Of a stretch of DNA of 64,000 nt, positions 1-64,000 are shown piece after piece. This DNA is from Deltaproteobacteria bacterium (GTDB lineage: Bacteria; Myxococcota; Kuafuiibacteriia; Kuafuiibacteriales; Kuafuiibacteriaceae). A program made the position numbers and the translations under genes. The notes beneath the pieces were generated by a model, which ran no database searches, was not told where the DNA came from, and saw nothing but the letters and a program-made list of their open reading frames with translations. Position 1 is the stretch's first letter; each line of letters opens with the position of its first letter. Where the stretch lies: contig JAVJQW010000003.1 in assembly GCA_040218735.1 (NCBI GenBank), positions 32,001 through 96,000 of the forward strand, written 5' to 3'.

Positions 1-261
1 GACTACGCGACCCAGGCCGGCGCGGAGCGCTCGGACCACTACGACGGCGGCGCCGTGGACCTGTGGGCGGTGGGGCTCCCCCGCACCGTCGAGCTGGTCG
101 CCCCGGACGGCGCGCGCGCGCGGTTCGACCTGGCGGACGCCGAGCAAACCCGCGATCTCAACCTCACCCCGGCGATGGTGGACTGGATCGAGGAGCACTT
201 TCGTTTCCGCAAGATTCGCACGGATTACCCACACTGGGGCGATGCAGATTTGAAGTCTTGA
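1..261 (+). CDS. 3' end of a hypothetical protein (truncated by window edge)
   Basis: Frame 1 is open from base 1 (DYATQAGAERSDHYDGGAVDLW...) to TGA at 259-261, with GC3-rich codons. Confidence 0.55.
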   Translation, partial: DYATQAGAERSDHYDGGAVDLWAVGLPRTVELVAPDGARARFDLADAEQTRDLNLTPAMVDWIEEHFRFRKIRTDYPHWGDADLKS

Positions 262-371
262 CGTCTTATCTGAAATAGCTCAGATCACTTCTGCAGATGC
301 GGACGCACCTCTTCACTCTGACGCTCCTCGCCCTCGTGGCTGCGGGCCTCGTCTGGTACCCGGTCTAAGGA

Positions 372-3300
372 TCAGCGCGCCGCGCGCACGGCGAGCCACC
401 CGGCGGCGGTGACGCCCCGACGCCCCTGGGCGCCGGACGCGACGACCGCGGGCGCCGAGAACGACCCCACCGCGATCGCCCGCGCCGTGTAATACGCGTG
501 CGCGACTTCCCGCTCGCTGAGATCCAGCTCGTAGATGACGCGGCTCGTCGTAGCCTCGCTCCGCGGGCGTGACGCGCCGAGCTCCAGCCAGCCCAACCCC
601 GTGAGGTTCGAGTCCTCGATCTCGAGCCCGGCCGGCATGCGGGCGTCGACGCGGACACGTCCGCAGTCGTCGGTCGCCGTGCAGCGCACCGTGACGCGTC
701 CGACGACCAGCTCTCCGTACGGCACCGGCCCGTCGATCGGCGCGCCCGCGATCGTCGACAGCGTGTGTTCGAGCGCCAACCCGTCGGCGCGCGGTTTGGG
801 ATCGCCGGTCGCCACGCCCCGGACCGAGAGACCGACGTAGGCCGTCCCGGCGCCGGTGACCTCGAAGGCGAGCGTTCGGTTCCGCCACGCGTCGAGGGGG
901 GCGTCGACGATCGCCGAGCGCTTGGTGTTGAAGCGCTTCTCCACCTCGCCGTCGATCAACAGCGACCCCCAGTACTGCGGATCGGGCGCGGCGCGGCGGC
1001 TGAACTTCCCGACCGCCGCGAGCGCCAGCGCGTTCTCTTCGCGGCTCGCCCAGTAACCGTTCGGCGCGCGCTTTCGGAGCGCCGCGAGGAACCCGTCGAC
1101 CTGCGGATGGAACGGGTAGACGTCGGCGAGGATCGCGAGGAGCAACGCCGAGCGTCCGCGCGCGATCGGGATCGGGTCGGCCAACATCCGACGGCCCCGC
1201 GTGAGCATCCCGGCCCGCATCAACGCACCGGCGAGCATCGCGCGGACGATCGGATCCACGGCGGCGTCCGCCTGGTCCCACGCGTCGGCGAGCTCGATGA
1301 GCCCTCGACGGTCGGGGCGATTCGCGAGCGCGAGGACGAAGTGCGCCACCGCCCGAGTCCGTGGCTCCACCTCGGCCGACGGGGAGGTCACGATCGCGTA
1401 GAGGCGCTGGTACGCACGCTCCGTCGCCGCGCGGTCCACGGCGCGAATGCGCGCCGCCTCGAACAGCGCGAGCCCGTAGAGGGTCGTCGCCCACTCGTCA
1501 CGCCCGCCGGTCGAAGCCGTGAGCCGCGCGAGCGCGTCGCGGAGGCGAACGTCGCCGTCCTCGATCAACCGATACGCAAACGTCAGCGCGAGCACCTCGT
1601 AGGTCGCGGACAACTTCGACTCGCGGCTCGGCGCGAGCACCGCATCGAGCGCAGCGCGGTGGGCCCACAATACCGTCGGCCCTACGGTGATCGACGCGTT
1701 TGCGCTGCCGCGCACGAACGACTTCGGCAGCGCGAGCGTCAGCGGCGACGCACGCGACACCTCCAACGACGCCCCGGTGATCGTGCTGGTCCGCGCCGGT
1801 GCCACGACGAAGCGCCGTTCGACGGAGGAAGACGAGGTCCCCGCCGTCCCGCGCAACGCGACGCGCGCATCACCCACCGCGTCGTCGACCTTCAACCGAA
1901 CGACGACGTTGTTCGACGAGTCCGCGGGGATCGACAGACGCTTCGTTCGCTCCGCGACAGCGAGGGGTCCACGAGTGTCGACGACGAGGTCCACCGCGAT
2001 CGAACGGTCCAACCCGTTTTCGATCTCGAGCGGCATCTCGAGCTCATCACCGGGGCGGAGGAGCTGGGGCGCGTGGGTGCGCAGACGCAGCGGGTCCTTC
2101 ACCGTGGTGTCCCGCGACGCCGCGCCGAACCGGTCGCGCGCGAACACCACCGCGGCGACGCGCGCCTCACCGTGCATCGAGGGGACGCGGAGCGGGATCT
2201 TCGCGGCGCCCTCCACGGTCACGATCTTCGACCAGGACGATCCGGCGTCGCTCCACTCCACCCGCGGACGGCGCTGCCGCGGTGGCTTCGACATGTGGGT
2301 CTGCACGCCGTCGTAGAGCGTCGAGAGATCGTGCGTGACGAGTGAGAGCGGCTGCAGCCCGACGAAGTGCTCCACCGGATCCGCCGGTGCATCGAAGCGC
2401 GGATCGGTTCGACGTTTGTCGACGATCCAAACCAGCGCGTGCGCGGTGACCGGTTTGCCGTCCTCGTCCTCGACCCGCAGCCCGACTTCGATGTCGCGCT
2501 GCGCGGTGAGGCGGGCCGGTACGTCGAGCGCGGTGCGGAGACGATGCCGCCGCGTGTTCACCACCAGCGGCGCCTGCGCGAACGCCGCGCGACGACCGCT
2601 CACGATGCGCGCGACCGCAAACGCGTTCGGCGCGAACGACGGAAGGATGGGCACCTCGACCCGCGACACGTTGGCGTCGAGCTCCACCTTCGTCCGCCAC
2701 AGCACACGGTCGCGCTCGATCGTGAGCTCGAGCTGCCCTTCGTAGGGCGCCCACACCAACAGCGACGCGGAGTCGCCGACCTGCACGTCCGCGCCCGGCG
2801 CGACGACCACCAGCTCGTCGCCCGGCGCGGGGACGTTGCTGCCCACGTCCGGAATCACCCAGAAGAGCGTCGATGTCGACGCGCCCTCCGTCGTCTCGAC
2901 GTCGACACGGTGACGACCGGGCTCTCGGGTCACGTACGGGATCGCGACCGGCTCGGCGCCGCTCGTGAGCTTCACCTCGACCGGCGCCGCGGAGCCGTCG
3001 AGCGAACGGATCGTGGCGACCACCGCGATCCCCGACACCGCTTCGCCGTCCGGACCGACGACGATCGCTTCGAGCGCCGCGTCCTTGCCGACCTCCGAAG
3101 GCCCAGCGTCGAGGCGCCGACGCACTCCCACGGCGTGCGGCGTAGGGCGGTGCACGACCGAAGCATCGTCCCGAACCACGCGGCCGCCGGGCTCGACCAC
3201 CGCCGCCTCCAGCGTGATGCGCACCGGCCCCGCCGCACCCGCGGAGCGCACCGCGGGACACCAGCGGCGGCCCTCTCCCGAAGTGTCGAGGCGCGTCTCG

Positions 3301-5438
3301 ACCTCCCGCTCGATGATCTCGAGTCGGCTCGCGCCCTCGTGGCGAAACGCAAACCCGGCGTGCCGCTCGAACGCGACCGGCTGCTCGACGTAACGGCAAC
3401 GCGTCCGCAGCACGAGCCCGCTCGCGGGCTTCTGGCCGAGGCGGTACCCGCCGCGCACCACGAACGCAGGCGCGCGCGGGCCCGTCGTGCCCTCGTCGAC
3501 GCGCACGTCGACCGCGAGGCGCGGGGGCTTCGACGCATCGACCCAGAACAGCGCGCGACCGACCGCCCACCCGTTGCCGTCGAGCGCGCGGACCTCGTAG
3601 CGACCGCGCGGCGCGCTCACCGGCAGCGCGATCGTGTGGACCGACGCACCATCGATCGTGCGCTCCACGCGCTCGACCTTCAAACGCTCCCCGAGCGGGT
3701 TCTTCACCTCGAGTGAGGGGGTCCAGGTCGCACTCTTCAGCGCGTCGTCACGGACGAGCATCCCGAGCCGCACCGTCTCCCCGGCGCGGAAGGTCGAACG
3801 GTCGAGGAAGAGGTGCGCGCGACCGCGGACGTCTTCACCGTCGTCGACCTCCGGGACGGCGCGGGTGGCGGGGAGCGGGAGATACGCGAAGCTGGTGCCG
3901 CGACGCGCGATGACCCACGCGGGCGGATCCTCGGCGCTCCAGTCGACACCGATCTGCGCCACCCCGTTCGGCTGCGTACGCGACGTGCCGAGGGTCCGGT
4001 TCGTCCGGCTCACGACCCGCACCTCCGCGGCGTAGACCGGGCGCAAGTTGGATTGCGAGAGCACCTCGGCGCGCACCGCAGACGCGCCCACCTTGGCGGT
4101 GAGCGTCAGGCCGTCGTCGAACACCCACGTGTTCGCGCGAACCCAGAGGCGCTCGGTGTCGACGACCTCCACGAGGTAGAGCCCCGCGCGGCGCCGGTGC
4201 GGGTCGACGTACGGGACGATGGTGCTGACGACCTCGTCGATGCGCCCCGCCGTCTCGAGGTCACTCCGATACACGACGGTGCCGAACGTCTCGGCGTCGG
4301 GGAGCGTCCCGCTCGCGAGGTGCGGGAGGAGGTGCGCGACGTTGTCGTCCCAGATCTTCGTCACGCGCACGTCGACGCGCGAGACGTTCACACTCCGTAG
4401 CTCGACGGGCCCGGTCTCACGCACCAGACGAAGCGCCGGCGCCAACGACGGCATCTTCACCGTGAACGTCGCGCGCTCCGCGAGCCTAAAACCGTCGGCG
4501 GAACGCACGCCGGCGTCGAGGCTCATCGTGTACGTCTGGCCCGACTTGAACGCGCCGCGGATCTCGAACGTGTGGTGCCACGACTCCACGTCCACCACGA
4601 CGGGCGGATTGATCGTCAGCACGTTGCGAATCGCGGGTGCGTCCACGGCTCGATTCAAGCGAACGCGCACCCCCAGTCGTTCGTTGGTCTGGAACGCATC
4701 GGCGCCCACCACCTTCAGCACCGGCTCCGGCACCAGCGCCACGGGGCGCACGATCGTCTTCTCCAGGGGCCTCCCACCGGTCACCGCCCGCAGCGACGCA
4801 TCGACGCGGACGTCGGCGGAGACATTCTCGAACGGCTGACGCATCGGCCCGATCAGAAACGTCATCAACCTCCCGACGCCGGCCGTCAGGATCCGCGACC
4901 TGATGGTCCGCCCGTCGTGGTGCGAGAAGGACACCGCCGCGCTCGCCTCCGCGGGGCGCACCGGGTGGGTGAACTCCAGGACGACGCGCGCCGTCTGCGC
5001 CTCCGCGCGCGGGCGCACTTCGATCGAAGCGAGCGTGAACATGCGCGTCGGGAACTCGAACACCCCCGAACCCGCGAGCACCCGCCCCTCGCCGACCACG
5101 CCGGGCCGGAGCGTCACGCGGTACCGCGCCCCGTCCGCGAACGACTCCTCCGGAATGAACCGCAAGGTGTCTTGCGCGGTCCAGCGAGCGCGCCCGGCGA
5201 TCGCCGGGGAGATCACGAGCAGGTTCTCGGCGGGGACGTCGATCCCCACTTCGCTCGGTCCCACGAGCTGTGTCGAGAACGTGACGTCGATCGGCCGCGT
5301 CACCAACGCCGCGCTCTGCGGCTCGAAGCGCGTGACACGCACACGCTCCGGCTCGACCTCGCGGAGCGGATCTTCTTCCTTCTCACCGCACGCCAACAGC
5401 GCCGCGGCGAGCACTAGGTAAGTCGCGAGGCGATTCAT
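372..5438 (-). CDS. Bacterial alpha-2-macroglobulin-like lipoprotein (Ig-like N-terminus, MG domains); thioester motif not seen
   Basis: Start MNRLATYLVLAAALLA-C (lipobox) at 5438 overlaps the argF stop (ATGA). MG2-type motif LFLDRSTFRAGETVRLG, A2M motif APQLLRPGDELEM, C-terminal YGELVVGRV...MPAGLEIE...YYTARAIAVGSF. Confidence 0.85.
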   Translation of the reverse strand: MNRLATYLVLAAALLACGEKEEDPLREVEPERVRVTRFEPQSAALVTRPIDVTFSTQLVGPSEVGIDVPAENLLVISPAIAGRARWTAQDTLRFIPEESFADGARYRVTLRPGVVGEGRVLAGSGVFEFPTRMFTLASIEVRPRAEAQTARVVLEFTHPVRPAEASAAVSFSHHDGRTIRSRILTAGVGRLMTFLIGPMRQPFENVSADVRVDASLRAVTGGRPLEKTIVRPVALVPEPVLKVVGADAFQTNERLGVRVRLNRAVDAPAIRNVLTINPPVVVDVESWHHTFEIRGAFKSGQTYTMSLDAGVRSADGFRLAERATFTVKMPSLAPALRLVRETGPVELRSVNVSRVDVRVTKIWDDNVAHLLPHLASGTLPDAETFGTVVYRSDLETAGRIDEVVSTIVPYVDPHRRRAGLYLVEVVDTERLWVRANTWVFDDGLTLTAKVGASAVRAEVLSQSNLRPVYAAEVRVVSRTNRTLGTSRTQPNGVAQIGVDWSAEDPPAWVIARRGTSFAYLPLPATRAVPEVDDGEDVRGRAHLFLDRSTFRAGETVRLGMLVRDDALKSATWTPSLEVKNPLGERLKVERVERTIDGASVHTIALPVSAPRGRYEVRALDGNGWAVGRALFWVDASKPPRLAVDVRVDEGTTGPRAPAFVVRGGYRLGQKPASGLVLRTRCRYVEQPVAFERHAGFAFRHEGASRLEIIEREVETRLDTSGEGRRWCPAVRSAGAAGPVRITLEAAVVEPGGRVVRDDASVVHRPTPHAVGVRRRLDAGPSEVGKDAALEAIVVGPDGEAVSGIAVVATIRSLDGSAAPVEVKLTSGAEPVAIPYVTREPGRHRVDVETTEGASTSTLFWVIPDVGSNVPAPGDELVVVAPGADVQVGDSASLLVWAPYEGQLELTIERDRVLWRTKVELDANVSRVEVPILPSFAPNAFAVARIVSGRRAAFAQAPLVVNTRRHRLRTALDVPARLTAQRDIEVGLRVEDEDGKPVTAHALVWIVDKRRTDPRFDAPADPVEHFVGLQPLSLVTHDLSTLYDGVQTHMSKPPRQRRPRVEWSDAGSSWSKIVTVEGAAKIPLRVPSMHGEARVAAVVFARDRFGAASRDTTVKDPLRLRTHAPQLLRPGDELEMPLEIENGLDRSIAVDLVVDTRGPLAVAERTKRLSIPADSSNNVVVRLKVDDAVGDARVALRGTAGTSSSSVERRFVVAPARTSTITGASLEVSRASPLTLALPKSFVRGSANASITVGPTVLWAHRAALDAVLAPSRESKLSATYEVLALTFAYRLIEDGDVRLRDALARLTASTGGRDEWATTLYGLALFEAARIRAVDRAATERAYQRLYAIVTSPSAEVEPRTRAVAHFVLALANRPDRRGLIELADAWDQADAAVDPIVRAMLAGALMRAGMLTRGRRMLADPIPIARGRSALLLAILADVYPFHPQVDGFLAALRKRAPNGYWASREENALALAAVGKFSRRAAPDPQYWGSLLIDGEVEKRFNTKRSAIVDAPLDAWRNRTLAFEVTGAGTAYVGLSVRGVATGDPKPRADGLALEHTLSTIAGAPIDGPVPYGELVVGRVTVRCTATDDCGRVRVDARMPAGLEIEDSNLTGLGWLELGASRPRSEATTSRVIYELDLSEREVAHAYYTARAIAVGSFSAPAVVASGAQGRRGVTAAGWLAVRAAR

Positions 5439-6340
5439 CCGAGCAGGCGACAGAGAAGGGCCTTCTGAACGTGCAGGCGGTTCTCCGCCTGCTGCCAGAT
5501 CGCCGAGTGCTTTCCGTACATGAGGTCGCGATCGATCTCCTCGCCGCGGACCGCGGGGAGACAGTGCATCACGATGGCGTGGGAGGCGGCCTCGTCGAGG
5601 AGACCCGCGGTGATCTTGTACGCCGCGAAGATCTTCCGGCGCTCCACCGCCTCCTCCTCCTGGCCCATCGAGATCCAAGTGTCGGTGTAGAGCACGTCCG
5701 CGTCCTTGGCTGCGCCGAGCGCGTCGTCGGTCTGCGTGAGCGAGCCCGCGAGCCCCTTGGCCTCCGCGAGGCGCTCCGCGGGCAGCCCGTAACCCTCGGG
5801 CGAAGCGATGACCACCTCCGCGCCGAGGCTCGCGGCGAGCAGGCCCGTCGAAGTCGCGACGTTGTTTCCCTCGCCGACGAACACCACCTTCACCCCTTCG
5901 ATGCGCCCGGTGCGTTCGAGGATCGTGAGCACGTCCGCCAACGCCTGACACGGGTGGCGGTCGTCGGAGAGCGCGTTGACGACCGGTATCCCCGCGTAAC
6001 GCGACATCGCGTGCAGCGCCGACTGGTCGAAGACCCGCGCGACGAGCGCGTGGACGTAGCGCCCGATCACCGACGCGAAGTCTTCGACGTGCTCGCCCTT
6101 GCCGAGCTTGGTGTTCGTCGCGGACAGCTCCACGACCTGGCCGCCGAGCTCCTGTACGCCGACGGTGAACGACACGCGCGTCCGCACCGAAGGTTTCTCG
6201 AAGTAGAGCGCGATGTGTTTGCCGCGGAGTGTGTCGCGGAACGCGTGCCCGCGCTCGAGTTTGAGCGTGCGCGCGAGCTCCAACACTTCACGCGTCTCGG
6301 ACGGCTCGAAGTCGAGCTCGCTGAGGTAGTGCTGCACCAT
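5435..6340 (-). CDS. argF: Ornithine carbamoyltransferase
   Basis: FEKPSVRTRVSF carbamoyl-phosphate motif, NALSDDRHPCQALAD, YTDTWISMG, MHCLPAVRGEE, QAENRLH; lies in the arg cluster. Confidence 0.95.
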   Translation of the reverse strand: MVQHYLSELDFEPSETREVLELARTLKLERGHAFRDTLRGKHIALYFEKPSVRTRVSFTVGVQELGGQVVELSATNTKLGKGEHVEDFASVIGRYVHALVARVFDQSALHAMSRYAGIPVVNALSDDRHPCQALADVLTILERTGRIEGVKVVFVGEGNNVATSTGLLAASLGAEVVIASPEGYGLPAERLAEAKGLAGSLTQTDDALGAAKDADVLYTDTWISMGQEEEAVERRKIFAAYKITAGLLDEAASHAIVMHCLPAVRGEEIDRDLMYGKHSAIWQQAENRLHVQKALLCRLLG

Positions 6341-6342
6341 GA

Positions 6343-8430
6343 TTAGGCCCTCCGGATCAGCGTCCCGACACCGCGGTCCGTGAACAGCTCGGCGATCAGG
6401 TTGTGCTGAACGCGCCCGTCGACGAGGTGGACGGACGAGCACCCGGCCGCGAGCGCGCGTAGCGCCGACGCGAGCTTCGGCTTCATGCCGCCCGTGACCG
6501 TTCCGTCTTCGAGCTTCAGCTTGAGCTGATCACTCGTCAGCTCGGACACGACGTCCTCCCCCTCCAGGAGGCCGGGGACGTCGGAAAGGAAGATGAGTTT
6601 TTCGGCCTTCAGCGCCGCCGCGAGCTCCGACGCGACGACGTCGGCGTTGACGTTGTACGCGCCGCCGCCCTCGCCGAGCCCAATCGGCGAAACGACCGGC
6701 ACGTAGCCGTCCTTCTCGAGCATGTCGAGGAGCCGCGGATCGATCCGCTCCACCTCGCCCACGAGCCCGAGGTCCGGCTCGGACACCCGCTTCCGCGCGC
6801 GGATCAACCCGCCGTCCTTGCCGGACAACCCGACCGCGCGGGAGCCGGTGCGGTTGAGGGTCGCGACCAGACGCTGGTTCACCTGCCCGGTGAGGACCAT
6901 CTCGACGATGCGCATCGACGCTTCGTCGGTCACGCGGAGGCCGTCGATGAACTCCGGCTCGTGCCCGAGTTTTTTCATCGTGCGCGAGATCTCGGGCCCG
7001 CCGCCGTGCACGACGATCGGGAGGAGCCCGACCGAGCGGAGCAACAACACGTTCTCCGCGAACTGCTCCTCGAGCGCCGGATCGATCATCGCCGCGCCGC
7101 CGAGTTTGATGACCGCGCGGATGCCGCGGAACTTGTCGATGTACCGCAGCGCCTCGACGAGGAGCCGGCGCTTGAACACCGGGCCGAGGTTCTCCAGCCG
7201 ATCGTCGACGCCGACGCGACCGTCCGCCGAGGTCTGCGTCACCGCCGCGTAGTCGGCGTTGATCTTCACGTAGTCGTACGTGAGGTCACAGCCCCAGGCC
7301 TGCGCGGACGCGTCGCCGCCACCGAGGTCCATCTCCACCGTGACGACCGACTCCTGAAGGCGGTGCCGAAACGAAGCCCCCGGTCGCTGATGCACACCGT
7401 TGGCGAAGGTCTCCTCGCTCTGCAGCCGAAGCGTGAGTCGCTCCAGATCCAGATCGATCTTCCGCCGCGCGGCGCACGCGCCCGCCGCTGCGACGAGGCG
7501 ACCGCCCGCGTTCGGGTCGCCGCCGAACACCGCGGCCTTCACCAACGTGGACCCCGCGAGGGCCCGCGCCACGGCGCGCGCATCTTCGACGTTCGGCGCG
7601 CCGGTCACCGTGACGTCGATGCGCCGCGTGGCGCCCTCCCCGTCCGAGGCGATCGCGCGCGACAAACACTCGAAGATGTCGCGCACGGCGTCGACGAACA
7701 CCTCGTAGCGTTCGCCGTCTTCGATCTTCGCGTTGTTCGCCGCGCCGTTCGCGAGCGCGACCACCGCGTCGTTCGTCGACATCTCGCCGTCGACCGTGAG
7801 CTGGTTGAACGTGTCCGGGATGGCGTCGTCCAGCGCGCGCTGGAGCGCGCCGCGCGAGATCGCCGCGTCCGTGGTGACGAAACACAGCATCGTCGCGAGC
7901 GACGGCGCGATCATTCCGGAGCCCTTCGCCACCGCGTGCACCGTGACCTGCGTGCCGTCGATGAAGATCTTCCGCGACTCCACCTTCCGCGTGCGGTCGG
8001 TGGTGTGGATCGCGTCCGCGAAGTCGTCGGGGTCCGAGGACAGCTCCGTGAGCGTCTTTGCGATCCCCGGCTCCATCCGATCCAGAGGGAGCCGGTAGCC
8101 GACGATCCCCGTGCACGCCGTGAGGACGCGCTCGGGACCCACGCCGATCTCGTCCGCGACGATCTGCGCGAGGCGCTCGTCGTCGGCGCGCCCCTCCGCG
8201 CCAGTGAGCGCGTTGGCGTTCCCGCTCACCGCGACGATCGCGCGGACCTCTTCCCCGGCCGCCCGCAGCCGATCGATACGCGCGACGCAGTGCGCTCTGC
8301 TCTTGTTCTCGGTGACCCGCGCCGCCCACACGGCGGGGCTCCGCGACAGGAGCACCCCGGCGTCACGCTTGCTGTTCTTGATGCCGACGTTGCGCCCCGC
8401 AGCGACGAACCCCTTCGGAAAATCGCTCAT
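6343..8430 (-). CDS. argJ: Fused ornithine acetyltransferase (ArgJ) / acetylglutamate kinase (ArgB)
   Basis: ArgJ motifs SGNANALTG, KGSGMIAPSLATML, DGEMSTND, DGEGATR, WGCDLTYDYVKINADY are followed in frame by ArgB motifs VIKLGGAAM, VVHGGGPEI, GLRVTD, YNVNAD, GGMKPK. Confidence 0.92.
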   Translation of the reverse strand: MSDFPKGFVAAGRNVGIKNSKRDAGVLLSRSPAVWAARVTENKSRAHCVARIDRLRAAGEEVRAIVAVSGNANALTGAEGRADDERLAQIVADEIGVGPERVLTACTGIVGYRLPLDRMEPGIAKTLTELSSDPDDFADAIHTTDRTRKVESRKIFIDGTQVTVHAVAKGSGMIAPSLATMLCFVTTDAAISRGALQRALDDAIPDTFNQLTVDGEMSTNDAVVALANGAANNAKIEDGERYEVFVDAVRDIFECLSRAIASDGEGATRRIDVTVTGAPNVEDARAVARALAGSTLVKAAVFGGDPNAGGRLVAAAGACAARRKIDLDLERLTLRLQSEETFANGVHQRPGASFRHRLQESVVTVEMDLGGGDASAQAWGCDLTYDYVKINADYAAVTQTSADGRVGVDDRLENLGPVFKRRLLVEALRYIDKFRGIRAVIKLGGAAMIDPALEEQFAENVLLLRSVGLLPIVVHGGGPEISRTMKKLGHEPEFIDGLRVTDEASMRIVEMVLTGQVNQRLVATLNRTGSRAVGLSGKDGGLIRARKRVSEPDLGLVGEVERIDPRLLDMLEKDGYVPVVSPIGLGEGGGAYNVNADVVASELAAALKAEKLIFLSDVPGLLEGEDVVSELTSDQLKLKLEDGTVTGGMKPKLASALRALAAGCSSVHLVDGRVQHNLIAELFTDRGVGTLIRRA

Positions 8431-9419
8431 CGCGCCTCCAGCAGCGCTTCGACGTTCTGAATCGCCTGCCCCGCCGCGCCCTTCACGAGGTTGTCGATCG
8501 CCGCGAACGCGAGGATGTGATCGATCCTCGGATCCACGCGCGCGTGAACCTCGACGTGGTTGGTGAACTGCACGTGCCCGGTCTCGGGCGGCGTTCTACT
8601 GAAACGAACGAAACCGTTGGGGTCGTACGTGGAGCGGTACGCCTCCTCGAGCTTCGCGTCCGTGACCCCCTCGGCCGCCGGCAGGTACGCCGACACCAGG
8701 ATGCCCCGTCGCATCGGCACGAGGTGCGCGACGAACCCGACCCGCACGTCCTTCCCCGAGAGCGTCGTGAGGGCCCGCTCGATCTCCGGCGTGTGCTGGT
8801 GCTTCGTCAGGCGATACGGCCGCAGGTTCTCGCCGACCTCGGAGAACAGCAGCGCTTCGCTCGCCTTCTTCCCAGCGCCGGTCGTCCCGCTCTTCCCGTC
8901 GATCACGATGGGACCGGACGCCGCGAGCCCGTTCGTCAGCAGCGGCGCCACCGCGAGGATCGCCGCCGTGGCGTAACACCCGGGGTTCGCGACCAGGCGC
9001 GCCCCGGCGGGGATCGGGAGCAGCTCCGGCAGCCCGTAGGCGGCCTCCTCGACCAGCTCGGGGCAAGGGTGCTCGAAGCCGTACCACTGGGCGAACGACG
9101 CCAGGTCCGTCAGTCGGAACGCACCCGAAAGGTCCACGACCCGGGCGCCACGCTCCAGGAGCCGGGGCGCGAGCTCGGCGCTGGTCTCCGCCGGCGTCGC
9201 CAGACACACGATGGCTTCGTCGGTGACCGCCTCCATCACGGCGTCGTGCCGGGAGAAGGACAGCGCCGGGTCGGCCTCGGGGACCAGGTCGGACACCGGG
9301 GTCCCGGCCGCACGGTCGGAGCTGGCGTGGGTGACCTTCAGGCGCGGGTGGCCGGCCAGGCGGCGGACCAACTCGAGGCCGGAATAACCTCCGGCGCCGA
9401 AGATGACGACGGGCTGCAC
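8427..9419 (-). CDS. argC: N-acetyl-gamma-glutamyl-phosphate reductase
   Basis: GAGGYSGLEL Rossmann motif, VVDLSGAFRL, ANPGCYAT catalytic Cys, HQHTPEI, IDNLVKGAAGQAIQN. Confidence 0.95.
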   Translation of the reverse strand: MQPVVIFGAGGYSGLELVRRLAGHPRLKVTHASSDRAAGTPVSDLVPEADPALSFSRHDAVMEAVTDEAIVCLATPAETSAELAPRLLERGARVVDLSGAFRLTDLASFAQWYGFEHPCPELVEEAAYGLPELLPIPAGARLVANPGCYATAAILAVAPLLTNGLAASGPIVIDGKSGTTGAGKKASEALLFSEVGENLRPYRLTKHQHTPEIERALTTLSGKDVRVGFVAHLVPMRRGILVSAYLPAAEGVTDAKLEEAYRSTYDPNGFVRFSRTPPETGHVQFTNHVEVHARVDPRIDHILAFAAIDNLVKGAAGQAIQNVEALLEAR

Positions 9420-9429
9420 GCGCGAACGT

Positions 9430-10056
9430 CTAACCCGTCGGGGTGGATGCGTCGAGATCGGCGAGCATCAAGTCCACGAGCCAGTGCATGTGCGCGCGGC
9501 GCTCCTCGAAGCTCTCCGGCGCGAGCGGGTCGTCGCCCCACGCGCTCGCGAGCGCCGGCGCGTACACCATGTAGTTCAGGACCGCGCCCGCGATCGTCAC
9601 GAAGATCTGCCGCGTCGACTTCGGGCCCGTCGTCGGCGCGATCGCGGCGAGTGAGGTCTTCGTCCACTCGAACAGGGTACCGATACCGCGACTCACCAAC
9701 GGCACCTCACCTGGACTCGAGAGCAGCAGCCCCTGAACGAGCCGCGGGTAGCGATCGTTGGCGATGATGAAGTCGAGGTACCCGTCGACGAGGTGGTGCA
9801 GCCGCGCCTCGATCGTCCCCTCGACGGCGAAGGCGTCCTCGAGCGCGCGGCGGTGCGCGTCGTAGTAACGCGTCATCACCCGCTCGAAGAGCTTCTCCTT
9901 CGTGCTGAAGTAGTAGAAGACCGAGGCCTTGTTCACACCCGCGGCCCGCGCGACGTCACGGACGCTCACGCCGTCGTAACCCTGCTGCGCAAAAAGGGCG
10001 TCCGCCGCCTCTAGGATACGTTGCGCCGGGTCGGCGTCATCCCTCGGTCCCTCCAT
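9430..10056 (-). CDS. TetR/AcrR family transcriptional regulator
   Basis: RILEAADALFAQQGYDGVSVRDVARAAGVNKASVFYYFSTKEKLF helix-turn-helix. Confidence 0.92.
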   Translation of the reverse strand: MEGPRDDADPAQRILEAADALFAQQGYDGVSVRDVARAAGVNKASVFYYFSTKEKLFERVMTRYYDAHRRALEDAFAVEGTIEARLHHLVDGYLDFIIANDRYPRLVQGLLLSSPGEVPLVSRGIGTLFEWTKTSLAAIAPTTGPKSTRQIFVTIAGAVLNYMVYAPALASAWGDDPLAPESFEERRAHMHWLVDLMLADLDASTPTG

Positions 10057-10104
10057 CGTCCCGGCGCCACCCTAACCATGGTCCGGCCGCGTCACCAAGG
10101 GTAT

Positions 10105-12090
10105 TCAGGACTTTGCAAGGTCGAGGCTACGCCGACGACGGCGTCCCCACCACAGCAGCAAGCCACCGACGAGGAGCGGCGCACCGGGTTCGGGCGCAGC
10201 CGTGGTGCACTGACACCCGTCGGAGCCCCCCGCGCCCGAGCTCGTGGCCCGCGCGCTGAGCACGAATACAGCCTCGCGCCGACGTCCCGCGCCGTCCACG
10301 ACACGGAGGATGAACGGCTGATCCGTCTCCCTAAACGCCACGCCGTAGAGCCGAAGCGTCCCAACCGGCGCCGCTTCGCCGTCTCCCGCCTCGAGGAAGA
10401 AGCCGTCCGGCGTCTGCGACCCGGGCGCGAGCCGCCACGTCAGCGGCTCGACGCCGCCCTCCGCCTCGAACACCACCTCGTAGCGCGCGCGCACCGTCGC
10501 CGGCTCCAGCGGCCCGTTCACGATCCGGAACGCCGGGTCGTCCTCGACGATCACCGTGAGCAGCGCCGAATCCGTCGACGGGTCCATCGTCGAGTCCGCC
10601 GCGCGGACGCGCATCTTGAACTCCCCGACCTGCGTCGGCGTCCCGGACAACATGCCCTCGCGGGACAGCTCCAATCCGGGCGGCTCCGGCGTCAACGCGC
10701 TCCAGGTGTACGGCCCGACGCCACCGATCGCCTGCAGCTCGACTTCGACGCTCCCCCCGAAGGGCACCAGCTCCGGCTCACGCGTGAGCACCAAGACCTG
10801 CGACGCGAAGATGACGTCGACGGAGAAGGACGCGGTGGTCGTGTTGTCGCGGAAGTCGACGACGCGGACCTCGAAGTCGTACGTGCCGATGTCCGTCGGC
10901 GTCCCCGAGAGGATCCCGTCTTCGTCGAACGTCATGCCCTGCGGCAGATCGCCCCCCTCCAGGCTCCAGACGTACGGCCCCTCGCCGCCGCCCGCGACGA
11001 AGCGCTGCTCGTACGGCAACCCACGAAACGCGGGCAACACGTCGAGCTGCACGATCTCGATCGGCGCGTTGGTCGGGTGCACCTGCACCGAGAAGCTGTT
11101 GGTGTCCGTGCGCCCGTCGGACGTCACCTCCACGTCGAAGCTGAACGTCCCGGTGCGTACCGGCTGCCCGGACAGGACGCCCGCGGTGGAGAGCGTCAGC
11201 CCGTCCGGCAACGACCCGGCCGTCACCGCGAAGTCGTAGGCGCCGTCTCCGCCGCGCGCGACGAAGTACAGCTCGTAGAACACCAGCAGCGTCGGGTCCG
11301 GCGCGATCGTCGTGTCGAGCGTGAGGGTGTCCCAACGAACGGTGAGGGGGTCCGGCGCGATCGCCGTGTTGTCGGTCTCGACGCCCTCGACGATCGCGCC
11401 GTCGGGGTCGATCACCACGCCGACGGTGTACACGCCGGCGGGGGTCGCCGCGGGGATCGTGGCGGAGATCGTCGGGGTCGACTCGGCGCCGGGCGCGAGG
11501 GTCACCGAGCTTCGCGCGATCTCGATGTCGCGGGTGTCGACGACGTCGTCTCGGCTCAGCACCACCGCGAAGTCGATCGGCCCGCCCAGCTCACCGCCGT
11601 TGCGGACGGTGACGTCCACCTCGAGGGTGCCTCCGCTCGTCACCGTGTTGGACGCGGGCGCGATCGCCACCGCGACGCCGTCGACCGCGGGCGCACGCAC
11701 CGTGAGGTAGGTGTCCTTCGCGACGAAGTTGTCGAACTCGTTCGATTCCGTCACCGCGCCCGCCGGGTCGAGGCGCATCGCGATCTGGTAGGCGCCGTCG
11801 ATCCCCGCCGGCACCGTCCGGCTGAAGGTCAGCTCCTGGCGCAGGCCGGCGGGCGCCGTGATCGGCCCGAACGGCGCGAGGGTCACGGCGGTCGACAGCT
11901 GCGCGTTGCGAACCAGCAGCAGCTCCCCCGAAAACGCGGGGGTGGTGCCGTCGCTGATCAGCACCACGTCGAAGTCCGCGGCGCGGCCCGCGACGAGCAC
12001 CGGCGGCGCGTCGACGTCGAGCGCGACGAGGTTCTGCGCGGAGGCCACCGACGGAACGGCCAGCAGCAACAAGACGGACGCGCGCAGCAT
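10105..12090 (-). CDS. MYXO-CTERM surface protein with 2 CARDB-like and 4 He_PIG (putative Ig) domains
   Basis: Signal MLRASVLLLLAVPSVASA-Q; CARDB motifs LDPAGAVTESNEFDN and IDPDGAIVEGVETDN; Ig repeats GSLPDGLTL...GVLSGQP; C-terminus GCQC...LLVGGLLLWWGRRRRR. Alternative start 12126. Confidence 0.85.
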   Translation of the reverse strand: MLRASVLLLLAVPSVASAQNLVALDVDAPPVLVAGRAADFDVVLISDGTTPAFSGELLLVRNAQLSTAVTLAPFGPITAPAGLRQELTFSRTVPAGIDGAYQIAMRLDPAGAVTESNEFDNFVAKDTYLTVRAPAVDGVAVAIAPASNTVTSGGTLEVDVTVRNGGELGGPIDFAVVLSRDDVVDTRDIEIARSSVTLAPGAESTPTISATIPAATPAGVYTVGVVIDPDGAIVEGVETDNTAIAPDPLTVRWDTLTLDTTIAPDPTLLVFYELYFVARGGDGAYDFAVTAGSLPDGLTLSTAGVLSGQPVRTGTFSFDVEVTSDGRTDTNSFSVQVHPTNAPIEIVQLDVLPAFRGLPYEQRFVAGGGEGPYVWSLEGGDLPQGMTFDEDGILSGTPTDIGTYDFEVRVVDFRDNTTTASFSVDVIFASQVLVLTREPELVPFGGSVEVELQAIGGVGPYTWSALTPEPPGLELSREGMLSGTPTQVGEFKMRVRAADSTMDPSTDSALLTVIVEDDPAFRIVNGPLEPATVRARYEVVFEAEGGVEPLTWRLAPGSQTPDGFFLEAGDGEAAPVGTLRLYGVAFRETDQPFILRVVDGAGRRREAVFVLSARATSSGAGGSDGCQCTTAAPEPGAPLLVGGLLLWWGRRRRRSLDLAKS

Positions 12091-12147
12091 CGACGCGAGG
12101 CTAGTACGGGCGAACGCAAACGACACGGAGTTTTAGGGCCGTATCGG

Positions 12148-13689
12148 TCACTCGTTCGGGTCGGGGCACAACAGCCCGCGGAAGTACCCCTGCGAGGGCG
12201 TCAGCGTTCCGGAGGGCCAGCTCAGCGTGCCGACCTCCCACAGGTCGTTGTCCTGCTCGAGCTTGCGCGACACCTCGGCCGCGAGCAGCCCGTAGACGAA
12301 CACCCGAACCGTGGCGTTCGACTCGTTCGTCGGCCACGAGGACACCGCCTCGTTGCTCGCGTAGTAGTGCACCGCGATACGGTATTCGCCGTCCGGGATG
12401 TACCGGTCGGTGCCGTCGCCGTCGAGGTTGATGTTCTCCGGCCCGAAGCCGCTGCGGTCGTCGACGTCCAGCCTCGGGTTGGCGCCCGGGAACTGCGGGA
12501 ACCAGATCGGCTCGCGCGCGCAGTCCCGGTAGTGGACGTCCGTGATGCAGCTGCAGAAATCGTACGTCGGCCGGAGGAAGTGCAGGTCGAGGTCCGAGTC
12601 CGGGTGGTCCCAGGTCAGCTCGATGCGAATCGCGTTCGTCGGCAGCGCCTCGATCAGCACCACCTTCGGCTCGCTCTCCAGCCCGAGGCTGTCGATGACC
12701 ACCAGCTCGACCTCGTACACCCCGGTCAGGTCCGCCCAGAAGCTCGGCCGCACCGTGCGCGCGCGCTCCAGCGCGGTCGTGCTCCCGTCCGGCTTCGCCA
12801 CCAGGCGCCACCGGTAGGTGAGCGGCTCGTCCGGCGGGATGTCCTGGTCGTAGCTCTCGGAGCCGTCGAGCGTGACGCGCGACCACGGCTCCACCGTGAG
12901 GTCGTCCCCGGGCACCGCCACCGGCGGGCGGTTCGCGAGACCGCCGATTGGGATCTGCACGACCCCGGGCTGCCCCGGCACGTTCTTCTCCTCGAGCACG
13001 TTCGTCTCGACGTAGATCGTCGCGGTGATCGTTCCCGTCCCGGACTCCGGGACCTCCGCGCGCAGGCTGACGCTCGCTTGCGCCCCCGGCTCGAGCACCC
13101 CGGGCATCTCGGGCGTCGGCGTGGAGGTCGTGATGCGGAACGGCGCGCTCGGCGGGTCGATACGGATGCGGTCGACGAGCAGGTCGTTCGTCCCGGTCGA
13201 TCGCACGACGAACGAAGCGAGCGCGATCCCGCCGGCCGGGATGAAGCCGAAGTCGATACGCTCGGGGAGCACCTCGACGTCCGGGCGCCGCATGTCGCTG
13301 CCGCGCCCGACCAGGAACACCTTCAGCTCGGGCGCGTTGGGGTCGTCGGTCGCGATGGTCACCGTGCCGGTCGAGGCCGCGAGGCGCTGGGCGCGGTAAC
13401 GGATCTCGAGGTCGTGGAAGCCGAAGCCGATCAGGTTCTCGACCGGGTTCTGGACGACGAAGCACCCGTCGCAGTCGTCCTCCACCTCGATGCCGGAGAC
13501 GACCGCCGGCACCGTCTCGAGGTTCTGGATGCGCACGGTCTTCACGACCTGCTGCGTCAACTCGACGGTGCCGAAGTCGAGCTCCTGCGGATCCACGGTC
13601 AGGATCGGGTCGATCGTTCCGACGATCGTGTCCTCGCAGGCGACGAACGCCAGGAGCGCGAGGGACCCGGTGAGCAGGCTTCGACGCAT
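12148..13689 (-). CDS. Lipoprotein with ASH/choice-of-anchor-D Ig domains, a PKD-like domain and a C-terminal YfaP/DUF2135-like domain
   Basis: MRRSLLTGSLALLAFVA-C lipobox; two LDFG/IDFG ASH-type repeats; NRPPVAVPG...VTLDGSESYD...LTYRW PKD-like; IELTWDHPDSDLDLH...LDVDDRSGFGPENI. Confidence 0.8.
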   Translation of the reverse strand: MRRSLLTGSLALLAFVACEDTIVGTIDPILTVDPQELDFGTVELTQQVVKTVRIQNLETVPAVVSGIEVEDDCDGCFVVQNPVENLIGFGFHDLEIRYRAQRLAASTGTVTIATDDPNAPELKVFLVGRGSDMRRPDVEVLPERIDFGFIPAGGIALASFVVRSTGTNDLLVDRIRIDPPSAPFRITTSTPTPEMPGVLEPGAQASVSLRAEVPESGTGTITATIYVETNVLEEKNVPGQPGVVQIPIGGLANRPPVAVPGDDLTVEPWSRVTLDGSESYDQDIPPDEPLTYRWRLVAKPDGSTTALERARTVRPSFWADLTGVYEVELVVIDSLGLESEPKVVLIEALPTNAIRIELTWDHPDSDLDLHFLRPTYDFCSCITDVHYRDCAREPIWFPQFPGANPRLDVDDRSGFGPENINLDGDGTDRYIPDGEYRIAVHYYASNEAVSSWPTNESNATVRVFVYGLLAAEVSRKLEQDNDLWEVGTLSWPSGTLTPSQGYFRGLLCPDPNE

Positions 13690-13803
13690 GAGCGTGAGGA
13701 GTCTACCCTGCTCCGTAGGCTGGTGGCCCCGAAATATCCCCGGCGTCGCTCCGCGCCGGGGAGGGGGTGACCGAAGCCGTCCGATCTTGGGTATAGAGGC
13801 GGC

Positions 13804-15393
13804 ATGCGACGCGCCCCCTGGCTCCTGCTCTGGCTGCTGCAAACCGCGTGTCCCTCCAGCGGCGGCGCCGACCCGATGCAGGACCCGCCCTTCGACGCCG
13901 GACTCCTCGACGCTGGTTTCTACGACGGCGGGCGCCCGACGGATCCCCAGGACGGCGGCCCGGACGGCGGCTCGGACGACGCAGGCCCCGGCCCGGACGC
14001 CGGCGAGCGCGACGCCGGCCCGCGCGACGCCGGCCCGCCCACGAACCCCTGCAACTTCGTGCGCGGCGACGACGTCGCGCAGTACGCGGCGGTCCTCGCC
14101 TGCCTCGCCGACCCCGACGCGCCCGAGGGCGACAAACGCGGCTTCGTGCAGGACTTCGTCGCGGCGGTCGAGACGCAGGGCGGCTTCCCGATCGCGACCG
14201 ACGACGGCTTCATCTTCGTCTACGTCCGCACCGCGGCGCTCGACGTGGAAGACGACGCCAACGCCGCCGAGGACTTCACTGCGAGCCGGCGCCGCACGCC
14301 GATCTCCGTCACCGGCGACTTCGACATGTGGACCCCCGGCACCCACGTGCTGACCGACCACGACTACGACTTCTTCTCCGCCGAGGTCCCGGTGGATCCG
14401 GTGCTCTTCGAACGCGCGCGCTACAAGTTCGTCGCGCAGGACGACAACGGCGCGGACGTGTGGTTCTCGGATCCGCTCTCCCGCCGCTTCGACTTCGACG
14501 AAAACGGCCGCATCTCGATCGTCCGCGGCGGGCCCGCGCAGGGGCACCTCGAGTGGATCCGCGACGTCGAGGCGACGATGCTCGGCAACGTCCGCCCGAT
14601 CTATTTGTACGTCCCGCCCGGCTACGACACCACGGCCGGCGAGCGTTACGCCGTCCTGTACATGCACGACGGCAACAACCTCTTCGACGCCCAACAGCCG
14701 CGCGCCGCGCCGGTGAGCTGGGAGGTCGACGCGGTGCTCGAAGCAGAGATCGCCGCGAACACGTCGCGCGCGGGGATCGTCGTCGGCATCCCGAACAACG
14801 CAAACCGCATCGGCGAGTACACACACATCGCGGACGACTTCGGCGACGGGCTGCTCGGCGGCGACGGCGACCTGTACGCGCACTTCGTCGCGGAACAGCT
14901 CAAGCCGCTCGTCGACACGCGCTACCGCACGTTCACCGACCGCGCGAACACCGGCGTCTTCGGGTCGAGCCTCGGCGGCCTCGTTTCGTTCCACATCGGG
15001 CTGCAGTACCCGGGGGTGTTCCGGTTCGTCGGGGGCATGTCGTCGACGTTCAACTGGGGCCGCTTCGGCGCGATGGGCCCGAACATGGTGGAGGTCTACG
15101 AGGCGGACACCAACCTCGGGACCCGAAACCAGATCTTCTACCTCGACAGCGGCGGCGGCGCCGGCACCGGGTGCTCGGCGGGCAGCGGATCCGACAACTA
15201 CTGCGAGACCCTCGAGATGCGCGCCGCCCTCGTCGCCGCGGGCATCAGCACGTTCCCGGACGACCCGGACGCCGTGCCGCTCACCCCGGCGGACCTCGAC
15301 GTCTTCCACTACTGGGAACCCGACGCGCCGCACGCCGAGGCGAGCTGGAACGCGCGTCTGCACCGACCGCTGAGGATGTTCTTCCGCCGCTGA
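13804..15393 (+). CDS. Lipoprotein alpha/beta-hydrolase (putative esterase family)
   Basis: Lipobox LLQTA-C; DAG-rich linker; YLYVPPGY, VLYMHDGNNLF, nucleophile elbow GSSLGG, YLDSG, catalytic His in PHAEASW. Confidence 0.85.
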   Translation: MRRAPWLLLWLLQTACPSSGGADPMQDPPFDAGLLDAGFYDGGRPTDPQDGGPDGGSDDAGPGPDAGERDAGPRDAGPPTNPCNFVRGDDVAQYAAVLACLADPDAPEGDKRGFVQDFVAAVETQGGFPIATDDGFIFVYVRTAALDVEDDANAAEDFTASRRRTPISVTGDFDMWTPGTHVLTDHDYDFFSAEVPVDPVLFERARYKFVAQDDNGADVWFSDPLSRRFDFDENGRISIVRGGPAQGHLEWIRDVEATMLGNVRPIYLYVPPGYDTTAGERYAVLYMHDGNNLFDAQQPRAAPVSWEVDAVLEAEIAANTSRAGIVVGIPNNANRIGEYTHIADDFGDGLLGGDGDLYAHFVAEQLKPLVDTRYRTFTDRANTGVFGSSLGGLVSFHIGLQYPGVFRFVGGMSSTFNWGRFGAMGPNMVEVYEADTNLGTRNQIFYLDSGGGAGTGCSAGSGSDNYCETLEMRAALVAAGISTFPDDPDAVPLTPADLDVFHYWEPDAPHAEASWNARLHRPLRMFFRR

Positions 15394-15486
15394 GTTGCAG
15401 CGCGTGCAACCCAGCTTGCCTCTAACGGCTTCGACGCGCCGAACCCTACCGACGCGGGTCGGAACACCTCTTGCTCTGGTACGAGG

Positions 15487-15729
15487 GTGATGCGCATCCA
15501 GGCCGAAGCCGCCGTCACCTATACCCGCGTCGAGGACCAACGCGCCGAGACGCTCACCCACGCCGAGCAGGTCGACTTCGTCGCCCGCGAGGTCGAGGGG
15601 GTCTTCCAGGCGATCGTGGAATCGTCGATCCAGCAGATGGAGGCGTACGCCGATCTGCTCGCGTCGGTCACGAAGACGGTCGACGAGTTCCGCCGAGACG
15701 AGGTCGACGACGACGACGACGATCCGTGA
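15487..15729 (+). CDS. Small acidic hypothetical protein
   Basis: GAGG precedes the start; helical segment GVFQAIVESSIQQMEAYADLLASVTKTVDEF with host-like codon usage. Confidence 0.55.
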   Translation: MMRIQAEAAVTYTRVEDQRAETLTHAEQVDFVAREVEGVFQAIVESSIQQMEAYADLLASVTKTVDEFRRDEVDDDDDDP

Positions 15730-15778
15730 GCCCGCCCACGTCTTCGCGCCCGTCGCGAACATCGGCGATGATGGCGAC

Positions 15779-16480
15779 GTGCCCCGCCTCCGACTGCTCC
15801 TGACCACGGCGCTCCTCGGCGCCGCCAGCCTCCACTGCGCCTTCCCCGTGGGATCCCGCGCCCGCCCCGCCGAGGCGATGGCCAAGGACCGCATCGCGGT
15901 CGGGGCCGGCGGGCTGGTCCCGCTCGGGTTCGTCGGGCAGCTCGACTTCCCGGGCGACGACAAGGAAGCGACCGACGTCAGCCAGGCCGACGTCGGTGAC
16001 TTCGTCCCGGTGGGTTCTTTCGACTGGGCGATCGGCGACGGTGAGTACGCCGGCGTCGACATCTCCTACACGAAGTTCGGAGCCGGTTACTTCGACCTCG
16101 TCGTCATCAACCCGCGCTTCGAATATCCGTTCGGCGGCAAGGACCGAAACTTCTCGCTCACGTTCGACGCGAACTTCATGTACGCGAACGGCAACAACGA
16201 GGACTTCTCGTTCGCGGCGCCGTTCATGCAACCCATGATGGGTGTGCGCTACTACCTCGACCTGTACCACGTCGGCTTTGTCATCTCGCAGTCGATCGGC
16301 ACGTCGATCATCTCGTTCTACGCACCCGGCGGCATCTCGATCGACGTCCCGATCCGCTTCGGCGAGGGCCTCCCGACGCTGCACTTCATGCCGGAGTTCC
16401 GCTGGGACCCCACCATCTTCGTCGCGGTCGCGCGCTTCGTGATGTTCTCGGCGGGCGGCGTCGTGATGTTGGAGTTCTGA
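15779..16480 (+). CDS. Hypothetical exported protein, probable outer-membrane beta-barrel
   Basis: Signal/lipobox LLGAASLH-C; alternating aromatic beta-strands; C-terminal Phe (VMLEF). Confidence 0.65.
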   Translation: MPRLRLLLTTALLGAASLHCAFPVGSRARPAEAMAKDRIAVGAGGLVPLGFVGQLDFPGDDKEATDVSQADVGDFVPVGSFDWAIGDGEYAGVDISYTKFGAGYFDLVVINPRFEYPFGGKDRNFSLTFDANFMYANGNNEDFSFAAPFMQPMMGVRYYLDLYHVGFVISQSIGTSIISFYAPGGISIDVPIRFGEGLPTLHFMPEFRWDPTIFVAVARFVMFSAGGVVMLEF

Positions 16481-16487
16481 CCTTCGC

Positions 16488-17276
16488 TCACTTCGTCGGC
16501 GTGAACGGCGTCCGCGGCGGGCGCTTGGGCGCCGCGGGCTTCTTCTCTTCCTCGCGCGACGCCGTCATCGGCGCCTTGACCTTCGGCTCCGTCGGGATCG
16601 CGAGGCGCTTGGCCAACCGCGTCGCCGCGTCGCGCAGGCCGCGGTCCTCACACGGCGCCTTCGCGGTCGCCGCCCAGTCGCCGGTCTCGGTCTTCAGATC
16701 GTAGAGCGTCAGCGCGACGACGCAGCCGTCGTCCGATCCGAACACGCGCGGGACGAGGACGCGCTCCGCCGCGAGCGCGCGGCCGATCTCGATCGCACAC
16801 CGCGCGTCCACACACGCCGCGAGCGACGCCGCCTTCACCTCGCGGTTCGCCTCTTCGATCGCGCGCCGCGGGACGAACCGGAAGCGATCCATCGCGGTGA
16901 GCTCCAGGAACAGCAACGCGTCGAGCGCGTCGACCGTGTTCGGCTCGAGCCCATGCGCCTCGATCGGGAGGAGCGCCACGACCTCGCCGTAGCCGAGCGG
17001 GCTCTCCTTCGCGAGCTGCGCCGCGACCTCGACCTTCAGCGACGCTTCGATCTCTTGACGTCGCGCCGTGCGCTTCTTCCGAAGGGCCGCGGTCTCCACG
17101 TCGCGCTCGTGCGCGCGCAACCTGGCGTCGCGTCCCTCGCGCACCAGCCGCGCGTGCTCCGCGCGCACCTTCGCGCTGCGCCGCGTGCGACCGCTGTTCG
17201 CCTCGCCCACCGCCTGCAAGAAGGTGACGCACCCGGTCTGGCCGACGAGGAGGAGGGCGATCGCCAATCGATTCAT
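16488..17276 (-). CDS. Hypothetical lipoprotein with a CsgG/TolB-N-like domain
   Basis: MNRLAIALLLVGQTG-C; ACVDARCAIEIGRALAAERV...LTLYDLKTET; ATGA overlap with the upstream paralogue. Confidence 0.7.
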   Translation of the reverse strand: MNRLAIALLLVGQTGCVTFLQAVGEANSGRTRRSAKVRAEHARLVREGRDARLRAHERDVETAALRKKRTARRQEIEASLKVEVAAQLAKESPLGYGEVVALLPIEAHGLEPNTVDALDALLFLELTAMDRFRFVPRRAIEEANREVKAASLAACVDARCAIEIGRALAAERVLVPRVFGSDDGCVVALTLYDLKTETGDWAATAKAPCEDRGLRDAATRLAKRLAIPTEPKVKAPMTASREEEKKPAAPKRPPRTPFTPTK

Positions 17277-17923
17277 CGCGCGTCCGTCTTCTCCGCCAGC
17301 GAGCGCGCCAAGCGCTCCGAGGCCACGAAGAGATCCATGAGCCGGCACGTGGTGGTCGTCGACGAAGCCCACAGGGTCGTCTCCGTCGCGAGGTCGTAGA
17401 GCGTCGCGCCGAGCTGACACCCGTCCTCCCGGACGAACAGCCCGGGCTCGACGGTGTGGTCCGCGGCGAGGCGACGGCCGAGCTCGATCTGACAGGCCTC
17501 GTCGTAACAAGCGCGGTACGACTGCGTCTTCGCGTCGACCAGCGCCGCGCGCATCCGATCCGGCGGCACCACGCGGTGCGTGGTCCGCTCGAGGAGGGCC
17601 GTCGCGAAGTACGCGGAGAGCTGCTGCGCATCGGCGTGCGACAGCACCGCGTCGTGATCCTCGACGTCGAACACCGCGACGATCGCCCCGTCCCTCGTGG
17701 GACGTTCCTTCTTCATCGCCGCGAGCAACGTCTGCTTACGCCGTGCGCGGTAGCGAGGTTCGTTCGAGAGGTCTTTGGAGACCACGTTGCGCCGCTTCAG
17801 CGCGCGGTAGCTGCTCCTCTTCGCGGCGCGCGTCGCGACGCGCTGGCGCTCGAGCGCATAGTCGGATCGATACGTCGAGGCACACGCCGCGGTCGTCAGC
17901 AGCAACAGCAGGCACCAACGCAC
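17273..17923 (-). CDS. Hypothetical lipoprotein, paralogue of 16488-17276
   Basis: LLLTTAA-C lipobox; ACYDEACQIELGRRLAADHT...ATLYDLATET. Confidence 0.7.
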   Translation of the reverse strand: MRWCLLLLLTTAACASTYRSDYALERQRVATRAAKRSSYRALKRRNVVSKDLSNEPRYRARRKQTLLAAMKKERPTRDGAIVAVFDVEDHDAVLSHADAQQLSAYFATALLERTTHRVVPPDRMRAALVDAKTQSYRACYDEACQIELGRRLAADHTVEPGLFVREDGCQLGATLYDLATETTLWASSTTTTCRLMDLFVASERLARSLAEKTDAR

Positions 17924-17984
17924 CGGATCAGCTTAGACGCGCGTCGTACCGGCGGACCACCCCGGGGGGCCGATGCGATGGTCG

Positions 17985-20900
17985 TCACACCCGACGACGG
18001 AACAAGAGCGGCAACACGAGGAGCAACAACGTCCACCCGCGCCCGCGCCCGCGCACACAGCGGCACCCCTGCTCGATCGGCGGCACCGGCGGCGGCGCGT
18101 TCACGAGCAGCGAGAACGGCGCCTGGGCGTAGCGGCCGCGGTCGTCGGTCACCGTCACGAGCACACTCACCACGCCGGTCTGCTGCGGCGTCCCGGCGAT
18201 GGTCAGGATCGGTGCGCCGGCGTTGGGATCGACCGTCCACATGACCCCCTGGTGGAACGCGGGGCCGAGCACGCGCCACGTCAGCGGCGGCTCGCCGCTG
18301 CGCGTCCTCAGCTCGACGGAGTACGGCTCGCCCGCGACGCCGAGCGGCAACGTGCTCGGCGTGATGCTGAAGCCCCCTTCGTGGAGGATCGTCAGCCGGA
18401 ACGTCGCGGTGTCGCTCGTCGCGCCCGCGCCGTTCTCCACCGCGTTCACGAGGAACTCACGCGTGCCCACGCCCTGCGGGATGCCGACGAGGCGCCCGCC
18501 CGGGGAGAGGACGATGCCGTCGGGCAGCGGCCCCGGCGAAGTGAACGTGACGCTCGACGTCGGCGTCTGTCCGATCACCTGCAGCTGATACGTGTACTCG
18601 TCGCCGAGCCGACCGTCCGGGAGGAGCGCCGCGACGATCGTGAGGCGTCCGGGCTCACCGACCGTGAGCACCAGATCCGCGCGCGCGGTATCGGTGCCGT
18701 CGGTGACCTCGACCGTCAGCTCGAAGATGCCGTCCTGACGCGGCACCCCCGTGAGGAGCCCCGACGGATCCATCTCGAGCCCGGGCGGCGGCGTGGTCAC
18801 CAGCGAGAACTGATAGCCGCCGGTCCCCCCCACCGCGACGATGCGCTGTAGCTGATCACTCGTCGCCCCCGCCGGCGCGGGCGGGTACGCGGCGCCGACC
18901 ACGCCGGGGAGCAGGTCGCGCGTGACGATCGCGATCCCCGCGCGCGGGTTCGCGACCTCCAGCGAGAACGTGCGCGTCGCCGAGACGCCGGCGCTGTCGA
19001 CCTGCAGCGTGACGTCCGACGTCACCTCCATCGTCGCGCGGCCGGAGATCTCGCCCGTCGCTGCGTCGAGGGTCAGGCCGTCGGGGAGCGCGCCGCCCGC
19101 GACGGACCAGGTGAAGCGCCCGTCGCCCCCCGCCGCGAAGACAAACGTCGTGTAGTCGACGCCGAGGTACGCACGCGGGAGCGACGCGGTGAGGACTTCG
19201 AGCTGACCGGTGCGAACGGTGAACGGCGCCGCGGCGACGCCGGTGTTCGCGAGGTCGTCGATCTCCAGGTGGTCGTTCGCAGGGTCGACGATCGCGCCGA
19301 GCTCGTAGCGCCCGGGGCGGACGTCGTTCGGGAGCGTGATGCTCCGGGTGATCGTCGCGGTGGCGGAGGGATCGAGCATCACGGTCCCCGCGTCGATCTC
19401 CAAGTCGTCGGCCGTGATGACGACGTTCTCGGACAGCCGCACCGACCACCCGGTGGTCTGACCGATGTTGCCGGTGTTCGCGAGGCGCAGCGTCACGTCG
19501 ATCGTCTCGCCGGGCGCGGCATCGGTCGGGGTGCTCTCGATGGAGACGACCTCGAAGTCGGGGCGGCGCGACGCGATCGTGAACGCGTCCAGCGTGACGG
19601 CGGTGTTGTTGGCTTCGTCGATCTCCGCGACGTCGTCGTCCGCGTCGACCACGAGGATCAGCCGGTAGTCCCCCGGCGGGGTCGGGAGTGGGACGGCGGT
19701 GGTCGCGGTGCGCACCCCCAGCTCGAACGGCGCGAGCGTCGTCGGCGCGGAGCGGTAGACGACGTGGCCGGTCTGCGTGGAGCCCTCGGGCACGAGGTGA
19801 AGCTCGTAGCGGAACGGGCCGAGCACCTGCGACGACAGCGAGTTGATCCGCACGTCGACGTCGAACGGCACCCCCTCGAACACCTGGTCGGGCGCGGTCA
19901 CCGCGGCGGCGACGAGCTCCGGGCCGACGTCCAGACGCGCGCGGAAGAACGCGTTCTCCAAGGCGGCGATATCGGTGCCCGAGCAGTTCGGCGTACACGG
20001 CGCGAGCGTGGCGCCGTTCGATCCCGTCGCGTCCTCGAACCCGATCGACGCCGACCACGCGAGCGGATCCGTCATGCTCAGCACCGGCCCGTAGTGGATC
20101 TCGAAGCGCCCCTCGCGCCCCTCGTACAGGCGCAACTGAACTTGCGGGCGCCCGCTCGTCGCGTTCCCGAGCACGTGCGCGTCGGTGTACTGCAGCACGA
20201 GCACACGGTTCGGCGCGACACCGTCCACACCGAAGTCGATCACCGTCGCGCGGAGGTCGTCCCAGATCGGCGCGATCACCGCGTCCGGCGCGATGCTGCT
20301 GGGGAAGAGGGTGTTGTTGAAGCCAACCGGCCCCGCACCGAACGTGATGTACCCGTTCGTCGTCGCGCGAAGCTGCGTGTACGAGCCACCGAAGTACGTA
20401 AACGCGAACGGGATCGGGATGATGACCTCCTCGTCGTCGTACAGCGGCGGCGGGAACGTCACCTGCGTCAGGTCGCTGCGCGCGACGTACGGCGCGGCGA
20501 TCGTCTCGGTGAAGTACGCCTGCGCCGACGCCTCGTTGGTCACGAGCAGCATCAGCAAGACCCACGGCCACCGCCGCCTCCGGCGCAGCAGCAGCGCACC
20601 GAGCAGCAACCAGGCCCACGCGACGCCGCGGCCCGACGAAGCCTGGCACCCGCACCCGTCGTCGCCGCCACCGTTGGTCGGCGTGATGCGCTCCGACACC
20701 GAGATGCCGAACGCCCGCACGCTCTGCTGACCGAGGTCGTCCTGCGCGAGCACGACGAAGCTGAAGACCCCCACCGAGCGCGGCTCGCCGGTGATCTTGC
20801 CCAGGCCGTCCATCGCGAGCCCCGGCGGCAGGTTGCCGGAGAGGATCGACAGCGTCGGTCGCGCCTGCGCGTTCGCGGCGACCACGTCGATCTGCACCTC

Positions 20901-23900
20901 GGCGCCGTCCTCCTCGACGTACGCTTCGCCGACGAATGCGTCCGGCAGCCCGTTGGTCGAAAAGATCACGCCGTCCTGTTCGCGGATCGTGACGACGAAG
21001 CGGTTCACGTCGAAGTCGCCGCGCCCGTCCGTCACGCGCATCGTGAACGAGTACTCACCGACGCGCGATGGCGTCCCGTAGATCCGCCCGCGCTCGTGGA
21101 GCAGGCCCTCGGGCAACGTCCCCGACACGAGTCCGAACGTGAACGGCGAGACGCCGGACCCCATCGCGGCGCGGACCGTCTCGTCGTACACCGAGCCGAT
21201 CCGTCCGTCCGGGAGGAGCTCGGAGGAGAACCGCACCGTGTCCTGCGACGTCACCACGCGGAGCGCGAGCTCGGCCTCCGCGAAGCCGCCCGTCGCGTCC
21301 TCGACGCGCACCACGAGGTTCGACAGCGCCGTCGCCCCCGGCGTCCCCGAGATGACACCGTCGGCGTCGAGCGTGAGCCCCGGCGGCAAGCCGTCCGCGC
21401 CGACCTCCGACCAGACGAACGGCGGCACCCCGCCGAACGCGGTGAGCGGGTAGCGGTACGGCCGACCGAGGAAGCCAGGCGGCAGCGCGCGCGTGATCAC
21501 CGAGACCTCGACGGCGGTCGGGGCGACGAGCAGGTTGTAGCGGCGCTCCGCGATCAACACGCCGTCGGTGACACGCACCGTGACGTCGAAGAGGCCCTCG
21601 ACCTCGGGGGTGCCGGCGAGCCGGCCACTCGCGTCGAGCGCGAGGCCGGTCGGCAACGCACCGTCCGCGACCGACCACATGAGCGGCCCCGTGCCGCCGC
21701 GCGCGGCGAGCACCACGTCGTACTCGACGGCGAGCGTCGCGAGCGGGAGCGCGTCGGTGAGGATCGTCAGCCCGCTCGGGAGCACCTCGACGGTCGTGGC
21801 CGAGACGGCGACGTTGTTCGACTCCACCAGCTCCGCGACGAGGTCGTCCGGATCCGCAACGACCCCCACGTAGTACGGGCCGGGCGCGAGCGTGGACGGG
21901 ACGACGAACACGTCCACGCGGGTGTGCGCCGTCCCGGCGGAGACGGTGACGGTGCGGCGGCCGGCGCGCACGTCGTTGGCGTCGATCGTGTCGTCGACGG
22001 AGAAGACCACCTCGTACTCCGCGGCGGCGTCCGCGTTGCCGCCGTTGTTGATCATGCGCGCGATCGACATCGACTCCCCGGCGGCCGCGAGCGGCGGCAG
22101 CTCGACGCGCGTCGGCGCGAGGTCCGCGGCGGGGTCGCGCACCTGCACCGGGTCCATGGTGCGCGCGATGTTGTTGTTCGGATTGTCCTCGGCGACGGTA
22201 CTGAGTGTATTCGTGATGACACCGACGTAGTACGGCCCGACCGCGAGCATCGCGGGCACGACGACGTTGTGCACGAACGTCCGACGCTCGCCGGGCGCGA
22301 GGCTGACGGGGCCGAACGAAGCCAGCTCGATGTCCGAGATCGCGCTGATGAGCTGGTTGTCGGAGAGGTAGATCGCGTACGAGAAGCCGTTGGCGTCGGC
22401 GCCGCCGCCGTTTTCGATGTCGACCGACACCTCGAGCACCTCCGCGCGGAACGCAAACGGACCAGGCACGGTGAGCGAGCGCGCGATGATGTCGGCGAGG
22501 CGCACCTCGATCGTCGTGGTGCTCACGCCGACGTTGTTCGTCTCGTCGGCCTCCACGATCGTGTCGTTCGGATCCACTTCGACGATCACGTAGAAGTGAC
22601 CGCCCGTGATGTCGGCCGGCACCGTGAACGTGGTGTCGAAGCGCGTCGCCGGCGTCGCCGGGACCGCGACGGTCGCCGACGCGACGAGGCGATCCTGGGC
22701 GTCGAGCGTCGTGTCCGCCGAGAAGTAGATCGCGTACGGCACGGCGGGGTGCTCACCGCCAAAGTTGAGGAGGTCGACGGGGACGGTGAGCGATTGGTCG
22801 GGGCCGGTCTCGGCCGGCGCGGACACCGAAGCGCCGAAGTCGAGGCCGACCAGGAAGCGGTCCGTGAAGCGCGACGTGTTGTTGGTCTCGATCGTCTCGG
22901 CGACGACGTCGTTCGGGTCGACGATCGCGCCGATCGAATAGTACCCGGACGCCACCACCGGGACGGTCGTCGCGAGGGTCTGCGACGCGGCGGCTCCTGC
23001 GCCGAGGTTGGCGAACGACACGGTCCCGAGGAGCGTGTCGCTCGCTTCGATCGTCCCGTCGGTCGAGAAGTAGACGTTGGCGTCGAACCCCGCGCCGGTC
23101 GGTGCGTTGCCGAGGTTGCGTGCGGTGACGGACACCGAGATCGCGGCGCCGGGCGCGCCGCCGCTCGGCGGTGCGCCGTTGACGGTCAGCTCGGGGCCGA
23201 CGGGGATGACGAACTGAATCACCTGGTCGGTGAGGGACTGGAGTGTGGTGTACGGGCAGAAGTCCGGCGCGACGTCCGCGCACGGTTCGCCGACGAGGCC
23301 GAGGCCGCCCGTGTGGTCCTCGATGCCCATCGTGCCGCTCCACTCGCTGTCGCCGTTGGTGTTCGACACGTACGGGCCGTAGTGCATCGTCACGGCGCCG
23401 GTGAGCTCTTCGAGCCGCACTTGGAACGTCCCGGTCGCGGCGGTCGTCGCCGGGAAGTGCTTCACGTTGCTGTACTCGACGACGAACGAGCGCTGGCCCG
23501 CCGTCCCCTGCGTGGCGTAGCGGACCTGGCCGCCGTCGAGGTGCAGGTCGTCCCACCACAGCGCGATGATGCGATCCGGATCCGCGGTGGCCGGGAGGCC
23601 CCCCGCGCCCGCGCCGACGTTCGGGTAGTCGACGCAGCGGTTGTTGGAGCACTGGGTGCCGAAGGTCAGCGAGCAGTCGAGGAGTGAGTTGCAGGAGGAC
23701 GCGAGGATCAACGCGCCGTTCGTGCTGATGGTGACGTGGGTATACGTCTGGCCGAAGTACTCGAACGTGAAGCCGAGCGGGACCTGCAGGACGTCGTCGT
23801 CCGGCGTCGGGAAGTTGGCGACGGTCGCGCCGGTGAGCGGCACGTAGGGGGCCGCGTACTGCGTCCGAATGTAGCCGCCGGTCTGCGCGACGGCGTGGGT

Positions 23901-23957
23901 CGTCACGACCGAGAGGACGAGCCCGACGAGGGCGCTCAGAGTTCGTTGCGCGCGCAC
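17985..23957 (-). CDS. Giant surface 'polyprotein' 1 (1990 aa): two head/CARDB/He_PIG units, each ending in MYXO-CTERM, with an internal signal peptide
   Basis: Signal ...VTTHAVA-Q; head VPLGFTFEYFGQTYTHVTISTNG; 4 CARDB + 4 He_PIG; internal GCGC...WAWLLLGALLLRRRRRWPWVLLMLLVTNEASA-Q; second head, 2 CARDB + 4 He_PIG; terminal GCRC...LLLLVLPLLFRRRV. Confidence 0.88.
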   Translation of the reverse strand: MRAQRTLSALVGLVLSVVTTHAVAQTGGYIRTQYAAPYVPLTGATVANFPTPDDDVLQVPLGFTFEYFGQTYTHVTISTNGALILASSCNSLLDCSLTFGTQCSNNRCVDYPNVGAGAGGLPATADPDRIIALWWDDLHLDGGQVRYATQGTAGQRSFVVEYSNVKHFPATTAATGTFQVRLEELTGAVTMHYGPYVSNTNGDSEWSGTMGIEDHTGGLGLVGEPCADVAPDFCPYTTLQSLTDQVIQFVIPVGPELTVNGAPPSGGAPGAAISVSVTARNLGNAPTGAGFDANVYFSTDGTIEASDTLLGTVSFANLGAGAAASQTLATTVPVVASGYYSIGAIVDPNDVVAETIETNNTSRFTDRFLVGLDFGASVSAPAETGPDQSLTVPVDLLNFGGEHPAVPYAIYFSADTTLDAQDRLVASATVAVPATPATRFDTTFTVPADITGGHFYVIVEVDPNDTIVEADETNNVGVSTTTIEVRLADIIARSLTVPGPFAFRAEVLEVSVDIENGGGADANGFSYAIYLSDNQLISAISDIELASFGPVSLAPGERRTFVHNVVVPAMLAVGPYYVGVITNTLSTVAEDNPNNNIARTMDPVQVRDPAADLAPTRVELPPLAAAGESMSIARMINNGGNADAAAEYEVVFSVDDTIDANDVRAGRRTVTVSAGTAHTRVDVFVVPSTLAPGPYYVGVVADPDDLVAELVESNNVAVSATTVEVLPSGLTILTDALPLATLAVEYDVVLAARGGTGPLMWSVADGALPTGLALDASGRLAGTPEVEGLFDVTVRVTDGVLIAERRYNLLVAPTAVEVSVITRALPPGFLGRPYRYPLTAFGGVPPFVWSEVGADGLPPGLTLDADGVISGTPGATALSNLVVRVEDATGGFAEAELALRVVTSQDTVRFSSELLPDGRIGSVYDETVRAAMGSGVSPFTFGLVSGTLPEGLLHERGRIYGTPSRVGEYSFTMRVTDGRGDFDVNRFVVTIREQDGVIFSTNGLPDAFVGEAYVEEDGAEVQIDVVAANAQARPTLSILSGNLPPGLAMDGLGKITGEPRSVGVFSFVVLAQDDLGQQSVRAFGISVSERITPTNGGGDDGCGCQASSGRGVAWAWLLLGALLLRRRRRWPWVLLMLLVTNEASAQAYFTETIAAPYVARSDLTQVTFPPPLYDDEEVIIPIPFAFTYFGGSYTQLRATTNGYITFGAGPVGFNNTLFPSSIAPDAVIAPIWDDLRATVIDFGVDGVAPNRVLVLQYTDAHVLGNATSGRPQVQLRLYEGREGRFEIHYGPVLSMTDPLAWSASIGFEDATGSNGATLAPCTPNCSGTDIAALENAFFRARLDVGPELVAAAVTAPDQVFEGVPFDVDVRINSLSSQVLGPFRYELHLVPEGSTQTGHVVYRSAPTTLAPFELGVRTATTAVPLPTPPGDYRLILVVDADDDVAEIDEANNTAVTLDAFTIASRRPDFEVVSIESTPTDAAPGETIDVTLRLANTGNIGQTTGWSVRLSENVVITADDLEIDAGTVMLDPSATATITRSITLPNDVRPGRYELGAIVDPANDHLEIDDLANTGVAAAPFTVRTGQLEVLTASLPRAYLGVDYTTFVFAAGGDGRFTWSVAGGALPDGLTLDAATGEISGRATMEVTSDVTLQVDSAGVSATRTFSLEVANPRAGIAIVTRDLLPGVVGAAYPPAPAGATSDQLQRIVAVGGTGGYQFSLVTTPPPGLEMDPSGLLTGVPRQDGIFELTVEVTDGTDTARADLVLTVGEPGRLTIVAALLPDGRLGDEYTYQLQVIGQTPTSSVTFTSPGPLPDGIVLSPGGRLVGIPQGVGTREFLVNAVENGAGATSDTATFRLTILHEGGFSITPSTLPLGVAGEPYSVELRTRSGEPPLTWRVLGPAFHQGVMWTVDPNAGAPILTIAGTPQQTGVVSVLVTVTDDRGRYAQAPFSLLVNAPPPVPPIEQGCRCVRGRGRGWTLLLLVLPLLFRRRV
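20520..20670 (-). other. Internal MYXO-CTERM + signal-peptide junction of polyprotein 1
   Basis: GGGDDGCGCQASSGRGVAWAWLLLGALLLRRRRRWPWVLLMLLVTNEASAQ with no stop codon. Confidence 0.85.
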
Positions 23958-24015
23958 GAGAGCTGGGAGCGTAAGCCCGCCGACACACGACCGTCGAGGG
24001 CGGATCGGCCGGTGC

Positions 24016-26484
24016 TCAACGAACGCGGCGCGGACGAACGGGGATCAGGAGGAGCAGGAGCAACAGGCTCCAGGCGGCCCCGCGCCGTGACGTCGTGGTG
24101 CACCCGCAGCCGCCCTCCTCCTCCACGGGCGGCGGCGGGTCGACCACCACGAGCGGGAACACCGCCTCCGCGACGCGGAGGTTCTTGTCGGTACAGCGCA
24201 CCGTGAACGGCCACGTCCCGCGCGCTTCGGGGACGCCACGAATGAAGAGCGCGTTCGTGGTCTCGTCGCCGTCCTTCTGCGTCGACGTGAGGCCGGGCGG
24301 CAGGAACCCTTCGCTGCGCACGACCTCGCAGAGGAACGGACGCGCGCCGCCGTTGACCTCGATCGTCACGTCGTAGTCCGCACCGAGGACGGCTTCGGGG
24401 ATCCGGTCGGTCGTGATGCGCAACAGGCCGTCGGAGCGCACCACGAGCTCGAGCAGCGAGGTGTCGGTCTGTCCCGCCGCGTCCGTCGCCTGCACCAGGA
24501 ACCGCTGCGGGCCGGCGAGCTCCGGGATGCCGTTCACGAGCCCCTCCTCCGCCACGACGATCCCCGGCGGCAGCTCCGTGAGCACGCGCCACCTGAGCGG
24601 CGGCGTCCCACCCGACGCAAACAGCGTCTGGGTGTAGGGCTCCTGGAGCGTCGCGTCGGGGAGCGCGCCGCTCACGACGGTGAGGTTCCCGGGCGCGCGC
24701 ACCTCGAGGCTGTACGCGACGGTCGCCGTGTTTGCGTCTTCGTCGCTGACCTCGACCGTGAACACCGCGATCCCGGAGGCCCCGGGGACGCCGACGACGT
24801 GCCCGTCGGTGCGCAGCTCGAGGCCGTCCGTCGGGCGCCCCGCGATCGTGCGGAAGCGGTACGGCGGGCGTCCGCCGACGGCGCGCAGCGCGACGTCGTA
24901 GTCCGCGCCGACGTAGCCGTCGGGGAGGTCGCGGGTGACGAGTCGGAGGGGGTAGTCGGGGTCGAGCACGGTGAGCGTGAAGTCGGCAGTGCTCGTCACG
25001 TCACCGCTGCGCACGCGGACGGAGATCGGGTGGTCGCCGACGCCGAGGGGCACGCCGTAGATGCGCCCTCCTTGGAACGCCACGCCGGGCGGGACCGTTC
25101 CACTGGATAGACTCCACACAAAAGAACCATCGCCGCCGGCGGCTTCGAGGGTCACGTCGTAGGGGACGCCGAGGACGGCCACGGGGAGCGACGGAGTCAG
25201 GACCGCGACGTCGTCGGAGATCACCGTCACGGTTTGGCCTGACGCGAGGATGTTGTTCCGTTCGTCGAGCTCCGCGACCGCAAACGCAGGGTCGACGACG
25301 AGGCCGAGGCGGTAGCGGCCGGTCGGGAGCTCGGGGAGCGTCGGGGTGATCGTGGCGGAGCTCGATTCGAGTGAGTCGAGCGTGTACGTCGCGACCGGCC
25401 CGAGGCGGTGGTCCCAGAGGGAGATGGTGTCGTTCTTCGAGAGCACGACCTGCGCGTCGAACGTCGCGGGGACGTTGCCGAAGTTGTCGACGGTGTACGT
25501 CAGCTCGAGCGTCCCACCCGGCGCCGCCGTGGAGGCGCGCGGGACGATGCGTCGCGCCCGAAGGTCCGGGCCGCGCCCGTCGATCGACACCACCCCCGAG
25601 AAGGCGACGTTGTTCGTCTCGTCGATCTCCGCGATCACGTCGGCGGCGTCGATGGTGATCGCGACGCGGTAGTCACCGTCCTGCGTGGCGATCGGTACGA
25701 GCAGATCGAACGACGCCTCCTGCGTCGCGAACCCCGGGAGCGTGACGGGGCCCGACGTGTAGAGCACCGGCGCTCCGACCGTCGACGTCGCCGCAGGGTC
25801 GAGCAGCTGCGCCTGGAACGTGAACGGCCCGAGCGGCATCCCGTGGCGGCTCGCGAGGCGCACCGTGACGGGCAGCGGCCGGCCCGCGACGGTGGTCTCG
25901 TCGGTGCTCACCGCGGTGACGGTGAGATCCTCGCCGATGTCCTCCAGGATCGTGATCTTCGTGTCCTGCAGCGACTGCACCTGCCCGGTGGAGCACGGCG
26001 TCGCGCCGACACACGGCCCGACGAACATCCCCTGGCTCGGGCTCGGCGCTTCGATCCCGATGCGCGCCATGAAGTCAGTGAAGTTGCCGGGCACGTTGAT
26101 CCCCGGGCGCGCCTCGCCGTAGCGCATCTCGATCGTGGAGCGGGCGCCTTCGTAGAGCGTCACCGAGAAATCGACGTCACTCGCCATCGTGTCGTCGGCG
26201 AAGTGCCGAACGTTGCGCCACTCGATCGTGACGCGCCCCGCACCCGGCGTGACGTCGACCTCGTAGTAGATGCCGACGCCCGCGTTCACGAAGCCGACGC
26301 ACCCGTTCACGCTCGAGCACCAGTCGGCCCACAGCGGCGCGACGTAGCCGTTCGGAAAGTCGGTGCTGGGGTTCGTCGCCGGCGGCAGGTGGTAGCCGTT
26401 GGCGTTGTCGAGGACGGAGACCCAGCCGTTTGCGTTGACCCAGATCGTGCTGTACGCCCCGCCGTACAGCGTCACCGAAAAGGG
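24016..26484 (-). CDS. Unit B of surface polyprotein 2 (head, 2 CARDB, 4 He_PIG, MYXO-CTERM); -1 frame relative to unit A, no own signal peptide or start
   Basis: PFSVTLYGGAYSTIWVNANGWVS continues the head domain begun in the upstream frame (QTEPIQLPF); ends GCGCTTTSRRGAAWSLLLLLLLIPVRPRRVR. Confidence 0.8.
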   Translation of the reverse strand, partial: PFSVTLYGGAYSTIWVNANGWVSVLDNANGYHLPPATNPSTDFPNGYVAPLWADWCSSVNGCVGFVNAGVGIYYEVDVTPGAGRVTIEWRNVRHFADDTMASDVDFSVTLYEGARSTIEMRYGEARPGINVPGNFTDFMARIGIEAPSPSQGMFVGPCVGATPCSTGQVQSLQDTKITILEDIGEDLTVTAVSTDETTVAGRPLPVTVRLASRHGMPLGPFTFQAQLLDPAATSTVGAPVLYTSGPVTLPGFATQEASFDLLVPIATQDGDYRVAITIDAADVIAEIDETNNVAFSGVVSIDGRGPDLRARRIVPRASTAAPGGTLELTYTVDNFGNVPATFDAQVVLSKNDTISLWDHRLGPVATYTLDSLESSSATITPTLPELPTGRYRLGLVVDPAFAVAELDERNNILASGQTVTVISDDVAVLTPSLPVAVLGVPYDVTLEAAGGDGSFVWSLSSGTVPPGVAFQGGRIYGVPLGVGDHPISVRVRSGDVTSTADFTLTVLDPDYPLRLVTRDLPDGYVGADYDVALRAVGGRPPYRFRTIAGRPTDGLELRTDGHVVGVPGASGIAVFTVEVSDEDANTATVAYSLEVRAPGNLTVVSGALPDATLQEPYTQTLFASGGTPPLRWRVLTELPPGIVVAEEGLVNGIPELAGPQRFLVQATDAAGQTDTSLLELVVRSDGLLRITTDRIPEAVLGADYDVTIEVNGGARPFLCEVVRSEGFLPPGLTSTQKDGDETTNALFIRGVPEARGTWPFTVRCTDKNLRVAEAVFPLVVVDPPPPVEEEGGCGCTTTSRRGAAWSLLLLLLLIPVRPRRVR

Positions 26485-26499
26485 AGCTGGATGGGCTCC
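26449..26499 (-). other. Candidate -1 frameshift cassette (or single-base deletion)
   Basis: Minus strand: GGAG (26499-26496), 11 nt, C_CCT_TTT (26484-26478), 7 nt containing the zero-frame TGA, then hairpin GCTGTACG-GCGGGG-CGTACAGC (26470-26449). Confidence 0.45.
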
Positions 26500-29400
26500 G
26501 TCTGACCGTCGCCGAGCCCCGGCACCATCTCGACCGCACCCGGGCCGAGGTGGACGTAGGGCTCCGGCTCCGTGAGCACCTGGTACGGCGTCTGCGCCGA
26601 CGCCGTGGAGGTGAACAAGACGAAGAGCAGACCAAGCCACGAGCGTCGACGGATCAGCGGGACGAGGAGGAGCAGCAGCCCCCAAGCCGCCGCGCCGCTG
26701 CGACGCGAGGTCGTGCACCCGCACCCGTCGCCGCCGGGGCCGGTGGTGTCGGCGTTGGGATCGCGTACGACGATCGCGAGCGCCTGGCGGCGGGTGTCGT
26801 TGGCGTCGGTGCGCGCGAACGCGACGAACGCGTAGGAGCCGGCTTCGGTCGGCGTGCCGCCGATGATGCCGGTCGACGCTTCGAGTGTGAGCCCCGGCGG
26901 GAGCTCACCCAGCACGACGGACCAGGTGACGTCGGTGGCGGAGGCACGAAGGCGAACCGCCTCGCCGCCCTCCGCCGCGTACGGCTGGTTGAGCGTGGCC
27001 TCGGGGAGCGCGGAGTCCGCGTCCGTGCCCGTGACGATCCTGAGCACCCCCTCGGGCGAGACCTCGAGCACGTACGCGTTGCGATCGATGAGCCCCGCGG
27101 TGTCACGAACCTCGACGAGCAGCGGATAGTCTCCCGCGGTGGTCGGCGTGCCGGTGAAGAGCGCGCCGTTGTCGTCGAAAGTCAGGCCGGGCACCTCGCC
27201 ATCGATGCGCCAGGTGTACGGCGTGCCGCCGCCGACCGCGGTGAACTCGAACGTGTACGGCATCCCGACGATCCCGCCCGCGACGTCCGCCTGCTGAATG
27301 CTCACGGAGGTCCGTGCGTCGACGACGTCGAGCGAGAGCGTCCCCCGCACCGTGGTGCCGTTCGCGTCGGTCACGGAGATCTCGAAGTTGAACGCGTTGA
27401 TCAGCTGCGGCTCGCCACCGAGGATGCCGTCGGAGTCGAGCGCGAGCCCGAAGGGCAGCGGATCGATCGACCGCCACACGTAGGGCGGGTTGCCGCCCAC
27501 CGCGACGAGCTCGACGAAGTACCGCTCCAGCGCGAGCGCCGGCGGGAGCCGCGACGACACCAGCGTCAGCGGGATCGTCGGACCCGAGACGATCAGCGTG
27601 TAACTTCGCGTCGCGAACAAGTCGCCGCTGGTCACCGTGATGTCGAACGGGTGCGAACCCTCCGCGCTCATCGCGGGGGTGCCGCTGATCTCGGCGGTCG
27701 CGGCTTCGAACGTGAGGCCAGCCGGCGGCTGCCCGCCGCCCCAATCGATCGACCACGTGTACGGATCGGACCCGCCGACCGCTGCGAAGCGTCGCGCGTA
27801 GGGCACTCCGAACACCGCGTTCGGCGGCGGGGCGGAGACGACGGCGAGGTCGGTCCCCTCGATGACGATCGACGCCGACGCCAGGGTGTTGTTCTGCTCG
27901 AACGTCTCGTCCGCGACGTCGTCCGGGTCGACGATCGCGCCGATGTAATACGTGCCCGACGGTGTGTCGGCGGGGAGCGGGATCCACTCCGCGACGGTGT
28001 CGATGTCCGACGGGTCCAGCGTCACGGGCATCGCCGTCTCGAAGAGCGTGAGGTCGTCGGTGGTGATGCCGGGGTTGGTCGACAGCACGATGCGCAGCGT
28101 CGCGTCGCCGGAAGCGTTGCCGAGGTTCGCGTAGGTGACCGACACCGGCGTGGTCTCTCCGGCGACGGCGCTCGACACCGTGTCGACGGTGAGCGGCACG
28201 AGGTCGGGCGAAGGATCGCGCACCTCGATCGTCTGCGGGCGGACCTCGGTGTTGTTGGTCTCGAGCGACTCGGGCACCGAGTCCTGACAGTCGTAGACGG
28301 CCGCGATGTACCAAGTGCCGGGCGTCGTCCCCGGCGGGATCGTCGGCTCGAGGAGGAGCGTGCGGCGCTCGTTCGCCTGGAGCGTCATCGGCGCGGTCTC
28401 GAGGATCAGGTCGTCGGTGGCCACCGAGATGACCTGGTTGTCCGAGAGGAAGACACACACCGTGAAGTTGGTCGCGCGCGCGCCGCCGGCGTTTCGGAAC
28501 TCGGTGGAGAGCGGGTACGTCTCGCCGCGGAAGCCGAAGTCCCCGCCCACGAAATCGACGCCGACGAGGTCGGGGCCGCGCACGGAGACGGTGGTCGCGG
28601 AGACGAGGACGTTGTTCCCCTCGTCGAGCTCGATCTGTACGTCCTGATCGTCGAGCACCGCGACCGCGTAGTAACTCGGCGGGCTCGGCGGGATGTTCAG
28701 GGGCATCGTCACCGTGACGGTGCCGTTGAAGCGGAAGCCGTTCGGGAGCGTGACGGACGCGGGTCCCAGCGGGAGCGCCGTCATCATGTCGAAGCTCTGC
28801 GTCGGCGACAGATAGAGCTGCACGCCGATCGGTCCGGTGACCGGCGCGCCGTCGGAGCGCACCGAGAAGTTCACGTTGAACGGCTCGCCGGGGCCGCTGT
28901 CCATCGGCGGGAGGATCGTGCCGGTCAGGTCGGGCGCCGTGCCGAACGGGCCGTCGAAGGAGCGGTTGTTGTCCTCGAGCGCCTCCGTCACGGTGTTGCC
29001 GATGTCGACCTTCAGCGCGATGTAGAACTCGCCGAGCGCCGTCCCGGCGGGGACGGTGAGCGTGCGGGTCTGCTGTACCGAAGAGGCCGCCGCGAGGCCC
29101 GCGACGCCGAACGTTCCGAGGACCGCGCTGCCCGCCGTGCTCGTGTTCGTCGGCGCGAGGTAGATGCCGTACTGGAACGGGCCGACCGGCTGCTGGCCGC
29201 TGTTGAAGATCGTGACCTGCACGTCGAACATCTGGTTGGGACGTGCGCCGGCGGGCGCGGTGATCGTGCCGGTGAGCTCCGGCGCGACCGGGAGCTGGAT
29301 GTCGATCGTCTGCCCCTCGACCCAGTTCGGCGTCCCGCACCGCGAGGGGAGGCAGGCGCAGGCCGCGCCGCAGGTCGGGGACATCGACATGAGGTTGATG

Positions 29401-30020
29401 CCGTCGTTGCCGGTGGCGTTCTCGATCGCGGTGGTCCCGCCGTTCTGCGGGTTCCAGCCGCTGTTGGGCCCGAACTGGATCTGCACCGCGTTGGTGCCCT
29501 CGTAGAGGCGCACTTGGAAGTTCACCTGCGCCGCCGACGCGGAGAAACCGACGAAGTCCTCGTACTGAATCTCCATCACGCGCGACCCGGCGGTGCCGGT
29601 GACGCGCGATCGAATGACGCCGTTCGGCTGCGCGGTGAGGTCGTGCCACATCACGCCGATGAAGTTGTGCACGAGGTTGCCGGGGCTCGGCACGACGGAG
29701 GGCTGTCGCAGCGGTCCGAGCAACGTGCCGGGCGGCGGCGAGAAGCTCAGCAGCCCGTTCGTGTACGCGTGCACCGTGTTGTAGGTCTGGCCGTAGAAAA
29801 TGAACGGGAACGGCAGCGCGATCGCGACCGAGCCTTCGTCCTCGGCGCCGAACGATCCGTACGCGACGGGCGTGTGCGTCGTCCCGCCCGTGAACGCGAC
29901 GTACGTGCCGGTGGAGTGCGAGACTTGGTAGGGGGTCTGGGCGAGCGCGTTCGCGCTCAGCGTGAGGGTCGCGAGGCCCGCCAGCGCGAGGCGGGCCATC
30001 CAGTGCGTTTCGAGGCTCAT
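26472..30020 (-). CDS. Unit A + junction of surface polyprotein 2 (head, 4 CARDB, 4 He_PIG, MYXO-CTERM, second signal peptide, start of unit B)
   Basis: Signal MARLALAGLATLTLSANALA-Q (start 30020 or 29999); IALPFPFIFYGQTYNTVHAYTNG; junction GCGCTTSRRSGAAAWGLLLLLVPLIRRRSWLGLLFVLFTSTASA-Q; stops about 40 residues into unit B. Confidence 0.85.
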   Translation of the reverse strand: MSLETHWMARLALAGLATLTLSANALAQTPYQVSHSTGTYVAFTGGTTHTPVAYGSFGAEDEGSVAIALPFPFIFYGQTYNTVHAYTNGLLSFSPPPGTLLGPLRQPSVVPSPGNLVHNFIGVMWHDLTAQPNGVIRSRVTGTAGSRVMEIQYEDFVGFSASAAQVNFQVRLYEGTNAVQIQFGPNSGWNPQNGGTTAIENATGNDGINLMSMSPTCGAACACLPSRCGTPNWVEGQTIDIQLPVAPELTGTITAPAGARPNQMFDVQVTIFNSGQQPVGPFQYGIYLAPTNTSTAGSAVLGTFGVAGLAAASSVQQTRTLTVPAGTALGEFYIALKVDIGNTVTEALEDNNRSFDGPFGTAPDLTGTILPPMDSGPGEPFNVNFSVRSDGAPVTGPIGVQLYLSPTQSFDMMTALPLGPASVTLPNGFRFNGTVTVTMPLNIPPSPPSYYAVAVLDDQDVQIELDEGNNVLVSATTVSVRGPDLVGVDFVGGDFGFRGETYPLSTEFRNAGGARATNFTVCVFLSDNQVISVATDDLILETAPMTLQANERRTLLLEPTIPPGTTPGTWYIAAVYDCQDSVPESLETNNTEVRPQTIEVRDPSPDLVPLTVDTVSSAVAGETTPVSVTYANLGNASGDATLRIVLSTNPGITTDDLTLFETAMPVTLDPSDIDTVAEWIPLPADTPSGTYYIGAIVDPDDVADETFEQNNTLASASIVIEGTDLAVVSAPPPNAVFGVPYARRFAAVGGSDPYTWSIDWGGGQPPAGLTFEAATAEISGTPAMSAEGSHPFDITVTSGDLFATRSYTLIVSGPTIPLTLVSSRLPPALALERYFVELVAVGGNPPYVWRSIDPLPFGLALDSDGILGGEPQLINAFNFEISVTDANGTTVRGTLSLDVVDARTSVSIQQADVAGGIVGMPYTFEFTAVGGGTPYTWRIDGEVPGLTFDDNGALFTGTPTTAGDYPLLVEVRDTAGLIDRNAYVLEVSPEGVLRIVTGTDADSALPEATLNQPYAAEGGEAVRLRASATDVTWSVVLGELPPGLTLEASTGIIGGTPTEAGSYAFVAFARTDANDTRRQALAIVVRDPNADTTGPGGDGCGCTTSRRSGAAAWGLLLLLVPLIRRRSWLGLLFVLFTSTASAQTPYQVLTEPEPYVHLGPGAVEMVPGLGDGQTEPIQLPFR

Positions 30021-30043
30021 CGGGGTGTCTCTTCGTTTCGCGG

Positions 30044-33000
30044 CTACAAACACTCGGCGCGGTAGGTGATGACGATCTCGGAACCGGGTTCGGGGATCGC
30101 GAGCGGCGCGAAGTTCAGGCTGTTGGTCATGTCGTCGTAGGTCCAGCGGACCTGCCCGGTCATCGAGGTCGCCGCGACGGGCACGCCGTCGATCAGCACC
30201 TGCACCGACGCGGGGATCGGTTGGTTGGAGAGGAAGAAGCGCGACTTGTAGCCGAAGACGGACAGGCCGAGGTTCTCCAGCGCGACCGCCCAGTCCGTCG
30301 TGCAGATCGACTCGACGACGCCGCCGGTCTGCTGCGCGGTGTCGACGTACCGGAAGCCGGGGTCACCGCTGGCGCACCCGTTGGGGACGTCGCCGACGAT
30401 CGCCGAGGCCGAGAACAGGTTGGTGTTCCTGAAGCCCTTGATGGCGCGGAAGTAGTTCACGAAGAAGTCGACGGTGTTCAGCGACTGGTCGTCCTCGTCG
30501 GCGATGAAGATCAGCGCGAGGTACGCGTCGGGGCGGAGGAAGCCGGCGTTCCACCCGGTGATGCGCGGGCTCGACAGTGCGTTGTACGCCGCCTGCAACC
30601 CGCGCTCGGCACCCGAGCCGTTGATGCCCTGCGTGGCGATCGCCCGGAACGCCGCCGCGGGGGACGGCTGCTCGTCCGGCGTGATCAGGCGCCAGTCGGG
30701 ATCGGTCTGCCCGGACGCGCTGCCGTCCGCGAAGTAACCGCAGCGGCCCTGCGCCATCCCCGGCGGCCGGTCGGCCGGCGGCGGGTTCGGGCAGGCGTCG
30801 CCGTCGGTCGAGACCACGGCGATGCGGTAGTCGAGCGCCTGCGCTTCGGCGAACGCGATGAAGCTGTCGAAGTTCTGCGTGAGGCTCGCCTGCTCCGCAG
30901 ACATCGAGCAGGAGTTGTCGATGACGAAGAGGATGTCGACCTCCGGCGTCTCGAGCTGCTCGAAGTGATCCTCGTTCGTCGCGACCTTCGCGCCTTCGCC
31001 GAACAGCGGGACGACGTAGGGCGTCGTCGCGCCCGACTCGTAGAGGTGGAAGTAACCGGTGTCGGCGCCGATCGCGCTCGGCGCGTAGCGCACCGACAGC
31101 TCGATCGAAGCGCCCGGCGCGATGGGCGCCCCCGGCGGGCCCGGCACGCCGGCCGGGATGTTCTCGATGATGAACTCACTCGTGACGCCGGGCGGGAGCT
31201 CGATGCGATCGATGTACGTGTTGGTCGCGCCGGTGTTGTAGACCGTGACGGTGCGCGCGCGCGTGGAGCAGCCGGGCTCGACGAGGCCGAAGTCGATCTC
31301 GTTGGGCGAGATCAGCAGCACGGACTCGGCGCCCTCTCCACTCAAGGCAACGCGCGGGTTCGAGTCGTTCGGGTCCGAGATGTAGAAGCCGAGCTCCCCG
31401 GTGTGATTGCCGACGTCGCGCGGCGTGTAGTCGACGAGCACCGTGAGCGTCTCGCCCGCGGCGAGCGTGAGGCTCGCGGGCGGTGCTTCGATCAGCGAGA
31501 AGGAGCGGTCCGAACCGGCGAGGACCTCGACGTCGCTGACCAGGCAGTCGTCGGTCCCGACGTTCTGCACGCGGAGCCCCTGCGGGATGCTGCGGAGCAC
31601 CTCCACGACACCGAACCCGAGCTGCGTCGGCGCGACGGTGTACTGACACGGCGGGAGCACGACGCCCTCCCCGCTCAGTGGGATGGTGACGACCGGCTCG
31701 TCGGCGTCGTCGCTCTCGATCACGAGCTCGGAGTCGATCACCCCTGCGTCCGTGACGGTGAGCGTGACCTCGACGAACTCGGCGCCGCCCGGCGGGATGG
31801 TGAGCGTGGTCTGGTCGGCGACGAAGAGGCCCGTTCCGGACGCGTCGGGATCGATGCGCGACACCGAGAGGTCGTCGAAGCCGAGGTTGGTCACGAGCAC
31901 GCGGCGTTTCTTCGCGGTGCCGACGGCGACCTGTCCGAACGCGAGGGTGTCCGGCGTGACGACGATGTTCGGACCGCCCGCCTCGCCGACCAGCGTGACG
32001 CGGGTGTCGTCGAGGTTGCGCTGCGCCTGCGGGTTGCTGCCCTTGATGAGCAACGCGCCGGTCGGCGACCGACCGACGTCCGCCTGCGTGGGTGAGAACG
32101 ACAGCGCGATCGAGAAGGTCTCGTTCGGCGGAAGCGTGCGCGCTTGGCCGGAGGAGGACACGACGCCGTACGCGCTCGCGGTGCCGGGCGCGAGCTCCCA
32201 GGACAGGAGCGTCACCGGTTCGTTGGCGATGTTCGCGCACGCGACCGTCCCGGTCACGGTGGCGCCCGGGTTGACCTGGCCGAAGTCGAGCGACGGCGGC
32301 GTGCAGGCGATCGCTTCGTTGGTGCCACGACCGACGAGCGGGACGTCGAGGTTGCACAGCGGACGATCGCAGTTGCCGATCGTCCAGCGGCCCATGTCTT
32401 CGCGATCACCCTGCGCGGGGTCCGGGACGTAGCGGAGCACCACGACGATGTTCTCGTCGGGCTCGAGCATCTCGCCCTCGGGGAGGAGCGAGCGCGAGCC
32501 CGGCTCGAGCTGCGGCGACATGAGCTCGAAGCGTCCGAGGCCGCCCTGGTTCACGAGCAGCGCGCGGCCGTCTTCGTCGACCTCCGTGAACAGCGGCGTC
32601 GCGACGGAGAGGCGGTTGTAGATCTCCACGCTGAGGGTGCGCGCCGATCCGATCAACACGTTGCCGAAGTCGATCGGGTTCGGGACGACCTCGATGCCGT
32701 GACGCACGCCGCGCGCGACGAGGTCGACGTCGCGCTCGATCGGCTGGCCGTTGTTGGTGGCGTTCGTGACGATCTTCAGCGAAGAGCGGACCAGGCCCTC
32801 GGTCGCGACGAAGGGGAGGAAGCGCACGGTGACCTCTTGGGTCTGGTCGGGTGCGAGTGTGAAGTTGACCGGGCTGACCGCGAACTCGTGGCCCTCGCCG
32901 GCGAAGTTGTTGCCGCGCTCGATGTCGGTGACCGTGAGGACACCGTCGCCGCTGTTGCGGACCATCAGGGCGTAGGGTTGGTCGATGCCGATCTGGACGT

Positions 33001-33139
33001 CGCCGAAGTCGACGGTCTCTTCGACCTCGAGATCGGGTTGGACGGCGTCGATGGACGTGCCGTCGCTGCACGCGAGCACCGCGGAAGCGATGGCGCCTAT
33101 GAGAAGGTGGGCGCCCCTCGATCGCCCGCGCTCGATCAT
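30044..33139 (-). CDS. Lipoprotein with about 6 ASH/choice-of-anchor-D domains and a C-terminal von Willebrand A domain
   Basis: GGAAAGG RBS; AIASAVLA-C lipobox; repeated (V/I/L)DFG domains; MIDAS motif DILFVIDNSCSM, DYRIAVVSTD, FLRPDAYLALIFIADEDDQS. Confidence 0.85.
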   Translation of the reverse strand: MIERGRSRGAHLLIGAIASAVLACSDGTSIDAVQPDLEVEETVDFGDVQIGIDQPYALMVRNSGDGVLTVTDIERGNNFAGEGHEFAVSPVNFTLAPDQTQEVTVRFLPFVATEGLVRSSLKIVTNATNNGQPIERDVDLVARGVRHGIEVVPNPIDFGNVLIGSARTLSVEIYNRLSVATPLFTEVDEDGRALLVNQGGLGRFELMSPQLEPGSRSLLPEGEMLEPDENIVVVLRYVPDPAQGDREDMGRWTIGNCDRPLCNLDVPLVGRGTNEAIACTPPSLDFGQVNPGATVTGTVACANIANEPVTLLSWELAPGTASAYGVVSSSGQARTLPPNETFSIALSFSPTQADVGRSPTGALLIKGSNPQAQRNLDDTRVTLVGEAGGPNIVVTPDTLAFGQVAVGTAKKRRVLVTNLGFDDLSVSRIDPDASGTGLFVADQTTLTIPPGGAEFVEVTLTVTDAGVIDSELVIESDDADEPVVTIPLSGEGVVLPPCQYTVAPTQLGFGVVEVLRSIPQGLRVQNVGTDDCLVSDVEVLAGSDRSFSLIEAPPASLTLAAGETLTVLVDYTPRDVGNHTGELGFYISDPNDSNPRVALSGEGAESVLLISPNEIDFGLVEPGCSTRARTVTVYNTGATNTYIDRIELPPGVTSEFIIENIPAGVPGPPGAPIAPGASIELSVRYAPSAIGADTGYFHLYESGATTPYVVPLFGEGAKVATNEDHFEQLETPEVDILFVIDNSCSMSAEQASLTQNFDSFIAFAEAQALDYRIAVVSTDGDACPNPPPADRPPGMAQGRCGYFADGSASGQTDPDWRLITPDEQPSPAAAFRAIATQGINGSGAERGLQAAYNALSSPRITGWNAGFLRPDAYLALIFIADEDDQSLNTVDFFVNYFRAIKGFRNTNLFSASAIVGDVPNGCASGDPGFRYVDTAQQTGGVVESICTTDWAVALENLGLSVFGYKSRFFLSNQPIPASVQVLIDGVPVAATSMTGQVRWTYDDMTNSLNFAPLAIPEPGSEIVITYRAECL

Positions 33140-33227
33140 CCGATTACGACCTTTCCGTGTTCGTCCCCAAGTCCTCGTCGGCGAACCGACCCCCAGCCGC
33201 GAGGATGACCGGCGGCCCAAACCGGGG

Positions 33228-34544
33228 TCAACCCTCCGAACGTCCGGACGCGAGGACCTGGACCCGCAAAACGGTCCGGCTTCCGGGGGGTTCGCCGATG
33301 AGAAGGAGCTGGTCGCCGAGGAGGACGAGGCGCTGGATGCGCGGGGCGGTCGCGACGGGCAGTCGCGTCGCACAGAAGCCGTGGTCCACGACGTAGGCCT
33401 GCAGCTCGCCGGAGATGGTGCCGTAGATCGCGGTGTCGGCGCGGTAGCGGATCAGATCCCCCGGGAACGCGAGCTCGGGGGCGCCGAGCGAGAGGAGCTC
33501 GCCGCCGGTGTACTGGAACGCGTCGGAGCCCTCGTAGACCGCGAAGATGCCGAACGCGTCGAGCTCGACCATCGCGAACATCCCGCGGGTGTCGGCGAGG
33601 GTGCTGTGCTGATCGATGAGCTGGGCGTCGCGGTAGACGTCGAAGTCGAGCAGGCCCGGCGGCGAGTACGCGACGTGGCGCGGTCCGAGGCGAAGCACCG
33701 CGGCGCGTTGCGCGCTGCCGTCGGGGCGACCGTGTTGCGCCCACTGTTCGAAGTCTTCGCCGACGGCGTGCATCAGCGCGCCTTCGTCGGACGCGAAGAA
33801 GAGGTCGTCGGCGCGCCCCGCGATCGAGACGATGTTGCCGCTCGGGACGGTCGCGGTCTGCACGAAGTCGCCGGCCGCGGTGCCGCGGTACAACGCGGCG
33901 TTGGAGCTCAGCCAGATGTCTTCGCCGTCGACGTGGATCGCGTCGGGGTTGCGTCCGAAGTCGAAGCCGACCTCGGTCGCCGATTCGGCGGTGAGCCAGT
34001 ATCCCGTGCCGCGTTCTTCGTCGCTCGGGCCGGCGAAGAGGAGCGCTTGCGTTTCGTCGACCGCGGCGACGACGAAGACGTGTCGACGATTCGGGATGTC
34101 GAACTCACGCACGACCTCGAACGTCGGGCAGACACACGGGCCGGCGTAGCGAAACGCGGACACGACATCACCGAGCGGACCTTCCTCCCAACCGTTCGTG
34201 CGCGCGCCCTCCGCGCTGAAGCGAAACACACGCGACGCGGCGGGGAGCGGCGCCGCGCCGCAGACTTCGGACGACACAGATTCGAGTCGGCCCGTTCGTA
34301 GTCCGAGCTGTTCGACGGAGGCGTCGTAGAGGAGCGCGGTGCCCGCGATGCGTTCGGCGTCGAGCTCGGCGTCGAACACAAACGCGTCGACCGAGAGATC
34401 GTGCACGTCGATGACGAGCGTGCCGTCGGTTTCGAGCGCGAAGATCAGCGTTTGGTGTTCTTCGATCGTCGGCGGTGGCTCGAGATAGATCGACGATCCA
34501 CTGCACGCGGCAACGACGACGAACGACATCGCAGCCCAACGCAC
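33228..34544 (-). CDS. Hypothetical lipoprotein (probable beta-propeller C-terminal half)
   Basis: VRWAAMSFVVVAA-C lipobox; long ORF with GC3 bias; start 34544 (GTG) or 34529. Confidence 0.65.
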   Translation of the reverse strand: MRWAAMSFVVVAACSGSSIYLEPPPTIEEHQTLIFALETDGTLVIDVHDLSVDAFVFDAELDAERIAGTALLYDASVEQLGLRTGRLESVSSEVCGAAPLPAASRVFRFSAEGARTNGWEEGPLGDVVSAFRYAGPCVCPTFEVVREFDIPNRRHVFVVAAVDETQALLFAGPSDEERGTGYWLTAESATEVGFDFGRNPDAIHVDGEDIWLSSNAALYRGTAAGDFVQTATVPSGNIVSIAGRADDLFFASDEGALMHAVGEDFEQWAQHGRPDGSAQRAAVLRLGPRHVAYSPPGLLDFDVYRDAQLIDQHSTLADTRGMFAMVELDAFGIFAVYEGSDAFQYTGGELLSLGAPELAFPGDLIRYRADTAIYGTISGELQAYVVDHGFCATRLPVATAPRIQRLVLLGDQLLLIGEPPGSRTVLRVQVLASGRSEG

Positions 34545-34641
34545 GTCTGCATCGTACAGTCGGCGATCGCAGATCGCGACATCTCTGTCAGGGTGTCGAT
34601 TCTTTTCACCGGTTCTCTGAAACGCTTCGTATAGGCCGAAC

Positions 34642-36285
34642 ATGAAGCGTACAGCGATGTGGATCGCGGCACCGGCGTTGGTCGTCGGCGTCGCGTACGG
34701 AACGGATGCGATCGCGTGTGGCTGCTTTGCACGGCCCGCGCCGGACGTCGACATCCTGCAGGCCGGGGAGCTTGTCGTGTTCGCGGAGCGCGACGGCAAG
34801 GTGACCATGCAGGTGCAGATCTCTTATTCGGGGCCCGCGGAGAACTTCGCGTGGCTGTTGCCGGTGCCGGCGGAGCCGGAGCTTTCGATCGGCGCGGAGG
34901 AGCTCTTCCTCGAGCTCGACCGACGCACGCAGCCGACGTTCAACGCGCAGATCCAGTTTGCGCAGAACTGCGGCGGTGCGAACGCGCGAGACGCGGCCGC
35001 GGCGCGCACGCTCGACGGCGGCGTGCAGTCGCCGCCCGCGCCGGAGATCGAGGTGTCGCGCCAATTCGTCGGGCCGTACGAAGCGGTCGTCGTCGACGCG
35101 AGCAACCGCGAAGACCTCACGGCGTGGCTCAACGCCAACGGCTTCTTCGTCGCGGACCCGGACGGCACGGCGCTCGAGCCCTACGTGCGCCCCGGTGCGT
35201 ACTTCCTCGCGCTGAAGCTGCAGTCGGATCGTTCGTCGGGTGACATCGCGCCGATCGTCATGGAGTTCGACGCGGCGATGCCGATGATTCCGATCTCCCT
35301 CACGCGCGTCGGCGCGACGCCCGACATGCCGATCTACGTCTGGGTCCTCGGCGAAGCGCGCGCGATCCCGCGCAACTTCCGGAATGTCGTCATCAACATG
35401 GAGCACATCGATTGGCTCCGCGGCGGCAGCAACTACCAACGCGTCGTCACCCGCGCCGTGGACGAGGCGGAGGGGCACCACGCCTTCGTCACGGAGTTCG
35501 CCGGCAGGACGTCGCAGTTCGACTGGACGCTCGCGCCGATCGGGCGCTTCGGATCCAGCGAGACGCTCGAGACCGTGACGGACGCCGCCGACTTCACGAC
35601 CGAGCTCCGCCGCAGGAACTTCCCGTGGCGCGATCGCATGGTGAACATCCTGCGCGACACGTTCCCGTTCCCGCCCGGCGTCGCGAGCGCTGGCGTCCCG
35701 GAGAACATCTACTACGCGGGCCTCGACTTCTACCTCACGACCTACCGCGAGCAGTTCCCGGAGCAGTTCGAGGGGGCGGACTTCTCGTTCGATCCCGTCG
35801 AGCTGACGGCGCTCCTGTGGGAGGCGATCGTGCAGCCGATGAAGGACGGCCAGGCGCTCCTCGACGCTCACCCTCACCTCACGCGTATGTTCACGACGCT
35901 GTCGCCCGACGAGATGTCGCTCGACCCGGCGTTCAGCTTCAACCCGGACCTTCCGGACGTCTCCAACGTCCACACCGCCGAGGTGACGCTCGAGTGCGAC
36001 GGCACCGGCGAGGTCGTCCTCCCCGACGGTCGCGTGCGTTCGGTCGACGAGGTCGGCGACGCCGCAATCGATCGCGCGCCCGCCACGCGACGGATCGAGA
36101 TCCTGATGGAGGAAGGCCCGGCGCAGGTGGAGGTCGACAACGAGATGGCGCTGATGCCGATGAACACGTTGGACGGCTCCTCGCTGAACCGATCGTGCGG
36201 GTGCTCGGCGACGAGCGCGAGCGGCGGCGGCGGTGCGCTCTTGCTCCTGCTGGTCATGGGTCTGGTGGTCCGACGACGGCGCTGA
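34642..36285 (+). CDS. DUF2330-like protein with MYXO-CTERM
   Basis: IACGCF...QAGE...QISYSGPAENFAWLLPVP...ELF.EL...TQP, VGPYEAVV, WLNANG, MIPISLTRVGA; C-terminus SCGC...LLLLLVMGLVVRRRR. Confidence 0.8.
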   Translation: MKRTAMWIAAPALVVGVAYGTDAIACGCFARPAPDVDILQAGELVVFAERDGKVTMQVQISYSGPAENFAWLLPVPAEPELSIGAEELFLELDRRTQPTFNAQIQFAQNCGGANARDAAAARTLDGGVQSPPAPEIEVSRQFVGPYEAVVVDASNREDLTAWLNANGFFVADPDGTALEPYVRPGAYFLALKLQSDRSSGDIAPIVMEFDAAMPMIPISLTRVGATPDMPIYVWVLGEARAIPRNFRNVVINMEHIDWLRGGSNYQRVVTRAVDEAEGHHAFVTEFAGRTSQFDWTLAPIGRFGSSETLETVTDAADFTTELRRRNFPWRDRMVNILRDTFPFPPGVASAGVPENIYYAGLDFYLTTYREQFPEQFEGADFSFDPVELTALLWEAIVQPMKDGQALLDAHPHLTRMFTTLSPDEMSLDPAFSFNPDLPDVSNVHTAEVTLECDGTGEVVLPDGRVRSVDEVGDAAIDRAPATRRIEILMEEGPAQVEVDNEMALMPMNTLDGSSLNRSCGCSATSASGGGGALLLLLVMGLVVRRRR

Positions 36286-36321
36286 AGTGATCACCCCGGC
36301 GAGGGGTGTTAGGACGCGGTC

Positions 36322-38130
36322 ATGCGATCCGCACGGCCGACCTGGCTCCTCGTCCTCACCCTCGCCGGCTGCTCGGATTTGGGGCCCGAGACGCAGACTT
36401 CGGGCGCCCCGCTCCTCGCCACGTCTTGTGACGACACCCCCGCCTTCAATCCCCTCGGCAGCGCATCGAGCCCCGAAGCCCTTGTGAGCTCCGCGGACGG
36501 CTCGGTCGTCGCGTTCACGCTCCCCGACGGCGCCGGCGGCCTCGACGTCTTCGTGCGCGACCTCGCGGCCGAGACGCAGGTCGCGCTCGGGACGGCGGCC
36601 GACCCGTCGTACCTCGACATCAGCAGCGACGGGGAGATCGTCGTGTTCCAGTACGCCGTGCTCCCGAGCATCGATCGCGCGCGGATCTTCCGCCGCGACG
36701 GGACCGAGCTCGCCGAGCTGATCATGGGCAAACCGCGGTTGTCGGCGGACGGCGGCCGCGTCGCGGTCGAGAACTACAACGGCGACATCTACTCCGTTGC
36801 GGTGCCCTCCCAGCCGGCGGGGTTCATCTACTCGGTGGACCCCGAGGGGCTCAACGGGGAGCTGCTGCACCTCTCCGCCGACGCTCGCTATCTGATGTAT
36901 CGGCCGAGCCCGGTCGCGCCCGTCGAGCGCGTCGACCGCACCACCGGCGCCATCGTCACGACGGTCGACGCGGGCCCCATTTCCTTGGCCTTCAGCGCAG
37001 ACGGCTCGAAGTTCGTGTACCGCCCGAACAGTGGACTCGGGCTGGCCGTCTACGACATCGACAGCGGCGAGCAGACGACGCTCACGAGCGGCGGCTGGGG
37101 CGACCTCGCGATCAGCGACGACGGGACCTACGCGTTCAGCGACACCGACGAACACCTCGACCCGTACCTTCACGTCGACTGGGCGCACATCTACGCGTTC
37201 AACCTCGAGACGCTGGACGTCGGTTTGATCGAGGCCGACCGCTTCGCGATCGGTCGCATCACGATGAGCGGCGACGGTCGCTTCCTCATCTACGTTACGA
37301 ACGAATCACTCGACCCGGCGGATACCAACGCGACCTACGACCTCTACGTCCAGAGCAACCCCACGCAGTGCGCGGCGTCGGCAACCTACCTTGCGCAGTA
37401 CGCCGCGCCCGGATGTGACGAGCCGGCCGCCAGCTGCGACACCGGCACGCTGGTGGAGAGCCGCGGCAACATCGGGCCGGAGCTCAACGCCCCCAACACT
37501 CTCTTCAACACGTGTCTGGACGGCAACGGCGCGGGGACCCACGCAAACGAATCCATCGAGCGCATCGTGGTGCGGTCGCCAAACGGCGCCAACATCGCGC
37601 CGTACACGGCGCTGGAGATCGATGTGACCACCAAGGCGTACGGCAACGGGACCTCCGACTTCCTCGACGTCTACTACACGGACGACATCTGGCTCGCCGA
37701 CTGGGAACACGTCGGGACGCTGCAGGGCATCGTGGGGGGCGAGCACACGTACTCGATGCAGCACTTCATCCGGACCGGGAACCAGCTCCACGCGTTCCGC
37801 GCGCAGTGGCGATACATGGGCGGCCTCACCCCCCCGGGGCCCTGCTCGCAGGGGTACTACACGGATCACGACGATCTGATCTTTTCAGTGGAACGGGCGA
37901 CGAGCTGGCAGAATCCGCACCTCCAGCACGACGTCAACGACGACGGCACCGTCTCCCCGCTCGACGCGCTCGTCGTGATCAACAAACTCGGCGCGGGCGG
38001 CACCTCGCTGCTCCCGCCGATCTACGGCAACGTCGGCCCGCCGCCCTACTACGACGTCAACGGCGACGGACACGTCACCTCGAGCGACGCGCTCGCGGTG
38101 ATCAACTACCTCGAGCAGCAGCAGAACTAG
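36322..38130 (+). CDS. Lipoprotein: TolB-like beta-propeller, Cys-containing beta domain and C-terminal dockerin type I-like domain
   Basis: LTLAG-C; repeated SADG/SSDG/SGDG blades; paired EF-hand-like DVNDDGTVSPLDALVVIN and DVNGDGHVTSSDALAVIN. Confidence 0.8.
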   Translation: MRSARPTWLLVLTLAGCSDLGPETQTSGAPLLATSCDDTPAFNPLGSASSPEALVSSADGSVVAFTLPDGAGGLDVFVRDLAAETQVALGTAADPSYLDISSDGEIVVFQYAVLPSIDRARIFRRDGTELAELIMGKPRLSADGGRVAVENYNGDIYSVAVPSQPAGFIYSVDPEGLNGELLHLSADARYLMYRPSPVAPVERVDRTTGAIVTTVDAGPISLAFSADGSKFVYRPNSGLGLAVYDIDSGEQTTLTSGGWGDLAISDDGTYAFSDTDEHLDPYLHVDWAHIYAFNLETLDVGLIEADRFAIGRITMSGDGRFLIYVTNESLDPADTNATYDLYVQSNPTQCAASATYLAQYAAPGCDEPAASCDTGTLVESRGNIGPELNAPNTLFNTCLDGNGAGTHANESIERIVVRSPNGANIAPYTALEIDVTTKAYGNGTSDFLDVYYTDDIWLADWEHVGTLQGIVGGEHTYSMQHFIRTGNQLHAFRAQWRYMGGLTPPGPCSQGYYTDHDDLIFSVERATSWQNPHLQHDVNDDGTVSPLDALVVINKLGAGGTSLLPPIYGNVGPPPYYDVNGDGHVTSSDALAVINYLEQQQN

Positions 38131-38148
38131 AGCCCGGCCGAAACGGGC

Positions 38149-39741
38149 TCATCCACCCTTCGGCGGAGCACCGTGCCCGCGCCCGATGATCTTCGGGAGG
38201 CGGTCCTCGTACACGAACGGCTTCTGATCTTCCTGCGCGCGGTGGCACTCGGCGCACACCCGCTCCGGGACCTCGCGCGGGTAGGCGACCTTCACCTTGG
38301 GATCCTTGGCGTGCTCGCTGCCCGGGCCGTGGCAGCTCTCGCAGCCGACGTCCACGAACGTACCCAGCTCCGCGAGGCGGCGCGGACCGCCGGGGCGATC
38401 GAATCCGGTGACGTGGCACGGCACGCAGTCGAGGTTCGACGTCTGGCGCGTGCGCTTCATCGTCGCCCAGGCCTTGGCGTGCCCGGTCTTCTTCCAGTGC
38501 GAGAACGCTTCGGCGTGGCACTTCGCGCAAGACGCGTTGCCGACGTACGTCATGTCCGCCCGCGCCGTGAGCTCGGCGTGGTTCACGACGCCGAGGTGAT
38601 CCTGGTAGCGCCGGTAGATCGCGAGGACCTGCTCGTCCTGCGGAAGATCGTGATCGAGCGGCACGAGCTCACCGGACAGGCGGTGCCGCTTCGCCGTCTT
38701 CACCGTGGCGAGGTCCTTCTCCAGCGCAATCTTGCGCGCCTCGAGCCGCTTCACGGTGGCGGCGCGCTCGGCGGCGGCCTTCGGAGCCTTCGGCGCCTCG
38801 TCCTTGGCGTACGCCGCGATGCGCTCCTCGATCTTGTCGATCTGCTCCGCCTGCATCTGCACCGCGCCCATGTCCGCGACCCGCGTCGCGCCGGGCACCA
38901 CCTCGAGCTTCACCTTCGCGACCCACTTGCCGCGGTCGCCCGCCATGAGGAACGCGCTGCGGCCTTCGCGCGCGAGCTGCAGGCGGCGCGAGGTACGGTC
39001 GTGCGCGATCACCGCGAAGTCGATGACCCCCGGCTCCAGCGTGTCGAGGATCTGCTGCGCATTCGCGAACGTCAGGTGCAGCAGCGCCACGACGATCTGC
39101 GCGCCGTCCTTCTTGGCCTGCCGCGCCGCCGCCTCCACGTGCGCGAGCGCCGGCTCCGCGCGCAGCCCGGCGCGCTGGTACACGAGGTGCGCCTGCGCCT
39201 TCGGCGGCAGCTCGGGCGAGGCGCCGACGAAGCCGATCTTCACGCCGCCGCGCTCCGCGATCGTGAACGCATCGAACGCCGCGGTGCCCGACTCCGTGTG
39301 CCGCAAGTTCGCCGACAACAGCTTCACGCCGGCGCGCTCTCCGAGGCTCCGTAACGTACCGAGCCCCAACGCGAGGTCACGCTCCCCGACGGCCATCGCG
39401 GGCGCGTCGAAGTGTTTCAAGACATCCGCGTGCAGCTGCGCGGTCGCGCGCGCCTGCGCCTCGTACCGCGGCGCCACCGTCCAGTTGCGGAAGAACAGGT
39501 CCCCCGCGTCGACGACCACCGCGGCCCCCTCCGACTGCGTCTTGATCACCTGCGCCCGACGCGCGACGCCGCCCATCTGGCGCGCCTTGCACCCGCAGAC
39601 GTCGGTGTCGCTCCCGACGTCACCGGTCGCGAAGATCGTGAGGGTCTGGGGACCAGCGGGGGGCGGAGCGACCTCGGGGGGCTTCGTCTCGGACGGGCAG
39701 CCCGCGAGGAGCAACACCAAGCACCAGCCAGCCCTACGCAC
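38149..39741 (-). CDS. Tetraheme c-type cytochrome lipoprotein with an UshA/metallophosphoesterase-like N-terminal domain
   Basis: LLLAG-C; DVCGCK...GGVARRA...VDAGDLF; four CxxCH motifs (CAKCH, CVPCH, CESCH, CAECH). Confidence 0.85.
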   Translation of the reverse strand: MRRAGWCLVLLLAGCPSETKPPEVAPPPAGPQTLTIFATGDVGSDTDVCGCKARQMGGVARRAQVIKTQSEGAAVVVDAGDLFFRNWTVAPRYEAQARATAQLHADVLKHFDAPAMAVGERDLALGLGTLRSLGERAGVKLLSANLRHTESGTAAFDAFTIAERGGVKIGFVGASPELPPKAQAHLVYQRAGLRAEPALAHVEAAARQAKKDGAQIVVALLHLTFANAQQILDTLEPGVIDFAVIAHDRTSRRLQLAREGRSAFLMAGDRGKWVAKVKLEVVPGATRVADMGAVQMQAEQIDKIEERIAAYAKDEAPKAPKAAAERAATVKRLEARKIALEKDLATVKTAKRHRLSGELVPLDHDLPQDEQVLAIYRRYQDHLGVVNHAELTARADMTYVGNASCAKCHAEAFSHWKKTGHAKAWATMKRTRQTSNLDCVPCHVTGFDRPGGPRRLAELGTFVDVGCESCHGPGSEHAKDPKVKVAYPREVPERVCAECHRAQEDQKPFVYEDRLPKIIGRGHGAPPKGG

Positions 39742-39801
39742 GCGGGAACGATAACGTGTTTCGCGCGGCCCGCGCCGTCGATTTTGCCCGGTCACGCCTC
39801 G

Positions 39802-40416
39802 TCAGCGACGCCGAGCGTGAATCAGCGCGTCGACCCCGGTCCCCGAGGCGCGGCGTGGACGCTCCTCGGCGACGACGGTCGACCAGGTTCGACCATCGAG
39901 CGCGCGGAGCGCGGCAGCAACGGAGACCTGGTTCTGCCGGGCGGCGGGCGTGGGTTTGCCGGTCGCGGGATCGATGGGCTGATGACCGACGAGGAGCAAC
40001 GTTCCCCCCGGCGCGACGCCGGACGCCAACCGCCGTACCATCGCTTCCTGTGCACCTTCGATGTGAACGTAGAGGCTGGCGACGAGGTCGAACGCCTCGG
40101 CCGGGGGACGCCACTTCGAAAGATCGCCTTCCACCCACGTGAGCCGCGACGCGAGGCTGCGCGCCTCGGCCACCTCACGCCCGTGCGCGAGCGCGCTCGG
40201 CGAGAAGTCGACCGCGGTCACCGTCCACCCGAGCTGAGCGAGCCACAGCGCCTCAGTCCCGCTCCCGCACCCGGCGTCGAGCGCACGCCCGGGTGACAGC
40301 CCGGACGCCACCTCGACGAGGTCGGCGTTGGGCGTTCGGCCCGCGACGACGTCGGCGTGTTCGTCCAACGTCTTGGTCCACAGCTGCTCCCAGAACGGAC
40401 GGTCGAACCGCGTCAT
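39802..40416 (-). CDS. Class I SAM-dependent methyltransferase
   Basis: [42 protein letters not shown]; ATGA-coupled to Rrf2. Confidence 0.9.
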
Positions 40417-40898
40417 CGTGCGCTCCGCTTGGTGCGGGACGCCTTCGCGGATTGGCACGTCTCGTCGAGCTGACGCGCGACGAGGCGCCCGCGCACGTAC
40501 GCGTGCAGCATCGACAGCGTCACTTCGCCGAGGCGCTCCAGCAGCCGCGCCTCCGCCTCGCGAAACGCCCCGCCGAGCGCCGTGTTGACCGCGGCTTCGA
40601 CGAGGCAGTCGGGTGCAGACGTGCGGTGCCCGATCGCCAGCAAGGTCGGACTTCCCAGCGCCTCGTGGACATCGCGGAGGGTGAGCTCGGCGAGGTCACA
40701 ACAGAGCACCCACCCGCCCCCCGGCCCGCGCGTCGACTGTACGTAGCCCCGCTCGCGGAGACCGGCCATCACGCGCCGGACGACGACGGGGTTGGTGCCC
40801 ATCGACTTCGCCAAGACCTCGGAGGACACGGCTTCTTCGACCTGCGCGAGGTGAAGCAACACGTGGGTCACGCCCGACAACCGTGTATCCACATTCAT
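40413..40898 (-). CDS. Rrf2 family transcriptional regulator
   Basis: [39 protein letters not shown]...LTLRDV. Confidence 0.9.
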
Positions 40899-40915
40899 GT
40901 AACTCTTACGGTTAC
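40899..40915. promoter_or_regulatory. Candidate Rrf2 operator, GTAAC-N7-GTTAC
   Basis: Perfect inverted repeat in an AT-rich patch directly abutting the Rrf2 start codon. Confidence 0.6.
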
Positions 40916-41003
40916 GATTTAGTGTGGGCGAGTCAAGGCCTCCGGGTACAGGGAGGCGTTTGTTTCGAGCAGGACGGGCGTCGTGGAGGATCGGACGCGG
41001 CGT

Positions 41004-41861
41004 CTACTTGAGCGCCTTCAACCGCGCCCGCGCCTCTTTGGCGGCCTTCGAGCGGCGGTATTTCTGCTTCACCGTCTGGTAGAACAGCTTCGCGTCCTCG
41101 GGGAGGTTGAGCTTCTCGAAGCACTGCCCGAGGCGAAGGAGCGCGTCTGGCACGAGCTTCGAGCGTCCGAACTTCTTGCGGACGGTGTTGTAGACCGCGG
41201 CGGCCTGCTGGAAGTTCTCTTCCGCGAAGTACGTCTCACCGATGTAGTACTGCGTCTTCGCGCCGTGTTTGCGCGCGAACGCCTTGTCGTCCTTGTAGCG
41301 GATGTCGATCTCACGCAGCAGCTTGCGCGCCTCACCCGGCTGCTTCGCGTCGAGGAGCGCCTTCGCCTCCTTCAACGCCTGCGCCGGATCCTGCATCAGC
41401 CGCTCACGCTGACGGGCTTCCTCGATCGCGCGCGCCTTCTCCTCCTCGGAGTTCGCGGCGTCGATCTTCTGCTTCTCGGCGAGGCCCTGGAACCGGACCT
41501 CGACCTCCTCCTGCACCTTCGACGCGGCCTGCTCCAGCGTGCTGACCCGCTCCGAGAACGTCTCGACGCGCCCCTTCATCCGGGCCACGTCCTGCATCAT
41601 CTCGTCGAGCTGCACGCCGAGGTCGGCGTCGTTGCGGCGCGCCGCCTTCGACAGCGTGCCGACCTCCTCGGTCATCTTCGCGAGCTGAACGCGCTGCTTC
41701 TTCTCCTGCGCCTGAAGCTCGGAGACGGCCTGCTGCATCGCAGTCACCTGCGTCTGCAGCGCGTACACCTCGTTCGCGAGGCGCTCGCCGTCCTCCTGAG
41801 AGTAGTAGGCACAGGCCGGCGACAGCGCGAAGACCGCCGCGAAAGCGAGGAGTCGCTTCAC
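41004..41861 (-). CDS. cpoB: Tol-Pal associated coiled-coil/TPR protein (CpoB/YbgF-like)
   Basis: Lipobox ALSPA-C, coiled coil, TPR YYIGETYF...FQQAAAVY...PDALLRLGQCF; GTGA-coupled behind the pal-like gene. Confidence 0.8.
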   Translation of the reverse strand: MKRLLAFAAVFALSPACAYYSQEDGERLANEVYALQTQVTAMQQAVSELQAQEKKQRVQLAKMTEEVGTLSKAARRNDADLGVQLDEMMQDVARMKGRVETFSERVSTLEQAASKVQEEVEVRFQGLAEKQKIDAANSEEEKARAIEEARQRERLMQDPAQALKEAKALLDAKQPGEARKLLREIDIRYKDDKAFARKHGAKTQYYIGETYFAEENFQQAAAVYNTVRKKFGRSKLVPDALLRLGQCFEKLNLPEDAKLFYQTVKQKYRRSKAAKEARARLKALK

Positions 41862-42628
41862 TGCGCGATGAACTCCACGCGACGGTTGCGCGACCACGCG
41901 TCCTCGTTGCTGCCGTTGTCGATCGGATCCGTCTCGCCCTTGCTGATGACGTTGAGCTTGCCGGAGTCGACGCCGAGGCGACGGAGGTACTCGGTCACCG
42001 CGCGCGCGCGACGGTCGCCGAGCGCGAGGTTGTACTCCTCGGTGCCGCGCTCGTCCGCGTGGCCCTCGATGATCACCGTGCCGCCCGCACCCTTGATGCA
42101 GTCGGCGATCGTCTGCAGGCCGTCCTTCACGCTCTTGGTCAGCGTGGCGCGGTTGAAGTCGAAGCGCACCGTCGGCCAATCGCACATCGCCTTCGACGCC
42201 TGTGAAGTCATCGCCTGGCAGCGACCGTTCACACACGACATCCCGGCGACGCAGTCCGACTGCCCGTTGCACGACAGCTGATCGACGCAGCGGTTGTCCA
42301 TGCACTTGAGGCCCGAGCCGCAGTCGCTGTTCGCGGAGCACTCGAGCTGGCACTTGCCGGAGCGGCAGATCTTGTTGCCGTCGCAGTCGCCGTTCGTCGA
42401 GCACTCGGGCTTCGCCTCGCAGCGACCGTTGTTGCAGATCTGATCCGCCGCGCAGTTCGACGCGTCCCGGCACTGCTGACACATGCCTTCGACGCAGACC
42501 TCACCCTTTTCTTCGCAGTGCGAATCCTTGTCACATTTTGGGTATTTGGGACCGCACCCACCGAGCGCGAACAGCGCGACGGTTGCGAGCGCAAAAGCGA
42601 AGAGGGGAGCGCGGCGGTCCTTGGTCAT
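41858..42628 (-). CDS. pal: Pal/OmpA-family lipoprotein with N-terminal Cys-rich repeats
   Basis: FALGG-C; several C-x5-C-x5-C-x4-C type repeats; VRFDFN...IEGHADERGTEEYNLALGDRRA...ISKGE...WSRNRRVEF. Confidence 0.82.
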   Translation of the reverse strand: MTKDRRAPLFAFALATVALFALGGCGPKYPKCDKDSHCEEKGEVCVEGMCQQCRDASNCAADQICNNGRCEAKPECSTNGDCDGNKICRSGKCQLECSANSDCGSGLKCMDNRCVDQLSCNGQSDCVAGMSCVNGRCQAMTSQASKAMCDWPTVRFDFNRATLTKSVKDGLQTIADCIKGAGGTVIIEGHADERGTEEYNLALGDRRARAVTEYLRRLGVDSGKLNVISKGETDPIDNGSNEDAWSRNRRVEFIAQ

Positions 42629-42669
42629 ATGGTGCGGGGCGTAGTCAAACACGCGATGGGAGTCAAGAC

Positions 42670-44181
42670 TCAGCGCTCGTTACGAAACACGTAGAGCCGC
42701 CCTCCGAGTGACTTGCGCGCCACATAGTACAGCAGCAGGTCGGGCGGTTCGGTCCGGTCGGTACGGGGCGACAGCGCGAGCGTCGTGCTCGTCCCCGGGG
42801 CCGACAGCTTGATGCGCCCCTCCTCTTCGAACAGCTCGGACCGGCCCTTCAATCCCCGGTGCAGGCGCATCTCGTCGCCTCCCTGGGCGAGGATGACGTC
42901 GCGGCGCCCGTCACCGTCGAAGTCGTGCCCGAAGATCGGCGCCGTGCCCCTCAGCGCCGCGCCGACGGTCAGATCCAGCCCGTAGCTCGTCTCCAGCGTC
43001 TGGGTCGGGCTCCGCGCGAACAGGGGCCCCTCCGGGTCCGGTCGGCGGATGCGGATGTCGAGCGACAGCTTGCTGGAGAGCATCGCGCTCGACATCGACA
43101 TGATCGACACCTCCGCGTGGGGGTGGAGCATCTCGCGCTTGCCGTCTCCGTCTACGTCGATGAAACGCACGAGCGACGCAAACCCGTCGTCTACGAATTT
43201 CTGCGTGGGTTTGGGCGAGAAGCCGCCGCCCTTCAGACCCTTGTGCAGCCGAACCTCCGTCGCGAGCGTCGTGACGCCCCCGCCGATCTTGGTCAGGCAG
43301 AGGTCCGCGATCCCGTCCCCGTCGAAGTCCACGATCTCCGCCGAGACCTCCGTGTCGCGGGATTCGAGCTCCTCCGGGGTCCGCATCCGGAACCACGCCT
43401 TGTGCGCCGGCCGCTCCGCGAACCCGCCGCCCTCGGTCCCCGGATACACCTCCAGCCGATCCTCGTAGTGCGTCACGAGGTCGATGCGCCCGTCTCCGGT
43501 CTGCTCGACGAAGTCGAGGTTCGGCACGATCGTCGTGACCCGGAACGCGTACGGACGCCCCGACCGCCCGCCGCGCCCCGACCGGCGGTACGTCGAGGTC
43601 TCCGCGTCGTAGTAGCTGAACTTCTCGATCCGCAGCTCGGCCCACTTCTTCCAGGCCTCGCCCTCCCGCGCGAAGAGCCGCACGGCGCGGCGGCCCGGGA
43701 GCACCGCGGCGGGTCTGTCCCCGATCTTGCGGAGGAAGTCCCACGCGACGATGTCCTCCTCCTCCGGCTCGAGCACCAACGTCGGCGACGTGATGATGCG
43801 CGTGAGGTTCTGCGGCTTGCCGTCCTTGAAGGCCTGCGCGAACACCCCGCTCGAGGTGAGGTAGACGATCTCGTCCTGCGCGTCGCCGAACGCGTCACCG
43901 AGGTCGAACGCCGCCGCGTTCTGCGGGACGGGGAAGGTGACGTCCGGGCGCCGCCCGTACCCCTTGTCCGTCCTGAAGAAGACCGCGAGGAACCGCCCCG
44001 TCGCCGGCCCCGCCCCGCGGCGGTGGCTCACGACGAGGTCGGTGCGCTGGTCGCCGTTCAGATCGCCGGAGTCGACCCACAGCACGCTGCCGGGGACGTC
44101 GAGCGTCTGCCGCGAAAACTTCGCCTCCGCGGTCGTCGCCCACACGAGCGACGCCGCCACCATCGGCCCGACAATCCTCAT
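42670..44181 (-). CDS. FG-GAP/VCBS repeat secreted protein
   Basis: Signal ...WATTAEA-K; repeats GDLNGDQRTDL, DFDGDGIADL, DVDGDGKREM, DFDGDGRRDV. Confidence 0.85.
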   Translation of the reverse strand: MRIVGPMVAASLVWATTAEAKFSRQTLDVPGSVLWVDSGDLNGDQRTDLVVSHRRGAGPATGRFLAVFFRTDKGYGRRPDVTFPVPQNAAAFDLGDAFGDAQDEIVYLTSSGVFAQAFKDGKPQNLTRIITSPTLVLEPEEEDIVAWDFLRKIGDRPAAVLPGRRAVRLFAREGEAWKKWAELRIEKFSYYDAETSTYRRSGRGGRSGRPYAFRVTTIVPNLDFVEQTGDGRIDLVTHYEDRLEVYPGTEGGGFAERPAHKAWFRMRTPEELESRDTEVSAEIVDFDGDGIADLCLTKIGGGVTTLATEVRLHKGLKGGGFSPKPTQKFVDDGFASLVRFIDVDGDGKREMLHPHAEVSIMSMSSAMLSSKLSLDIRIRRPDPEGPLFARSPTQTLETSYGLDLTVGAALRGTAPIFGHDFDGDGRRDVILAQGGDEMRLHRGLKGRSELFEEEGRIKLSAPGTSTTLALSPRTDRTEPPDLLLYYVARKSLGGRLYVFRNER

Positions 44182-45506
44182 CCTTCGTCCTCGGAGGGCA
44201 GCTCCAACTGGGGCAACGTCACCGTCGCCGTCCACGTTCCCGCGATCGCCGTGCTCGTCACCGTCATGACCGCCGACACGGACACCCCGCGCGGCGCGCT
44301 CGGCCGGGCCAGGCGCCGTTCGACGCGCCCCGCCTCGTCGCCGACCAGGTCGAAGGTCCGCCCGTCCGGCAAGAATATGTATGGGCTCGTGCCCGTGAGA
44401 TCGACGCGGCCCGGCACCGAGCGCGCGTAGCGATCGCTGGCGTCGAGCAACGCCAACCGCAAGGCCGTCCCCCGGGCGAGCGCCTCAGCGGAGTCGTCGT
44501 CCACGGAGACGTCGATCCGGACCGGCACGCCCAATACGTCGTCCGGGTAGAGCGCGTTGGCGGCGAGCGCGCCCTCGACGCGGTCTTCGTCCGTCGTCGC
44601 GACGACCCGAACGCGCAGGCGACCGCGGCCCTGCACGGTCAGGCCGCGCGCGACGGCCGGGAGCGCACGGATCGCGCTGTCCGGGCTCGTGACCACGAGC
44701 GACGGCGGGGATGCCTCCACGACGATCTGCAAACGTACGTCGTCGAGCTGGAGCGGCGACAGATCCGCGGCGAGGACGTCGAGGTGCAGGTCGACGGCGG
44801 TGGGGGTCGCCGTCGCGGTCACGACGTCCACGCAGAGCTCACACGGAGCACCGGCGCCGTCGTCCAGCCGCACGCGGAGGACGGACGCCACGTCCTCGGC
44901 GTCGCGCGCGCGCTCGACGTCGAGCACGGCGATCGACTCCTGCTCCCGCGCGACGAACAGCCCCTCGCCGCCGACGACGACGTGTTCGTCCGCCACGGCG
45001 CGGTAACGCCCCGCCGGGAGCACCACGGAGCGCTCCGCGAACGACTGCCCCTCCAGGAACACACGCACCGGCCTGCGCGCCTCGGCTTCGTCCTCGAAGA
45101 ACAGCTCGGCGCCGCCGTCCTCGGAGCGGACGATGGTCGTCAGGACCCCGGCGGGGCGCGCGAGCAAGTCGACTTGCACCTGCTCCGACCCGAGCGGGAT
45201 CGTGCGCTCGGCGCGCGCGACGTACGAAGGCATGAACCCTCCGACGAGCCGGGGCCCCGGTCGATTCGTTCTCGCGACCGCGCGGAACACCAGCGGCCGC
45301 TCCGCGGGGACGCCGAGCTCGACGGCCGCGAGGGGCGCCGTGACGGTGGCGCTGGCGACGACCTCGTTCTCCTGCGGATCGAGGACGCTGATCACGACGT
45401 CTTCGACACCCTCGGGGACCGCGCCGAGCCCGACGACCGCCGTCGCGATGGGCGACGGCGCACAACCGATCCAACCGACCAGACCCAGGAGCCACGCGTA
45501 CCGCAT
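44178..45506 (-). CDS. Hypothetical lipoprotein
   Basis: MRYAWLLGLVGWIG-C; overlaps both neighbours (TGATG and ATGA). Confidence 0.7.
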   Translation of the reverse strand: MRYAWLLGLVGWIGCAPSPIATAVVGLGAVPEGVEDVVISVLDPQENEVVASATVTAPLAAVELGVPAERPLVFRAVARTNRPGPRLVGGFMPSYVARAERTIPLGSEQVQVDLLARPAGVLTTIVRSEDGGAELFFEDEAEARRPVRVFLEGQSFAERSVVLPAGRYRAVADEHVVVGGEGLFVAREQESIAVLDVERARDAEDVASVLRVRLDDGAGAPCELCVDVVTATATPTAVDLHLDVLAADLSPLQLDDVRLQIVVEASPPSLVVTSPDSAIRALPAVARGLTVQGRGRLRVRVVATTDEDRVEGALAANALYPDDVLGVPVRIDVSVDDDSAEALARGTALRLALLDASDRYARSVPGRVDLTGTSPYIFLPDGRTFDLVGDEAGRVERRLARPSAPRGVSVSAVMTVTSTAIAGTWTATVTLPQLELPSEDEG

Positions 45507-46288
45507 CACTCCTCCTGGAACGTGACGTCGACGCGCACGTTCGGGCCTTTCGGGGGGACTTCGTCGTCGAAGAACGGGGGCGGGCGAATCGCATCCTCCA
45601 GCTCCAGGCCGGCGGGGCCTTCGCGGCTGCCGCGTACGCGGTCGGCGTAGGCGGTGAACGGCCCGGTGTCGACCGTGGCGCGGGCCACGCCAGGGCGCGG
45701 GCTCAGCGCACGCTCGAGGAGGAACGTCTCGAACCCGAGCACGTCGCCGAGCGCTTCGCGCGACTCGAACGCGACGAGGTCCGCGAGCGCGCGGCCGCCC
45801 GGTCGCACCGCGGCGCCGCGGCCGCGCGACGCGCTGCGAGCGATCTGACCGACGCCCACCGCGAGGTCGCCGTCGAGCGTGGCGAGCGTCGCGCGGCCCG
45901 CGCGCACCGTGACGGTCACGCCGGTCGGCGCGCGTTCGACGGCCACCGAGGAGCGCGACTCGACCCGCACGCGTGCAGCGCCGATCGCGACGTCGAACGG
46001 CTCGCGACCCGCTTGCACCCAGAGCCGACCGCTCGCGAGGTCGAGGCGATCCGCGTCGTGGACGAGCACGCGCGTGAGCGCGGAGAGCCTCAGGCGTGCG
46101 CCGCGTCCGAGCTGCAGCTCGGCGAAGCCTTCGTCGCCGGTGCTGACCCGATCGTTCGCGGCGAGGACCTGTCCTGTGCCGCCGTCGATCGTCGCGCCGC
46201 TCGCGCGCGCGAGTGTGGTGCCGAACGCGACGCGTACGACGCCCTCGGGCGGCGCCGCGACCGCGAGGAGGGCGAGCACGGCGATCAA
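45506..46288 (-). CDS. FecR domain-containing protein
   Basis: GGAGG RBS + TTG start; DRVSTGDEGFAELQLGRGARLRLSALTRV...LASGRLWV...VTVRAGRA. Confidence 0.75.
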   Translation of the reverse strand: MIAVLALLAVAAPPEGVVRVAFGTTLARASGATIDGGTGQVLAANDRVSTGDEGFAELQLGRGARLRLSALTRVLVHDADRLDLASGRLWVQAGREPFDVAIGAARVRVESRSSVAVERAPTGVTVTVRAGRATLATLDGDLAVGVGQIARSASRGRGAAVRPGGRALADLVAFESREALGDVLGFETFLLERALSPRPGVARATVDTGPFTAYADRVRGSREGPAGLELEDAIRPPPFFDDEVPPKGPNVRVDVTFQEE

Positions 46289-47775
46289 AACACAACCTCC
46301 GCGCCGACGGAGAGGACGTTCGAGACGTACTCGTGGAGGTCGCGCGCCTGGTTGTTCACCCACGTGTCCTCGACGACGACGAACACCTGATCCGTGAACC
46401 GCGCGCGCACCCCGAGCGCCGCGACGATCCGTAGCTGCGTGCGCGTCGCCGCGGGGCCGATGATCGCGAGGTCACCCACCGGCCCGTACTCCCGGAGCGT
46501 GACGCCGACGCCGGTGTAGAGCGACAGGTCGGGCGTCGCGTACGCGACGAGGCGCCCGGAGAACTCGCCGCCGATCGCGTCGAAGGCGTCGCCGAGGGCG
46601 TCGTCGTGCAGGAACGCTGCGGACACCGTGCCCGCGATGCGGTCGGCCTCCGCGTAGAGCGTGACGACGGCGCGCTGCCCGACGCGGTCGCGGTTGAGCT
46701 GGCTGACGACGTCGTCCGGGGGACTCGTGTCGATCACGTCGGCCGCGGAGCCGTACAGGCCGAGGCGGAGACGGAGGCGCGCAGCGAGCTGGAGCGTGAG
46801 GTCCGGGCCGCCTTCGATCGTAGTGGCGAAGTGCGTGCCGAACAGGTCGCCGTGGACGTCGACGAATCGCGCCGACAGCCCGAGCACCGCGAGCGACGGG
46901 TGCTGACTGAGCGGGTAGCTCAGCGCACCCGACAACGTGAGCGCGGTGATGTCGAGGCGGTCGTAGGTCTCGCGCTGCGTGAAGTAGACGTGTTGATCGA
47001 CGCGCGCGCCGAGCTGTGCGGTGAGGGGACCGAGCGGCGCGGTGACGTCGCCGTCGATGCTGAACGCCATCCTCAAGCCAGCGCGGCTGGGCTCGTTGCT
47101 GCGCGCGAGGAACGCGGGGTTCGTGGCGTGGTCGAACGACGAGCGCAGGCGGAGGTTGTAGCCGACTTCGTCTCGGCCGCGGATCGTCCCGAGGAGATCC
47201 CGCGATGCGGTGACGAGCTCCGTCGCGCCGACGAAGCCGGCCCGCGTCAACGCGAGCTCGGCGAGGCGCTCCGCACCTTGGTAGCTGCCCTGCGACGCTT
47301 CGAGCGACGCGAGCGTGAGCGACGCCATGGCGCCGCGGCGGGTCCGTTCGTCGACGAGCGGGATGGCGCGGCGGACGGCGGTGCGATCCGCGAGCGCGGC
47401 GGCGACGAGATCGGCCTCCCAGGACGAGGCGTCGTCGACGGCTTCGATGGCGTCGCGGTCGCGGCCGAGCGCGGCGAGGATCGTGGCGCGGAGGACGAGC
47501 GCCTCGGGGTCGGCGTCACCCGCGGCGAGGGCGGCTTCGATCGCGGCGAGAGCGCGCGGGTGATCCTGGGCGCGGTGCGCGGCAGCGGCGAGATCGCGCG
47601 CGTAGATCGGCGAGTCGGGATCGATCTCGTGGGCGGCTTCGAGGCAGACGAGCGCACCGGGGACGTCGTCGGTGAGGAGGCGGCGCAGACCTTCGGCGCC
47701 GAGCTCGAAGGCGCTGGAGCTGGTGGCGACGGAGCAGCCCGCCGCGCCCACCAGCACCAGCAGCGCGCTGATCAC
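46285..47775 (-). CDS. TPR + outer-membrane beta-barrel protein
   Basis: Signal/lipobox, helical TPR-like N-terminal half, amphipathic strands from YNLRLRSSFDHATNP onward, C-terminal Phe (GAEVVF). Confidence 0.7.
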   Translation of the reverse strand: MISALLVLVGAAGCSVATSSSAFELGAEGLRRLLTDDVPGALVCLEAAHEIDPDSPIYARDLAAAAHRAQDHPRALAAIEAALAAGDADPEALVLRATILAALGRDRDAIEAVDDASSWEADLVAAALADRTAVRRAIPLVDERTRRGAMASLTLASLEASQGSYQGAERLAELALTRAGFVGATELVTASRDLLGTIRGRDEVGYNLRLRSSFDHATNPAFLARSNEPSRAGLRMAFSIDGDVTAPLGPLTAQLGARVDQHVYFTQRETYDRLDITALTLSGALSYPLSQHPSLAVLGLSARFVDVHGDLFGTHFATTIEGGPDLTLQLAARLRLRLGLYGSAADVIDTSPPDDVVSQLNRDRVGQRAVVTLYAEADRIAGTVSAAFLHDDALGDAFDAIGGEFSGRLVAYATPDLSLYTGVGVTLREYGPVGDLAIIGPAATRTQLRIVAALGVRARFTDQVFVVVEDTWVNNQARDLHEYVSNVLSVGAEVVF

Positions 47776-48242
47776 TCCTCGCCTCGCAAGTCGCGCTTTT
47801 CGTCGCGCTCACGGATGGCGGCGCGTTTGTCGTAGTGCGCTTTGCCTTTGCAGAGGCCGAGGTTGATCTTCACGCGTCCGTTCTTGAAGTAGACGTCGAG
47901 CGGGATCAGCGTGAGGCCCTTCTCGCGGACCTTGCTGTTGAGACGATCGATCTCGCGCCGGTGCAGGAGGAGCTTCCGGGTGCGGATCGGGTCGTGGTTG
48001 TAGATGTTGCCGTTGGTGTACTCGGCGATGTGGGCGTGGTGGAGGTACGCCTGGCCGTTGTCGATCATGGCGTAGGCGTCGGCGAGTTGGATCTTGCCGT
48101 CACGGAGGCTCTTCACCTCCGTCCCTTGGAGGACGACGCCGGCTTCGACCTCGTCGACGATCGTGTAGTCGAAACGCGCCTTGCGGTTCTTCACGATCAC
48201 TTTGACGCCGTCCGGCAGCTTGGGTGCCTTCTTCTTGGCCAC
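47772..48242 (-). CDS. smpB: SsrA-binding protein
   Basis: NRKARFDY, EAGVVLQGTEVKSLRDG, RTRKLLLHRREI, GKAHYDKR. Confidence 0.97.
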   Translation of the reverse strand: MAKKKAPKLPDGVKVIVKNRKARFDYTIVDEVEAGVVLQGTEVKSLRDGKIQLADAYAMIDNGQAYLHHAHIAEYTNGNIYNHDPIRTRKLLLHRREIDRLNSKVREKGLTLIPLDVYFKNGRVKINLGLCKGKAHYDKRAAIRERDEKRDLRGEE

Positions 48243-48257
48243 GGTGGAGCGGGGAGC

Positions 48258-49088
48258 CTACGGATCGATGCGCACGTTGTCGATCAATCGCGTCGCCCCG
48301 ACGCGCGCCGCGACGAGCATCACCGTCGGCCCCGAGGCGTCTTCGACCTCCGCGAGCGTCGTCGCGTCGCGCAGCTCGAGGTATTCGGGGTCGACGCCGG
48401 CCTCCGTCAGGATCGTCCGGGCCGTGGCGAGGAGGGTGGGTTTGTCGGCGGTCTCGCGCCGATGGTCGCGAGCGGCGAACAGGGCGCGGTGGAGCGCGAG
48501 GGCGCGGTGGTGCTCGTCGGCGGACAGGTAACGGTTGCGGGAGGACATCGCGAGGCCGTCCGGCTCGCGGACGATCGGGCCGCCGACGATCTCCACGTCG
48601 AGGAACAGGTCGCGCGCCATGGTCCGGATGGTGGCGAGCTGCTGGTAGTCCTTCTCGCCGAACACCGCGACGTCGGGACGGACGATCTCGAACAGACACA
48701 GGACGATGGTCGTGACCCCGTCGAAGTGGCCGGGGCGGTGGGCGCCGCAGAGCCCCTCGGTCACGTGGTCGACGCGGACGAGCGTCGAGAAGCCGGGCGG
48801 GTAGACGACGTCGGCGGTCGGCGCGAAGACCAGGTCGCAGCCGCGTTCGGCGAGGAGCTTCGCGTCGCCTTCGAGGTCGCGGGGGTAGCGGTCGAGGTCT
48901 TCGTTCGGCCCGAACTGTTTCGGGTTCACGAAGATCGACGCGACGACGAAGTCGCTCCGCTGCTTGGCCTCGTCGACCAGCGAGAGGTGCCCGGCATGGA
49001 GCGCGCCCATCGTGGGGACGAATCCGATGCGACCTTCTTGCGCGCGCAGGCGGCGTTTGAGCGCGTGGGGATCGGCGATGATGTCCAT
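48258..49088 (-). CDS. panC: Pantoate-beta-alanine ligase
   Basis: GFVPTMGALHAGHLSL, SIFVNPKQF, RPGHFDGV, FGEKDYQQ, GLAMSSRN, TRLIDN. Confidence 0.96.
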   Translation of the reverse strand: MDIIADPHALKRRLRAQEGRIGFVPTMGALHAGHLSLVDEAKQRSDFVVASIFVNPKQFGPNEDLDRYPRDLEGDAKLLAERGCDLVFAPTADVVYPPGFSTLVRVDHVTEGLCGAHRPGHFDGVTTIVLCLFEIVRPDVAVFGEKDYQQLATIRTMARDLFLDVEIVGGPIVREPDGLAMSSRNRYLSADEHHRALALHRALFAARDHRRETADKPTLLATARTILTEAGVDPEYLELRDATTLAEVEDASGPTVMLVAARVGATRLIDNVRIDP

Positions 49089-49157
49089 CGGCGCGTCGAA
49101 TCTGTCATGAGCGACGAGCGACGTCATCACGGGGGCGAGTTGGTTCACAATGGCGCC

Positions 49158-50318
49158 GTGCGGCCCCTCGCTTTGCTCCTGTTGCTGCTCCCGGGCTCCG
49201 CGTTTGCGCAGGAGCTGTTGGTGAACCCCGGGTTCGAGACCGTCGAACCGATCTGCGGCTACCCCGGCGCGACCGGGGACTGGGGTGTGGACGGCGCCTC
49301 CGTCGTGACCGCGGAGGCGGGCGTCACGCCGGTCGAGGGTGCGCGCATGACGCGGCTCGAGTTCCCGTTCTTCAGCGGCGCGGGCGCGGCGTGCGTCGGG
49401 GTGGCGTCCGGGGGATCGGTCGACGTCGCGCAGCTGGTCGGCGTCGCGAACTGTCACCCGGCGGGGAACGACGCACGGCTGCGTCTGACCGCGGCGTTTG
49501 CGCGGAGCACGACGGGCGGCGTGGACGAGTTCGCCTGCACCCTACGCGCGTACGCGGGCGCGGCGTCGTCGTTCGCGAACGCGACACCGCTCGCGACGCA
49601 GACCTCGACGCGAGCGCCGGTTGCGGCCGGAACCTGGGTGACGTGCACGACCGAGCTGACGCTGCCGCCGTCGGCGACGTACGTCGCGGCGTACCTGAGC
49701 GGACGCGTCGCCGCGGGGTCACGCGAGGTGTACGTCGACGACGTCTCGGTGACCGTGGTCGCGGAGCGCTGCGGCTTCGACTGCACGGCGGCGGGGGCGA
49801 TGTGCCCGGATCCCGCGTCGCCGCCCAACGCGACGACGTGTGACCTTTCGTCGGGCCTTTGCGTCCCGCCCCTCACGCTGGACGCCGGAGTGCCCGACGC
49901 GGGCTCGCTGCCGCGGGACGGCGGCGGGGCTCGGGACGGCGGCGAGCGCGACGCCAGTGAACGGGACGGCGGCGAACGGGACGCCGGCGAACGGGACGGA
50001 GGCGATCGCGATGCCGGCGATCGCGATGCCGGTCGTCCGGACGGCGGCGAGGGCGACGCCGGCGCCATGCGTGACGGCGGGGGCGACGACGCGGGCGCCG
50101 GGCGCGACGCGGGCGTGACCGACGCGGGCGCCGCGCGCGACGCAGGCGCGAGGGACGCCGGCCGGGCCGCTTCGCCGCGCGACGCCGGCTCTCCCACGCT
50201 CGAGACCGAAGACGAAGGCTGTCGCTGCTCGGCGAGGACGGCGCGCGGTGGTTCGAGCTCGCTGGCGTGGTGGGTCTTGCTCGTCTCGATCGGGTTCGGC
50301 CGACGCCGACGCGGGTAG
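49158..50318 (+). CDS. Secreted MYXO-CTERM protein with a CBM-like domain and an RDAG-repeat linker
   Basis: Signal VRPLALLLLLLPGSAFA-Q; LLVNPGFE...YVDDVSV; RDGG/RDAG repeats; GCRC...WWVLLVSIGFGRRRRG. Confidence 0.8.
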   Translation: MRPLALLLLLLPGSAFAQELLVNPGFETVEPICGYPGATGDWGVDGASVVTAEAGVTPVEGARMTRLEFPFFSGAGAACVGVASGGSVDVAQLVGVANCHPAGNDARLRLTAAFARSTTGGVDEFACTLRAYAGAASSFANATPLATQTSTRAPVAAGTWVTCTTELTLPPSATYVAAYLSGRVAAGSREVYVDDVSVTVVAERCGFDCTAAGAMCPDPASPPNATTCDLSSGLCVPPLTLDAGVPDAGSLPRDGGGARDGGERDASERDGGERDAGERDGGDRDAGDRDAGRPDGGEGDAGAMRDGGGDDAGAGRDAGVTDAGAARDAGARDAGRAASPRDAGSPTLETEDEGCRCSARTARGGSSSLAWWVLLVSIGFGRRRRG

Positions 50319-50502
50319 CCGGTGGGTGTTGACGGTCGGCGCCGCTCGTCGGCGCTGCGCGGTCCGGGACAATGGGCCCACCCCGCGGAGGTGTTCGGCC
50401 TCCGTGGCACCGTCGGTGGAAGCACCATCGGTTGGTTGGGGCGGCCGGATCGAGCGTAGTTTTCTCCCCAATTCGAGCCGCGATCGGTAAGGGATAGTCA
50501 TC

Positions 50503-51969
50503 GTGCGACCTCACCGTACCTCGCCGGGTTGGTGGGCCCGGTTCGTCGCGTTCGTCGCGCGCCCGTGGACGGGCGGACGCACGCGGCGGCTCGCGACGCT
50601 GCGCATGCGCGCGGAGGCGGCGGGCGAGGACGCGCGGGAGCTCGTACGCACGGCGGATGCGTTCCGCGAGGAAGAGGAGCTGGAGCTCGCGGCGCGCACG
50701 TTCTGGCGCGCCGTGCATGTGCACCGGCGCCGAGACGAGCACACCAAGGCGCTCGCCGTGTTGAAGCGCGTCGTCGCGCTGTCCCCGAACGAACCTTCGG
50801 CGCGCACGGCGATCGGTGAGTGCCTCGAACGCCTGGAGCGACGAGCCGAAGCCGCCGATCACTTCCGCCACGCCGCGCGCCTCGCCGCCCACGCACAGCG
50901 ACCGAACGCCGCAAAGCAGCTCGACGCGCGCGCCGATCGCCTCTGTCCGCGCGGCCCCCGCAAGCTCCCCCGCGGCGCGTCCGTCCTCGCGGAGGACCTC
51001 CGGCTCCCGAGCGCGGCGCAACCCAGCCTGCGCAACGAACCCGCGCCGCAACCCAGCCTGCGCGACGACCGCGCCCCCGCGGCGCAACCCGGATCGCGTG
51101 CCCCCGCGGCGCAACCCAGCCTGCGCGACGACCGCGCCCCCGCGGCGCAACCCGGCTCGCGTGCCCCCGCGGTGCAACCCAGCCTGCGCGACAATCGCGA
51201 CGGCCGCGCCCCCGTGGCGCAACCCAGCTCGCGTGCCCCCGCGCTGCAACCCAGCCTGCGCGACAATCGCGACGGCCGCGCCCCCGCGGCGCAACCCAGC
51301 TCGCGTGAACCCGCGGCGCAACCCAGCCTGCGCGACGACCGCAACCACCGCGCATCCGCGGCGCAACCCAACCTGCGCGACGACCACGACCAACGCGCCG
51401 CCGCGGCGCAGCCCGGTCGCGACGGCCGCGACGGCCGCGACGCCCCGCTGCGGAGCGCGCCGGAGGCTCCGCCGTCGCCCCGAGCCCCGGTCGTGCGTAC
51501 GTCCGATATCATCGCGCCCGGGACGCCGCCGCCCGCGCCGAGGCGTGTCGTCGCCGCGACGCATGACGCCAACGCGCCCGAGCTCCCGGAGGTCTCGCGG
51601 TGGCCGTCGGTACCCCGCCCGCGGGCTGCGACGCCGCGTCTGGAGTACACCGCGCCCGAACCCGATCCGGTGGTCGCGCGACCACGGCGGCGCGCGGAGG
51701 CGCTCTTCCGGTCCGAAGAGACCGCGCCCGTCCACGGCACCGGGACCGAGCTCGCGCTCGACGCCGAGGCGCTGCTCCTCGACGACGATCCCGCGGAAGC
51801 CGCCACCGCCAAGGCGGCGCCGCGATCTCCGCTCGACGCCGTCCAGGCGCCGGTGGTGTTCGACGCCCCGACGACGAACTACGCGCCGATGATGCTCGAG
51901 GACCTGCTGCAGTCGGAGGAGGAGACGGTCACGACCGCTCCGATCGACCCGCTGCGCTGCGCGTCGTAG
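50503..51969 (+). CDS. TPR-containing protein with a long Pro/Ala/Arg-rich repeat region
   Basis: TPR-like KALAVLKRVVALSPNEPSARTAIGECLERLERRAEAADHF; AAQPSLRDDR repeats; acidic tail. Confidence 0.65.
   Translation: MRPHRTSPGWWARFVAFVARPWTGGRTRRLATLRMRAEAAGEDARELVRTADAFREEEELELAARTFWRAVHVHRRRDEHTKALAVLKRVVALSPNEPSARTAIGECLERLERRAEAADHFRHAARLAAHAQRPNAAKQLDARADRLCPRGPRKLPRGASVLAEDLRLPSAAQPSLRNEPAPQPSLRDDRAPAAQPGSRAPAAQPSLRDDRAPAAQPGSRAPAVQPSLRDNRDGRAPVAQPSSRAPALQPSLRDNRDGRAPAAQPSSREPAAQPSLRDDRNHRASAAQPNLRDDHDQRAAAAQPGRDGRDGRDAPLRSAPEAPPSPRAPVVRTSDIIAPGTPPPAPRRVVAATHDANAPELPEVSRWPSVPRPRAATPRLEYTAPEPDPVVARPRRRAEALFRSEETAPVHGTGTELALDAEALLLDDDPAEAATAKAAPRSPLDAVQAPVVFDAPTTNYAPMMLEDLLQSEEETVTTAPIDPLRCAS
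51012..51440 (+). repeat. Intragenic tandem repeat, about 12 'xxQP(S/G)' units
   Basis: Recurrent gcgcaacccagcctgcgcgac / gcaacccggctcgcgtgccccc; all unit lengths are multiples of 3. Confidence 0.8.
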
Positions 51970-51973
51970 ACGG

Positions 51974-53740
51974 TCAGTCGTAGCGGAAGGCGTCGGCGAG
52001 GAAGGCCATCGGCGCGATATCGCGAGGCCCGAGGCGGCGATGCCTCCGGAGCGCGCGACGCGCCGCCGACGCGAGTTTGTCCTTGGCCTCGGGGTCCTCC
52101 GCGACGGTGCGTAGACACGAGCGCGCGCGTGGGTGTTCACCGCGGTCGGCGAGGAGACGTCCGAGCACGTACGTCGCGACGAGGCGCCGTCGGGTGTCGC
52201 GACGCTGGTCGCGGGCCGCCTCGAGCGCCGACTCCGCGAGTTCGCGGCGATCCGCGCGCACGGCGACGATCCCGAGGACGAGCGCGATGGATGGGTCGTC
52301 GTCGAGCTCACGCGCGCGGAGGAGCGCTTCGATCGCGCGCGTCGTGTCGTCGTCATAGTCGATCGCGGTCTTGGCCTCGATGAACGCGAGCTCGGCCTCC
52401 GAGGTACACGATCCGGGCGCGACGACGCCGAGATCTTCGAAGGCATCGGCGTCGAAGGCGTCGACGGTGGGCAGCGCGACGTAGTCGCTCGTGGAGACCG
52501 GTGCACGTCCGTTCGCGACGTAGACGCGCTTCTGCTCCGGCCTCCACACCGAGCTGGAGACGGTGATGGACGCGGCGATCGTGTTGGGTGCGATGCGCCG
52601 CTCGCCAGAGTACGGGTCGACCTTGTCGCCGAGGATCCGCATCGCGCCAAGCTCGTCGATCGGGCCGCCATCGAGGAGCGACTGCACGCGTATCATTCGC
52701 GCGCGGGTGTCTTCGTCTACGCTCGCATTCACCGCCAGGTTGCACGCGCGCATCCTCGGCGTTCGCCAATGATTGGTGGTGACGTGCGTGTCGCCGACAG
52801 CGTCGAGGCGCGCCATACCGTTGGAGGACAGCTCGAACGTCGCGACCCGGCGCTCGGTCGTGCTCACCACGTGATAGCTCCAACCGGCGGCGGGCTTGGA
52901 GTCGGCGAGGATCGACTCCGCCTCGTCGAAGGTACGCGCGGTGCGGAGGATGTGCTGCCCGACGAGGAACACCGGGAGTCGCGCGCTCGCGACGCGCTCG
53001 GTCGGGACGGTGTGAATCGCGAGATAGAGCCCCGACGCGTTGAAGCCACACACGCCTCCGTTGTGAAAGCCCGCGGACGTCACGGTCATGAAGCGCTGAC
53101 CGCCGTCGGTCGGCGTCTGGTAGACGACGGTCGGGTGACGATCGAAGAATCCATTGAGTGGATAGTCGGTGTTGCGCCCGATGATCATGTCGCCGCCCGA
53201 CGTCGCATCCCCCCACGCCGCAAACGACGTGCATTGCGACGGCGCAGCCCCCACTGCGAGCCGCGAGAAGCGACCGAGGAGCACCTGCGCCGTCTCGGGT
53301 GCGAGCGCGGCGTCCACGATCGTCTGCACGTCGATCCCCGTGGCGTCCGCCAGCCCGTGGGCCTCCGCGAGCGCTTCCTGATCCGGGCGCAGCCGCCGCG
53401 CGTGCCGAACGCCGGTGCGCAGGATCCGTCGCGCGATGCGCTTCATCGCGTACCACTTCACGGCCGCCCCGAGCGGGCCGTTGCCGACGCTCACCTCGAT
53501 GGCGTCGGTGGCGATCCGGCTCGCGCGCTCGAGTGATCCGTCGGCGATCTCCTCCGCGAGGAGGCGCCCGTGCTGATACGCCATCGCGTAGCGATCGCCG
53601 GTGAGGTGGAGGATCCACAGGCCGTGGTGATGCTTCGCCCACGCGGGACCGAAGCGCCGCGTGCCGTCGGCGTCGACGGTGCGCTCCGTGTCGGTGAACG
53701 CGGGGGCGGGGGCGCGGCGGGCGAAGAGGAACGGGAGCAT
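51974..53740 (-). CDS. C45-family Ntn-hydrolase (peptidase/acyltransferase) with a C-terminal TPR-like region
   Basis: YAMAYQHGRLL, nucleophile Q-CTSFAAWG, IIGRNTDY, CGFNASGL, TTNHW. Confidence 0.82.
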   Translation of the reverse strand: MLPFLFARRAPAPAFTDTERTVDADGTRRFGPAWAKHHHGLWILHLTGDRYAMAYQHGRLLAEEIADGSLERASRIATDAIEVSVGNGPLGAAVKWYAMKRIARRILRTGVRHARRLRPDQEALAEAHGLADATGIDVQTIVDAALAPETAQVLLGRFSRLAVGAAPSQCTSFAAWGDATSGGDMIIGRNTDYPLNGFFDRHPTVVYQTPTDGGQRFMTVTSAGFHNGGVCGFNASGLYLAIHTVPTERVASARLPVFLVGQHILRTARTFDEAESILADSKPAAGWSYHVVSTTERRVATFELSSNGMARLDAVGDTHVTTNHWRTPRMRACNLAVNASVDEDTRARMIRVQSLLDGGPIDELGAMRILGDKVDPYSGERRIAPNTIAASITVSSSVWRPEQKRVYVANGRAPVSTSDYVALPTVDAFDADAFEDLGVVAPGSCTSEAELAFIEAKTAIDYDDDTTRAIEALLRARELDDDPSIALVLGIVAVRADRRELAESALEAARDQRRDTRRRLVATYVLGRLLADRGEHPRARSCLRTVAEDPEAKDKLASAARRALRRHRRLGPRDIAPMAFLADAFRYD

Positions 53741-53855
53741 CGCGTTCGAGCGAAGCGGCCCGGGGCACGCGCGGTCAAAGGGTGGACGTCCGCGACCCGA
53801 CGGACTCGGGGTTCAAAGGCCGCACGGGGACCGAGACCCGAACGCCACGCCGGCA

Positions 53856-54018
53856 CGAGGTCGCCGGAGGCGCCGCCGAGCGACGACGACCCGACGCGTC
53901 GGGACGAGGTCGCCGAAGGCGCCGCCGAGCGACGACGACCCGACGCGTCGCTGCGAGGTCACCGGAGGCGCCGCCGAGCGACGACGGCCCGACGCGTCGC
54001 TGCGAGGTCAGCGGAGGC
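53856..54018. repeat. Intergenic 49-bp tandem repeat (3 full copies + partial)
   Basis: Units start at 53856, 53905, 53954, 54003: cgaggtcgccggaggcgccgccgagcgacgacgacccgacgcgtcg(gga/ctg); each holds the palindrome cgacgcgtcg. Confidence 0.85.
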
Positions 54019-54082
54019 TCCGCCCGTGCGCCGACGTCGGCGCGAGGCTCCGATTCGCTTCGAGGCGCGCGGGCGCCCGGCC

Positions 54083-56071
54083 TCAGAGCCGGAACGCGCG
54101 CACTACGATCACCGCCGCCTGCGCGCGCGTGAGCGCGTCGGCCGGGCAGTACCGCCCCGTCGCGCAGCCGCGCACGTCGTTGCGCGCCGCGAGGCGCTCG
54201 ATCGCCTTGGATGCCCAGTGCGACAGCGGCACGTCGCTGAACGTCGGCGACGACGGCACGCGATCCGCCAACCCCAACGCCCGCCGCACGAACACCGCGC
54301 CGGCGGCGCGCGACACGCCGTCCTCGGGGCAGAAACGTCCGCTCGCGCACCCCTGCATGACCCCTCGCGAGGCGACCTCTTCGACCTCCGCGAAGCCCCA
54401 GTGCCCACGCCCCACATCGTTGAACGACGCGGACGACGGCGCGCTGAAGCTCATCCCGTCCACGCGAGCGATCGCGTACGCGAGCTCCGCCCGCGTGATG
54501 GGTTGGTTCGGGCAGAACTGTCCGGGCGCGCACCCCCACAGCGCGCCGAGCGCACGCAGCTTCTCGGCCGCGCCGTGCCCGAAGGTCCCGGCCGGGAGGT
54601 CGCTGTAGGAACCGGCCGGCGGCGCGGCGCACTGGTCGGGCGTACCCTGCGGCATCGACTGACAGCCGTTCGCGCAGCGGGTGCGGCTCCGTTCGTTGTT
54701 GTTCGCGCAGACCACGAGGTCGTTGCCGTCGCACCAGGTGCCGGCGTGGGTGTCGCAGAACGACGGCGCCGGCGCGCAACGGTCCGGGGTGCCCTGCGGC
54801 ATCGACTGGCACCCGTGGGTGCAGCGCGTGCGGCTCACCGTCGCGCCCGCGTTGCAGACGACGCGGTCGTTGCCGTCGCACCACGTCCCGGTCTTGCCCG
54901 CGCAGAACGACGGCGGCGCGTGGCAACGATCGGGCGTTCCGCTCGGCATCGATCGACACCCGTGCGCGCAGCGGTTCCGGCTGACCTGGGAGCCGTTGCG
55001 GCAGACGACGAGGTCGTTGCCATCGCACCACGTCCCGCCGTGCGTCGCGCAGAACCCACCGCCGCCGCCGGGGTTCGAGCCACGCGCTATCGCGATGAGG
55101 TCGGAGAGGCGAGCGTACAGCGCACCGCCCGGGCAGGCGGTGCTGCCGAGCTGTCGGTGCCCCTTCACGTACGTGCGGTTGAGCGTAATGCCGTACTCCC
55201 GCGAGAGCGACTTCAGGATGCGACCACCCGCCGCGAACATCGCGTTGCTCGGCGCGCGCGACGTGAACGTTCCGATGTAGCTCACGCCCGCGTTGTTCGT
55301 GTTGTGCCCACCGACGTGCGCACCGATGAGGCGCTCCGGTCGCCCCTGATAGACGCGGCCGTCCTGTCCGACGAGGAAGTGGTACCCCACGTCGCACCAG
55401 CCTCGAGAGTTCATGTGGAACGACTGGATCTGCCGGACGCGCGCGGCCTGCGACATGCTGTCGTTGTTCGGCGTGACGGTGTGGTGGACGGTGATGCGGT
55501 TGGGGCGGTGGCCACCGCTGCAGCGCGACGCGCGCGCGCCCCACGCTGAGCGCGACACCGCAACCCCGGTTGACGCGAGCCCGCTCGCGGACGTCCCGAT
55601 CTCTTCGACTTCCTCGACCGGCTGCGGATCGAAGTGGAACGCTTCCACCGCGAGGAACGACAGGTCGAGGACCTCGGAGGTCGAGAAGCGGAGCTGCACG
55701 TGGGTGCCGCCCTCGCGGACGTCGACGTGCGCGTTCTTCGCGCGCTCCTCTGAGAACGTGATCTCGGCGTCGAGCCACGCGCCGAACGTCTCCCCGCCGT
55801 CGTTCGAGACGCGCGCCTGGGCGAGCACGGCGCCGGTCGCGTCGAAACGGAACGCAATGCGATCGAACTCGACGTCGAGCGGGATGGCGTCGGTGCGTTG
55901 CCAGCCGTCTTCGACGACGAGGCGGCTCGCGAGCTCTTCGTCCTGGGCGACGAACGCCACCTCCGGCTCGTCGATCGCCTCGGCCGGGTGCAGAAGGTCG
56001 GCGTCGGCGCAGGCCACGACGAGTGTCGAAAGCGCGGCGAGGTGGAACGGACGGAGGCGTACGGCGGACAT
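54083..56071 (-). CDS. N-acetylmuramoyl-L-alanine amidase (Amidase_2/PGRP-like) lipoprotein with 3 Cys-rich repeats and SLH domains
   Basis: LVVA-C; ITVHHT, HMNSRGWCDVGYHFLV, GAHVGGHN, GHRQLGSTACPG; 3x FC...TWCDGND.VVC...C..GC.SMP.GTPD.C; SLH motifs FCPNQPITRAE, FNDV..HW, YCPADALTRAQ. Confidence 0.88.
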   Translation of the reverse strand: MSAVRLRPFHLAALSTLVVACADADLLHPAEAIDEPEVAFVAQDEELASRLVVEDGWQRTDAIPLDVEFDRIAFRFDATGAVLAQARVSNDGGETFGAWLDAEITFSEERAKNAHVDVREGGTHVQLRFSTSEVLDLSFLAVEAFHFDPQPVEEVEEIGTSASGLASTGVAVSRSAWGARASRCSGGHRPNRITVHHTVTPNNDSMSQAARVRQIQSFHMNSRGWCDVGYHFLVGQDGRVYQGRPERLIGAHVGGHNTNNAGVSYIGTFTSRAPSNAMFAAGGRILKSLSREYGITLNRTYVKGHRQLGSTACPGGALYARLSDLIAIARGSNPGGGGGFCATHGGTWCDGNDLVVCRNGSQVSRNRCAHGCRSMPSGTPDRCHAPPSFCAGKTGTWCDGNDRVVCNAGATVSRTRCTHGCQSMPQGTPDRCAPAPSFCDTHAGTWCDGNDLVVCANNNERSRTRCANGCQSMPQGTPDQCAAPPAGSYSDLPAGTFGHGAAEKLRALGALWGCAPGQFCPNQPITRAELAYAIARVDGMSFSAPSSASFNDVGRGHWGFAEVEEVASRGVMQGCASGRFCPEDGVSRAAGAVFVRRALGLADRVPSSPTFSDVPLSHWASKAIERLAARNDVRGCATGRYCPADALTRAQAAVIVVRAFRL

Positions 56072-56216
56072 GGATCTCGAAATACGTCCGGACCCGCGGT
56101 ACACGCAATCGCACAAGGCGAGTCATTTCACAGACTTGTGGCTATCGGGTTACAGGTGTGGATCGCGGGGTTACGGGTTGGGTGACGGACCTGCGCCACT
56201 TCGTACACTAAGAGAC

Positions 56217-57023
56217 GTGCGTTACCCGGTCGTCTTCACGTCATCGCTGCTCGTCGCCGGGTGCGTCGCGGGTACGGAGTCGCTCGAATGTACGACCGAC
56301 TTCGAGTGCGGACCGAACCGGCTCTGCGTCGAGCGAACATGCTCGGAGCCTCAGGACGGCGGCGTTTCCGCACCGACCGACGCGGGGACGAACGTTCCCA
56401 ACGACGCGGGCCCGAACGTCCCCGATGACGGCGGGACGATCACACCACCCGACGCGAGCGTCCCGCCCTACGACGGCGGGACCCCGGGGCCCTTTCCGTT
56501 CCCGCAGCCACCGCCGCACCCGGAGTGCACGATGGAGGGCCCGGTGCCGTGTACGTGTGAGGACGGGGACGACGGAACACAGCAATGCCGAAGTGACGGG
56601 ACCTTCGGCCGCTGCATCTGCGACGACGGCGAACGCTCGCGACTCGAACGCTTGCGCGGCGGCATCGTGGGCCTCTGGGGAGGGACGCGCACGTCGGTCT
56701 GGGATCAGACGAAGCCGGTGTACGTGCTGTTCCTCGAAGACGGAACCTACGGCGCGCAGTGCAACGACGCTTGCACCGCGTTCTACTGGGGCACGGATGG
56801 CCCGCCGACGCCGGCGCGCTACTACTACCTCTACGACGTCACGGCCGACGACACCGGGCGCGGCGACCTCGACCTCGTGTGGCGCAACGACGATCCGCGC
56901 GGGCAGCGCTACGCGTTGGAGCGCATCGAGCTGTCCGAGGACGAGGAGAGCCTGCGGTTCGAGTTCCGGCGGCCGGACAACAACAACCCGCTGCACTTCG
57001 ACCTGCGCCGCGTCCCCCGCTGA
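56217..57023 (+). CDS. Hypothetical Cys-rich lipoprotein
   Basis: VRYPVVFTSSLLVAG-C; CTTDFECGPNRLCVERTC; DAG linker; CTCEDGDDGTQQC. Confidence 0.7.
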   Translation: MRYPVVFTSSLLVAGCVAGTESLECTTDFECGPNRLCVERTCSEPQDGGVSAPTDAGTNVPNDAGPNVPDDGGTITPPDASVPPYDGGTPGPFPFPQPPPHPECTMEGPVPCTCEDGDDGTQQCRSDGTFGRCICDDGERSRLERLRGGIVGLWGGTRTSVWDQTKPVYVLFLEDGTYGAQCNDACTAFYWGTDGPPTPARYYYLYDVTADDTGRGDLDLVWRNDDPRGQRYALERIELSEDEESLRFEFRRPDNNNPLHFDLRRVPR

Positions 57024-57091
57024 CCTGCACGCGGGCGCTGCGACCGCGATCACGCTTTGCATCGAGGGGCCGTCGCCGGGTCTGGATCCGC

Positions 57092-58270
57092 ATGCTCCCC
57101 CGCACGTTCGCCGTCCTCCCAGTGTTCGCTTTGGCGGCGTGCGGCGGGAGCGGTTGAAAGGGTGTGTCGAGCGGCTCGAAGCCGACGAAGCGGTCGACGC
57201 CCGACGCGGGCGTGACGACCGCGCACTCGGCGTCGCCGCTATCGGAGGACACGTTTGTCTTCGAGGTTCGGGTCGCCTCGGGTGCATCCGAGATCCATGC
57301 GTTCGACGTCGCGACATCGCAGCGCCGGAAGATCTTCACGGTGGCGGACACGACGACCTGGGACCTGACCGACCTGGCGTTGTCGCCGTCGCGGGACACG
57401 ATCGCGTTCAGCTCACACTTCGGCTACGACCCGATGCAGTTCCCGCTCGAGGACGGTCTGCCGACGCAGTCGATCTGGACGGTCGGCGTGGATGGCGCTT
57501 CACCTCGTCAGCTGATGGCGCCGCTCGCCGACGACCGCGGCGCGATCGAGTGCACGCACGACTCGACGTGTGAACCGTTGGGGATGAAGTGCTCCACGGT
57601 GTTGTCGCGCTGCCGTGACTTCGCGCGGACGCGGACGGTGTCGGAGCTCGTGTGGTCGCCGAACGGGGCGGAGGTCTGGTTCGTCTACGCCGACCACGAC
57701 TGGCAGGGGACGCAGCTTCGCGGCGGCACGACGCTCGGCCGCGTCGCGGCGACGGGCGGCGCGCCGGAGCTGTTCGCGGCGAACGGCGGCTGCGCCCAGG
57801 TCACGGGTCCGGCGCCCCACCCCGTCGACGGATCGCTCGTCGCGGTGCAGAGCGTGTGCACGCGGGGTGGCGCGCGCATGGTGCGGTTCGACTCGATGCC
57901 GCCGCGTGAGGGGACGGAGCTGTTCAGCGAAGCCGACGTGGAGTTCTCGCTCGACCTCTCCGACGTCGAGTGGGCGCGCGACGGCAGCGGCTTCATCTTC
58001 GGCGCGTGGGGCGGCGCGTTTGCGTCCGACGCCATCGTCTACCTCGAAGCGGCCACGGGGACGCTGTATCTCGCATTCGAGGCCGGCGTGGGCCGGTGGA
58101 TCGAGAGCCAGGACCTCGCGCCCGATTCGAAGCGCATGGTCGTATGCGTGGGCGAGACGGGCGCCGACGGCGAGGCGCGGCGGGACCTGTACCTCGTCGA
58201 CCTCACGGCGACGACGCCAAGCGCGACGCGGCTGACGACGGACGGGATCAGCTGCAACGCGAGCTGGTGA
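57092..58270 (+). pseudogene. TolB-like beta-propeller lipoprotein interrupted by an in-frame TGA at 57155-57157
   Basis: MLPRTFAVLPVFALAA-CGGSG*KGVSSG... continues in the same frame; blades LSPSRDTIAF, WSPNGAEVWF, WARDGSGFIF, LAPDSKRMVV. Confidence 0.65.
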
Positions 58271-58294
58271 GGTATCCCACAGGCTGCCTGGCCT

Positions 58295-58603
58295 CTAGGT
58301 CCCGCTCGCACAGCTCCACTTTGGATACGAGTCAGACTTGTGGCGGTTGTTCCTCCAGTGGAGCGGCTGGAGATTACTGAGATCGTCGCTACCCCCCGCC
58401 GACACTGGAACGATGTGGTCGACCTCCCATCCGAACTCCCCGGTCGTTCCGTAGCTCCCATACTTCATGGGGGCTCCACAGACATCCTGACGCCACACGT
58501 TCGCATCATATCCGGGTATCGGACGCCCCTTCGACCAGACGAGGTCCACGGTGTGATGTGAGAACCCGAATCCGATCAACGTACTTCCAAAACTTCGAGT
58601 CAT
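58295..58603 (-). CDS. Small HNH endonuclease
   Basis: WEVDHIVPVSAGGSDDLSNLQPLHWRNNRHKSD; GGAGG upstream; lower GC than the flanks. Confidence 0.88.
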   Translation of the reverse strand: MTRSFGSTLIGFGFSHHTVDLVWSKGRPIPGYDANVWRQDVCGAPMKYGSYGTTGEFGWEVDHIVPVSAGGSDDLSNLQPLHWRNNRHKSDSYPKWSCASGT

Positions 58604-58618
58604 AGATTCCTCCAACGC

Positions 58619-58755
58619 GCGGTGCGCGACTACCTCTATCTTAGAGGTCGCGTGCCGCAGGACCAGCGTTTCGATTGTCGATGATCGACCTGGGATCGCG
58701 TGATCGCCCTACGACCGTTGGTTCTGGTTTGCGATCGCCACGAGATCGCGCGATC
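58619..58755. promoter_or_regulatory. Divergent promoter region with palindromes (candidate WYL operator sites)
   Basis: ACCTCTA-N3-TAGAGGT (58632-58648) inside a longer hairpin; GATCGCGTGATC (58694-58705) and GATCGCGCGATC (58744-58755). Confidence 0.45.
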
Positions 58756-58768
58756 GTTCCTCGATCGC

Positions 58769-59743
58769 ATGGCAACCAGGAATCAGGACGGGAAGCGATC
58801 GCTACGACTACTGGCCAAGCTAATGGGAGGGGCCAGGCTGGATCGCAACTCAGCAGCCAAGGCACTGGGGACCGAGCCCCCTGCTGCGTATCAGCACCTG
58901 AAAGCGCTGGCTGCCACTGTTCCAGGAGTACGCTCTGTAAAGGGAGGAGGGACCACGACGTACTTCTTCGATTCCGGGCGACTCGTTGAGCCGCCAAGCC
59001 TTCCCGAGGTGATCGCAGCGTGTCTCGCAAGCAGCCTTTCCGGGCTGTTCCGCGATTCGCAGTACGAACATCGAATTCAGACGGTCTTCGACTTCATTGT
59101 TCGGTCGGCGCGAAGGCGACCGGGCTTCGCGAATATCCGGCGGAAGTTCTACTTTGTTGTCGGCGGAGGTGAGGTAGCGCTTGCTCAGAACGAGGGGCTT
59201 CTGGACGACGCAATCAACGCGCTGATCGCAAGCAAGTGGATTCGCATTCGATATGTTCATTTCAACGGTGATGAGGAAACGGTCGACATTCAACCTCTAA
59301 CGCTCGCGATCCATGACCACCAGTTGTACCTCGTTGGACAAAACTCCACGGCAAGGCACCCATACAGATTCGCGAGAATCCGAGACCTTGAAGAACTTGA
59401 GACGCGATTCTCCTATCCGACGGCCTCAGAGTACGATCCGACAACGTTGTTCCGCTCGAGCTTTGGGGTGTTCGTTTCCGAGGACTTTCCGAGTCAACGT
59501 GTGGTGGTACGGCTCCATCCTAGATGGGAGACCTACGCACTCAATCACCGATGGCATCCGTCCCAGGAGGTCAAGCGCGGCGACAATGGGATCACGGTAA
59601 GGCTGCAAGTCAGAGTGTGCCCCGAGGTCGAAGCATGGGTCCTAGGCTTCGGGAATGACGCGGTGGTCATTGAGCCCGAAGCGCTCCGGACGAAGATTGC
59701 CGGCCGCCTTAGGGCGGCCAGCGAAAGCTACGGTGGTGAGTGA
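58769..59743 (+). CDS. HTH-WYL-WCX transcriptional regulator
   Basis: N-terminal HTH; IRIRY...VDIQPLTLAIHDHQLYLVG...PYRFARIRDL; SSFGVF; WHPSQEV...WVLGFGNDAVVIEPEALR. Alternative start 58700. Confidence 0.9.
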   Translation: MATRNQDGKRSLRLLAKLMGGARLDRNSAAKALGTEPPAAYQHLKALAATVPGVRSVKGGGTTTYFFDSGRLVEPPSLPEVIAACLASSLSGLFRDSQYEHRIQTVFDFIVRSARRRPGFANIRRKFYFVVGGGEVALAQNEGLLDDAINALIASKWIRIRYVHFNGDEETVDIQPLTLAIHDHQLYLVGQNSTARHPYRFARIRDLEELETRFSYPTASEYDPTTLFRSSFGVFVSEDFPSQRVVVRLHPRWETYALNHRWHPSQEVKRGDNGITVRLQVRVCPEVEAWVLGFGNDAVVIEPEALRTKIAGRLRAASESYGGE

Positions 59744-59767
59744 TGTGTTGCGCTGAGCAACATTCGC

Positions 59768-60676
59768 CTAGACCGGCACGCCGTAGAGGCCGCCGACTTC
59801 GTCGTCGTCGTCGATCTCCTGGGGCGCGGGGCGCACCACCTCCACGGGCCGGAACAGCTGCTCCTTGGAGTGGAACGTGTGCCGCTCCTCCGGGAAGGTG
59901 CCCTCGACGACTTCGCGCTTGTACTCGCCGACCGCTTCGACGACGGCGTCGCCGAGCTTGGCGTAGCGCTTCACGAACTTCGGGACGAAGTCCTCGAACA
60001 TGCCGAGGAGGTCGTAACAAACGAGCACCTGGCCGTCGCAGTCGACGCCGGCGCCGATGCCGATCGTCGGGATCGACAGCTGCGCCGTGACCACGCGCGA
60101 CAGCTCCACCGGCACGCCTTCCAACACGATCGCGTACGCGCCCGCGGCTTCGAGCGCCTTCGCGTCGCGCAGGATGCGCTCGGCCGCCGCGGCGTCCTTG
60201 CCCTGCACCTTGAAGCCGCCCATCGCGTGCACCGACTGCGGCGTGAGGCCGAGGTGGCCCATGACCGGGATGCCCGCGCCGACGAGGCGCTCCACCAGCG
60301 GCGCGTACACCGCGCCGCCTTCGAGCTTCACCGAGTGCGCGCCGCCCTCCTTCATCAGGCGGCCGGCGCTCCTAAAGCCTTCGGTCGGGTCGGCCTGGTA
60401 GCTCATGAACGGCAGGTCCGCGACGACGTGCGCGCGGGACGCGCCGCGGACGACCGCGCGGGTGTGGTAGATGATGTCGTCGAGCGTGACCGCGAGGGTG
60501 TTCTGCGCGCCCTGGATCACCATCCCGAGCGAGTCGCCCACGAGGATGACGTCGGCGCCGCCGCGGTCGACCAACCGCGCCATCGTCGCGTCGTACGCGG
60601 TGATCATGGTGATGCGCTCGCCGTCGGCCTTCATCTGCCGCAGCGTGGACGCAGTGACTTGTTTGATTCGCTTCAT
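59768..60676 (-). CDS. panB: 3-methyl-2-oxobutanoate hydroxymethyltransferase
   Basis: [50 protein letters not shown]. Confidence 0.97.
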
Positions 60677-60753
60677 CGTTGACCTCTCGAGGTCGACGCT
60701 CCTCACGAGGAGAAGTCGCCGCCCCGCCTTCAGTCGGGGTGAACGACGCGTTC

Positions 60754-61419
60754 TCAGCGACGCGTCGCGTAAGGATTATAGTGCTGAACGCCTTTTTTCA
60801 TTCGACGAATGGCGGAGATGACATCTTCCAAATGATTCTCCTTTTCGACGATGTCGATCTCCGAGGTGTTGATCACCAGCAGCGGCGTCCGGTCGTAGCG
60901 GAAGAAGTAGTCGTTGTACGCCGAGGACACCCGCTCCAGGTAATCCTGCGTGATCGGCCGCTCCCAATCGCGGTTCCGACTGCGGATTCGGTCGAGGAGC
61001 ACCTGCGGCCGCGCCTGCAGGTACACCACCAGATCCGGCTTCGGGACGCGGGGATCGAGCAGCCCGTAGATCCGGTCGTACAGCGCGAGCTCCGCCTCCT
61101 CGAGCGTCAGGTACGCGAAGATCCGGTCCTTCTGGAAGATGTAGTCGACGACCGTGCTGCGCGTGAACAGGTCCGGCTGCTTCAGCGATAGCTGCTGCTG
61201 GTAACGCGACAGCAGGAAGAACATCTGCGTCTGGAACGCCGTACGGCGCGGATCCGAGTAGAACTGCCGCAGGAACGGGTTCGTCTCGACCTCCTCGAGC
61301 ACCAGCTGCGCGGACAGGCGCTTCGCCAGGGATCGGGCGAGCGTCGTCTTCCCCACGCCCACGGGCCCCTCGATCGCGATCGTCCGCGGGGCCTCCTTTT
61401 CGTTCCTGCGCTTGGGCAT
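60754..61419 (-). CDS. Deoxynucleoside kinase
   Basis: [16 protein letters not shown]-loop, [30 protein letters not shown]. Confidence 0.92.
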
Positions 61420-61507
61420 TTCGCCGGCGCGACTGTACGGACCGATCCGCGCTCCGCGCAAGCGACGACGGTGGCCATACATCGAAACATATGGTCATAT
61501 TTTGCCA

Positions 61508-61735
61508 GTGAATCCGGACCCCAACGTGACACGCGCCCTGCTCAAGCTCCTCGTCGCGGTGAAGGCCAACCCCAACGCCGACGTCGACGCCCTCATCGCC
61601 GCCGCCGCCCACGCCTCGGGGATCTCCGCGGAGGGGTTGCGCGCGTATGCGATCGAGCACACGGGCTTGCTCGCCGGCGCGCCGCGGGAGGACGTTGTCT
61701 CCGTCGCCGCCGCCGCGCTGGCGAAGGGAAGGTAG
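61508..61735 (+). CDS. Small helical hypothetical protein
   Basis: VNPDPNVTRALLKLLVAVKANPNADVDALIAAAA...; host-like codons; downstream of an AT-rich divergent promoter patch. Confidence 0.5.
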   Translation: MNPDPNVTRALLKLLVAVKANPNADVDALIAAAAHASGISAEGLRAYAIEHTGLLAGAPREDVVSVAAAALAKGR

Positions 61736-61743
61736 GACCGAGT

Positions 61744-62514
61744 GTGAGCCGTTGCCATCACCGAACGCGGAGGGGAGGCGCCGCGCTGGTGTTGGTCGCC
61801 GCTCTGTACGCCTGCGAGGGATCGTCGGGCGTCGCAGAGCGTAGCATCGCCGGCAACGTCGACCTCCTCACCGCCCGCACGCTCGTCGTGGATTCGGTGG
61901 TGGAAGTGATCGTGACCGGCAACCCCAGAGCAGACGACATCGCTTACGCGCTGGACGCCGTTGTCACCGCTTCCACCGCGACCGTCGCCAATCGCCTCGC
62001 GGATCGCTTGGTCATCGGTGTGGATCGCCCCGAGGACGACGTCGTTCGCGTCCGCCTCGACCCGCTCGACAACGGCACCCTCAGCGGACAGCTGCGGCTC
62101 ACCGTCCCGTCCGATCTCGATCTCGGCGTCCTGCAGCGCGCCGCGCAGGTCACCGTCGATTCGATGGACGCCGTCGTGCAGGTCGACTCGATCGGCGCGG
62201 TGCGGATCGTCGATCCCGGCGGCTACGTCTCGGTCGGCGTGCAGACCGGCGCGGTGGTCGTGGAGTCGACGCTCCCGGTCGGCGAGACGACGGAGGTCTC
62301 GGTGCGCAACGGCGACATCCAGCTGCTCGTCCCGCAGCAGATCAGCGCCGCGATCAGCGCGACCGCCGGTGGTGCGGGGAGCGTGCAGATCCAACATCCG
62401 AGTCTCCCGCGACCCCTCGCGAACCGGCCCTACGCCGCAACGGTCAACGGCGGCCTCAACAGCGTGCGCCTGTCGACGATGAACGGCAGCGTGTTCATCC
62501 AGGTACAACAGTAA
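61744..62514 (+). CDS. Lipoprotein with beta-strand repeats (DUF4097/adhesin-like)
   Basis: VAALYA-C; repeats [34 protein letters not shown]. Confidence 0.7.
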
Positions 62515-62525
62515 GGAGCTCGGTC

Positions 62526-63821
62526 GTGAGCGAGAAGTTCGTCATCGAAGGTGGGTCGCCCATCAGCGGCACCATTCGTCCCAGCGGTAACAAAAACGCC
62601 GCGCTGCCGCTCGTCGCGGCGACACTCCTCACCGACGAGGAGGTCGTCCTCAGAAACCTCCCCGACATCCGCGACGTCCGCGTGCTCACCGAGATCGTCG
62701 AGCAGCTCGGCGTCACCGTCTCGCACCGCGAGCCCGGCGTCGTCTCGTTCACCGCGAACCGCGTCAACGGCAAGGAGCCGGACGCCAGCCAGTGCATGCA
62801 CATCCGCGCGTCGGTGCTGCTCGCCGGCCCGCTCGTCGCGCGCCGCGGACACGTCGAGCTCCCGCCCCCCGGCGGCGACGTCATCGGGCGCCGCCGCCTC
62901 GACACCCACGTCCTCGCCCTCGAAGCGCTTGGTGCGAAGTCCGAGTACGGCCCGAAGACCTACCGCTTCACCGCGCCGGGCCGCCTGCAGGGCGCCGACG
63001 TCTTCCTCGACGAAGCCTCCGTGACCGCGACGGAGAACGCGATCATGGCGGCCGCGCTCGCGGAGGGGACGACGATCCTCGAGAACGCCGCGGGTGAGCC
63101 GCACGTGCAGGACCTCTGCCGATTGATCAACGCGATGGGCGGATCGATCCGCGGCATCGGGACGAACCGCCTCGAGATCGAAGGCGTCGAACGCCTGCAC
63201 GGCGCCGACTACACCCTCGGCCCGGACTACATCGAAGTCGGCTCGCTCATCACCCTCGCCGCGGTCACCGGCGGCGAGCTGCGCATCCTCGACGCGCGCC
63301 CCGAGGAGCACCGCTCGACGCGGATCGCTTTCAAGAAGATCGGGATCGAATTTCACGCCGGAGAGAACGGCCGCGACATCGTCGTGCCCGGCGGCCAGCG
63401 CATGAAGGTAGCCGAAGATCTCGGCGGCGCGATCCCCAAGATCGAAGACTCACCGTGGCCCGGCTTCCCGGCGGACCTCACGTCGATCGCCGTCGTCGGC
63501 GCGACGCAGAGCGAAGGCACGGTGCTCATCTTCGAGAAGATGTTCGAGTCGCGCCTGTTCTTCACGGACCGCCTCGCGTCGATGGGCGCGAAGCTGATCC
63601 TCTGCGACCCTCACCGCGTCGTCGTCAGCGGCAAGTCGAACCTCATCGCGCAGGAGCTCGTCAGCCCGGACATCCGAGCGGGCATGGCGCTGGTGATCGC
63701 TGCGCTGTGCGCCGAAGGCACGAGCGTCATCCACAACGTGCAGCAGATCGATCGCGGCTACGAACGCATCGACGAACGCCTCAACGCCCTGGGCGCAAAG
63801 ATCCAGAGAAGCCCCGGCTGA
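62526..63821 (+). CDS. murA: UDP-N-acetylglucosamine 1-carboxyvinyltransferase
   Basis: AAGGAG RBS; [59 protein letters not shown]. Confidence 0.96.
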
Positions 63822-63855
63822 ATCCGCCGCATCCCGAATCACAAACCTAGCCCCA

Positions 63856-63929
63856 GCCCCAGCCCTTCGAGGCTCGGCGAGGCCGCGGCAAAACGGAGGC
63901 CTCAACGCTGGGAGGGCGAGGGCTGGGGC
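63856..63929. repeat. Imperfect inverted repeat downstream of murA
   Basis: gccccagcccttcg ... cgagggctggggc; no poly-U tract. Confidence 0.35.
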
Positions 63930-64000
63930 GAGGGGGTCCCCTGGTCGCGGCCTCTAGCGCGCCACCGCAACGCTCTCCGCAACCTGATGCCCCAGATGCA

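Follow-up and report, generated by a model that had tools for sequence, protein, structure and literature searches.

Does a bacterial open reading frame (ORF) that carries a sorting tag in its interior encode one surface protein or two? This question is raised by a 1990-aa ORF in the window that we analyzed, a stretch of 64,000 nucleotides from a member of the Myxococcota, in which a MYXO-CTERM tag runs directly into what resembles a second signal peptide. By definition, C-terminal sorting tags sit at the very end of a protein, and they are searched for and annotated accordingly; cleavage of polyproteins by signal peptidase is usually seen as a viral device.

Anatomy of the precursor

The ORF starts with GTG and contains no internal stop; it lies on the minus strand, a point left unstated in the earlier note (Table 1). 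The helix of its internal tag is VAWAWLLLGALLL, 13 residues located between the GCGC motif with its spacer and RRRRR. TIGR03901 matched residues 1100 to 1129 with 21.3 bits, against a curated cutoff of 20, and gave 25.7 bits in the genome scan. Beyond this tag, 861 residues follow in the same frame, which places it away from the extreme C terminus. Signal peptides of the Sec/signal peptidase I (SPase I) type have a positive n-region, an h-region of ∼7 to 15 residues, and small residues at positions −3 and −1. The stretch behind the tag fits this anatomy, with RRRRR as the n-region, WPWVLLMLLV as the h-region, and A-S-A before the Gln; it begins at residue 1125 of 1990 and thus lies far from the N terminus. 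The sequence directly following WPWVLLMLLVTNEASA is Q1146-AYFTETIAAP. The precursor itself ends with GCRC, a helix, RRR, V, and the stop codon, and this terminal tag scored 19.4 bits with a custom tag-only HMM, with no separate stretch in the NCBIfam scan. The earlier note had described a GCGC-helix-RRRRR tag that runs without a stop into a signal-like stretch, a second complete unit with a terminal tag of its own, and an Arg cluster that serves both as tag tail and as signal n-region. All three features are present at residues 1101 to 1146 and beyond, and the internal TIGR03901 match that the note had suggested looking for was obtained.

Table 1 Features of the precursor and of the neighboring paralogue (positions in the window)
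Feature	Position	Strand	Basis or remark
Polyprotein ORF (units A2 + B2)	17985..23957	minus	1990 aa + stop; frame open in independent contigs too
N-terminal signal peptide, residues 1-24, ends HAVA↓Q25	23886..23957	minus	Q25 invariant in 14/14 aligned homologues
Unit 1 (A-type): N-domain, then CARDB + He_PIG Ig-like repeats	20658..23885	minus	Pfam + N-domain paralogy
Internal MYXO-CTERM tag: GCGC (1101-1104), spacer, helix, RRRRR (1125-1129)	20571..20657	minus	TIGR03901
Internal signal peptide h-/c-regions WPWVLLMLLVTNEASA (1130-1145), predicted SPase I site ASA↓Q1146	20523..20570	minus	Sequence + conservation
Unit 2 (B-type): paralogous N-domain, CARDB + He_PIG repeats	18075..20522	minus	Pfam + paralogy
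Terminal MYXO-CTERM-like tag EQGCRC...LLFRRRV	17988..18074	minus	Stop directly after, at 17985-17987
Neighbor 0-frame ORF: unit A1, internal tag, signal peptide, 41 more residues, TGA	26472..30053	minus	
Neighbor internal tag GDGCGC...LIRRR + signal peptide SWLGLLFVLFTSTASA↓Q	26595..26732	minus	
Candidate −1 frameshift cassette	26449..26484	minus	C_CCT_TTT 26484-26478, 7-nt spacer with 0-frame TGA, 8-bp hairpin 26470-26449
Unit B1 of neighbor, −1 frame, intact to own terminal tag	24016..26478	minus	CARDB + He_PIG

We then analyzed the domain content of the two units. Pfam searches with the whole 1990-aa protein revealed six stretches of CARDB and eight of He_PIG. The units are paralogous, with 29% identity over 663 aa (E value, 7e-48) and 27% identity over 474 aa between their N-terminal parts. 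The sole NIDO match was found in unit 2 (residues 1196 to 1238) and, at 17 bits, was below the cutoff of 25; a NIDO label on unit 1 comes solely from the 27% N-domain paralogy with unit 2. An Atlas feature search gave NIDO-bearing clusters as a lead for unit 2. When the A-type N-domain was searched against PDB sequences, 0 matches were returned at E values up to 1, and Rfam gave no match at gathering thresholds over positions 17000 to 31000.

We also considered whether unit 2 might be translated from a start codon of its own. Manual reading of the DNA showed that the only in-frame ATG, GTG, or TTG codons near the second signal are those of L1117, L1134, and M1136. None of them yields an n-region together with a full h-region, so unit 2 would not be exportable from its own start, and we rejected independent initiation for want of a suitable start codon near the second signal.

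Conservation and recurrence of the junction

The source genome is available as a 70-contig draft, and a missed stop or an indel could have fused two genes during sequencing or assembly. However, contigs from three runs of three other studies (X2, X4, and X7) span the junction: a 47-kb contig of X2 covers positions 20000 to 25638 with 65 substitutions and 0 gaps, and contigs of X4 (20479 to 21382) and X7 (20000 to 20626) cross it with no indels listed. By manual codon reading, the variants listed near the junction, at 20519, 20609, and 20614, correspond to A1147T, a silent change in L1117, and A1115G, none of which creates a stop. Since the fusion is also common to homologues from many sources, we regard an artefact as barely credible.

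A 451-aa query across the junction indeed matched end to end, without stops, in seven other genera of the family (33 to 48% identity), within open frames of 2015 to 4051 aa. The earlier note had proposed that its reading would fail if homologues were consistently two separate genes and reads showed a stop at the junction; what we found instead is the fusion in these seven genera and no stop in the contigs of the other runs. Among database homologues that cover the junction region to at least 92%, all 14 had both the tag and the signal. Across 14 aligned sequences, C1104, A1145 (the −1 Ala), and Q1146 (the +1 Gln) are invariant, G1101, C1102, R1127, and A1143 (the −3 Ala) occur in at least 90%, and the mean column identity at the junction is 45%. 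The junction thus evolves fast yet retains its functional residues. In an alignment with paralogous or split units, the predicted internal cut site coincides with the site behind their N-terminal signal, with Q25-TGGYIRTQYAAPYVPLTG found after the precursor's own N-terminal signal and QLYVAAQYSAPYVPLTG after the internal signal in one related genome (G006).

Evaluation of the genetic architecture revealed several arrangements of the four units. The source genome has A1 fused to B1 and, separately, A2 fused to B2. In G011, all four (A1, B1, A2, and B2) are joined in one 4051-aa frame; in G010, A1 is split from a fusion of B1, A2, and B2; and in G004, A1 and B1 are separate, with A2 fused to B2. 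Unit boundaries therefore seem to toggle between fused and split states from one genus to another, with orthology of the units assigned from position and best match rather than from a tree and with the related genomes not counting as independent samples.

The neighboring paralogue carries an internal tag that scored 22.3 bits with TIGR03901 (26643 to 26729), and its unit B1 lies in the −1 frame. Sites of programmed −1 frameshifting are characterized by three elements: a heptamer of the form X_XXY_YYZ read in the 0 frame, a structure 5 to 9 nt downstream, and coding capacity in both frames. We found no indel in the cassette region in contigs from three other runs. The site is identical in G001, where the downstream −1 frame differs by seven synonymous and four nonsynonymous changes, and a 100-nt fold at the site was no better than shuffles (z = +1.14). 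We view the paralogue as carrying a conserved candidate −1 frameshift site.

We then looked into how often the tag and the signal occur together. The union of three tag scans gave 10 internal tags in the source genome, 10 of which (10/10) directly precede a signal-peptide-like stretch, and the co-occurrence of internal tag and signal peptide exceeds chance. One scan counted 9 internal versus 82 terminal tags. Four internal tags caught by the HMM scans had escaped an initial regex scan, so that all internal-tag counts are lower bounds. The signal behind the internal tags is either a type I or a lipoprotein signal peptide, and the cargo of the proteins concerned is unrelated, with Amidase_3, Trypsin with Lectin_C, and DUF11 among the domains. 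Outside the family, the same junction was present in 15/15 checked cases from eight other families of the phylum, a count that is partly circular because the search profile for those loci included the signal peptide; the scans of the source genome are free of that circularity. Our custom signal heuristic is lax, as it accepted 34/34 junctions and also 23% of randomly chosen positions (390/1700).

Proposed processing and alternative readings

The genome contains a myxosortase core domain (NF040914, at G000:C18:18161-18478; 120.6 bits against a cutoff of 100) and two genes for signal peptidase I. The myxosortase and the tags, together with the names given to homologues in some sources, also place the organism in the Myxococcota. 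From the anatomy of the precursor, its conservation, and these enzyme genes, we infer the following processing steps. The N-terminal signal peptide would direct unit 1 through Sec, and the internal MYXO-CTERM helix would act as a stop-transfer sequence, with the Arg cluster remaining cytoplasmic. The adjoining hydrophobic stretch would cross back into the membrane to form the other limb of a hairpin, and it would start the export of unit 2, the Arg cluster of the tag doubling as the n-region of the second signal. Signal peptidase I would cut behind ASA, leaving unit 2 with an N-terminal Gln, as in ordinary members; signal peptidase and myxosortase would together separate the precursor into anchored proteins, and the hairpin of ∼45 residues would be discarded.

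We propose that the 1990-aa ORF is probably a genuine, selected two-unit surface polyprotein that would be cut into separate anchored proteins. The conserved tag Cys, the −3 and −1 Ala, and the +1 Gln, precisely the residues on which the two proposed enzymes would depend, and unit boundaries whose state, fused or split, varies among genera argue for two cuts. The two-enzyme, two-protein reading put forward in the earlier note has thus gained support from these features, and its cleavage, topology, and 1:1 stoichiometry components stand as predictions.

Alternatively, the hairpin might insert and be incompletely processed, giving a single inner-membrane protein from which two arms extend into the periplasm, or a protein that receives just one of the two cuts, for example if myxosortase frees unit 1 and unit 2 is held by an uncleaved signal-anchor. 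A two-helix membrane protein also fits the anatomy, and the passages of PMC11980579 that we compared contain no demonstration that an internal MYXO-CTERM is cleaved. However, an uncleaved anchor offers no reason for an invariant −1 Ala and +1 Gln or for a −3 Ala in at least 90% of the sequences, its h-region of only ∼10 residues has the length of a signal peptide and is short for a permanent helix, and split versions of the same boundaries give free units, all of which makes incomplete processing rather unlikely. It is still much harder to see the fusion as an evolutionary accident, in which a stop was lost between tandem paralogues and a neutral or decaying frame was left, with unit 2 not usefully made. 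Tandem paralogues do adjoin here, and one neighbor shows a frame break, but no remnant of a stop codon, a spacer, or a start codon is seen at the junction, the fusion is retained at 33 to 48% identity in seven other genera with the units intact on both sides, and the source genome has ten junctions of one design. We therefore consider an accident very improbable.

The two-cut polyprotein may also exemplify a wider principle. This module connects cargo of unrelated kinds, in some cases by means of a lipoprotein signal, and relatives use it to string together as many as four units, so that it would act as an operon at the protein level. We tentatively suggest, as a possibility held with less than even confidence, that in Myxococcota the tag-signal hairpin is a general portable joint for two to four surface proteins, or for an adhesin and a lipoprotein or barrel partner. 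SPase I or SPase II and myxosortase would dismantle the product, evolution would switch freely between such fusions and split genes, and in at least one case a −1 frameshift behind the joint would set the product ratio. If the joint works as proposed above, it would provide a simple, evolvable bacterial route to coexpress and codeliver surface proteins in a fixed proportion, and myxosortase would need to tolerate tags with another membrane span attached. Censuses restricted to terminal tags would then overlook roughly one tag in ten in such genomes (9 internal versus 82 terminal). The joint is directly testable with the published Myxococcus xanthus and Escherichia coli myxosortase assays.

Comparison with known systems

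The envelope polyproteins of alphaviruses, flaviviruses, and bunyaviruses also have an internal signal behind a transmembrane anchor, and their ectodomains are separated by the signal peptidase of the host. These polyproteins differ from the precursor described here in that they are encoded by viral genomes, operate in the eukaryotic endoplasmic reticulum, and have neither a second, sortase-like cut nor lipid anchoring through a tag. The cytochrome b-c1 precursor FbcH of Bradyrhizobium japonicum is said to be divided at an internal signal-peptide-like sequence, which would make it a bacterial precursor split at an internal signal, as we propose here, but one that yields subunits of a respiratory complex and has no sorting tag. 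Judging by the title of Abdul Halim et al. 2017, an ArtA substrate of Haloferax volcanii reportedly carries its tripartite sorting structure away from the C terminus; as far as that title goes, a sortase-like enzyme acts there on an internal tripartite tag, in a different enzyme family and domain of life. Our literature search found no paper that unites polyproteins with sortase-like enzymes.

The earlier note knew of no description of such an arrangement, and this was too strong. ORFs with internal MYXO-CTERM motifs are mentioned as rare in the main text of Guo, Haft and Wall (mBio 2025, PMC11980579), where MXAN_5598 of Myxococcus xanthus is presented as a likely two-gene fusion whose N-terminal part is proposed to be processed and anchored; the myxosortase assays in the passages compared concern terminal tags only. 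In the passages to which our comparison was confined, we found no signal peptide right behind the tag, no doubly tagged or multi-unit forms, and no frequency for them. Internal MYXO-CTERM tags are thus not wholly new; in the portions of the literature examined, we found no mention of a module of tag plus signal, of multi-unit forms, or of an interchange between fused and split genes.

TraA and ordinary C-terminal MYXO-CTERM proteins share with the precursor the tag and the presumed pathway, which according to the main text of PMC11980579 comprises Sec, Cys lipidation, the myxosortase MrtX, and type II secretion. The tag of TraA is terminal, with traB as a separate overlapping ORF downstream, whereas here the 861 further residues belong to the same frame. 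MXAN_5598 also contains an internal MYXO-CTERM tag and is read as a two-gene fusion in that text (PMC11980579). Proteins of its type, however, combine an adhesin and an internal tag with an outer-membrane barrel as unit 2 that has an OmpA domain. At a locus of this type in another genome (L053 in G239), a signal peptide comes directly after the tag, and beyond it lie an OmpA domain (77.6 bits) and a weakly matching TSP_3 stretch. In the precursor, unit 2 is instead a CARDB/He_PIG protein with its own terminal tag. Since this paralogous, adhesin-like unit 2 carries a tag of its own, both products would be myxosortase substrates, unlike those of MXAN_5598, and relatives of the precursor, again unlike MXAN_5598, chain up to four units.

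Anatomy of the two-unit protein and its relatives

P0001, the two-unit surface polyprotein of the window, carries an internal MYXO-CTERM tag directly adjoined by a signal-peptide-like stretch (together termed the joint, or junction). An earlier note had described the ORF, this tag, the signal-like stretch and a second tagged unit, and it was right in all details checked. Run for internal matches, TIGR03901 scored the internal tag above its cut-off of 20 (21.3 bits in a protein scan and 25.7 in a genome scan). Reading of the junction DNA revealed no stop, spacer or start codon between the tag and the second signal, and none of the in-frame start codons in its vicinity could furnish unit 2 with a complete separate signal; export of unit 2 therefore depends on the precursor. 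Across the entire protein, Pfam identified 6 CARDB and 8 He_PIG stretches, and the sole match to NIDO, below cut-off, lay in unit 2. The two units are paralogous, with 29% identity over 663 residues of the repeat regions and 27% over 474 residues of the N-terminal parts.

Features of P0001, its upstream paralogue and related joints (slash, predicted cut site; ~, units fused in one frame; A1 and B1, units of the upstream paralogue; A2 and B2, units 1 and 2 of P0001)
Feature	Location	Strand	Description
P0001 ORF	17985..23957	minus	start GTG, 1990 codons, zero internal stops
N-terminal signal peptide		minus	24 residues, cut site HAVA/Q25, read from P0001 sequence
Unit 1 of P0001		minus	N-terminal domain (~230 residues) followed by Ig-like repeats of the CARDB and He_PIG types (Pfam)
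Internal MYXO-CTERM tag	residues 1101-1129	minus	GCGC, spacer, helix VAWAWLLLGALLL, RRRRR (TIGR03901)
Stretch after internal tag		minus	WPWVLLMLLVTNEASA, then Q1146-AYFTETIAAP, same open frame
Terminal tag of unit 2		minus	GCRC-helix-RRR-V-stop (P0001 sequence)
Candidate frameshift cassette	26449-26484	minus	heptamer C_CCT_TTT, 0-frame TGA one codon later, 7-nt spacer, 8-bp hairpin
G011, L022	C1:6036000-6054000		four units in one 4051-residue frame: N-terminal signal peptide, 3 internal joints, terminal tag
G006, L021	C1:3149000-3167000		3905-residue frame, 3 internal joints; starts within first N-domain
G010, L025	C131:16000-32705		A1, then B1~A2~B2 as 3065-residue frame
G004			three genes: A1, B1, A2~B2
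G009			joint within frame ended by contig edge, then A2~B2
Further joint, window's genome	C39:68017-70866
Further joint, window's genome	C56:22052-25249
Further joint, window's genome	C39:204924-211937
Further joint, window's genome	C42:~461989
Further joint, window's genome	C41:~142932
Further joint, window's genome	C59:~131826
Further joint, window's genome	C67:~288939

We searched 41 related genomes with 451 residues spanning the P0001 junction. Beyond the window's own genus, seven genera of its family (G004 and G006 to G011) gave end-to-end, stop-free matches with 33 to 48% identity, in open frames between 2015 and 4051 residues long, these related genomes being non-independent samples; the genome of the same genus, G001, is too fragmented for the junction to be spanned. 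In the protein database, the junction region matched 52 proteins, 14 of which covered at least 92% of it (lengths, 1988 to 2241 residues), and in all 14 a hydrophobic stretch with a small-x-small end came after the tag. P0001 was aligned with 13 of these (P0011, with a cut N-terminus, was left out), giving a mean column identity of 45%. C1104, A1145, and Q1146 were invariant in the 14 sequences and G1101, C1102, L1124, R1127, A1143, and Y1148 were kept in at least 90%, while the remaining junction positions varied freely in sequence and length. Such a pattern would be expected if the tag cysteine and the A-x-A/Q site are both recognized by enzymes.

As a separate observation, Gln occupies position +1 of both predicted cut sites (residue 25, 23883-23885; residue 1146, 20520-20522) in 14/14 homologues, and most other junctions also end in A-x-A/Q. 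This invariant Gln suggests that the P0001 units may have a pyroglutamate N terminus, for which the accessible text on the Bacteroidetes "Q-rule" provides a parallel (PMC5837995).

The window carries two such genes in tandem, A1 plus B1 (24016-30053) upstream of P0001. Between them lie a stop codon and 58 nt, after which a GTG opens a normal signal peptide. The large ORFs flanking the pair (30044-33373 and 12148-16062, minus strand) encode ASH/HYDIN-like and PKD Ig-type domains, and the region is a one-strand cluster of big surface-protein genes. Unit layouts in relatives were established with a tag-only HMM on matching loci, which detected no terminal tag in the 3905-residue frame of G006; orthology across genera was assigned by position and best match. 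On this basis, the A1/B1 and B1/A2 boundaries were each both fused and split among the genomes compared, and A2~B2 was fused in all genomes examined. At split boundaries, the downstream gene starts with an ordinary signal peptide whose cut site aligns to the internal one. One joint of G010 (residues ~903-960, ...LTFR-MSSRKKLGAPLIG...SAWA/Q) has a tag lacking the Arg cluster, and translation passes through what appear to be the old n-region and start codon of the following gene, R-MSSRKK resembling a swallowed start codon. [quoted passage not shown]

All stop-to-stop frames of the window's genome (11.6 Mb) were scanned by three methods, whose internal-tag counts are lower bounds. A strict regular expression gave 57 matches (50 within 20 residues of the stop, 6 internal, and 1 spurious); TIGR03901 gave at least 66 above cut-off, at least 6 of them truly internal (150 of 276 candidates scored); an HMM that we trained on 39 terminal tags found 9 internal versus 82 terminal. 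The union comprised 10 internal tags, each with a signal-peptide-like stretch directly after the basic cluster. Read by eye, 6 of the 10 joints end in small-x-small and 4, all among the seven further joints of the table, have a cysteine at the lipobox position; the second unit behind these four would be a lipoprotein. The cargo of the seven further joints is unrelated to P0001. One of them links an Amidase_3 enzyme to a unit of 252 residues, another a trypsin-like protease (Trypsin) to a lipoprotein bearing a C-type lectin domain (Lectin_C), and a third a DUF7948/DUF11 protein to a unit of 1009 residues.

A 50-position junction profile was run on 301 genomes of the phylum, scoring being limited to 21 candidates in each. 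Of its 511 matches, 150 were listed, and in these at least 25 in the window's family and at least 15 in 14 genomes of eight other families reached position 45 or beyond stop-free. Upon inspection, each of the 15 outside the family had a tag, basic cluster, and signal peptide, a set that is partly circular since the profile includes the signal peptide, a circularity from which the three scans of the genome carrying P0001 are free. In a crude signal-peptide test, which shows enrichment only, 34/34 distinct junctions passed, compared with 390/1700 random positions and 36/165 positions after other basic pairs.

A candidate frameshift in the upstream paralogue

In the A1/B1 gene, the joint is itself read through and a stop occurs 41 residues into B1 (...IQLPFR-TGA). 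B1 resumes in the -1 frame (SVTLYGG...) and is intact for 820 more residues to its terminal tag. Contigs of the public runs X2, X5, and X7 cross the frame break without indels, so it is real DNA. The break sits exactly at C_CCT_TTT, a canonical X_XXY_YYZ heptamer, and a -1 slip there would yield ...IQLPFSVTLYGG..., in register with a motif kept in every unit. Although the 8-bp hairpin begins 7 nt downstream, shuffled sequences folded at least as stably as the 100 nt at the site (z = +1.14). G001 has the same 28 nt at the site, with diverged flanks. Over 59 codons downstream, comparison with G001 gave 7 synonymous and 4 nonsynonymous changes in the -1 frame versus 2 and 8 in the 0 frame, and these numbers, small as they are, suggest purifying selection on the -1 frame. 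We propose the heptamer as a candidate programmed -1 frameshift site; the -1 slippery site of West Nile virus is identical in the accessible text of PMC11797035. If real, the frameshift would set the amount of B1 per A1.

Proposed processing and relation to known systems

In the window's genome, one myxosortase core domain was detected, at 120.6 bits against a cut-off of 100, and signal peptidase I is encoded by two genes. The second hydrophobic stretch has the length of a signal peptide (~10 residues), and in most junctions such a stretch begins 0 to 4 residues past the basic cluster. We propose that unit 1 would be exported by Sec until the tag helix stops transfer, leaving inside the Arg cluster, which the positive-inside rule predicts to be held there. 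The next hydrophobic stretch would insert as the return limb and start export of unit 2, and signal peptidase I would cut at ASA/Q. Together with a cut by myxosortase at the internal tag, this would turn the precursor into separate anchored proteins. From the anatomy, the conservation, and the enzymes present, we consider this hairpin followed by cleavage probable for P0001.

The main rival, incomplete processing of P0001, seems to us unlikely, and a neutral accident as the origin of the fusion is largely excluded. An artefact is largely excluded as well. Over window positions 20000-27000, we compared public-run contigs of other studies, which may conceal rare variants. From X2, a contig of 47 kb spans 20000-25638 with 65 substitutions and no gaps; the P0001 junction is likewise covered by X4 and X7 contigs, and no insertions or deletions were listed. 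The three variants listed beside the junction, with codons read by hand, are A1147T, A1115G, and a silent one. That fusion of the units serves a 1:1 complex is a guess.

Our literature search did not find "polyprotein" jointly with myxosortase, archaeosortase, rhombosortase, or exosortase, and Haft's 2023 preprint does not use the words "internal", "fused", "fusion" or "polyprotein". The accessible text of PMC11980579 describes internal MYXO-CTERM motifs as rare and treats MXAN_5598 as a probable two-gene fusion, with processing and anchoring expected for its N-terminal part, citing in support internal LPXTG work and an archaeosortase substrate; that text makes no mention of a signal peptide behind the tag, of doubly tagged or multi-unit proteins, or of their frequency, and its Table S1 may list more cases. 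Thus, the oddity of an internal tag has been noted once before, whereas what appears new is that it is built as a portable joint, how widely this joint is spread, and that it toggles in evolution. Among the 15 cases outside the family, the second unit of the G239 joint carries an OmpA domain, which fits the published description of MXAN_5598. Mechanistically, the closest counterpart of P0001 is found in enveloped RNA viruses, whose envelope polyprotein has an internal signal behind an anchor helix and is cleaved at that signal by the signal peptidase of the host.

Follow-up and report, generated by a model that had tools for sequence, protein, structure and literature searches.

Can a MYXO-CTERM signal that lies inside a reading frame, running directly into a signal peptide, join surface proteins that are made together but anchored apart, and what becomes of the downstream partner when the frame between them is broken? 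These questions are raised by a four-unit surface-protein array of Myxococcota, which occupies 17985-30020 on the minus strand of the window (the whole 64,000-nucleotide stretch of DNA analysed here, from genome G000) in the order A2, B2, A1, B1. Judged from the sequence, the array probably encodes processed polyproteins, with the second unit of paralogue 2 made by -1 ribosomal frameshifting. Its main parts are as follows.

17985..23957, minus strand: paralogue 1 (A1-B1), one unbroken ORF of 1990 aa (ORF and Pfam)
26472..30020, minus strand: paralogue 2, 0-frame ORF 'A2', holding unit A2, the junction and the first 38-40 B2 codons; 1182 aa (ORF; Pfam 4 CARDB and 4 He_PIG)
29940..30020, minus strand: N-terminal signal peptide of A2, residues 1-27, predicted cut before Q28 (heuristic; A-x-A↓Q..PY aligns with the internal junction sites)
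24016..26484, minus strand: -1-frame continuation of B2, 822 codons and a stop, with the rest of the head, 2 CARDB, He_PIG repeats and the terminal MYXO-CTERM
24019..24117, minus strand: terminal MYXO-CTERM of B2 (TIGR03901, 23.1 bits in the protein scan, 27.6 bits in the genome scan)

Each unit consists of a signal peptide, a head domain, CARDB domains (four in A, two in B), about four He_PIG Ig domains and a MYXO-CTERM. Matches to PF07705 (CARDB) and PF05345 (He_PIG) lie above the gathering score, and at E<=1 Pfam gives 4 CARDB and 4 He_PIG for A1 as well as A2, 2 and 4 for B1, and 2 and 3 for B2. The layout proposed by the first-pass annotation (a head with four or two CARDB and always four He_PIG) therefore holds, with the fourth He_PIG copy of B2 undetected by Pfam at E<=1. 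A profile of 17 heads searched against PDB sequences matches residues 7-192 of RemA (8gl6_D) with E = 2e-25; the Pfam NIDO match of the heads reaches an E of only 0.006-0.03, under the cut-off, and the head is at most weakly NIDO-like. RemA, the gliding-motility adhesin of Flavobacterium johnsoniae (PDB 8gl6 chain D), resembles the units in its head and in being a large multi-Ig surface protein with a C-terminal sorting signal. It differs in its type IX secretion C-terminal domain and in consisting of a single unit.

A is joined to B in one frame without a stop, throughout in paralogue 1 and as far as the break in A2. The hydrophobic core of the B signal peptide and an A-x-A↓Q site come directly after the Arg cluster that closes the MYXO-CTERM of A.

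26643..26726, minus strand: internal MYXO-CTERM of A2, residues 1099-1126, with Cys motif, hydrophobic helix and Arg cluster (TIGR03901)
26595..26642, minus strand: internal signal-peptide h and c regions of B2, residues 1127-1142 (sequence, head alignment); predicted signal peptidase I site between 26595 and 26594, before Q1143
20523..20660, minus strand: paralogue 1 junction, MYXO-CTERM at 20571-20660, then h and c regions at 20523-20570; predicted cut before Q1146 (TIGR03901, sequence)

Counting from the ATG at 30020 on the minus strand (a GTG upstream at 30053 is the other possible start), the junction string is found where it had been placed before, at residues 1099-1142 with Q at 1143. 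The reported lengths are likewise borne out, with 44 aa in paralogue 2 against 45 aa at residues 1100-1145 of the 1990-aa ORF. On TIGR03901, which has a curated cut-off of 20 bits, the internal site of A1 scores 21.3 bits in the protein scan and 25.7 bits in the genome scan; for A2 the scores are 16.2 bits (under the cut-off) and 22.3 bits (above it). These internal signals are not C-terminal, being followed by an in-frame tail of 861 aa in A1 and by 56 aa plus the -1 frame in A2.

To 34 distinct internal junctions gathered from relatives we compared 5000 random 40-aa windows of the same ORFs. All 34 junctions show the tripartite MYXO-CTERM (invariant Cys motif, transmembrane helix, Arg-rich cluster) and a 10-aa hydrophobic stretch with a Kyte-Doolittle mean of at least 1.8; such a stretch occurs in 6% of the random windows. 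An x-x-A↓Q site located 15-26 aa past the Arg cluster is seen in 29 junctions, against 8% of random windows. The signal-peptide features of the junction exceed chance. The signal-peptide calls are a heuristic reading of the sequence (n-region charge, h-region, small residues at -3/-1), and in the head alignment the internal cut sites share a column with those of N-terminal signal peptides.

We propose that A is exported by Sec, and that its MYXO-CTERM helix would stop transfer with the Arg cluster staying in the cytoplasm. The following hydrophobic stretch may then restart translocation, the two segments forming a helical hairpin. Signal peptidase I would cleave before the Q and myxosortase at the Cys motif; given both cuts, a single translation product would therefore yield two surface proteins, anchored separately. 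The genome has a gene for the myxosortase core at G000:C18:18161-18478 (NF040914, 120.6 bits with the cut-off at 100).

Parts of this scheme have counterparts elsewhere. The Bradyrhizobium fbcH cytochrome b/c1 precursor is a bacterial membrane polyprotein that is split by signal peptidase at an internal signal peptide; it differs from the array in joining two unrelated respiratory subunits, and involves neither a sortase-type signal nor a frameshift. Abdul Halim and colleagues are said to have described in 2017 (J Bacteriol) an archaeosortase substrate whose tripartite sorting signal does not sit at the C terminus. As in the array, a sortase-type signal functions off the C terminus, but the system is the archaeal PGF-CTERM/ArtA one and, to our knowledge, the part past the signal is no second exported unit with its own signal peptide. 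An internal MYXO-CTERM also lies mid-ORF in MXAN_5598 of Myxococcus xanthus, which the authors, in the passages on this protein, take as a two-gene fusion whose N-terminal part is proposed to be processed and surface-anchored (PMC11980579). Unlike the array, it appears in those passages as a rare, atypical single case that combines a TraA-like adhesin with a TraB-like barrel/OmpA part, and they describe no repeated paralogous units, no ORFs of three or four units, no conserved signal-peptidase site and no frameshift.

Whether the junction is unique to this assembly had been named as a check, and it is not: within the order, stop-free matches across it occur in 8 of 12 genera (8 of 20 genomes), and they are also found in one metagenome contig and in public proteins 1988-2241 aa long. 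Two relatives carry all four units in one frame: G011 has a single open frame of 4051 aa with three internal junctions, and G006 one of 3905 aa, also with three. The A1-B1 boundary is fused at all 7 assessable loci, the A2-B2 boundary at 6 of 8 orthologous loci and the B2-A1 boundary at 2 of 8. At the two other A2-B2 boundaries (G004 and L061) the units are separate genes; in G004 they meet in an ATGA stop/start overlap, and the signal peptide is an ordinary N-terminal one that aligns with the internal ones. The four-unit array is old. In a tree of 20 units from five genera each of the four array positions forms a clade (SH-aLRT 100), and positions 1 and 3 (A) as well as 2 and 4 (B) group together with support of 99 each. 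This is the grouping by type that had been predicted, and a tree of 41 units agrees: all 19 A-type or first units fall in one clade (support 100) and the second units within B-type clades.

It could be argued that the fused proteins are left uncut, each forming a giant envelope protein with periplasmic or surface halves that stay tethered to the inner membrane through the two-helix hairpin and the terminal MYXO-CTERM. We consider this rather unlikely. MYXO-CTERM is defined as a C-terminal signal, the published passages on one internal case discuss it without experiment, cleavage in the array is itself deduced, and the trees show the fused state to be old and stable. Nonetheless, in orthologues of the same boundary the two units are encoded by separate genes that both have a signal peptide and a MYXO-CTERM, and the splits fall exactly at the junction, an argument for cleavage of the fused form into individual surface proteins. 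Retention of A-x-A↓Q in 29 of the 34 junctions, at the very column where N-terminal signal peptides are cut, also counts against an uncut protein, because a plain membrane anchor needs no such site. The split orthologues also mean that fusion is not required. The first-pass annotation had argued for selection and against misassembly. Misassembly is excluded; as to selection, two orthologous A2-B2 boundaries are separate genes, and the fusion may simply have been tolerated.

Paralogue 2 had been described as one frame of about 2000 aa at 24016-30020. Instead, this region holds two frames: the 0 frame, A2 with 1182 aa, stops at the TGA at 26474-26472, and B2 goes on in the -1 frame from 26484. 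A joined length of about 2001 aa is reached only with one base re-read at 26478-26484. This -1 break, overlooked in the first-pass annotation, changes what the paralogue 2 gene is. It lies 38 codons past the predicted signal-peptidase site, with 1 nt missing at codons 38-39 of mature B2; since the sequence of in-frame orthologues is CCN TTT TCG at this site, one base was lost in paralogue 2.

26478..26484, minus strand: slippery heptamer C_CCT_TTT in the 0 frame (Pro1180, Phe1181), site of the -1 break
26472..26474, minus strand: 0-frame stop TGA, two codons past the slip site, overlapping a -1-frame GTG at 26475-26473 (GTGA)

A -1 slip on C_CCU_UUU would restore the ancestral LPFSV reading and lead into B2. 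A2 would then come from every ribosome and B2 from the slipping fraction only. In about 4000 codons scanned, C_CCT_TTT is the sole in-frame heptamer whose second triplet is of the A or U type; heptamer and break are not an independent coincidence, because a 1-nt loss in CCN-TTT-T yields a slippery heptamer automatically. In the sister species G001 a -1-frame stop sits 10 codons upstream, which confines a productive shift to a 12-codon window holding the heptamer. The genome encodes tRNA-Pro(GGG) and tRNA-Phe(GAA), and from this set we infer that CCU-to-CCC re-pairing is favourable. C_CC.U_UU.U falls in the class H_HH.U_UU.Y, which passages of PMC4066793 list among the most efficient in E. coli.

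Alternatively, the 1-nt deletion might have inactivated the gene and left B2 as a dead remnant, its -1 frame open as stops are rare in 70% G+C DNA. The frame is broken, with a 0-frame stop two codons on, and long spurious ORFs are common in the window. Also, the terminal branch of B2 in the tree (0.75) is the longest of the four G000 units (the others 0.48-0.65), but it is exceeded by that of the G009 unit (0.85), which holds the same position and is in frame. Against decay, there is one internal gap event in 798 aligned B2 codons, and the NG86 omega of B2 between G000 and G001 (0.31) is like that of the three intact units (A2 0.28, A1 0.31, B1 0.35) at a dS of 0.56 (0.51-0.58 over the four units), although this between-species omega could partly predate the break. 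Among the strains that carry the break, 18 of 20 polymorphic sites downstream of it are synonymous when read in the B frame, compared with 2 and 0 when read in the other two (neutral P = 1.3e-9); the test spans the first 228 B2 codons and is the only clearly post-break one. B2 is still under purifying selection, and a dead remnant is very unlikely.

Separate translation of B2 by termination-reinitiation at the GTG at 26475-26473 we hold to be highly improbable. The GTGA overlap is kept in G000 and G001, and a stop/start overlap is used in the family (the ATGA of G004). However, the product would be without a signal peptide and its first 40 residues, and yet carry Ig-type surface domains and a terminal MYXO-CTERM. 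A purine-rich ribosome-binding stretch is absent within 15 nt upstream of the GTG. Moreover, the 0-frame signal peptide and the 38 codons from the signal-peptidase site to the slip site are under purifying selection (pN/pS = 0.30 in these codons), for which there would be no reason if they only formed a useless tail on A2.

Conservation of the break extends over one genus (two species) and four strain-level contig sets. G001, a separate assembly with 76-82% protein identity, has the identical break in identical surrounding sequence; contigs from the four runs compared, which come from four studies and were taken out of 20 listed, cover the site with 0 gaps. No in-frame allele is found in the six sources; the run data are contigs rather than raw reads, so that a minor in-frame variant would escape. 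It is thus scarcely credible that the break is an error of sequencing or assembly, or a phase-variable tract turning B2 on and off at the DNA level. The site is indeed a short homopolymer junction (C3/T4), of the kind where indel errors and slipped-strand events typically arise, but known phase-variable tracts are far longer than runs of 3-4 bases.

The preferred reading, in which B2 is reached by frameshifting, can be compared with the dnaX/IS3 type (PMC4066793, PMC5009743), in which an X_XXY_YYZ heptamer is preceded by a GGAG and followed, 5-9 nt further on, by a hairpin. As described there for IS3 orfAB, the fusion product would come only from shifting ribosomes, and the break also fits the 'corrective' frameshifting and 'pseudo-pseudogenes' discussed in a review. 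The dnaX/IS3 type concerns mobile-element or replication genes, whereas here a chromosomal surface-protein gene of Myxococcota is involved, with a slip site that stems from a 1-nt deletion in a formerly in-frame gene. Two candidate RNA elements flank this site.

26449..26470, minus strand: perfect 8-bp hairpin with a 6-nt loop, -12.5 kcal/mol, 7 nt past the T run (fold)
26483..26499, minus strand: 5-bp hairpin with GGAG, adjoining the T run on its upstream side, with the GGAG ending 11 nt ahead of the heptamer (kept in G001)

The 8-bp hairpin is present in G000 and G001 (two sequences, no covariation) and absent at the homologous place in four in-frame orthologues; such a hairpin 5-9 nt downstream occurs at 25 of 12029 positions in the two genes of the array. 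Over the 88 nt past the slip site folding is no better than in shuffles (z = +0.97), and the minimum-free-energy fold omits this hairpin. As a terminator-like site the upstream hairpin is not significant (8 against 5.2 +/- 2.3 in shuffles). Synonymous divergence is 0.15 in the first 62 B2 codons against a median of 0.38, and four of the lowest six among 379 windows cover B2 codons 23-103, with one A2 window equally low; this could reflect recombination between G000 and G001 and not an RNA element.

Another parallel is found in the alphavirus 6K/TF region, where, according to passages of bioRxiv 10.1101/790444, a -1 slip site is followed by a stem-loop and the hydrophobic segment ends 44-52 residues (Sindbis 45) before the slip. 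Here the hydrophobic part of the internal signal peptide closes with F1136, which is 44 residues ahead of the P-site slip codon and 45 ahead of the A-site one, within that range. The alphavirus structural polyprotein in those passages is, like the array, a membrane polyprotein of alternating stop-transfer and signal segments. It differs in belonging to a eukaryotic virus and using the ER translocon, with a short alternative protein as frameshift product; in the array the shift would be needed for a whole downstream unit, and any role of nascent-chain force is purely conjectural. Mechanical coupling of the frameshift to membrane insertion, together with use of the MYXO-CTERM/signal-peptide hairpin as a general polyprotein linker in the order, is a decidedly unlikely extension of our reading. 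If coupling were true, B2 would come preferentially from ribosomes with a nascent chain that is freshly back in contact with SecYEG. Synthesis of the downstream unit would then be licensed by export, in a bacterial chromosomal counterpart of the alphavirus mechanism.

Internal signals are found elsewhere in the genome as well. Out of 66 genome-wide MYXO-CTERM matches, 56 end at most 12 aa from a stop and 6 continue into a stretch that is signal-peptide-like or a lipobox. Internal signals make up about a tenth of the MYXO-CTERM signals of this genome, and the parts that they link are unrelated enzymes and lipoproteins.

Two adjacent paralogues on the minus strand contribute four units to one array, in the order A2, B2, A1, B1. 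The features concerned are as follows.

30044-33373, minus strand: protein of 1109 aa with ASH/HYDIN/Cep192-type Ig repeats, directly upstream of A2
24016-30020, minus strand: region of the finding, units A2 and B2
17985-23957, minus strand: paralogue 1 (units A1 and B1), an ORF of 1990 aa

In the A2 ORF (ATG at 30020) a junction string of 44 aa covers residues 1099-1142. It is made up of a Gly-Cys-Gly-Cys motif, a hydrophobic helix, then three Arg, another hydrophobic stretch and Ala-Ser-Ala; Gln comes next. The equivalent string of paralogue 1 measures 45 aa (residues 1100-1145). The MYXO-CTERM model (TIGR03901) matches the internal sites of both A2 and A1, and Pfam detects 4 CARDB and 4 He_PIG domains in A1 and A2 each, 2 and 4 in B1, and 2 and 3 in B2. 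The junction, where it lies and the domain layout thus agree with the first-pass annotation, which had placed the two junctions at nearly the same position within one shared layout. The same annotation had taken 24016-30020 as one joined frame, which it is not: A2 reads across the junction and about 40 further codons before ending at a TGA (26474-26472), and unit B2 resumes at 26484 in the -1 frame, reaching 24016.

A query of 501 aa spanning the paralogue 1 junction was compared with 20 genomes of the order, representing 12 genera. It matched without any stop in eight genomes, that is in eight of the 12 genera, at 30-47% identity and within open frames of 2015-4051 aa, so the junction is not unique to this assembly. 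Public protein collections likewise contain proteins of 1988-2241 aa with the same internal junction; another protein there, of 3090 aa, has two such junctions and the latter of them ends in a lipobox.

Orthologous arrays share the order A2, B2, A1, B1, and their boundaries vary, fused in some arrays and split in others. The four units form a single open frame with three internal junctions in two relatives, of 4051 aa in G011 (L054, C1:6036000-6054000) and of 3905 aa in G006 (L055, C1:3149000-3167000); the G006 array begins with an N-terminally short unit, and its final unit has no recognisable terminal MYXO-CTERM. Units are fused pairwise in G009 and on metagenome contig L062. A2 and B2 are separate genes in G004 and on metagenome contig L061; in G004 the A2 stop overlaps the B2 ATG (ATGA) and B2 carries an ordinary N-terminal signal peptide. 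A single-base change in such an overlap is enough to turn the split state into the fused one. On L061 a lone stop (nt 3802-3804) directly after the Arg cluster parts B2 from A1-B1 in the same frame. Counted per boundary, fusion is seen in six of eight loci for A2|B2, in all seven assessable loci for A1|B1 and in two of eight for B2|A1. The A1|B1 state of the sister species (G001) is unreadable because contigs end there; contigs C872, C312 and C878 of that genome end at or near array junction regions (the B2 head and either side of A1|B1). Judged from these comparisons, the stop-less junction is old, widespread and variably punctuated.

The relationships among the units were analysed with two trees (SH-aLRT support). 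In the first, based on 20 units from five genera, every array position forms a clade (support 100), and A types group together (99) as do B types (99), the A/A and B/B grouping that the first-pass annotation expected. A second tree with further fused pairs comprised 41 units, after setting aside four unparsed or incomplete ORFs and one partial unit; ORFs of G057 (from another family) and G012 could not be parsed into units and stayed outside both trees. Here a single clade (support 100) unites all 19 units of A type or in first place, and the second units fall into three B-type groups. By these trees the A-B pair was duplicated as a unit at least twice, always with A first, and the fused boundary is older than these duplications. 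The first-pass interpretation, in which selection and no artefact accounts for the persistence of the junction, is supported.

What the junction does can be framed by the biology of MYXO-CTERM proteins as given in the available text of PMC11980579. After export of such a protein by Sec, its MYXO-CTERM helix retains it in the inner membrane, the Arg cluster lying in the cytoplasm. The protein is probably lipidated on Cys; it is cleaved by the myxosortase MrtX and reaches the surface through the type II system. The link to the protease dates only from 2025. The same text notes rare internal motifs, such as that of MXAN_5598, whose N-terminal part is proposed to be processed still. For the present junction we propose a helical hairpin in which the MYXO-CTERM helix would act as stop-transfer, the Arg cluster would double as n-region of the following signal peptide, the second hydrophobic stretch would re-open translocation, and signal peptidase I would free the downstream unit. 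A myxosortase core domain is encoded in the source genome. When 17 head regions are aligned, N-terminal and internal signal peptides end at one column, just before a conserved Q-x-P-Y, and a site of the form x-x-A|Q lies 15-26 residues past the Arg cluster in 29 of 34 distinct junctions; the remaining five have another small-residue site or a lipobox, or are mis-parsed. It is possible that the fused protein stays uncut as a giant, which fits poorly with the split orthologues and with the conserved cleavage motif. That one boundary occurs both fused and split argues for the same mature proteins from either state, and hence for a cut of the fused product. The two versions of one boundary also provide natural controls for the cut sites of myxosortase and signal peptidase.

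RemA, the adhesin of Flavobacterium johnsoniae gliding (PDB 8gl6 chain D), is matched over its residues 7-192 by a profile built from the 17 head domains (E = 2e-25). A RemA-like head combined with CARDB and He_PIG repeats points to adhesin-like surface proteins.

The junction between MYXO-CTERM and signal peptide extends beyond this CARDB/He_PIG family. The source genome has 66 TIGR03901 matches over the cut-off, 56 of which end within 12 aa of a stop and six of which continue in frame into a stretch resembling a signal peptide or lipobox; a regular-expression scan added three more internal cases. Partners include an amidase_3 protein, a DUF11/DUF7948 protein, an alpha-amylase, an FGE-sulfatase-type domain, and a trypsin-like protease preceding a C-type-lectin lipoprotein. 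Unrelated ORFs with an internal junction (L063-L068) lie on the following source-genome contigs.

C39:68017-70863
C39:204924-211934
C56:22052-25246
C59:131100-135854
C42:460624-462591
C41:141399-143726

Matches with stops inside on C58, C21 and C61 were considered as recoding sites and proved to be ordinary gene ends followed by separate genes. A literature search for internal forms of five sorting signals returned PMC11980579 alone, nothing relevant came up on polyproteins that have both an internal signal peptide and a sorting signal, and no description of multi-unit MYXO-CTERM polyproteins was found in the literature searched (subscription journals and supplements lying outside it). As far as the sequences tell, the locus would be new in using an internal MYXO-CTERM as polyprotein linker, in a multi-unit family and across a whole order. 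This changes the earlier picture of internal motifs as rare oddities: in this order of Myxococcota, a sorting signal plus signal peptide would be a recurrent and ancient way to encode two, three or four surface proteins in a single translation unit.

The frame break between A2 and B2 is genuine and conserved beyond this assembly. G001 is an independent metagenome-assembled genome (76-82% protein identity to the source genome) and has the identical break in an identical 33-nt context, with many synonymous differences in the sequence upstream. Contigs from four runs of four studies (four of 20 listed runs, none of which is an RNA run) span 26472-26484 without a gap, and their 0-26 substitutions across the stretch indicate distinct strains. 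An exact-match search for the slip region, at its own length or one base longer, hit only the G001 contig in the genome-contig collection and nothing in the metagenome-contig collection. In-frame orthologues (G011, G006, G009, G004) encode Pro-Phe at the break position; G011 reads CCG TTT TCG, so the genus of the source genome and G001 has lost one base, the third in the Pro codon. If one base is read twice on C_CCT_TTT (26484-26478), the ancestral Leu-Pro-Phe-Ser-Val is restored.

On either side of the break, selection still acts on B2. Nei-Gojobori omega between the source genome and G001 is 0.28 for A2, 0.31 for B2, 0.31 for A1 and 0.35 for B1 (dS 0.51-0.58), and B2 shows one in-frame gap event in 798 aligned codons. 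Among strains that all carry the break, 20 sites vary between 25852 and 26377; read in the B frame 18 of them are synonymous, and read in the other frames 2 and 0 (P = 1.3e-9 under random change). In the 38 codons from signal-peptidase site to slip site pN/pS is 0.30 in the 0 frame. Taken together, these values indicate that B2 is maintained as a single protein, from its signal peptide through the first 38 residues to the remainder, although two frames encode it. In G001 a -1-frame stop lies 10 codons upstream, limiting a productive shift to a 12-codon window that contains the heptamer. Reinitiation at a GTG overlapping the A2 stop is an alternative route to B2; it would yield B2 without a signal peptide and gives no reason for the conservation of the signal peptide and N-terminus in the 0 frame. 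That B2 is a dead remnant is contradicted by the selection tests. Six independent sources agree on the short tract, contradicting both assembly error and phase variation.

Judged by comparison between genomes, the break is a strong candidate site of -1 ribosomal frameshifting. C_CC.U_UU.U belongs to the H_HH.U_UU.Y class, named in the available text of PMC4066793 among the most efficient in E. coli. The heptamer is the sole in-frame one with an A- or U-type second triplet in about 4000 codons of the two genes, and its codons are rare (TTT 11 of 154 Phe codons, CCT 7 of 311 Pro codons). As tRNA-Pro(GGG) and tRNA-Phe(GAA) are present, a CCU-to-CCC shift should improve pairing. In the source genome and G001 the T run is followed, at a distance of 7 nt, by a perfect 8-bp hairpin (-12.5 kcal/mol); none occurs at the homologous place in four in-frame genera, and such a hairpin 5-9 nt downstream is found for 25 of 12029 positions in the two genes. 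Upstream, a GGAG ends 11 nt before the heptamer and pairs with CUCC beside the T run in a 5-bp hairpin. Synonymous divergence reaches its minimum just past the slip site, at 0.15 over the first 62 codons (median 0.38), with four of the six lowest values among 379 windows falling there; this could be due to recombination. The heptamer itself arises automatically from a one-base deletion in CCN-TTT-T, and the 88 nt past the slip site fold no more stably than shuffles.

The hydrophobic part of the internal signal peptide ends 44-45 residues ahead of the slip codons, similar to the 44-52 in alphavirus structural polyproteins; 45 is the optimum for -1 frameshifting stimulated by translocon pulling force (both in the available text of bioRxiv 10.1101/790444). 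A functional link of this spacing to frameshifting seems unlikely, because the position also follows from the place of the conserved Pro-Phe in the head domain. Still, the geometry of membrane segment, 45 residues, slip site and hairpin would make nascent-chain control of frameshifting testable in bacteria. The break adds a comparative case in a chromosomal bacterial gene outside mobile elements, where accepted -1 cases are, to our knowledge, few. Such genes risk being annotated as pseudogenes or split wrongly.

A promoter scan of 16500-34500 gave 0 sites, terminator-like sites there were no more frequent than in shuffles, and Rfam (E<=1) gave two chance-level matches in 17000-34000, the slip site not among them. 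The upstream Ig-repeat gene (30044-33373) stops 23 nt before the A2 ATG, overlapping an alternative GTG start at 30053, and may form one operon with the array. A shorter, solitary family member of 673 aa (10105-12132, minus strand; 1 CARDB, 3 He_PIG, MYXO-CTERM-like tail at the end) is encoded 6 kb downstream of the array. On the other side, a DUF2330 protein (34642-36282, plus strand) ends in the genome's best-scoring MYXO-CTERM (36193-36282; 37.1 bits). The source genome comprises 11.6 Mb in 70 contigs at about 70% G+C; its relatives are annotated as Myxococcota, and strain-level relatives occur in metagenomes from biofloc, biofilm, sponge and aquaculture. Near the low-coordinate end of the window lie a bacterial alpha-2-macroglobulin of 1971 aa (372-6287, minus strand; MG2, bMG3, bMG5, bait region, A2M, bMG10) and a single 750-aa ORF (6343-8595, minus strand) with ArgJ (residues 65-450) and amino-acid-kinase (residues 493-725) domains, which adjoins a semialdehyde dehydrogenase gene and hence resembles a fused enzyme of arginine biosynthesis. 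A multihaem cytochrome (38152-39795, minus strand) with c554/c7/MtrC-like matches has as its neighbour a protein ending in a dockerin type I domain (36322-38127, plus strand).
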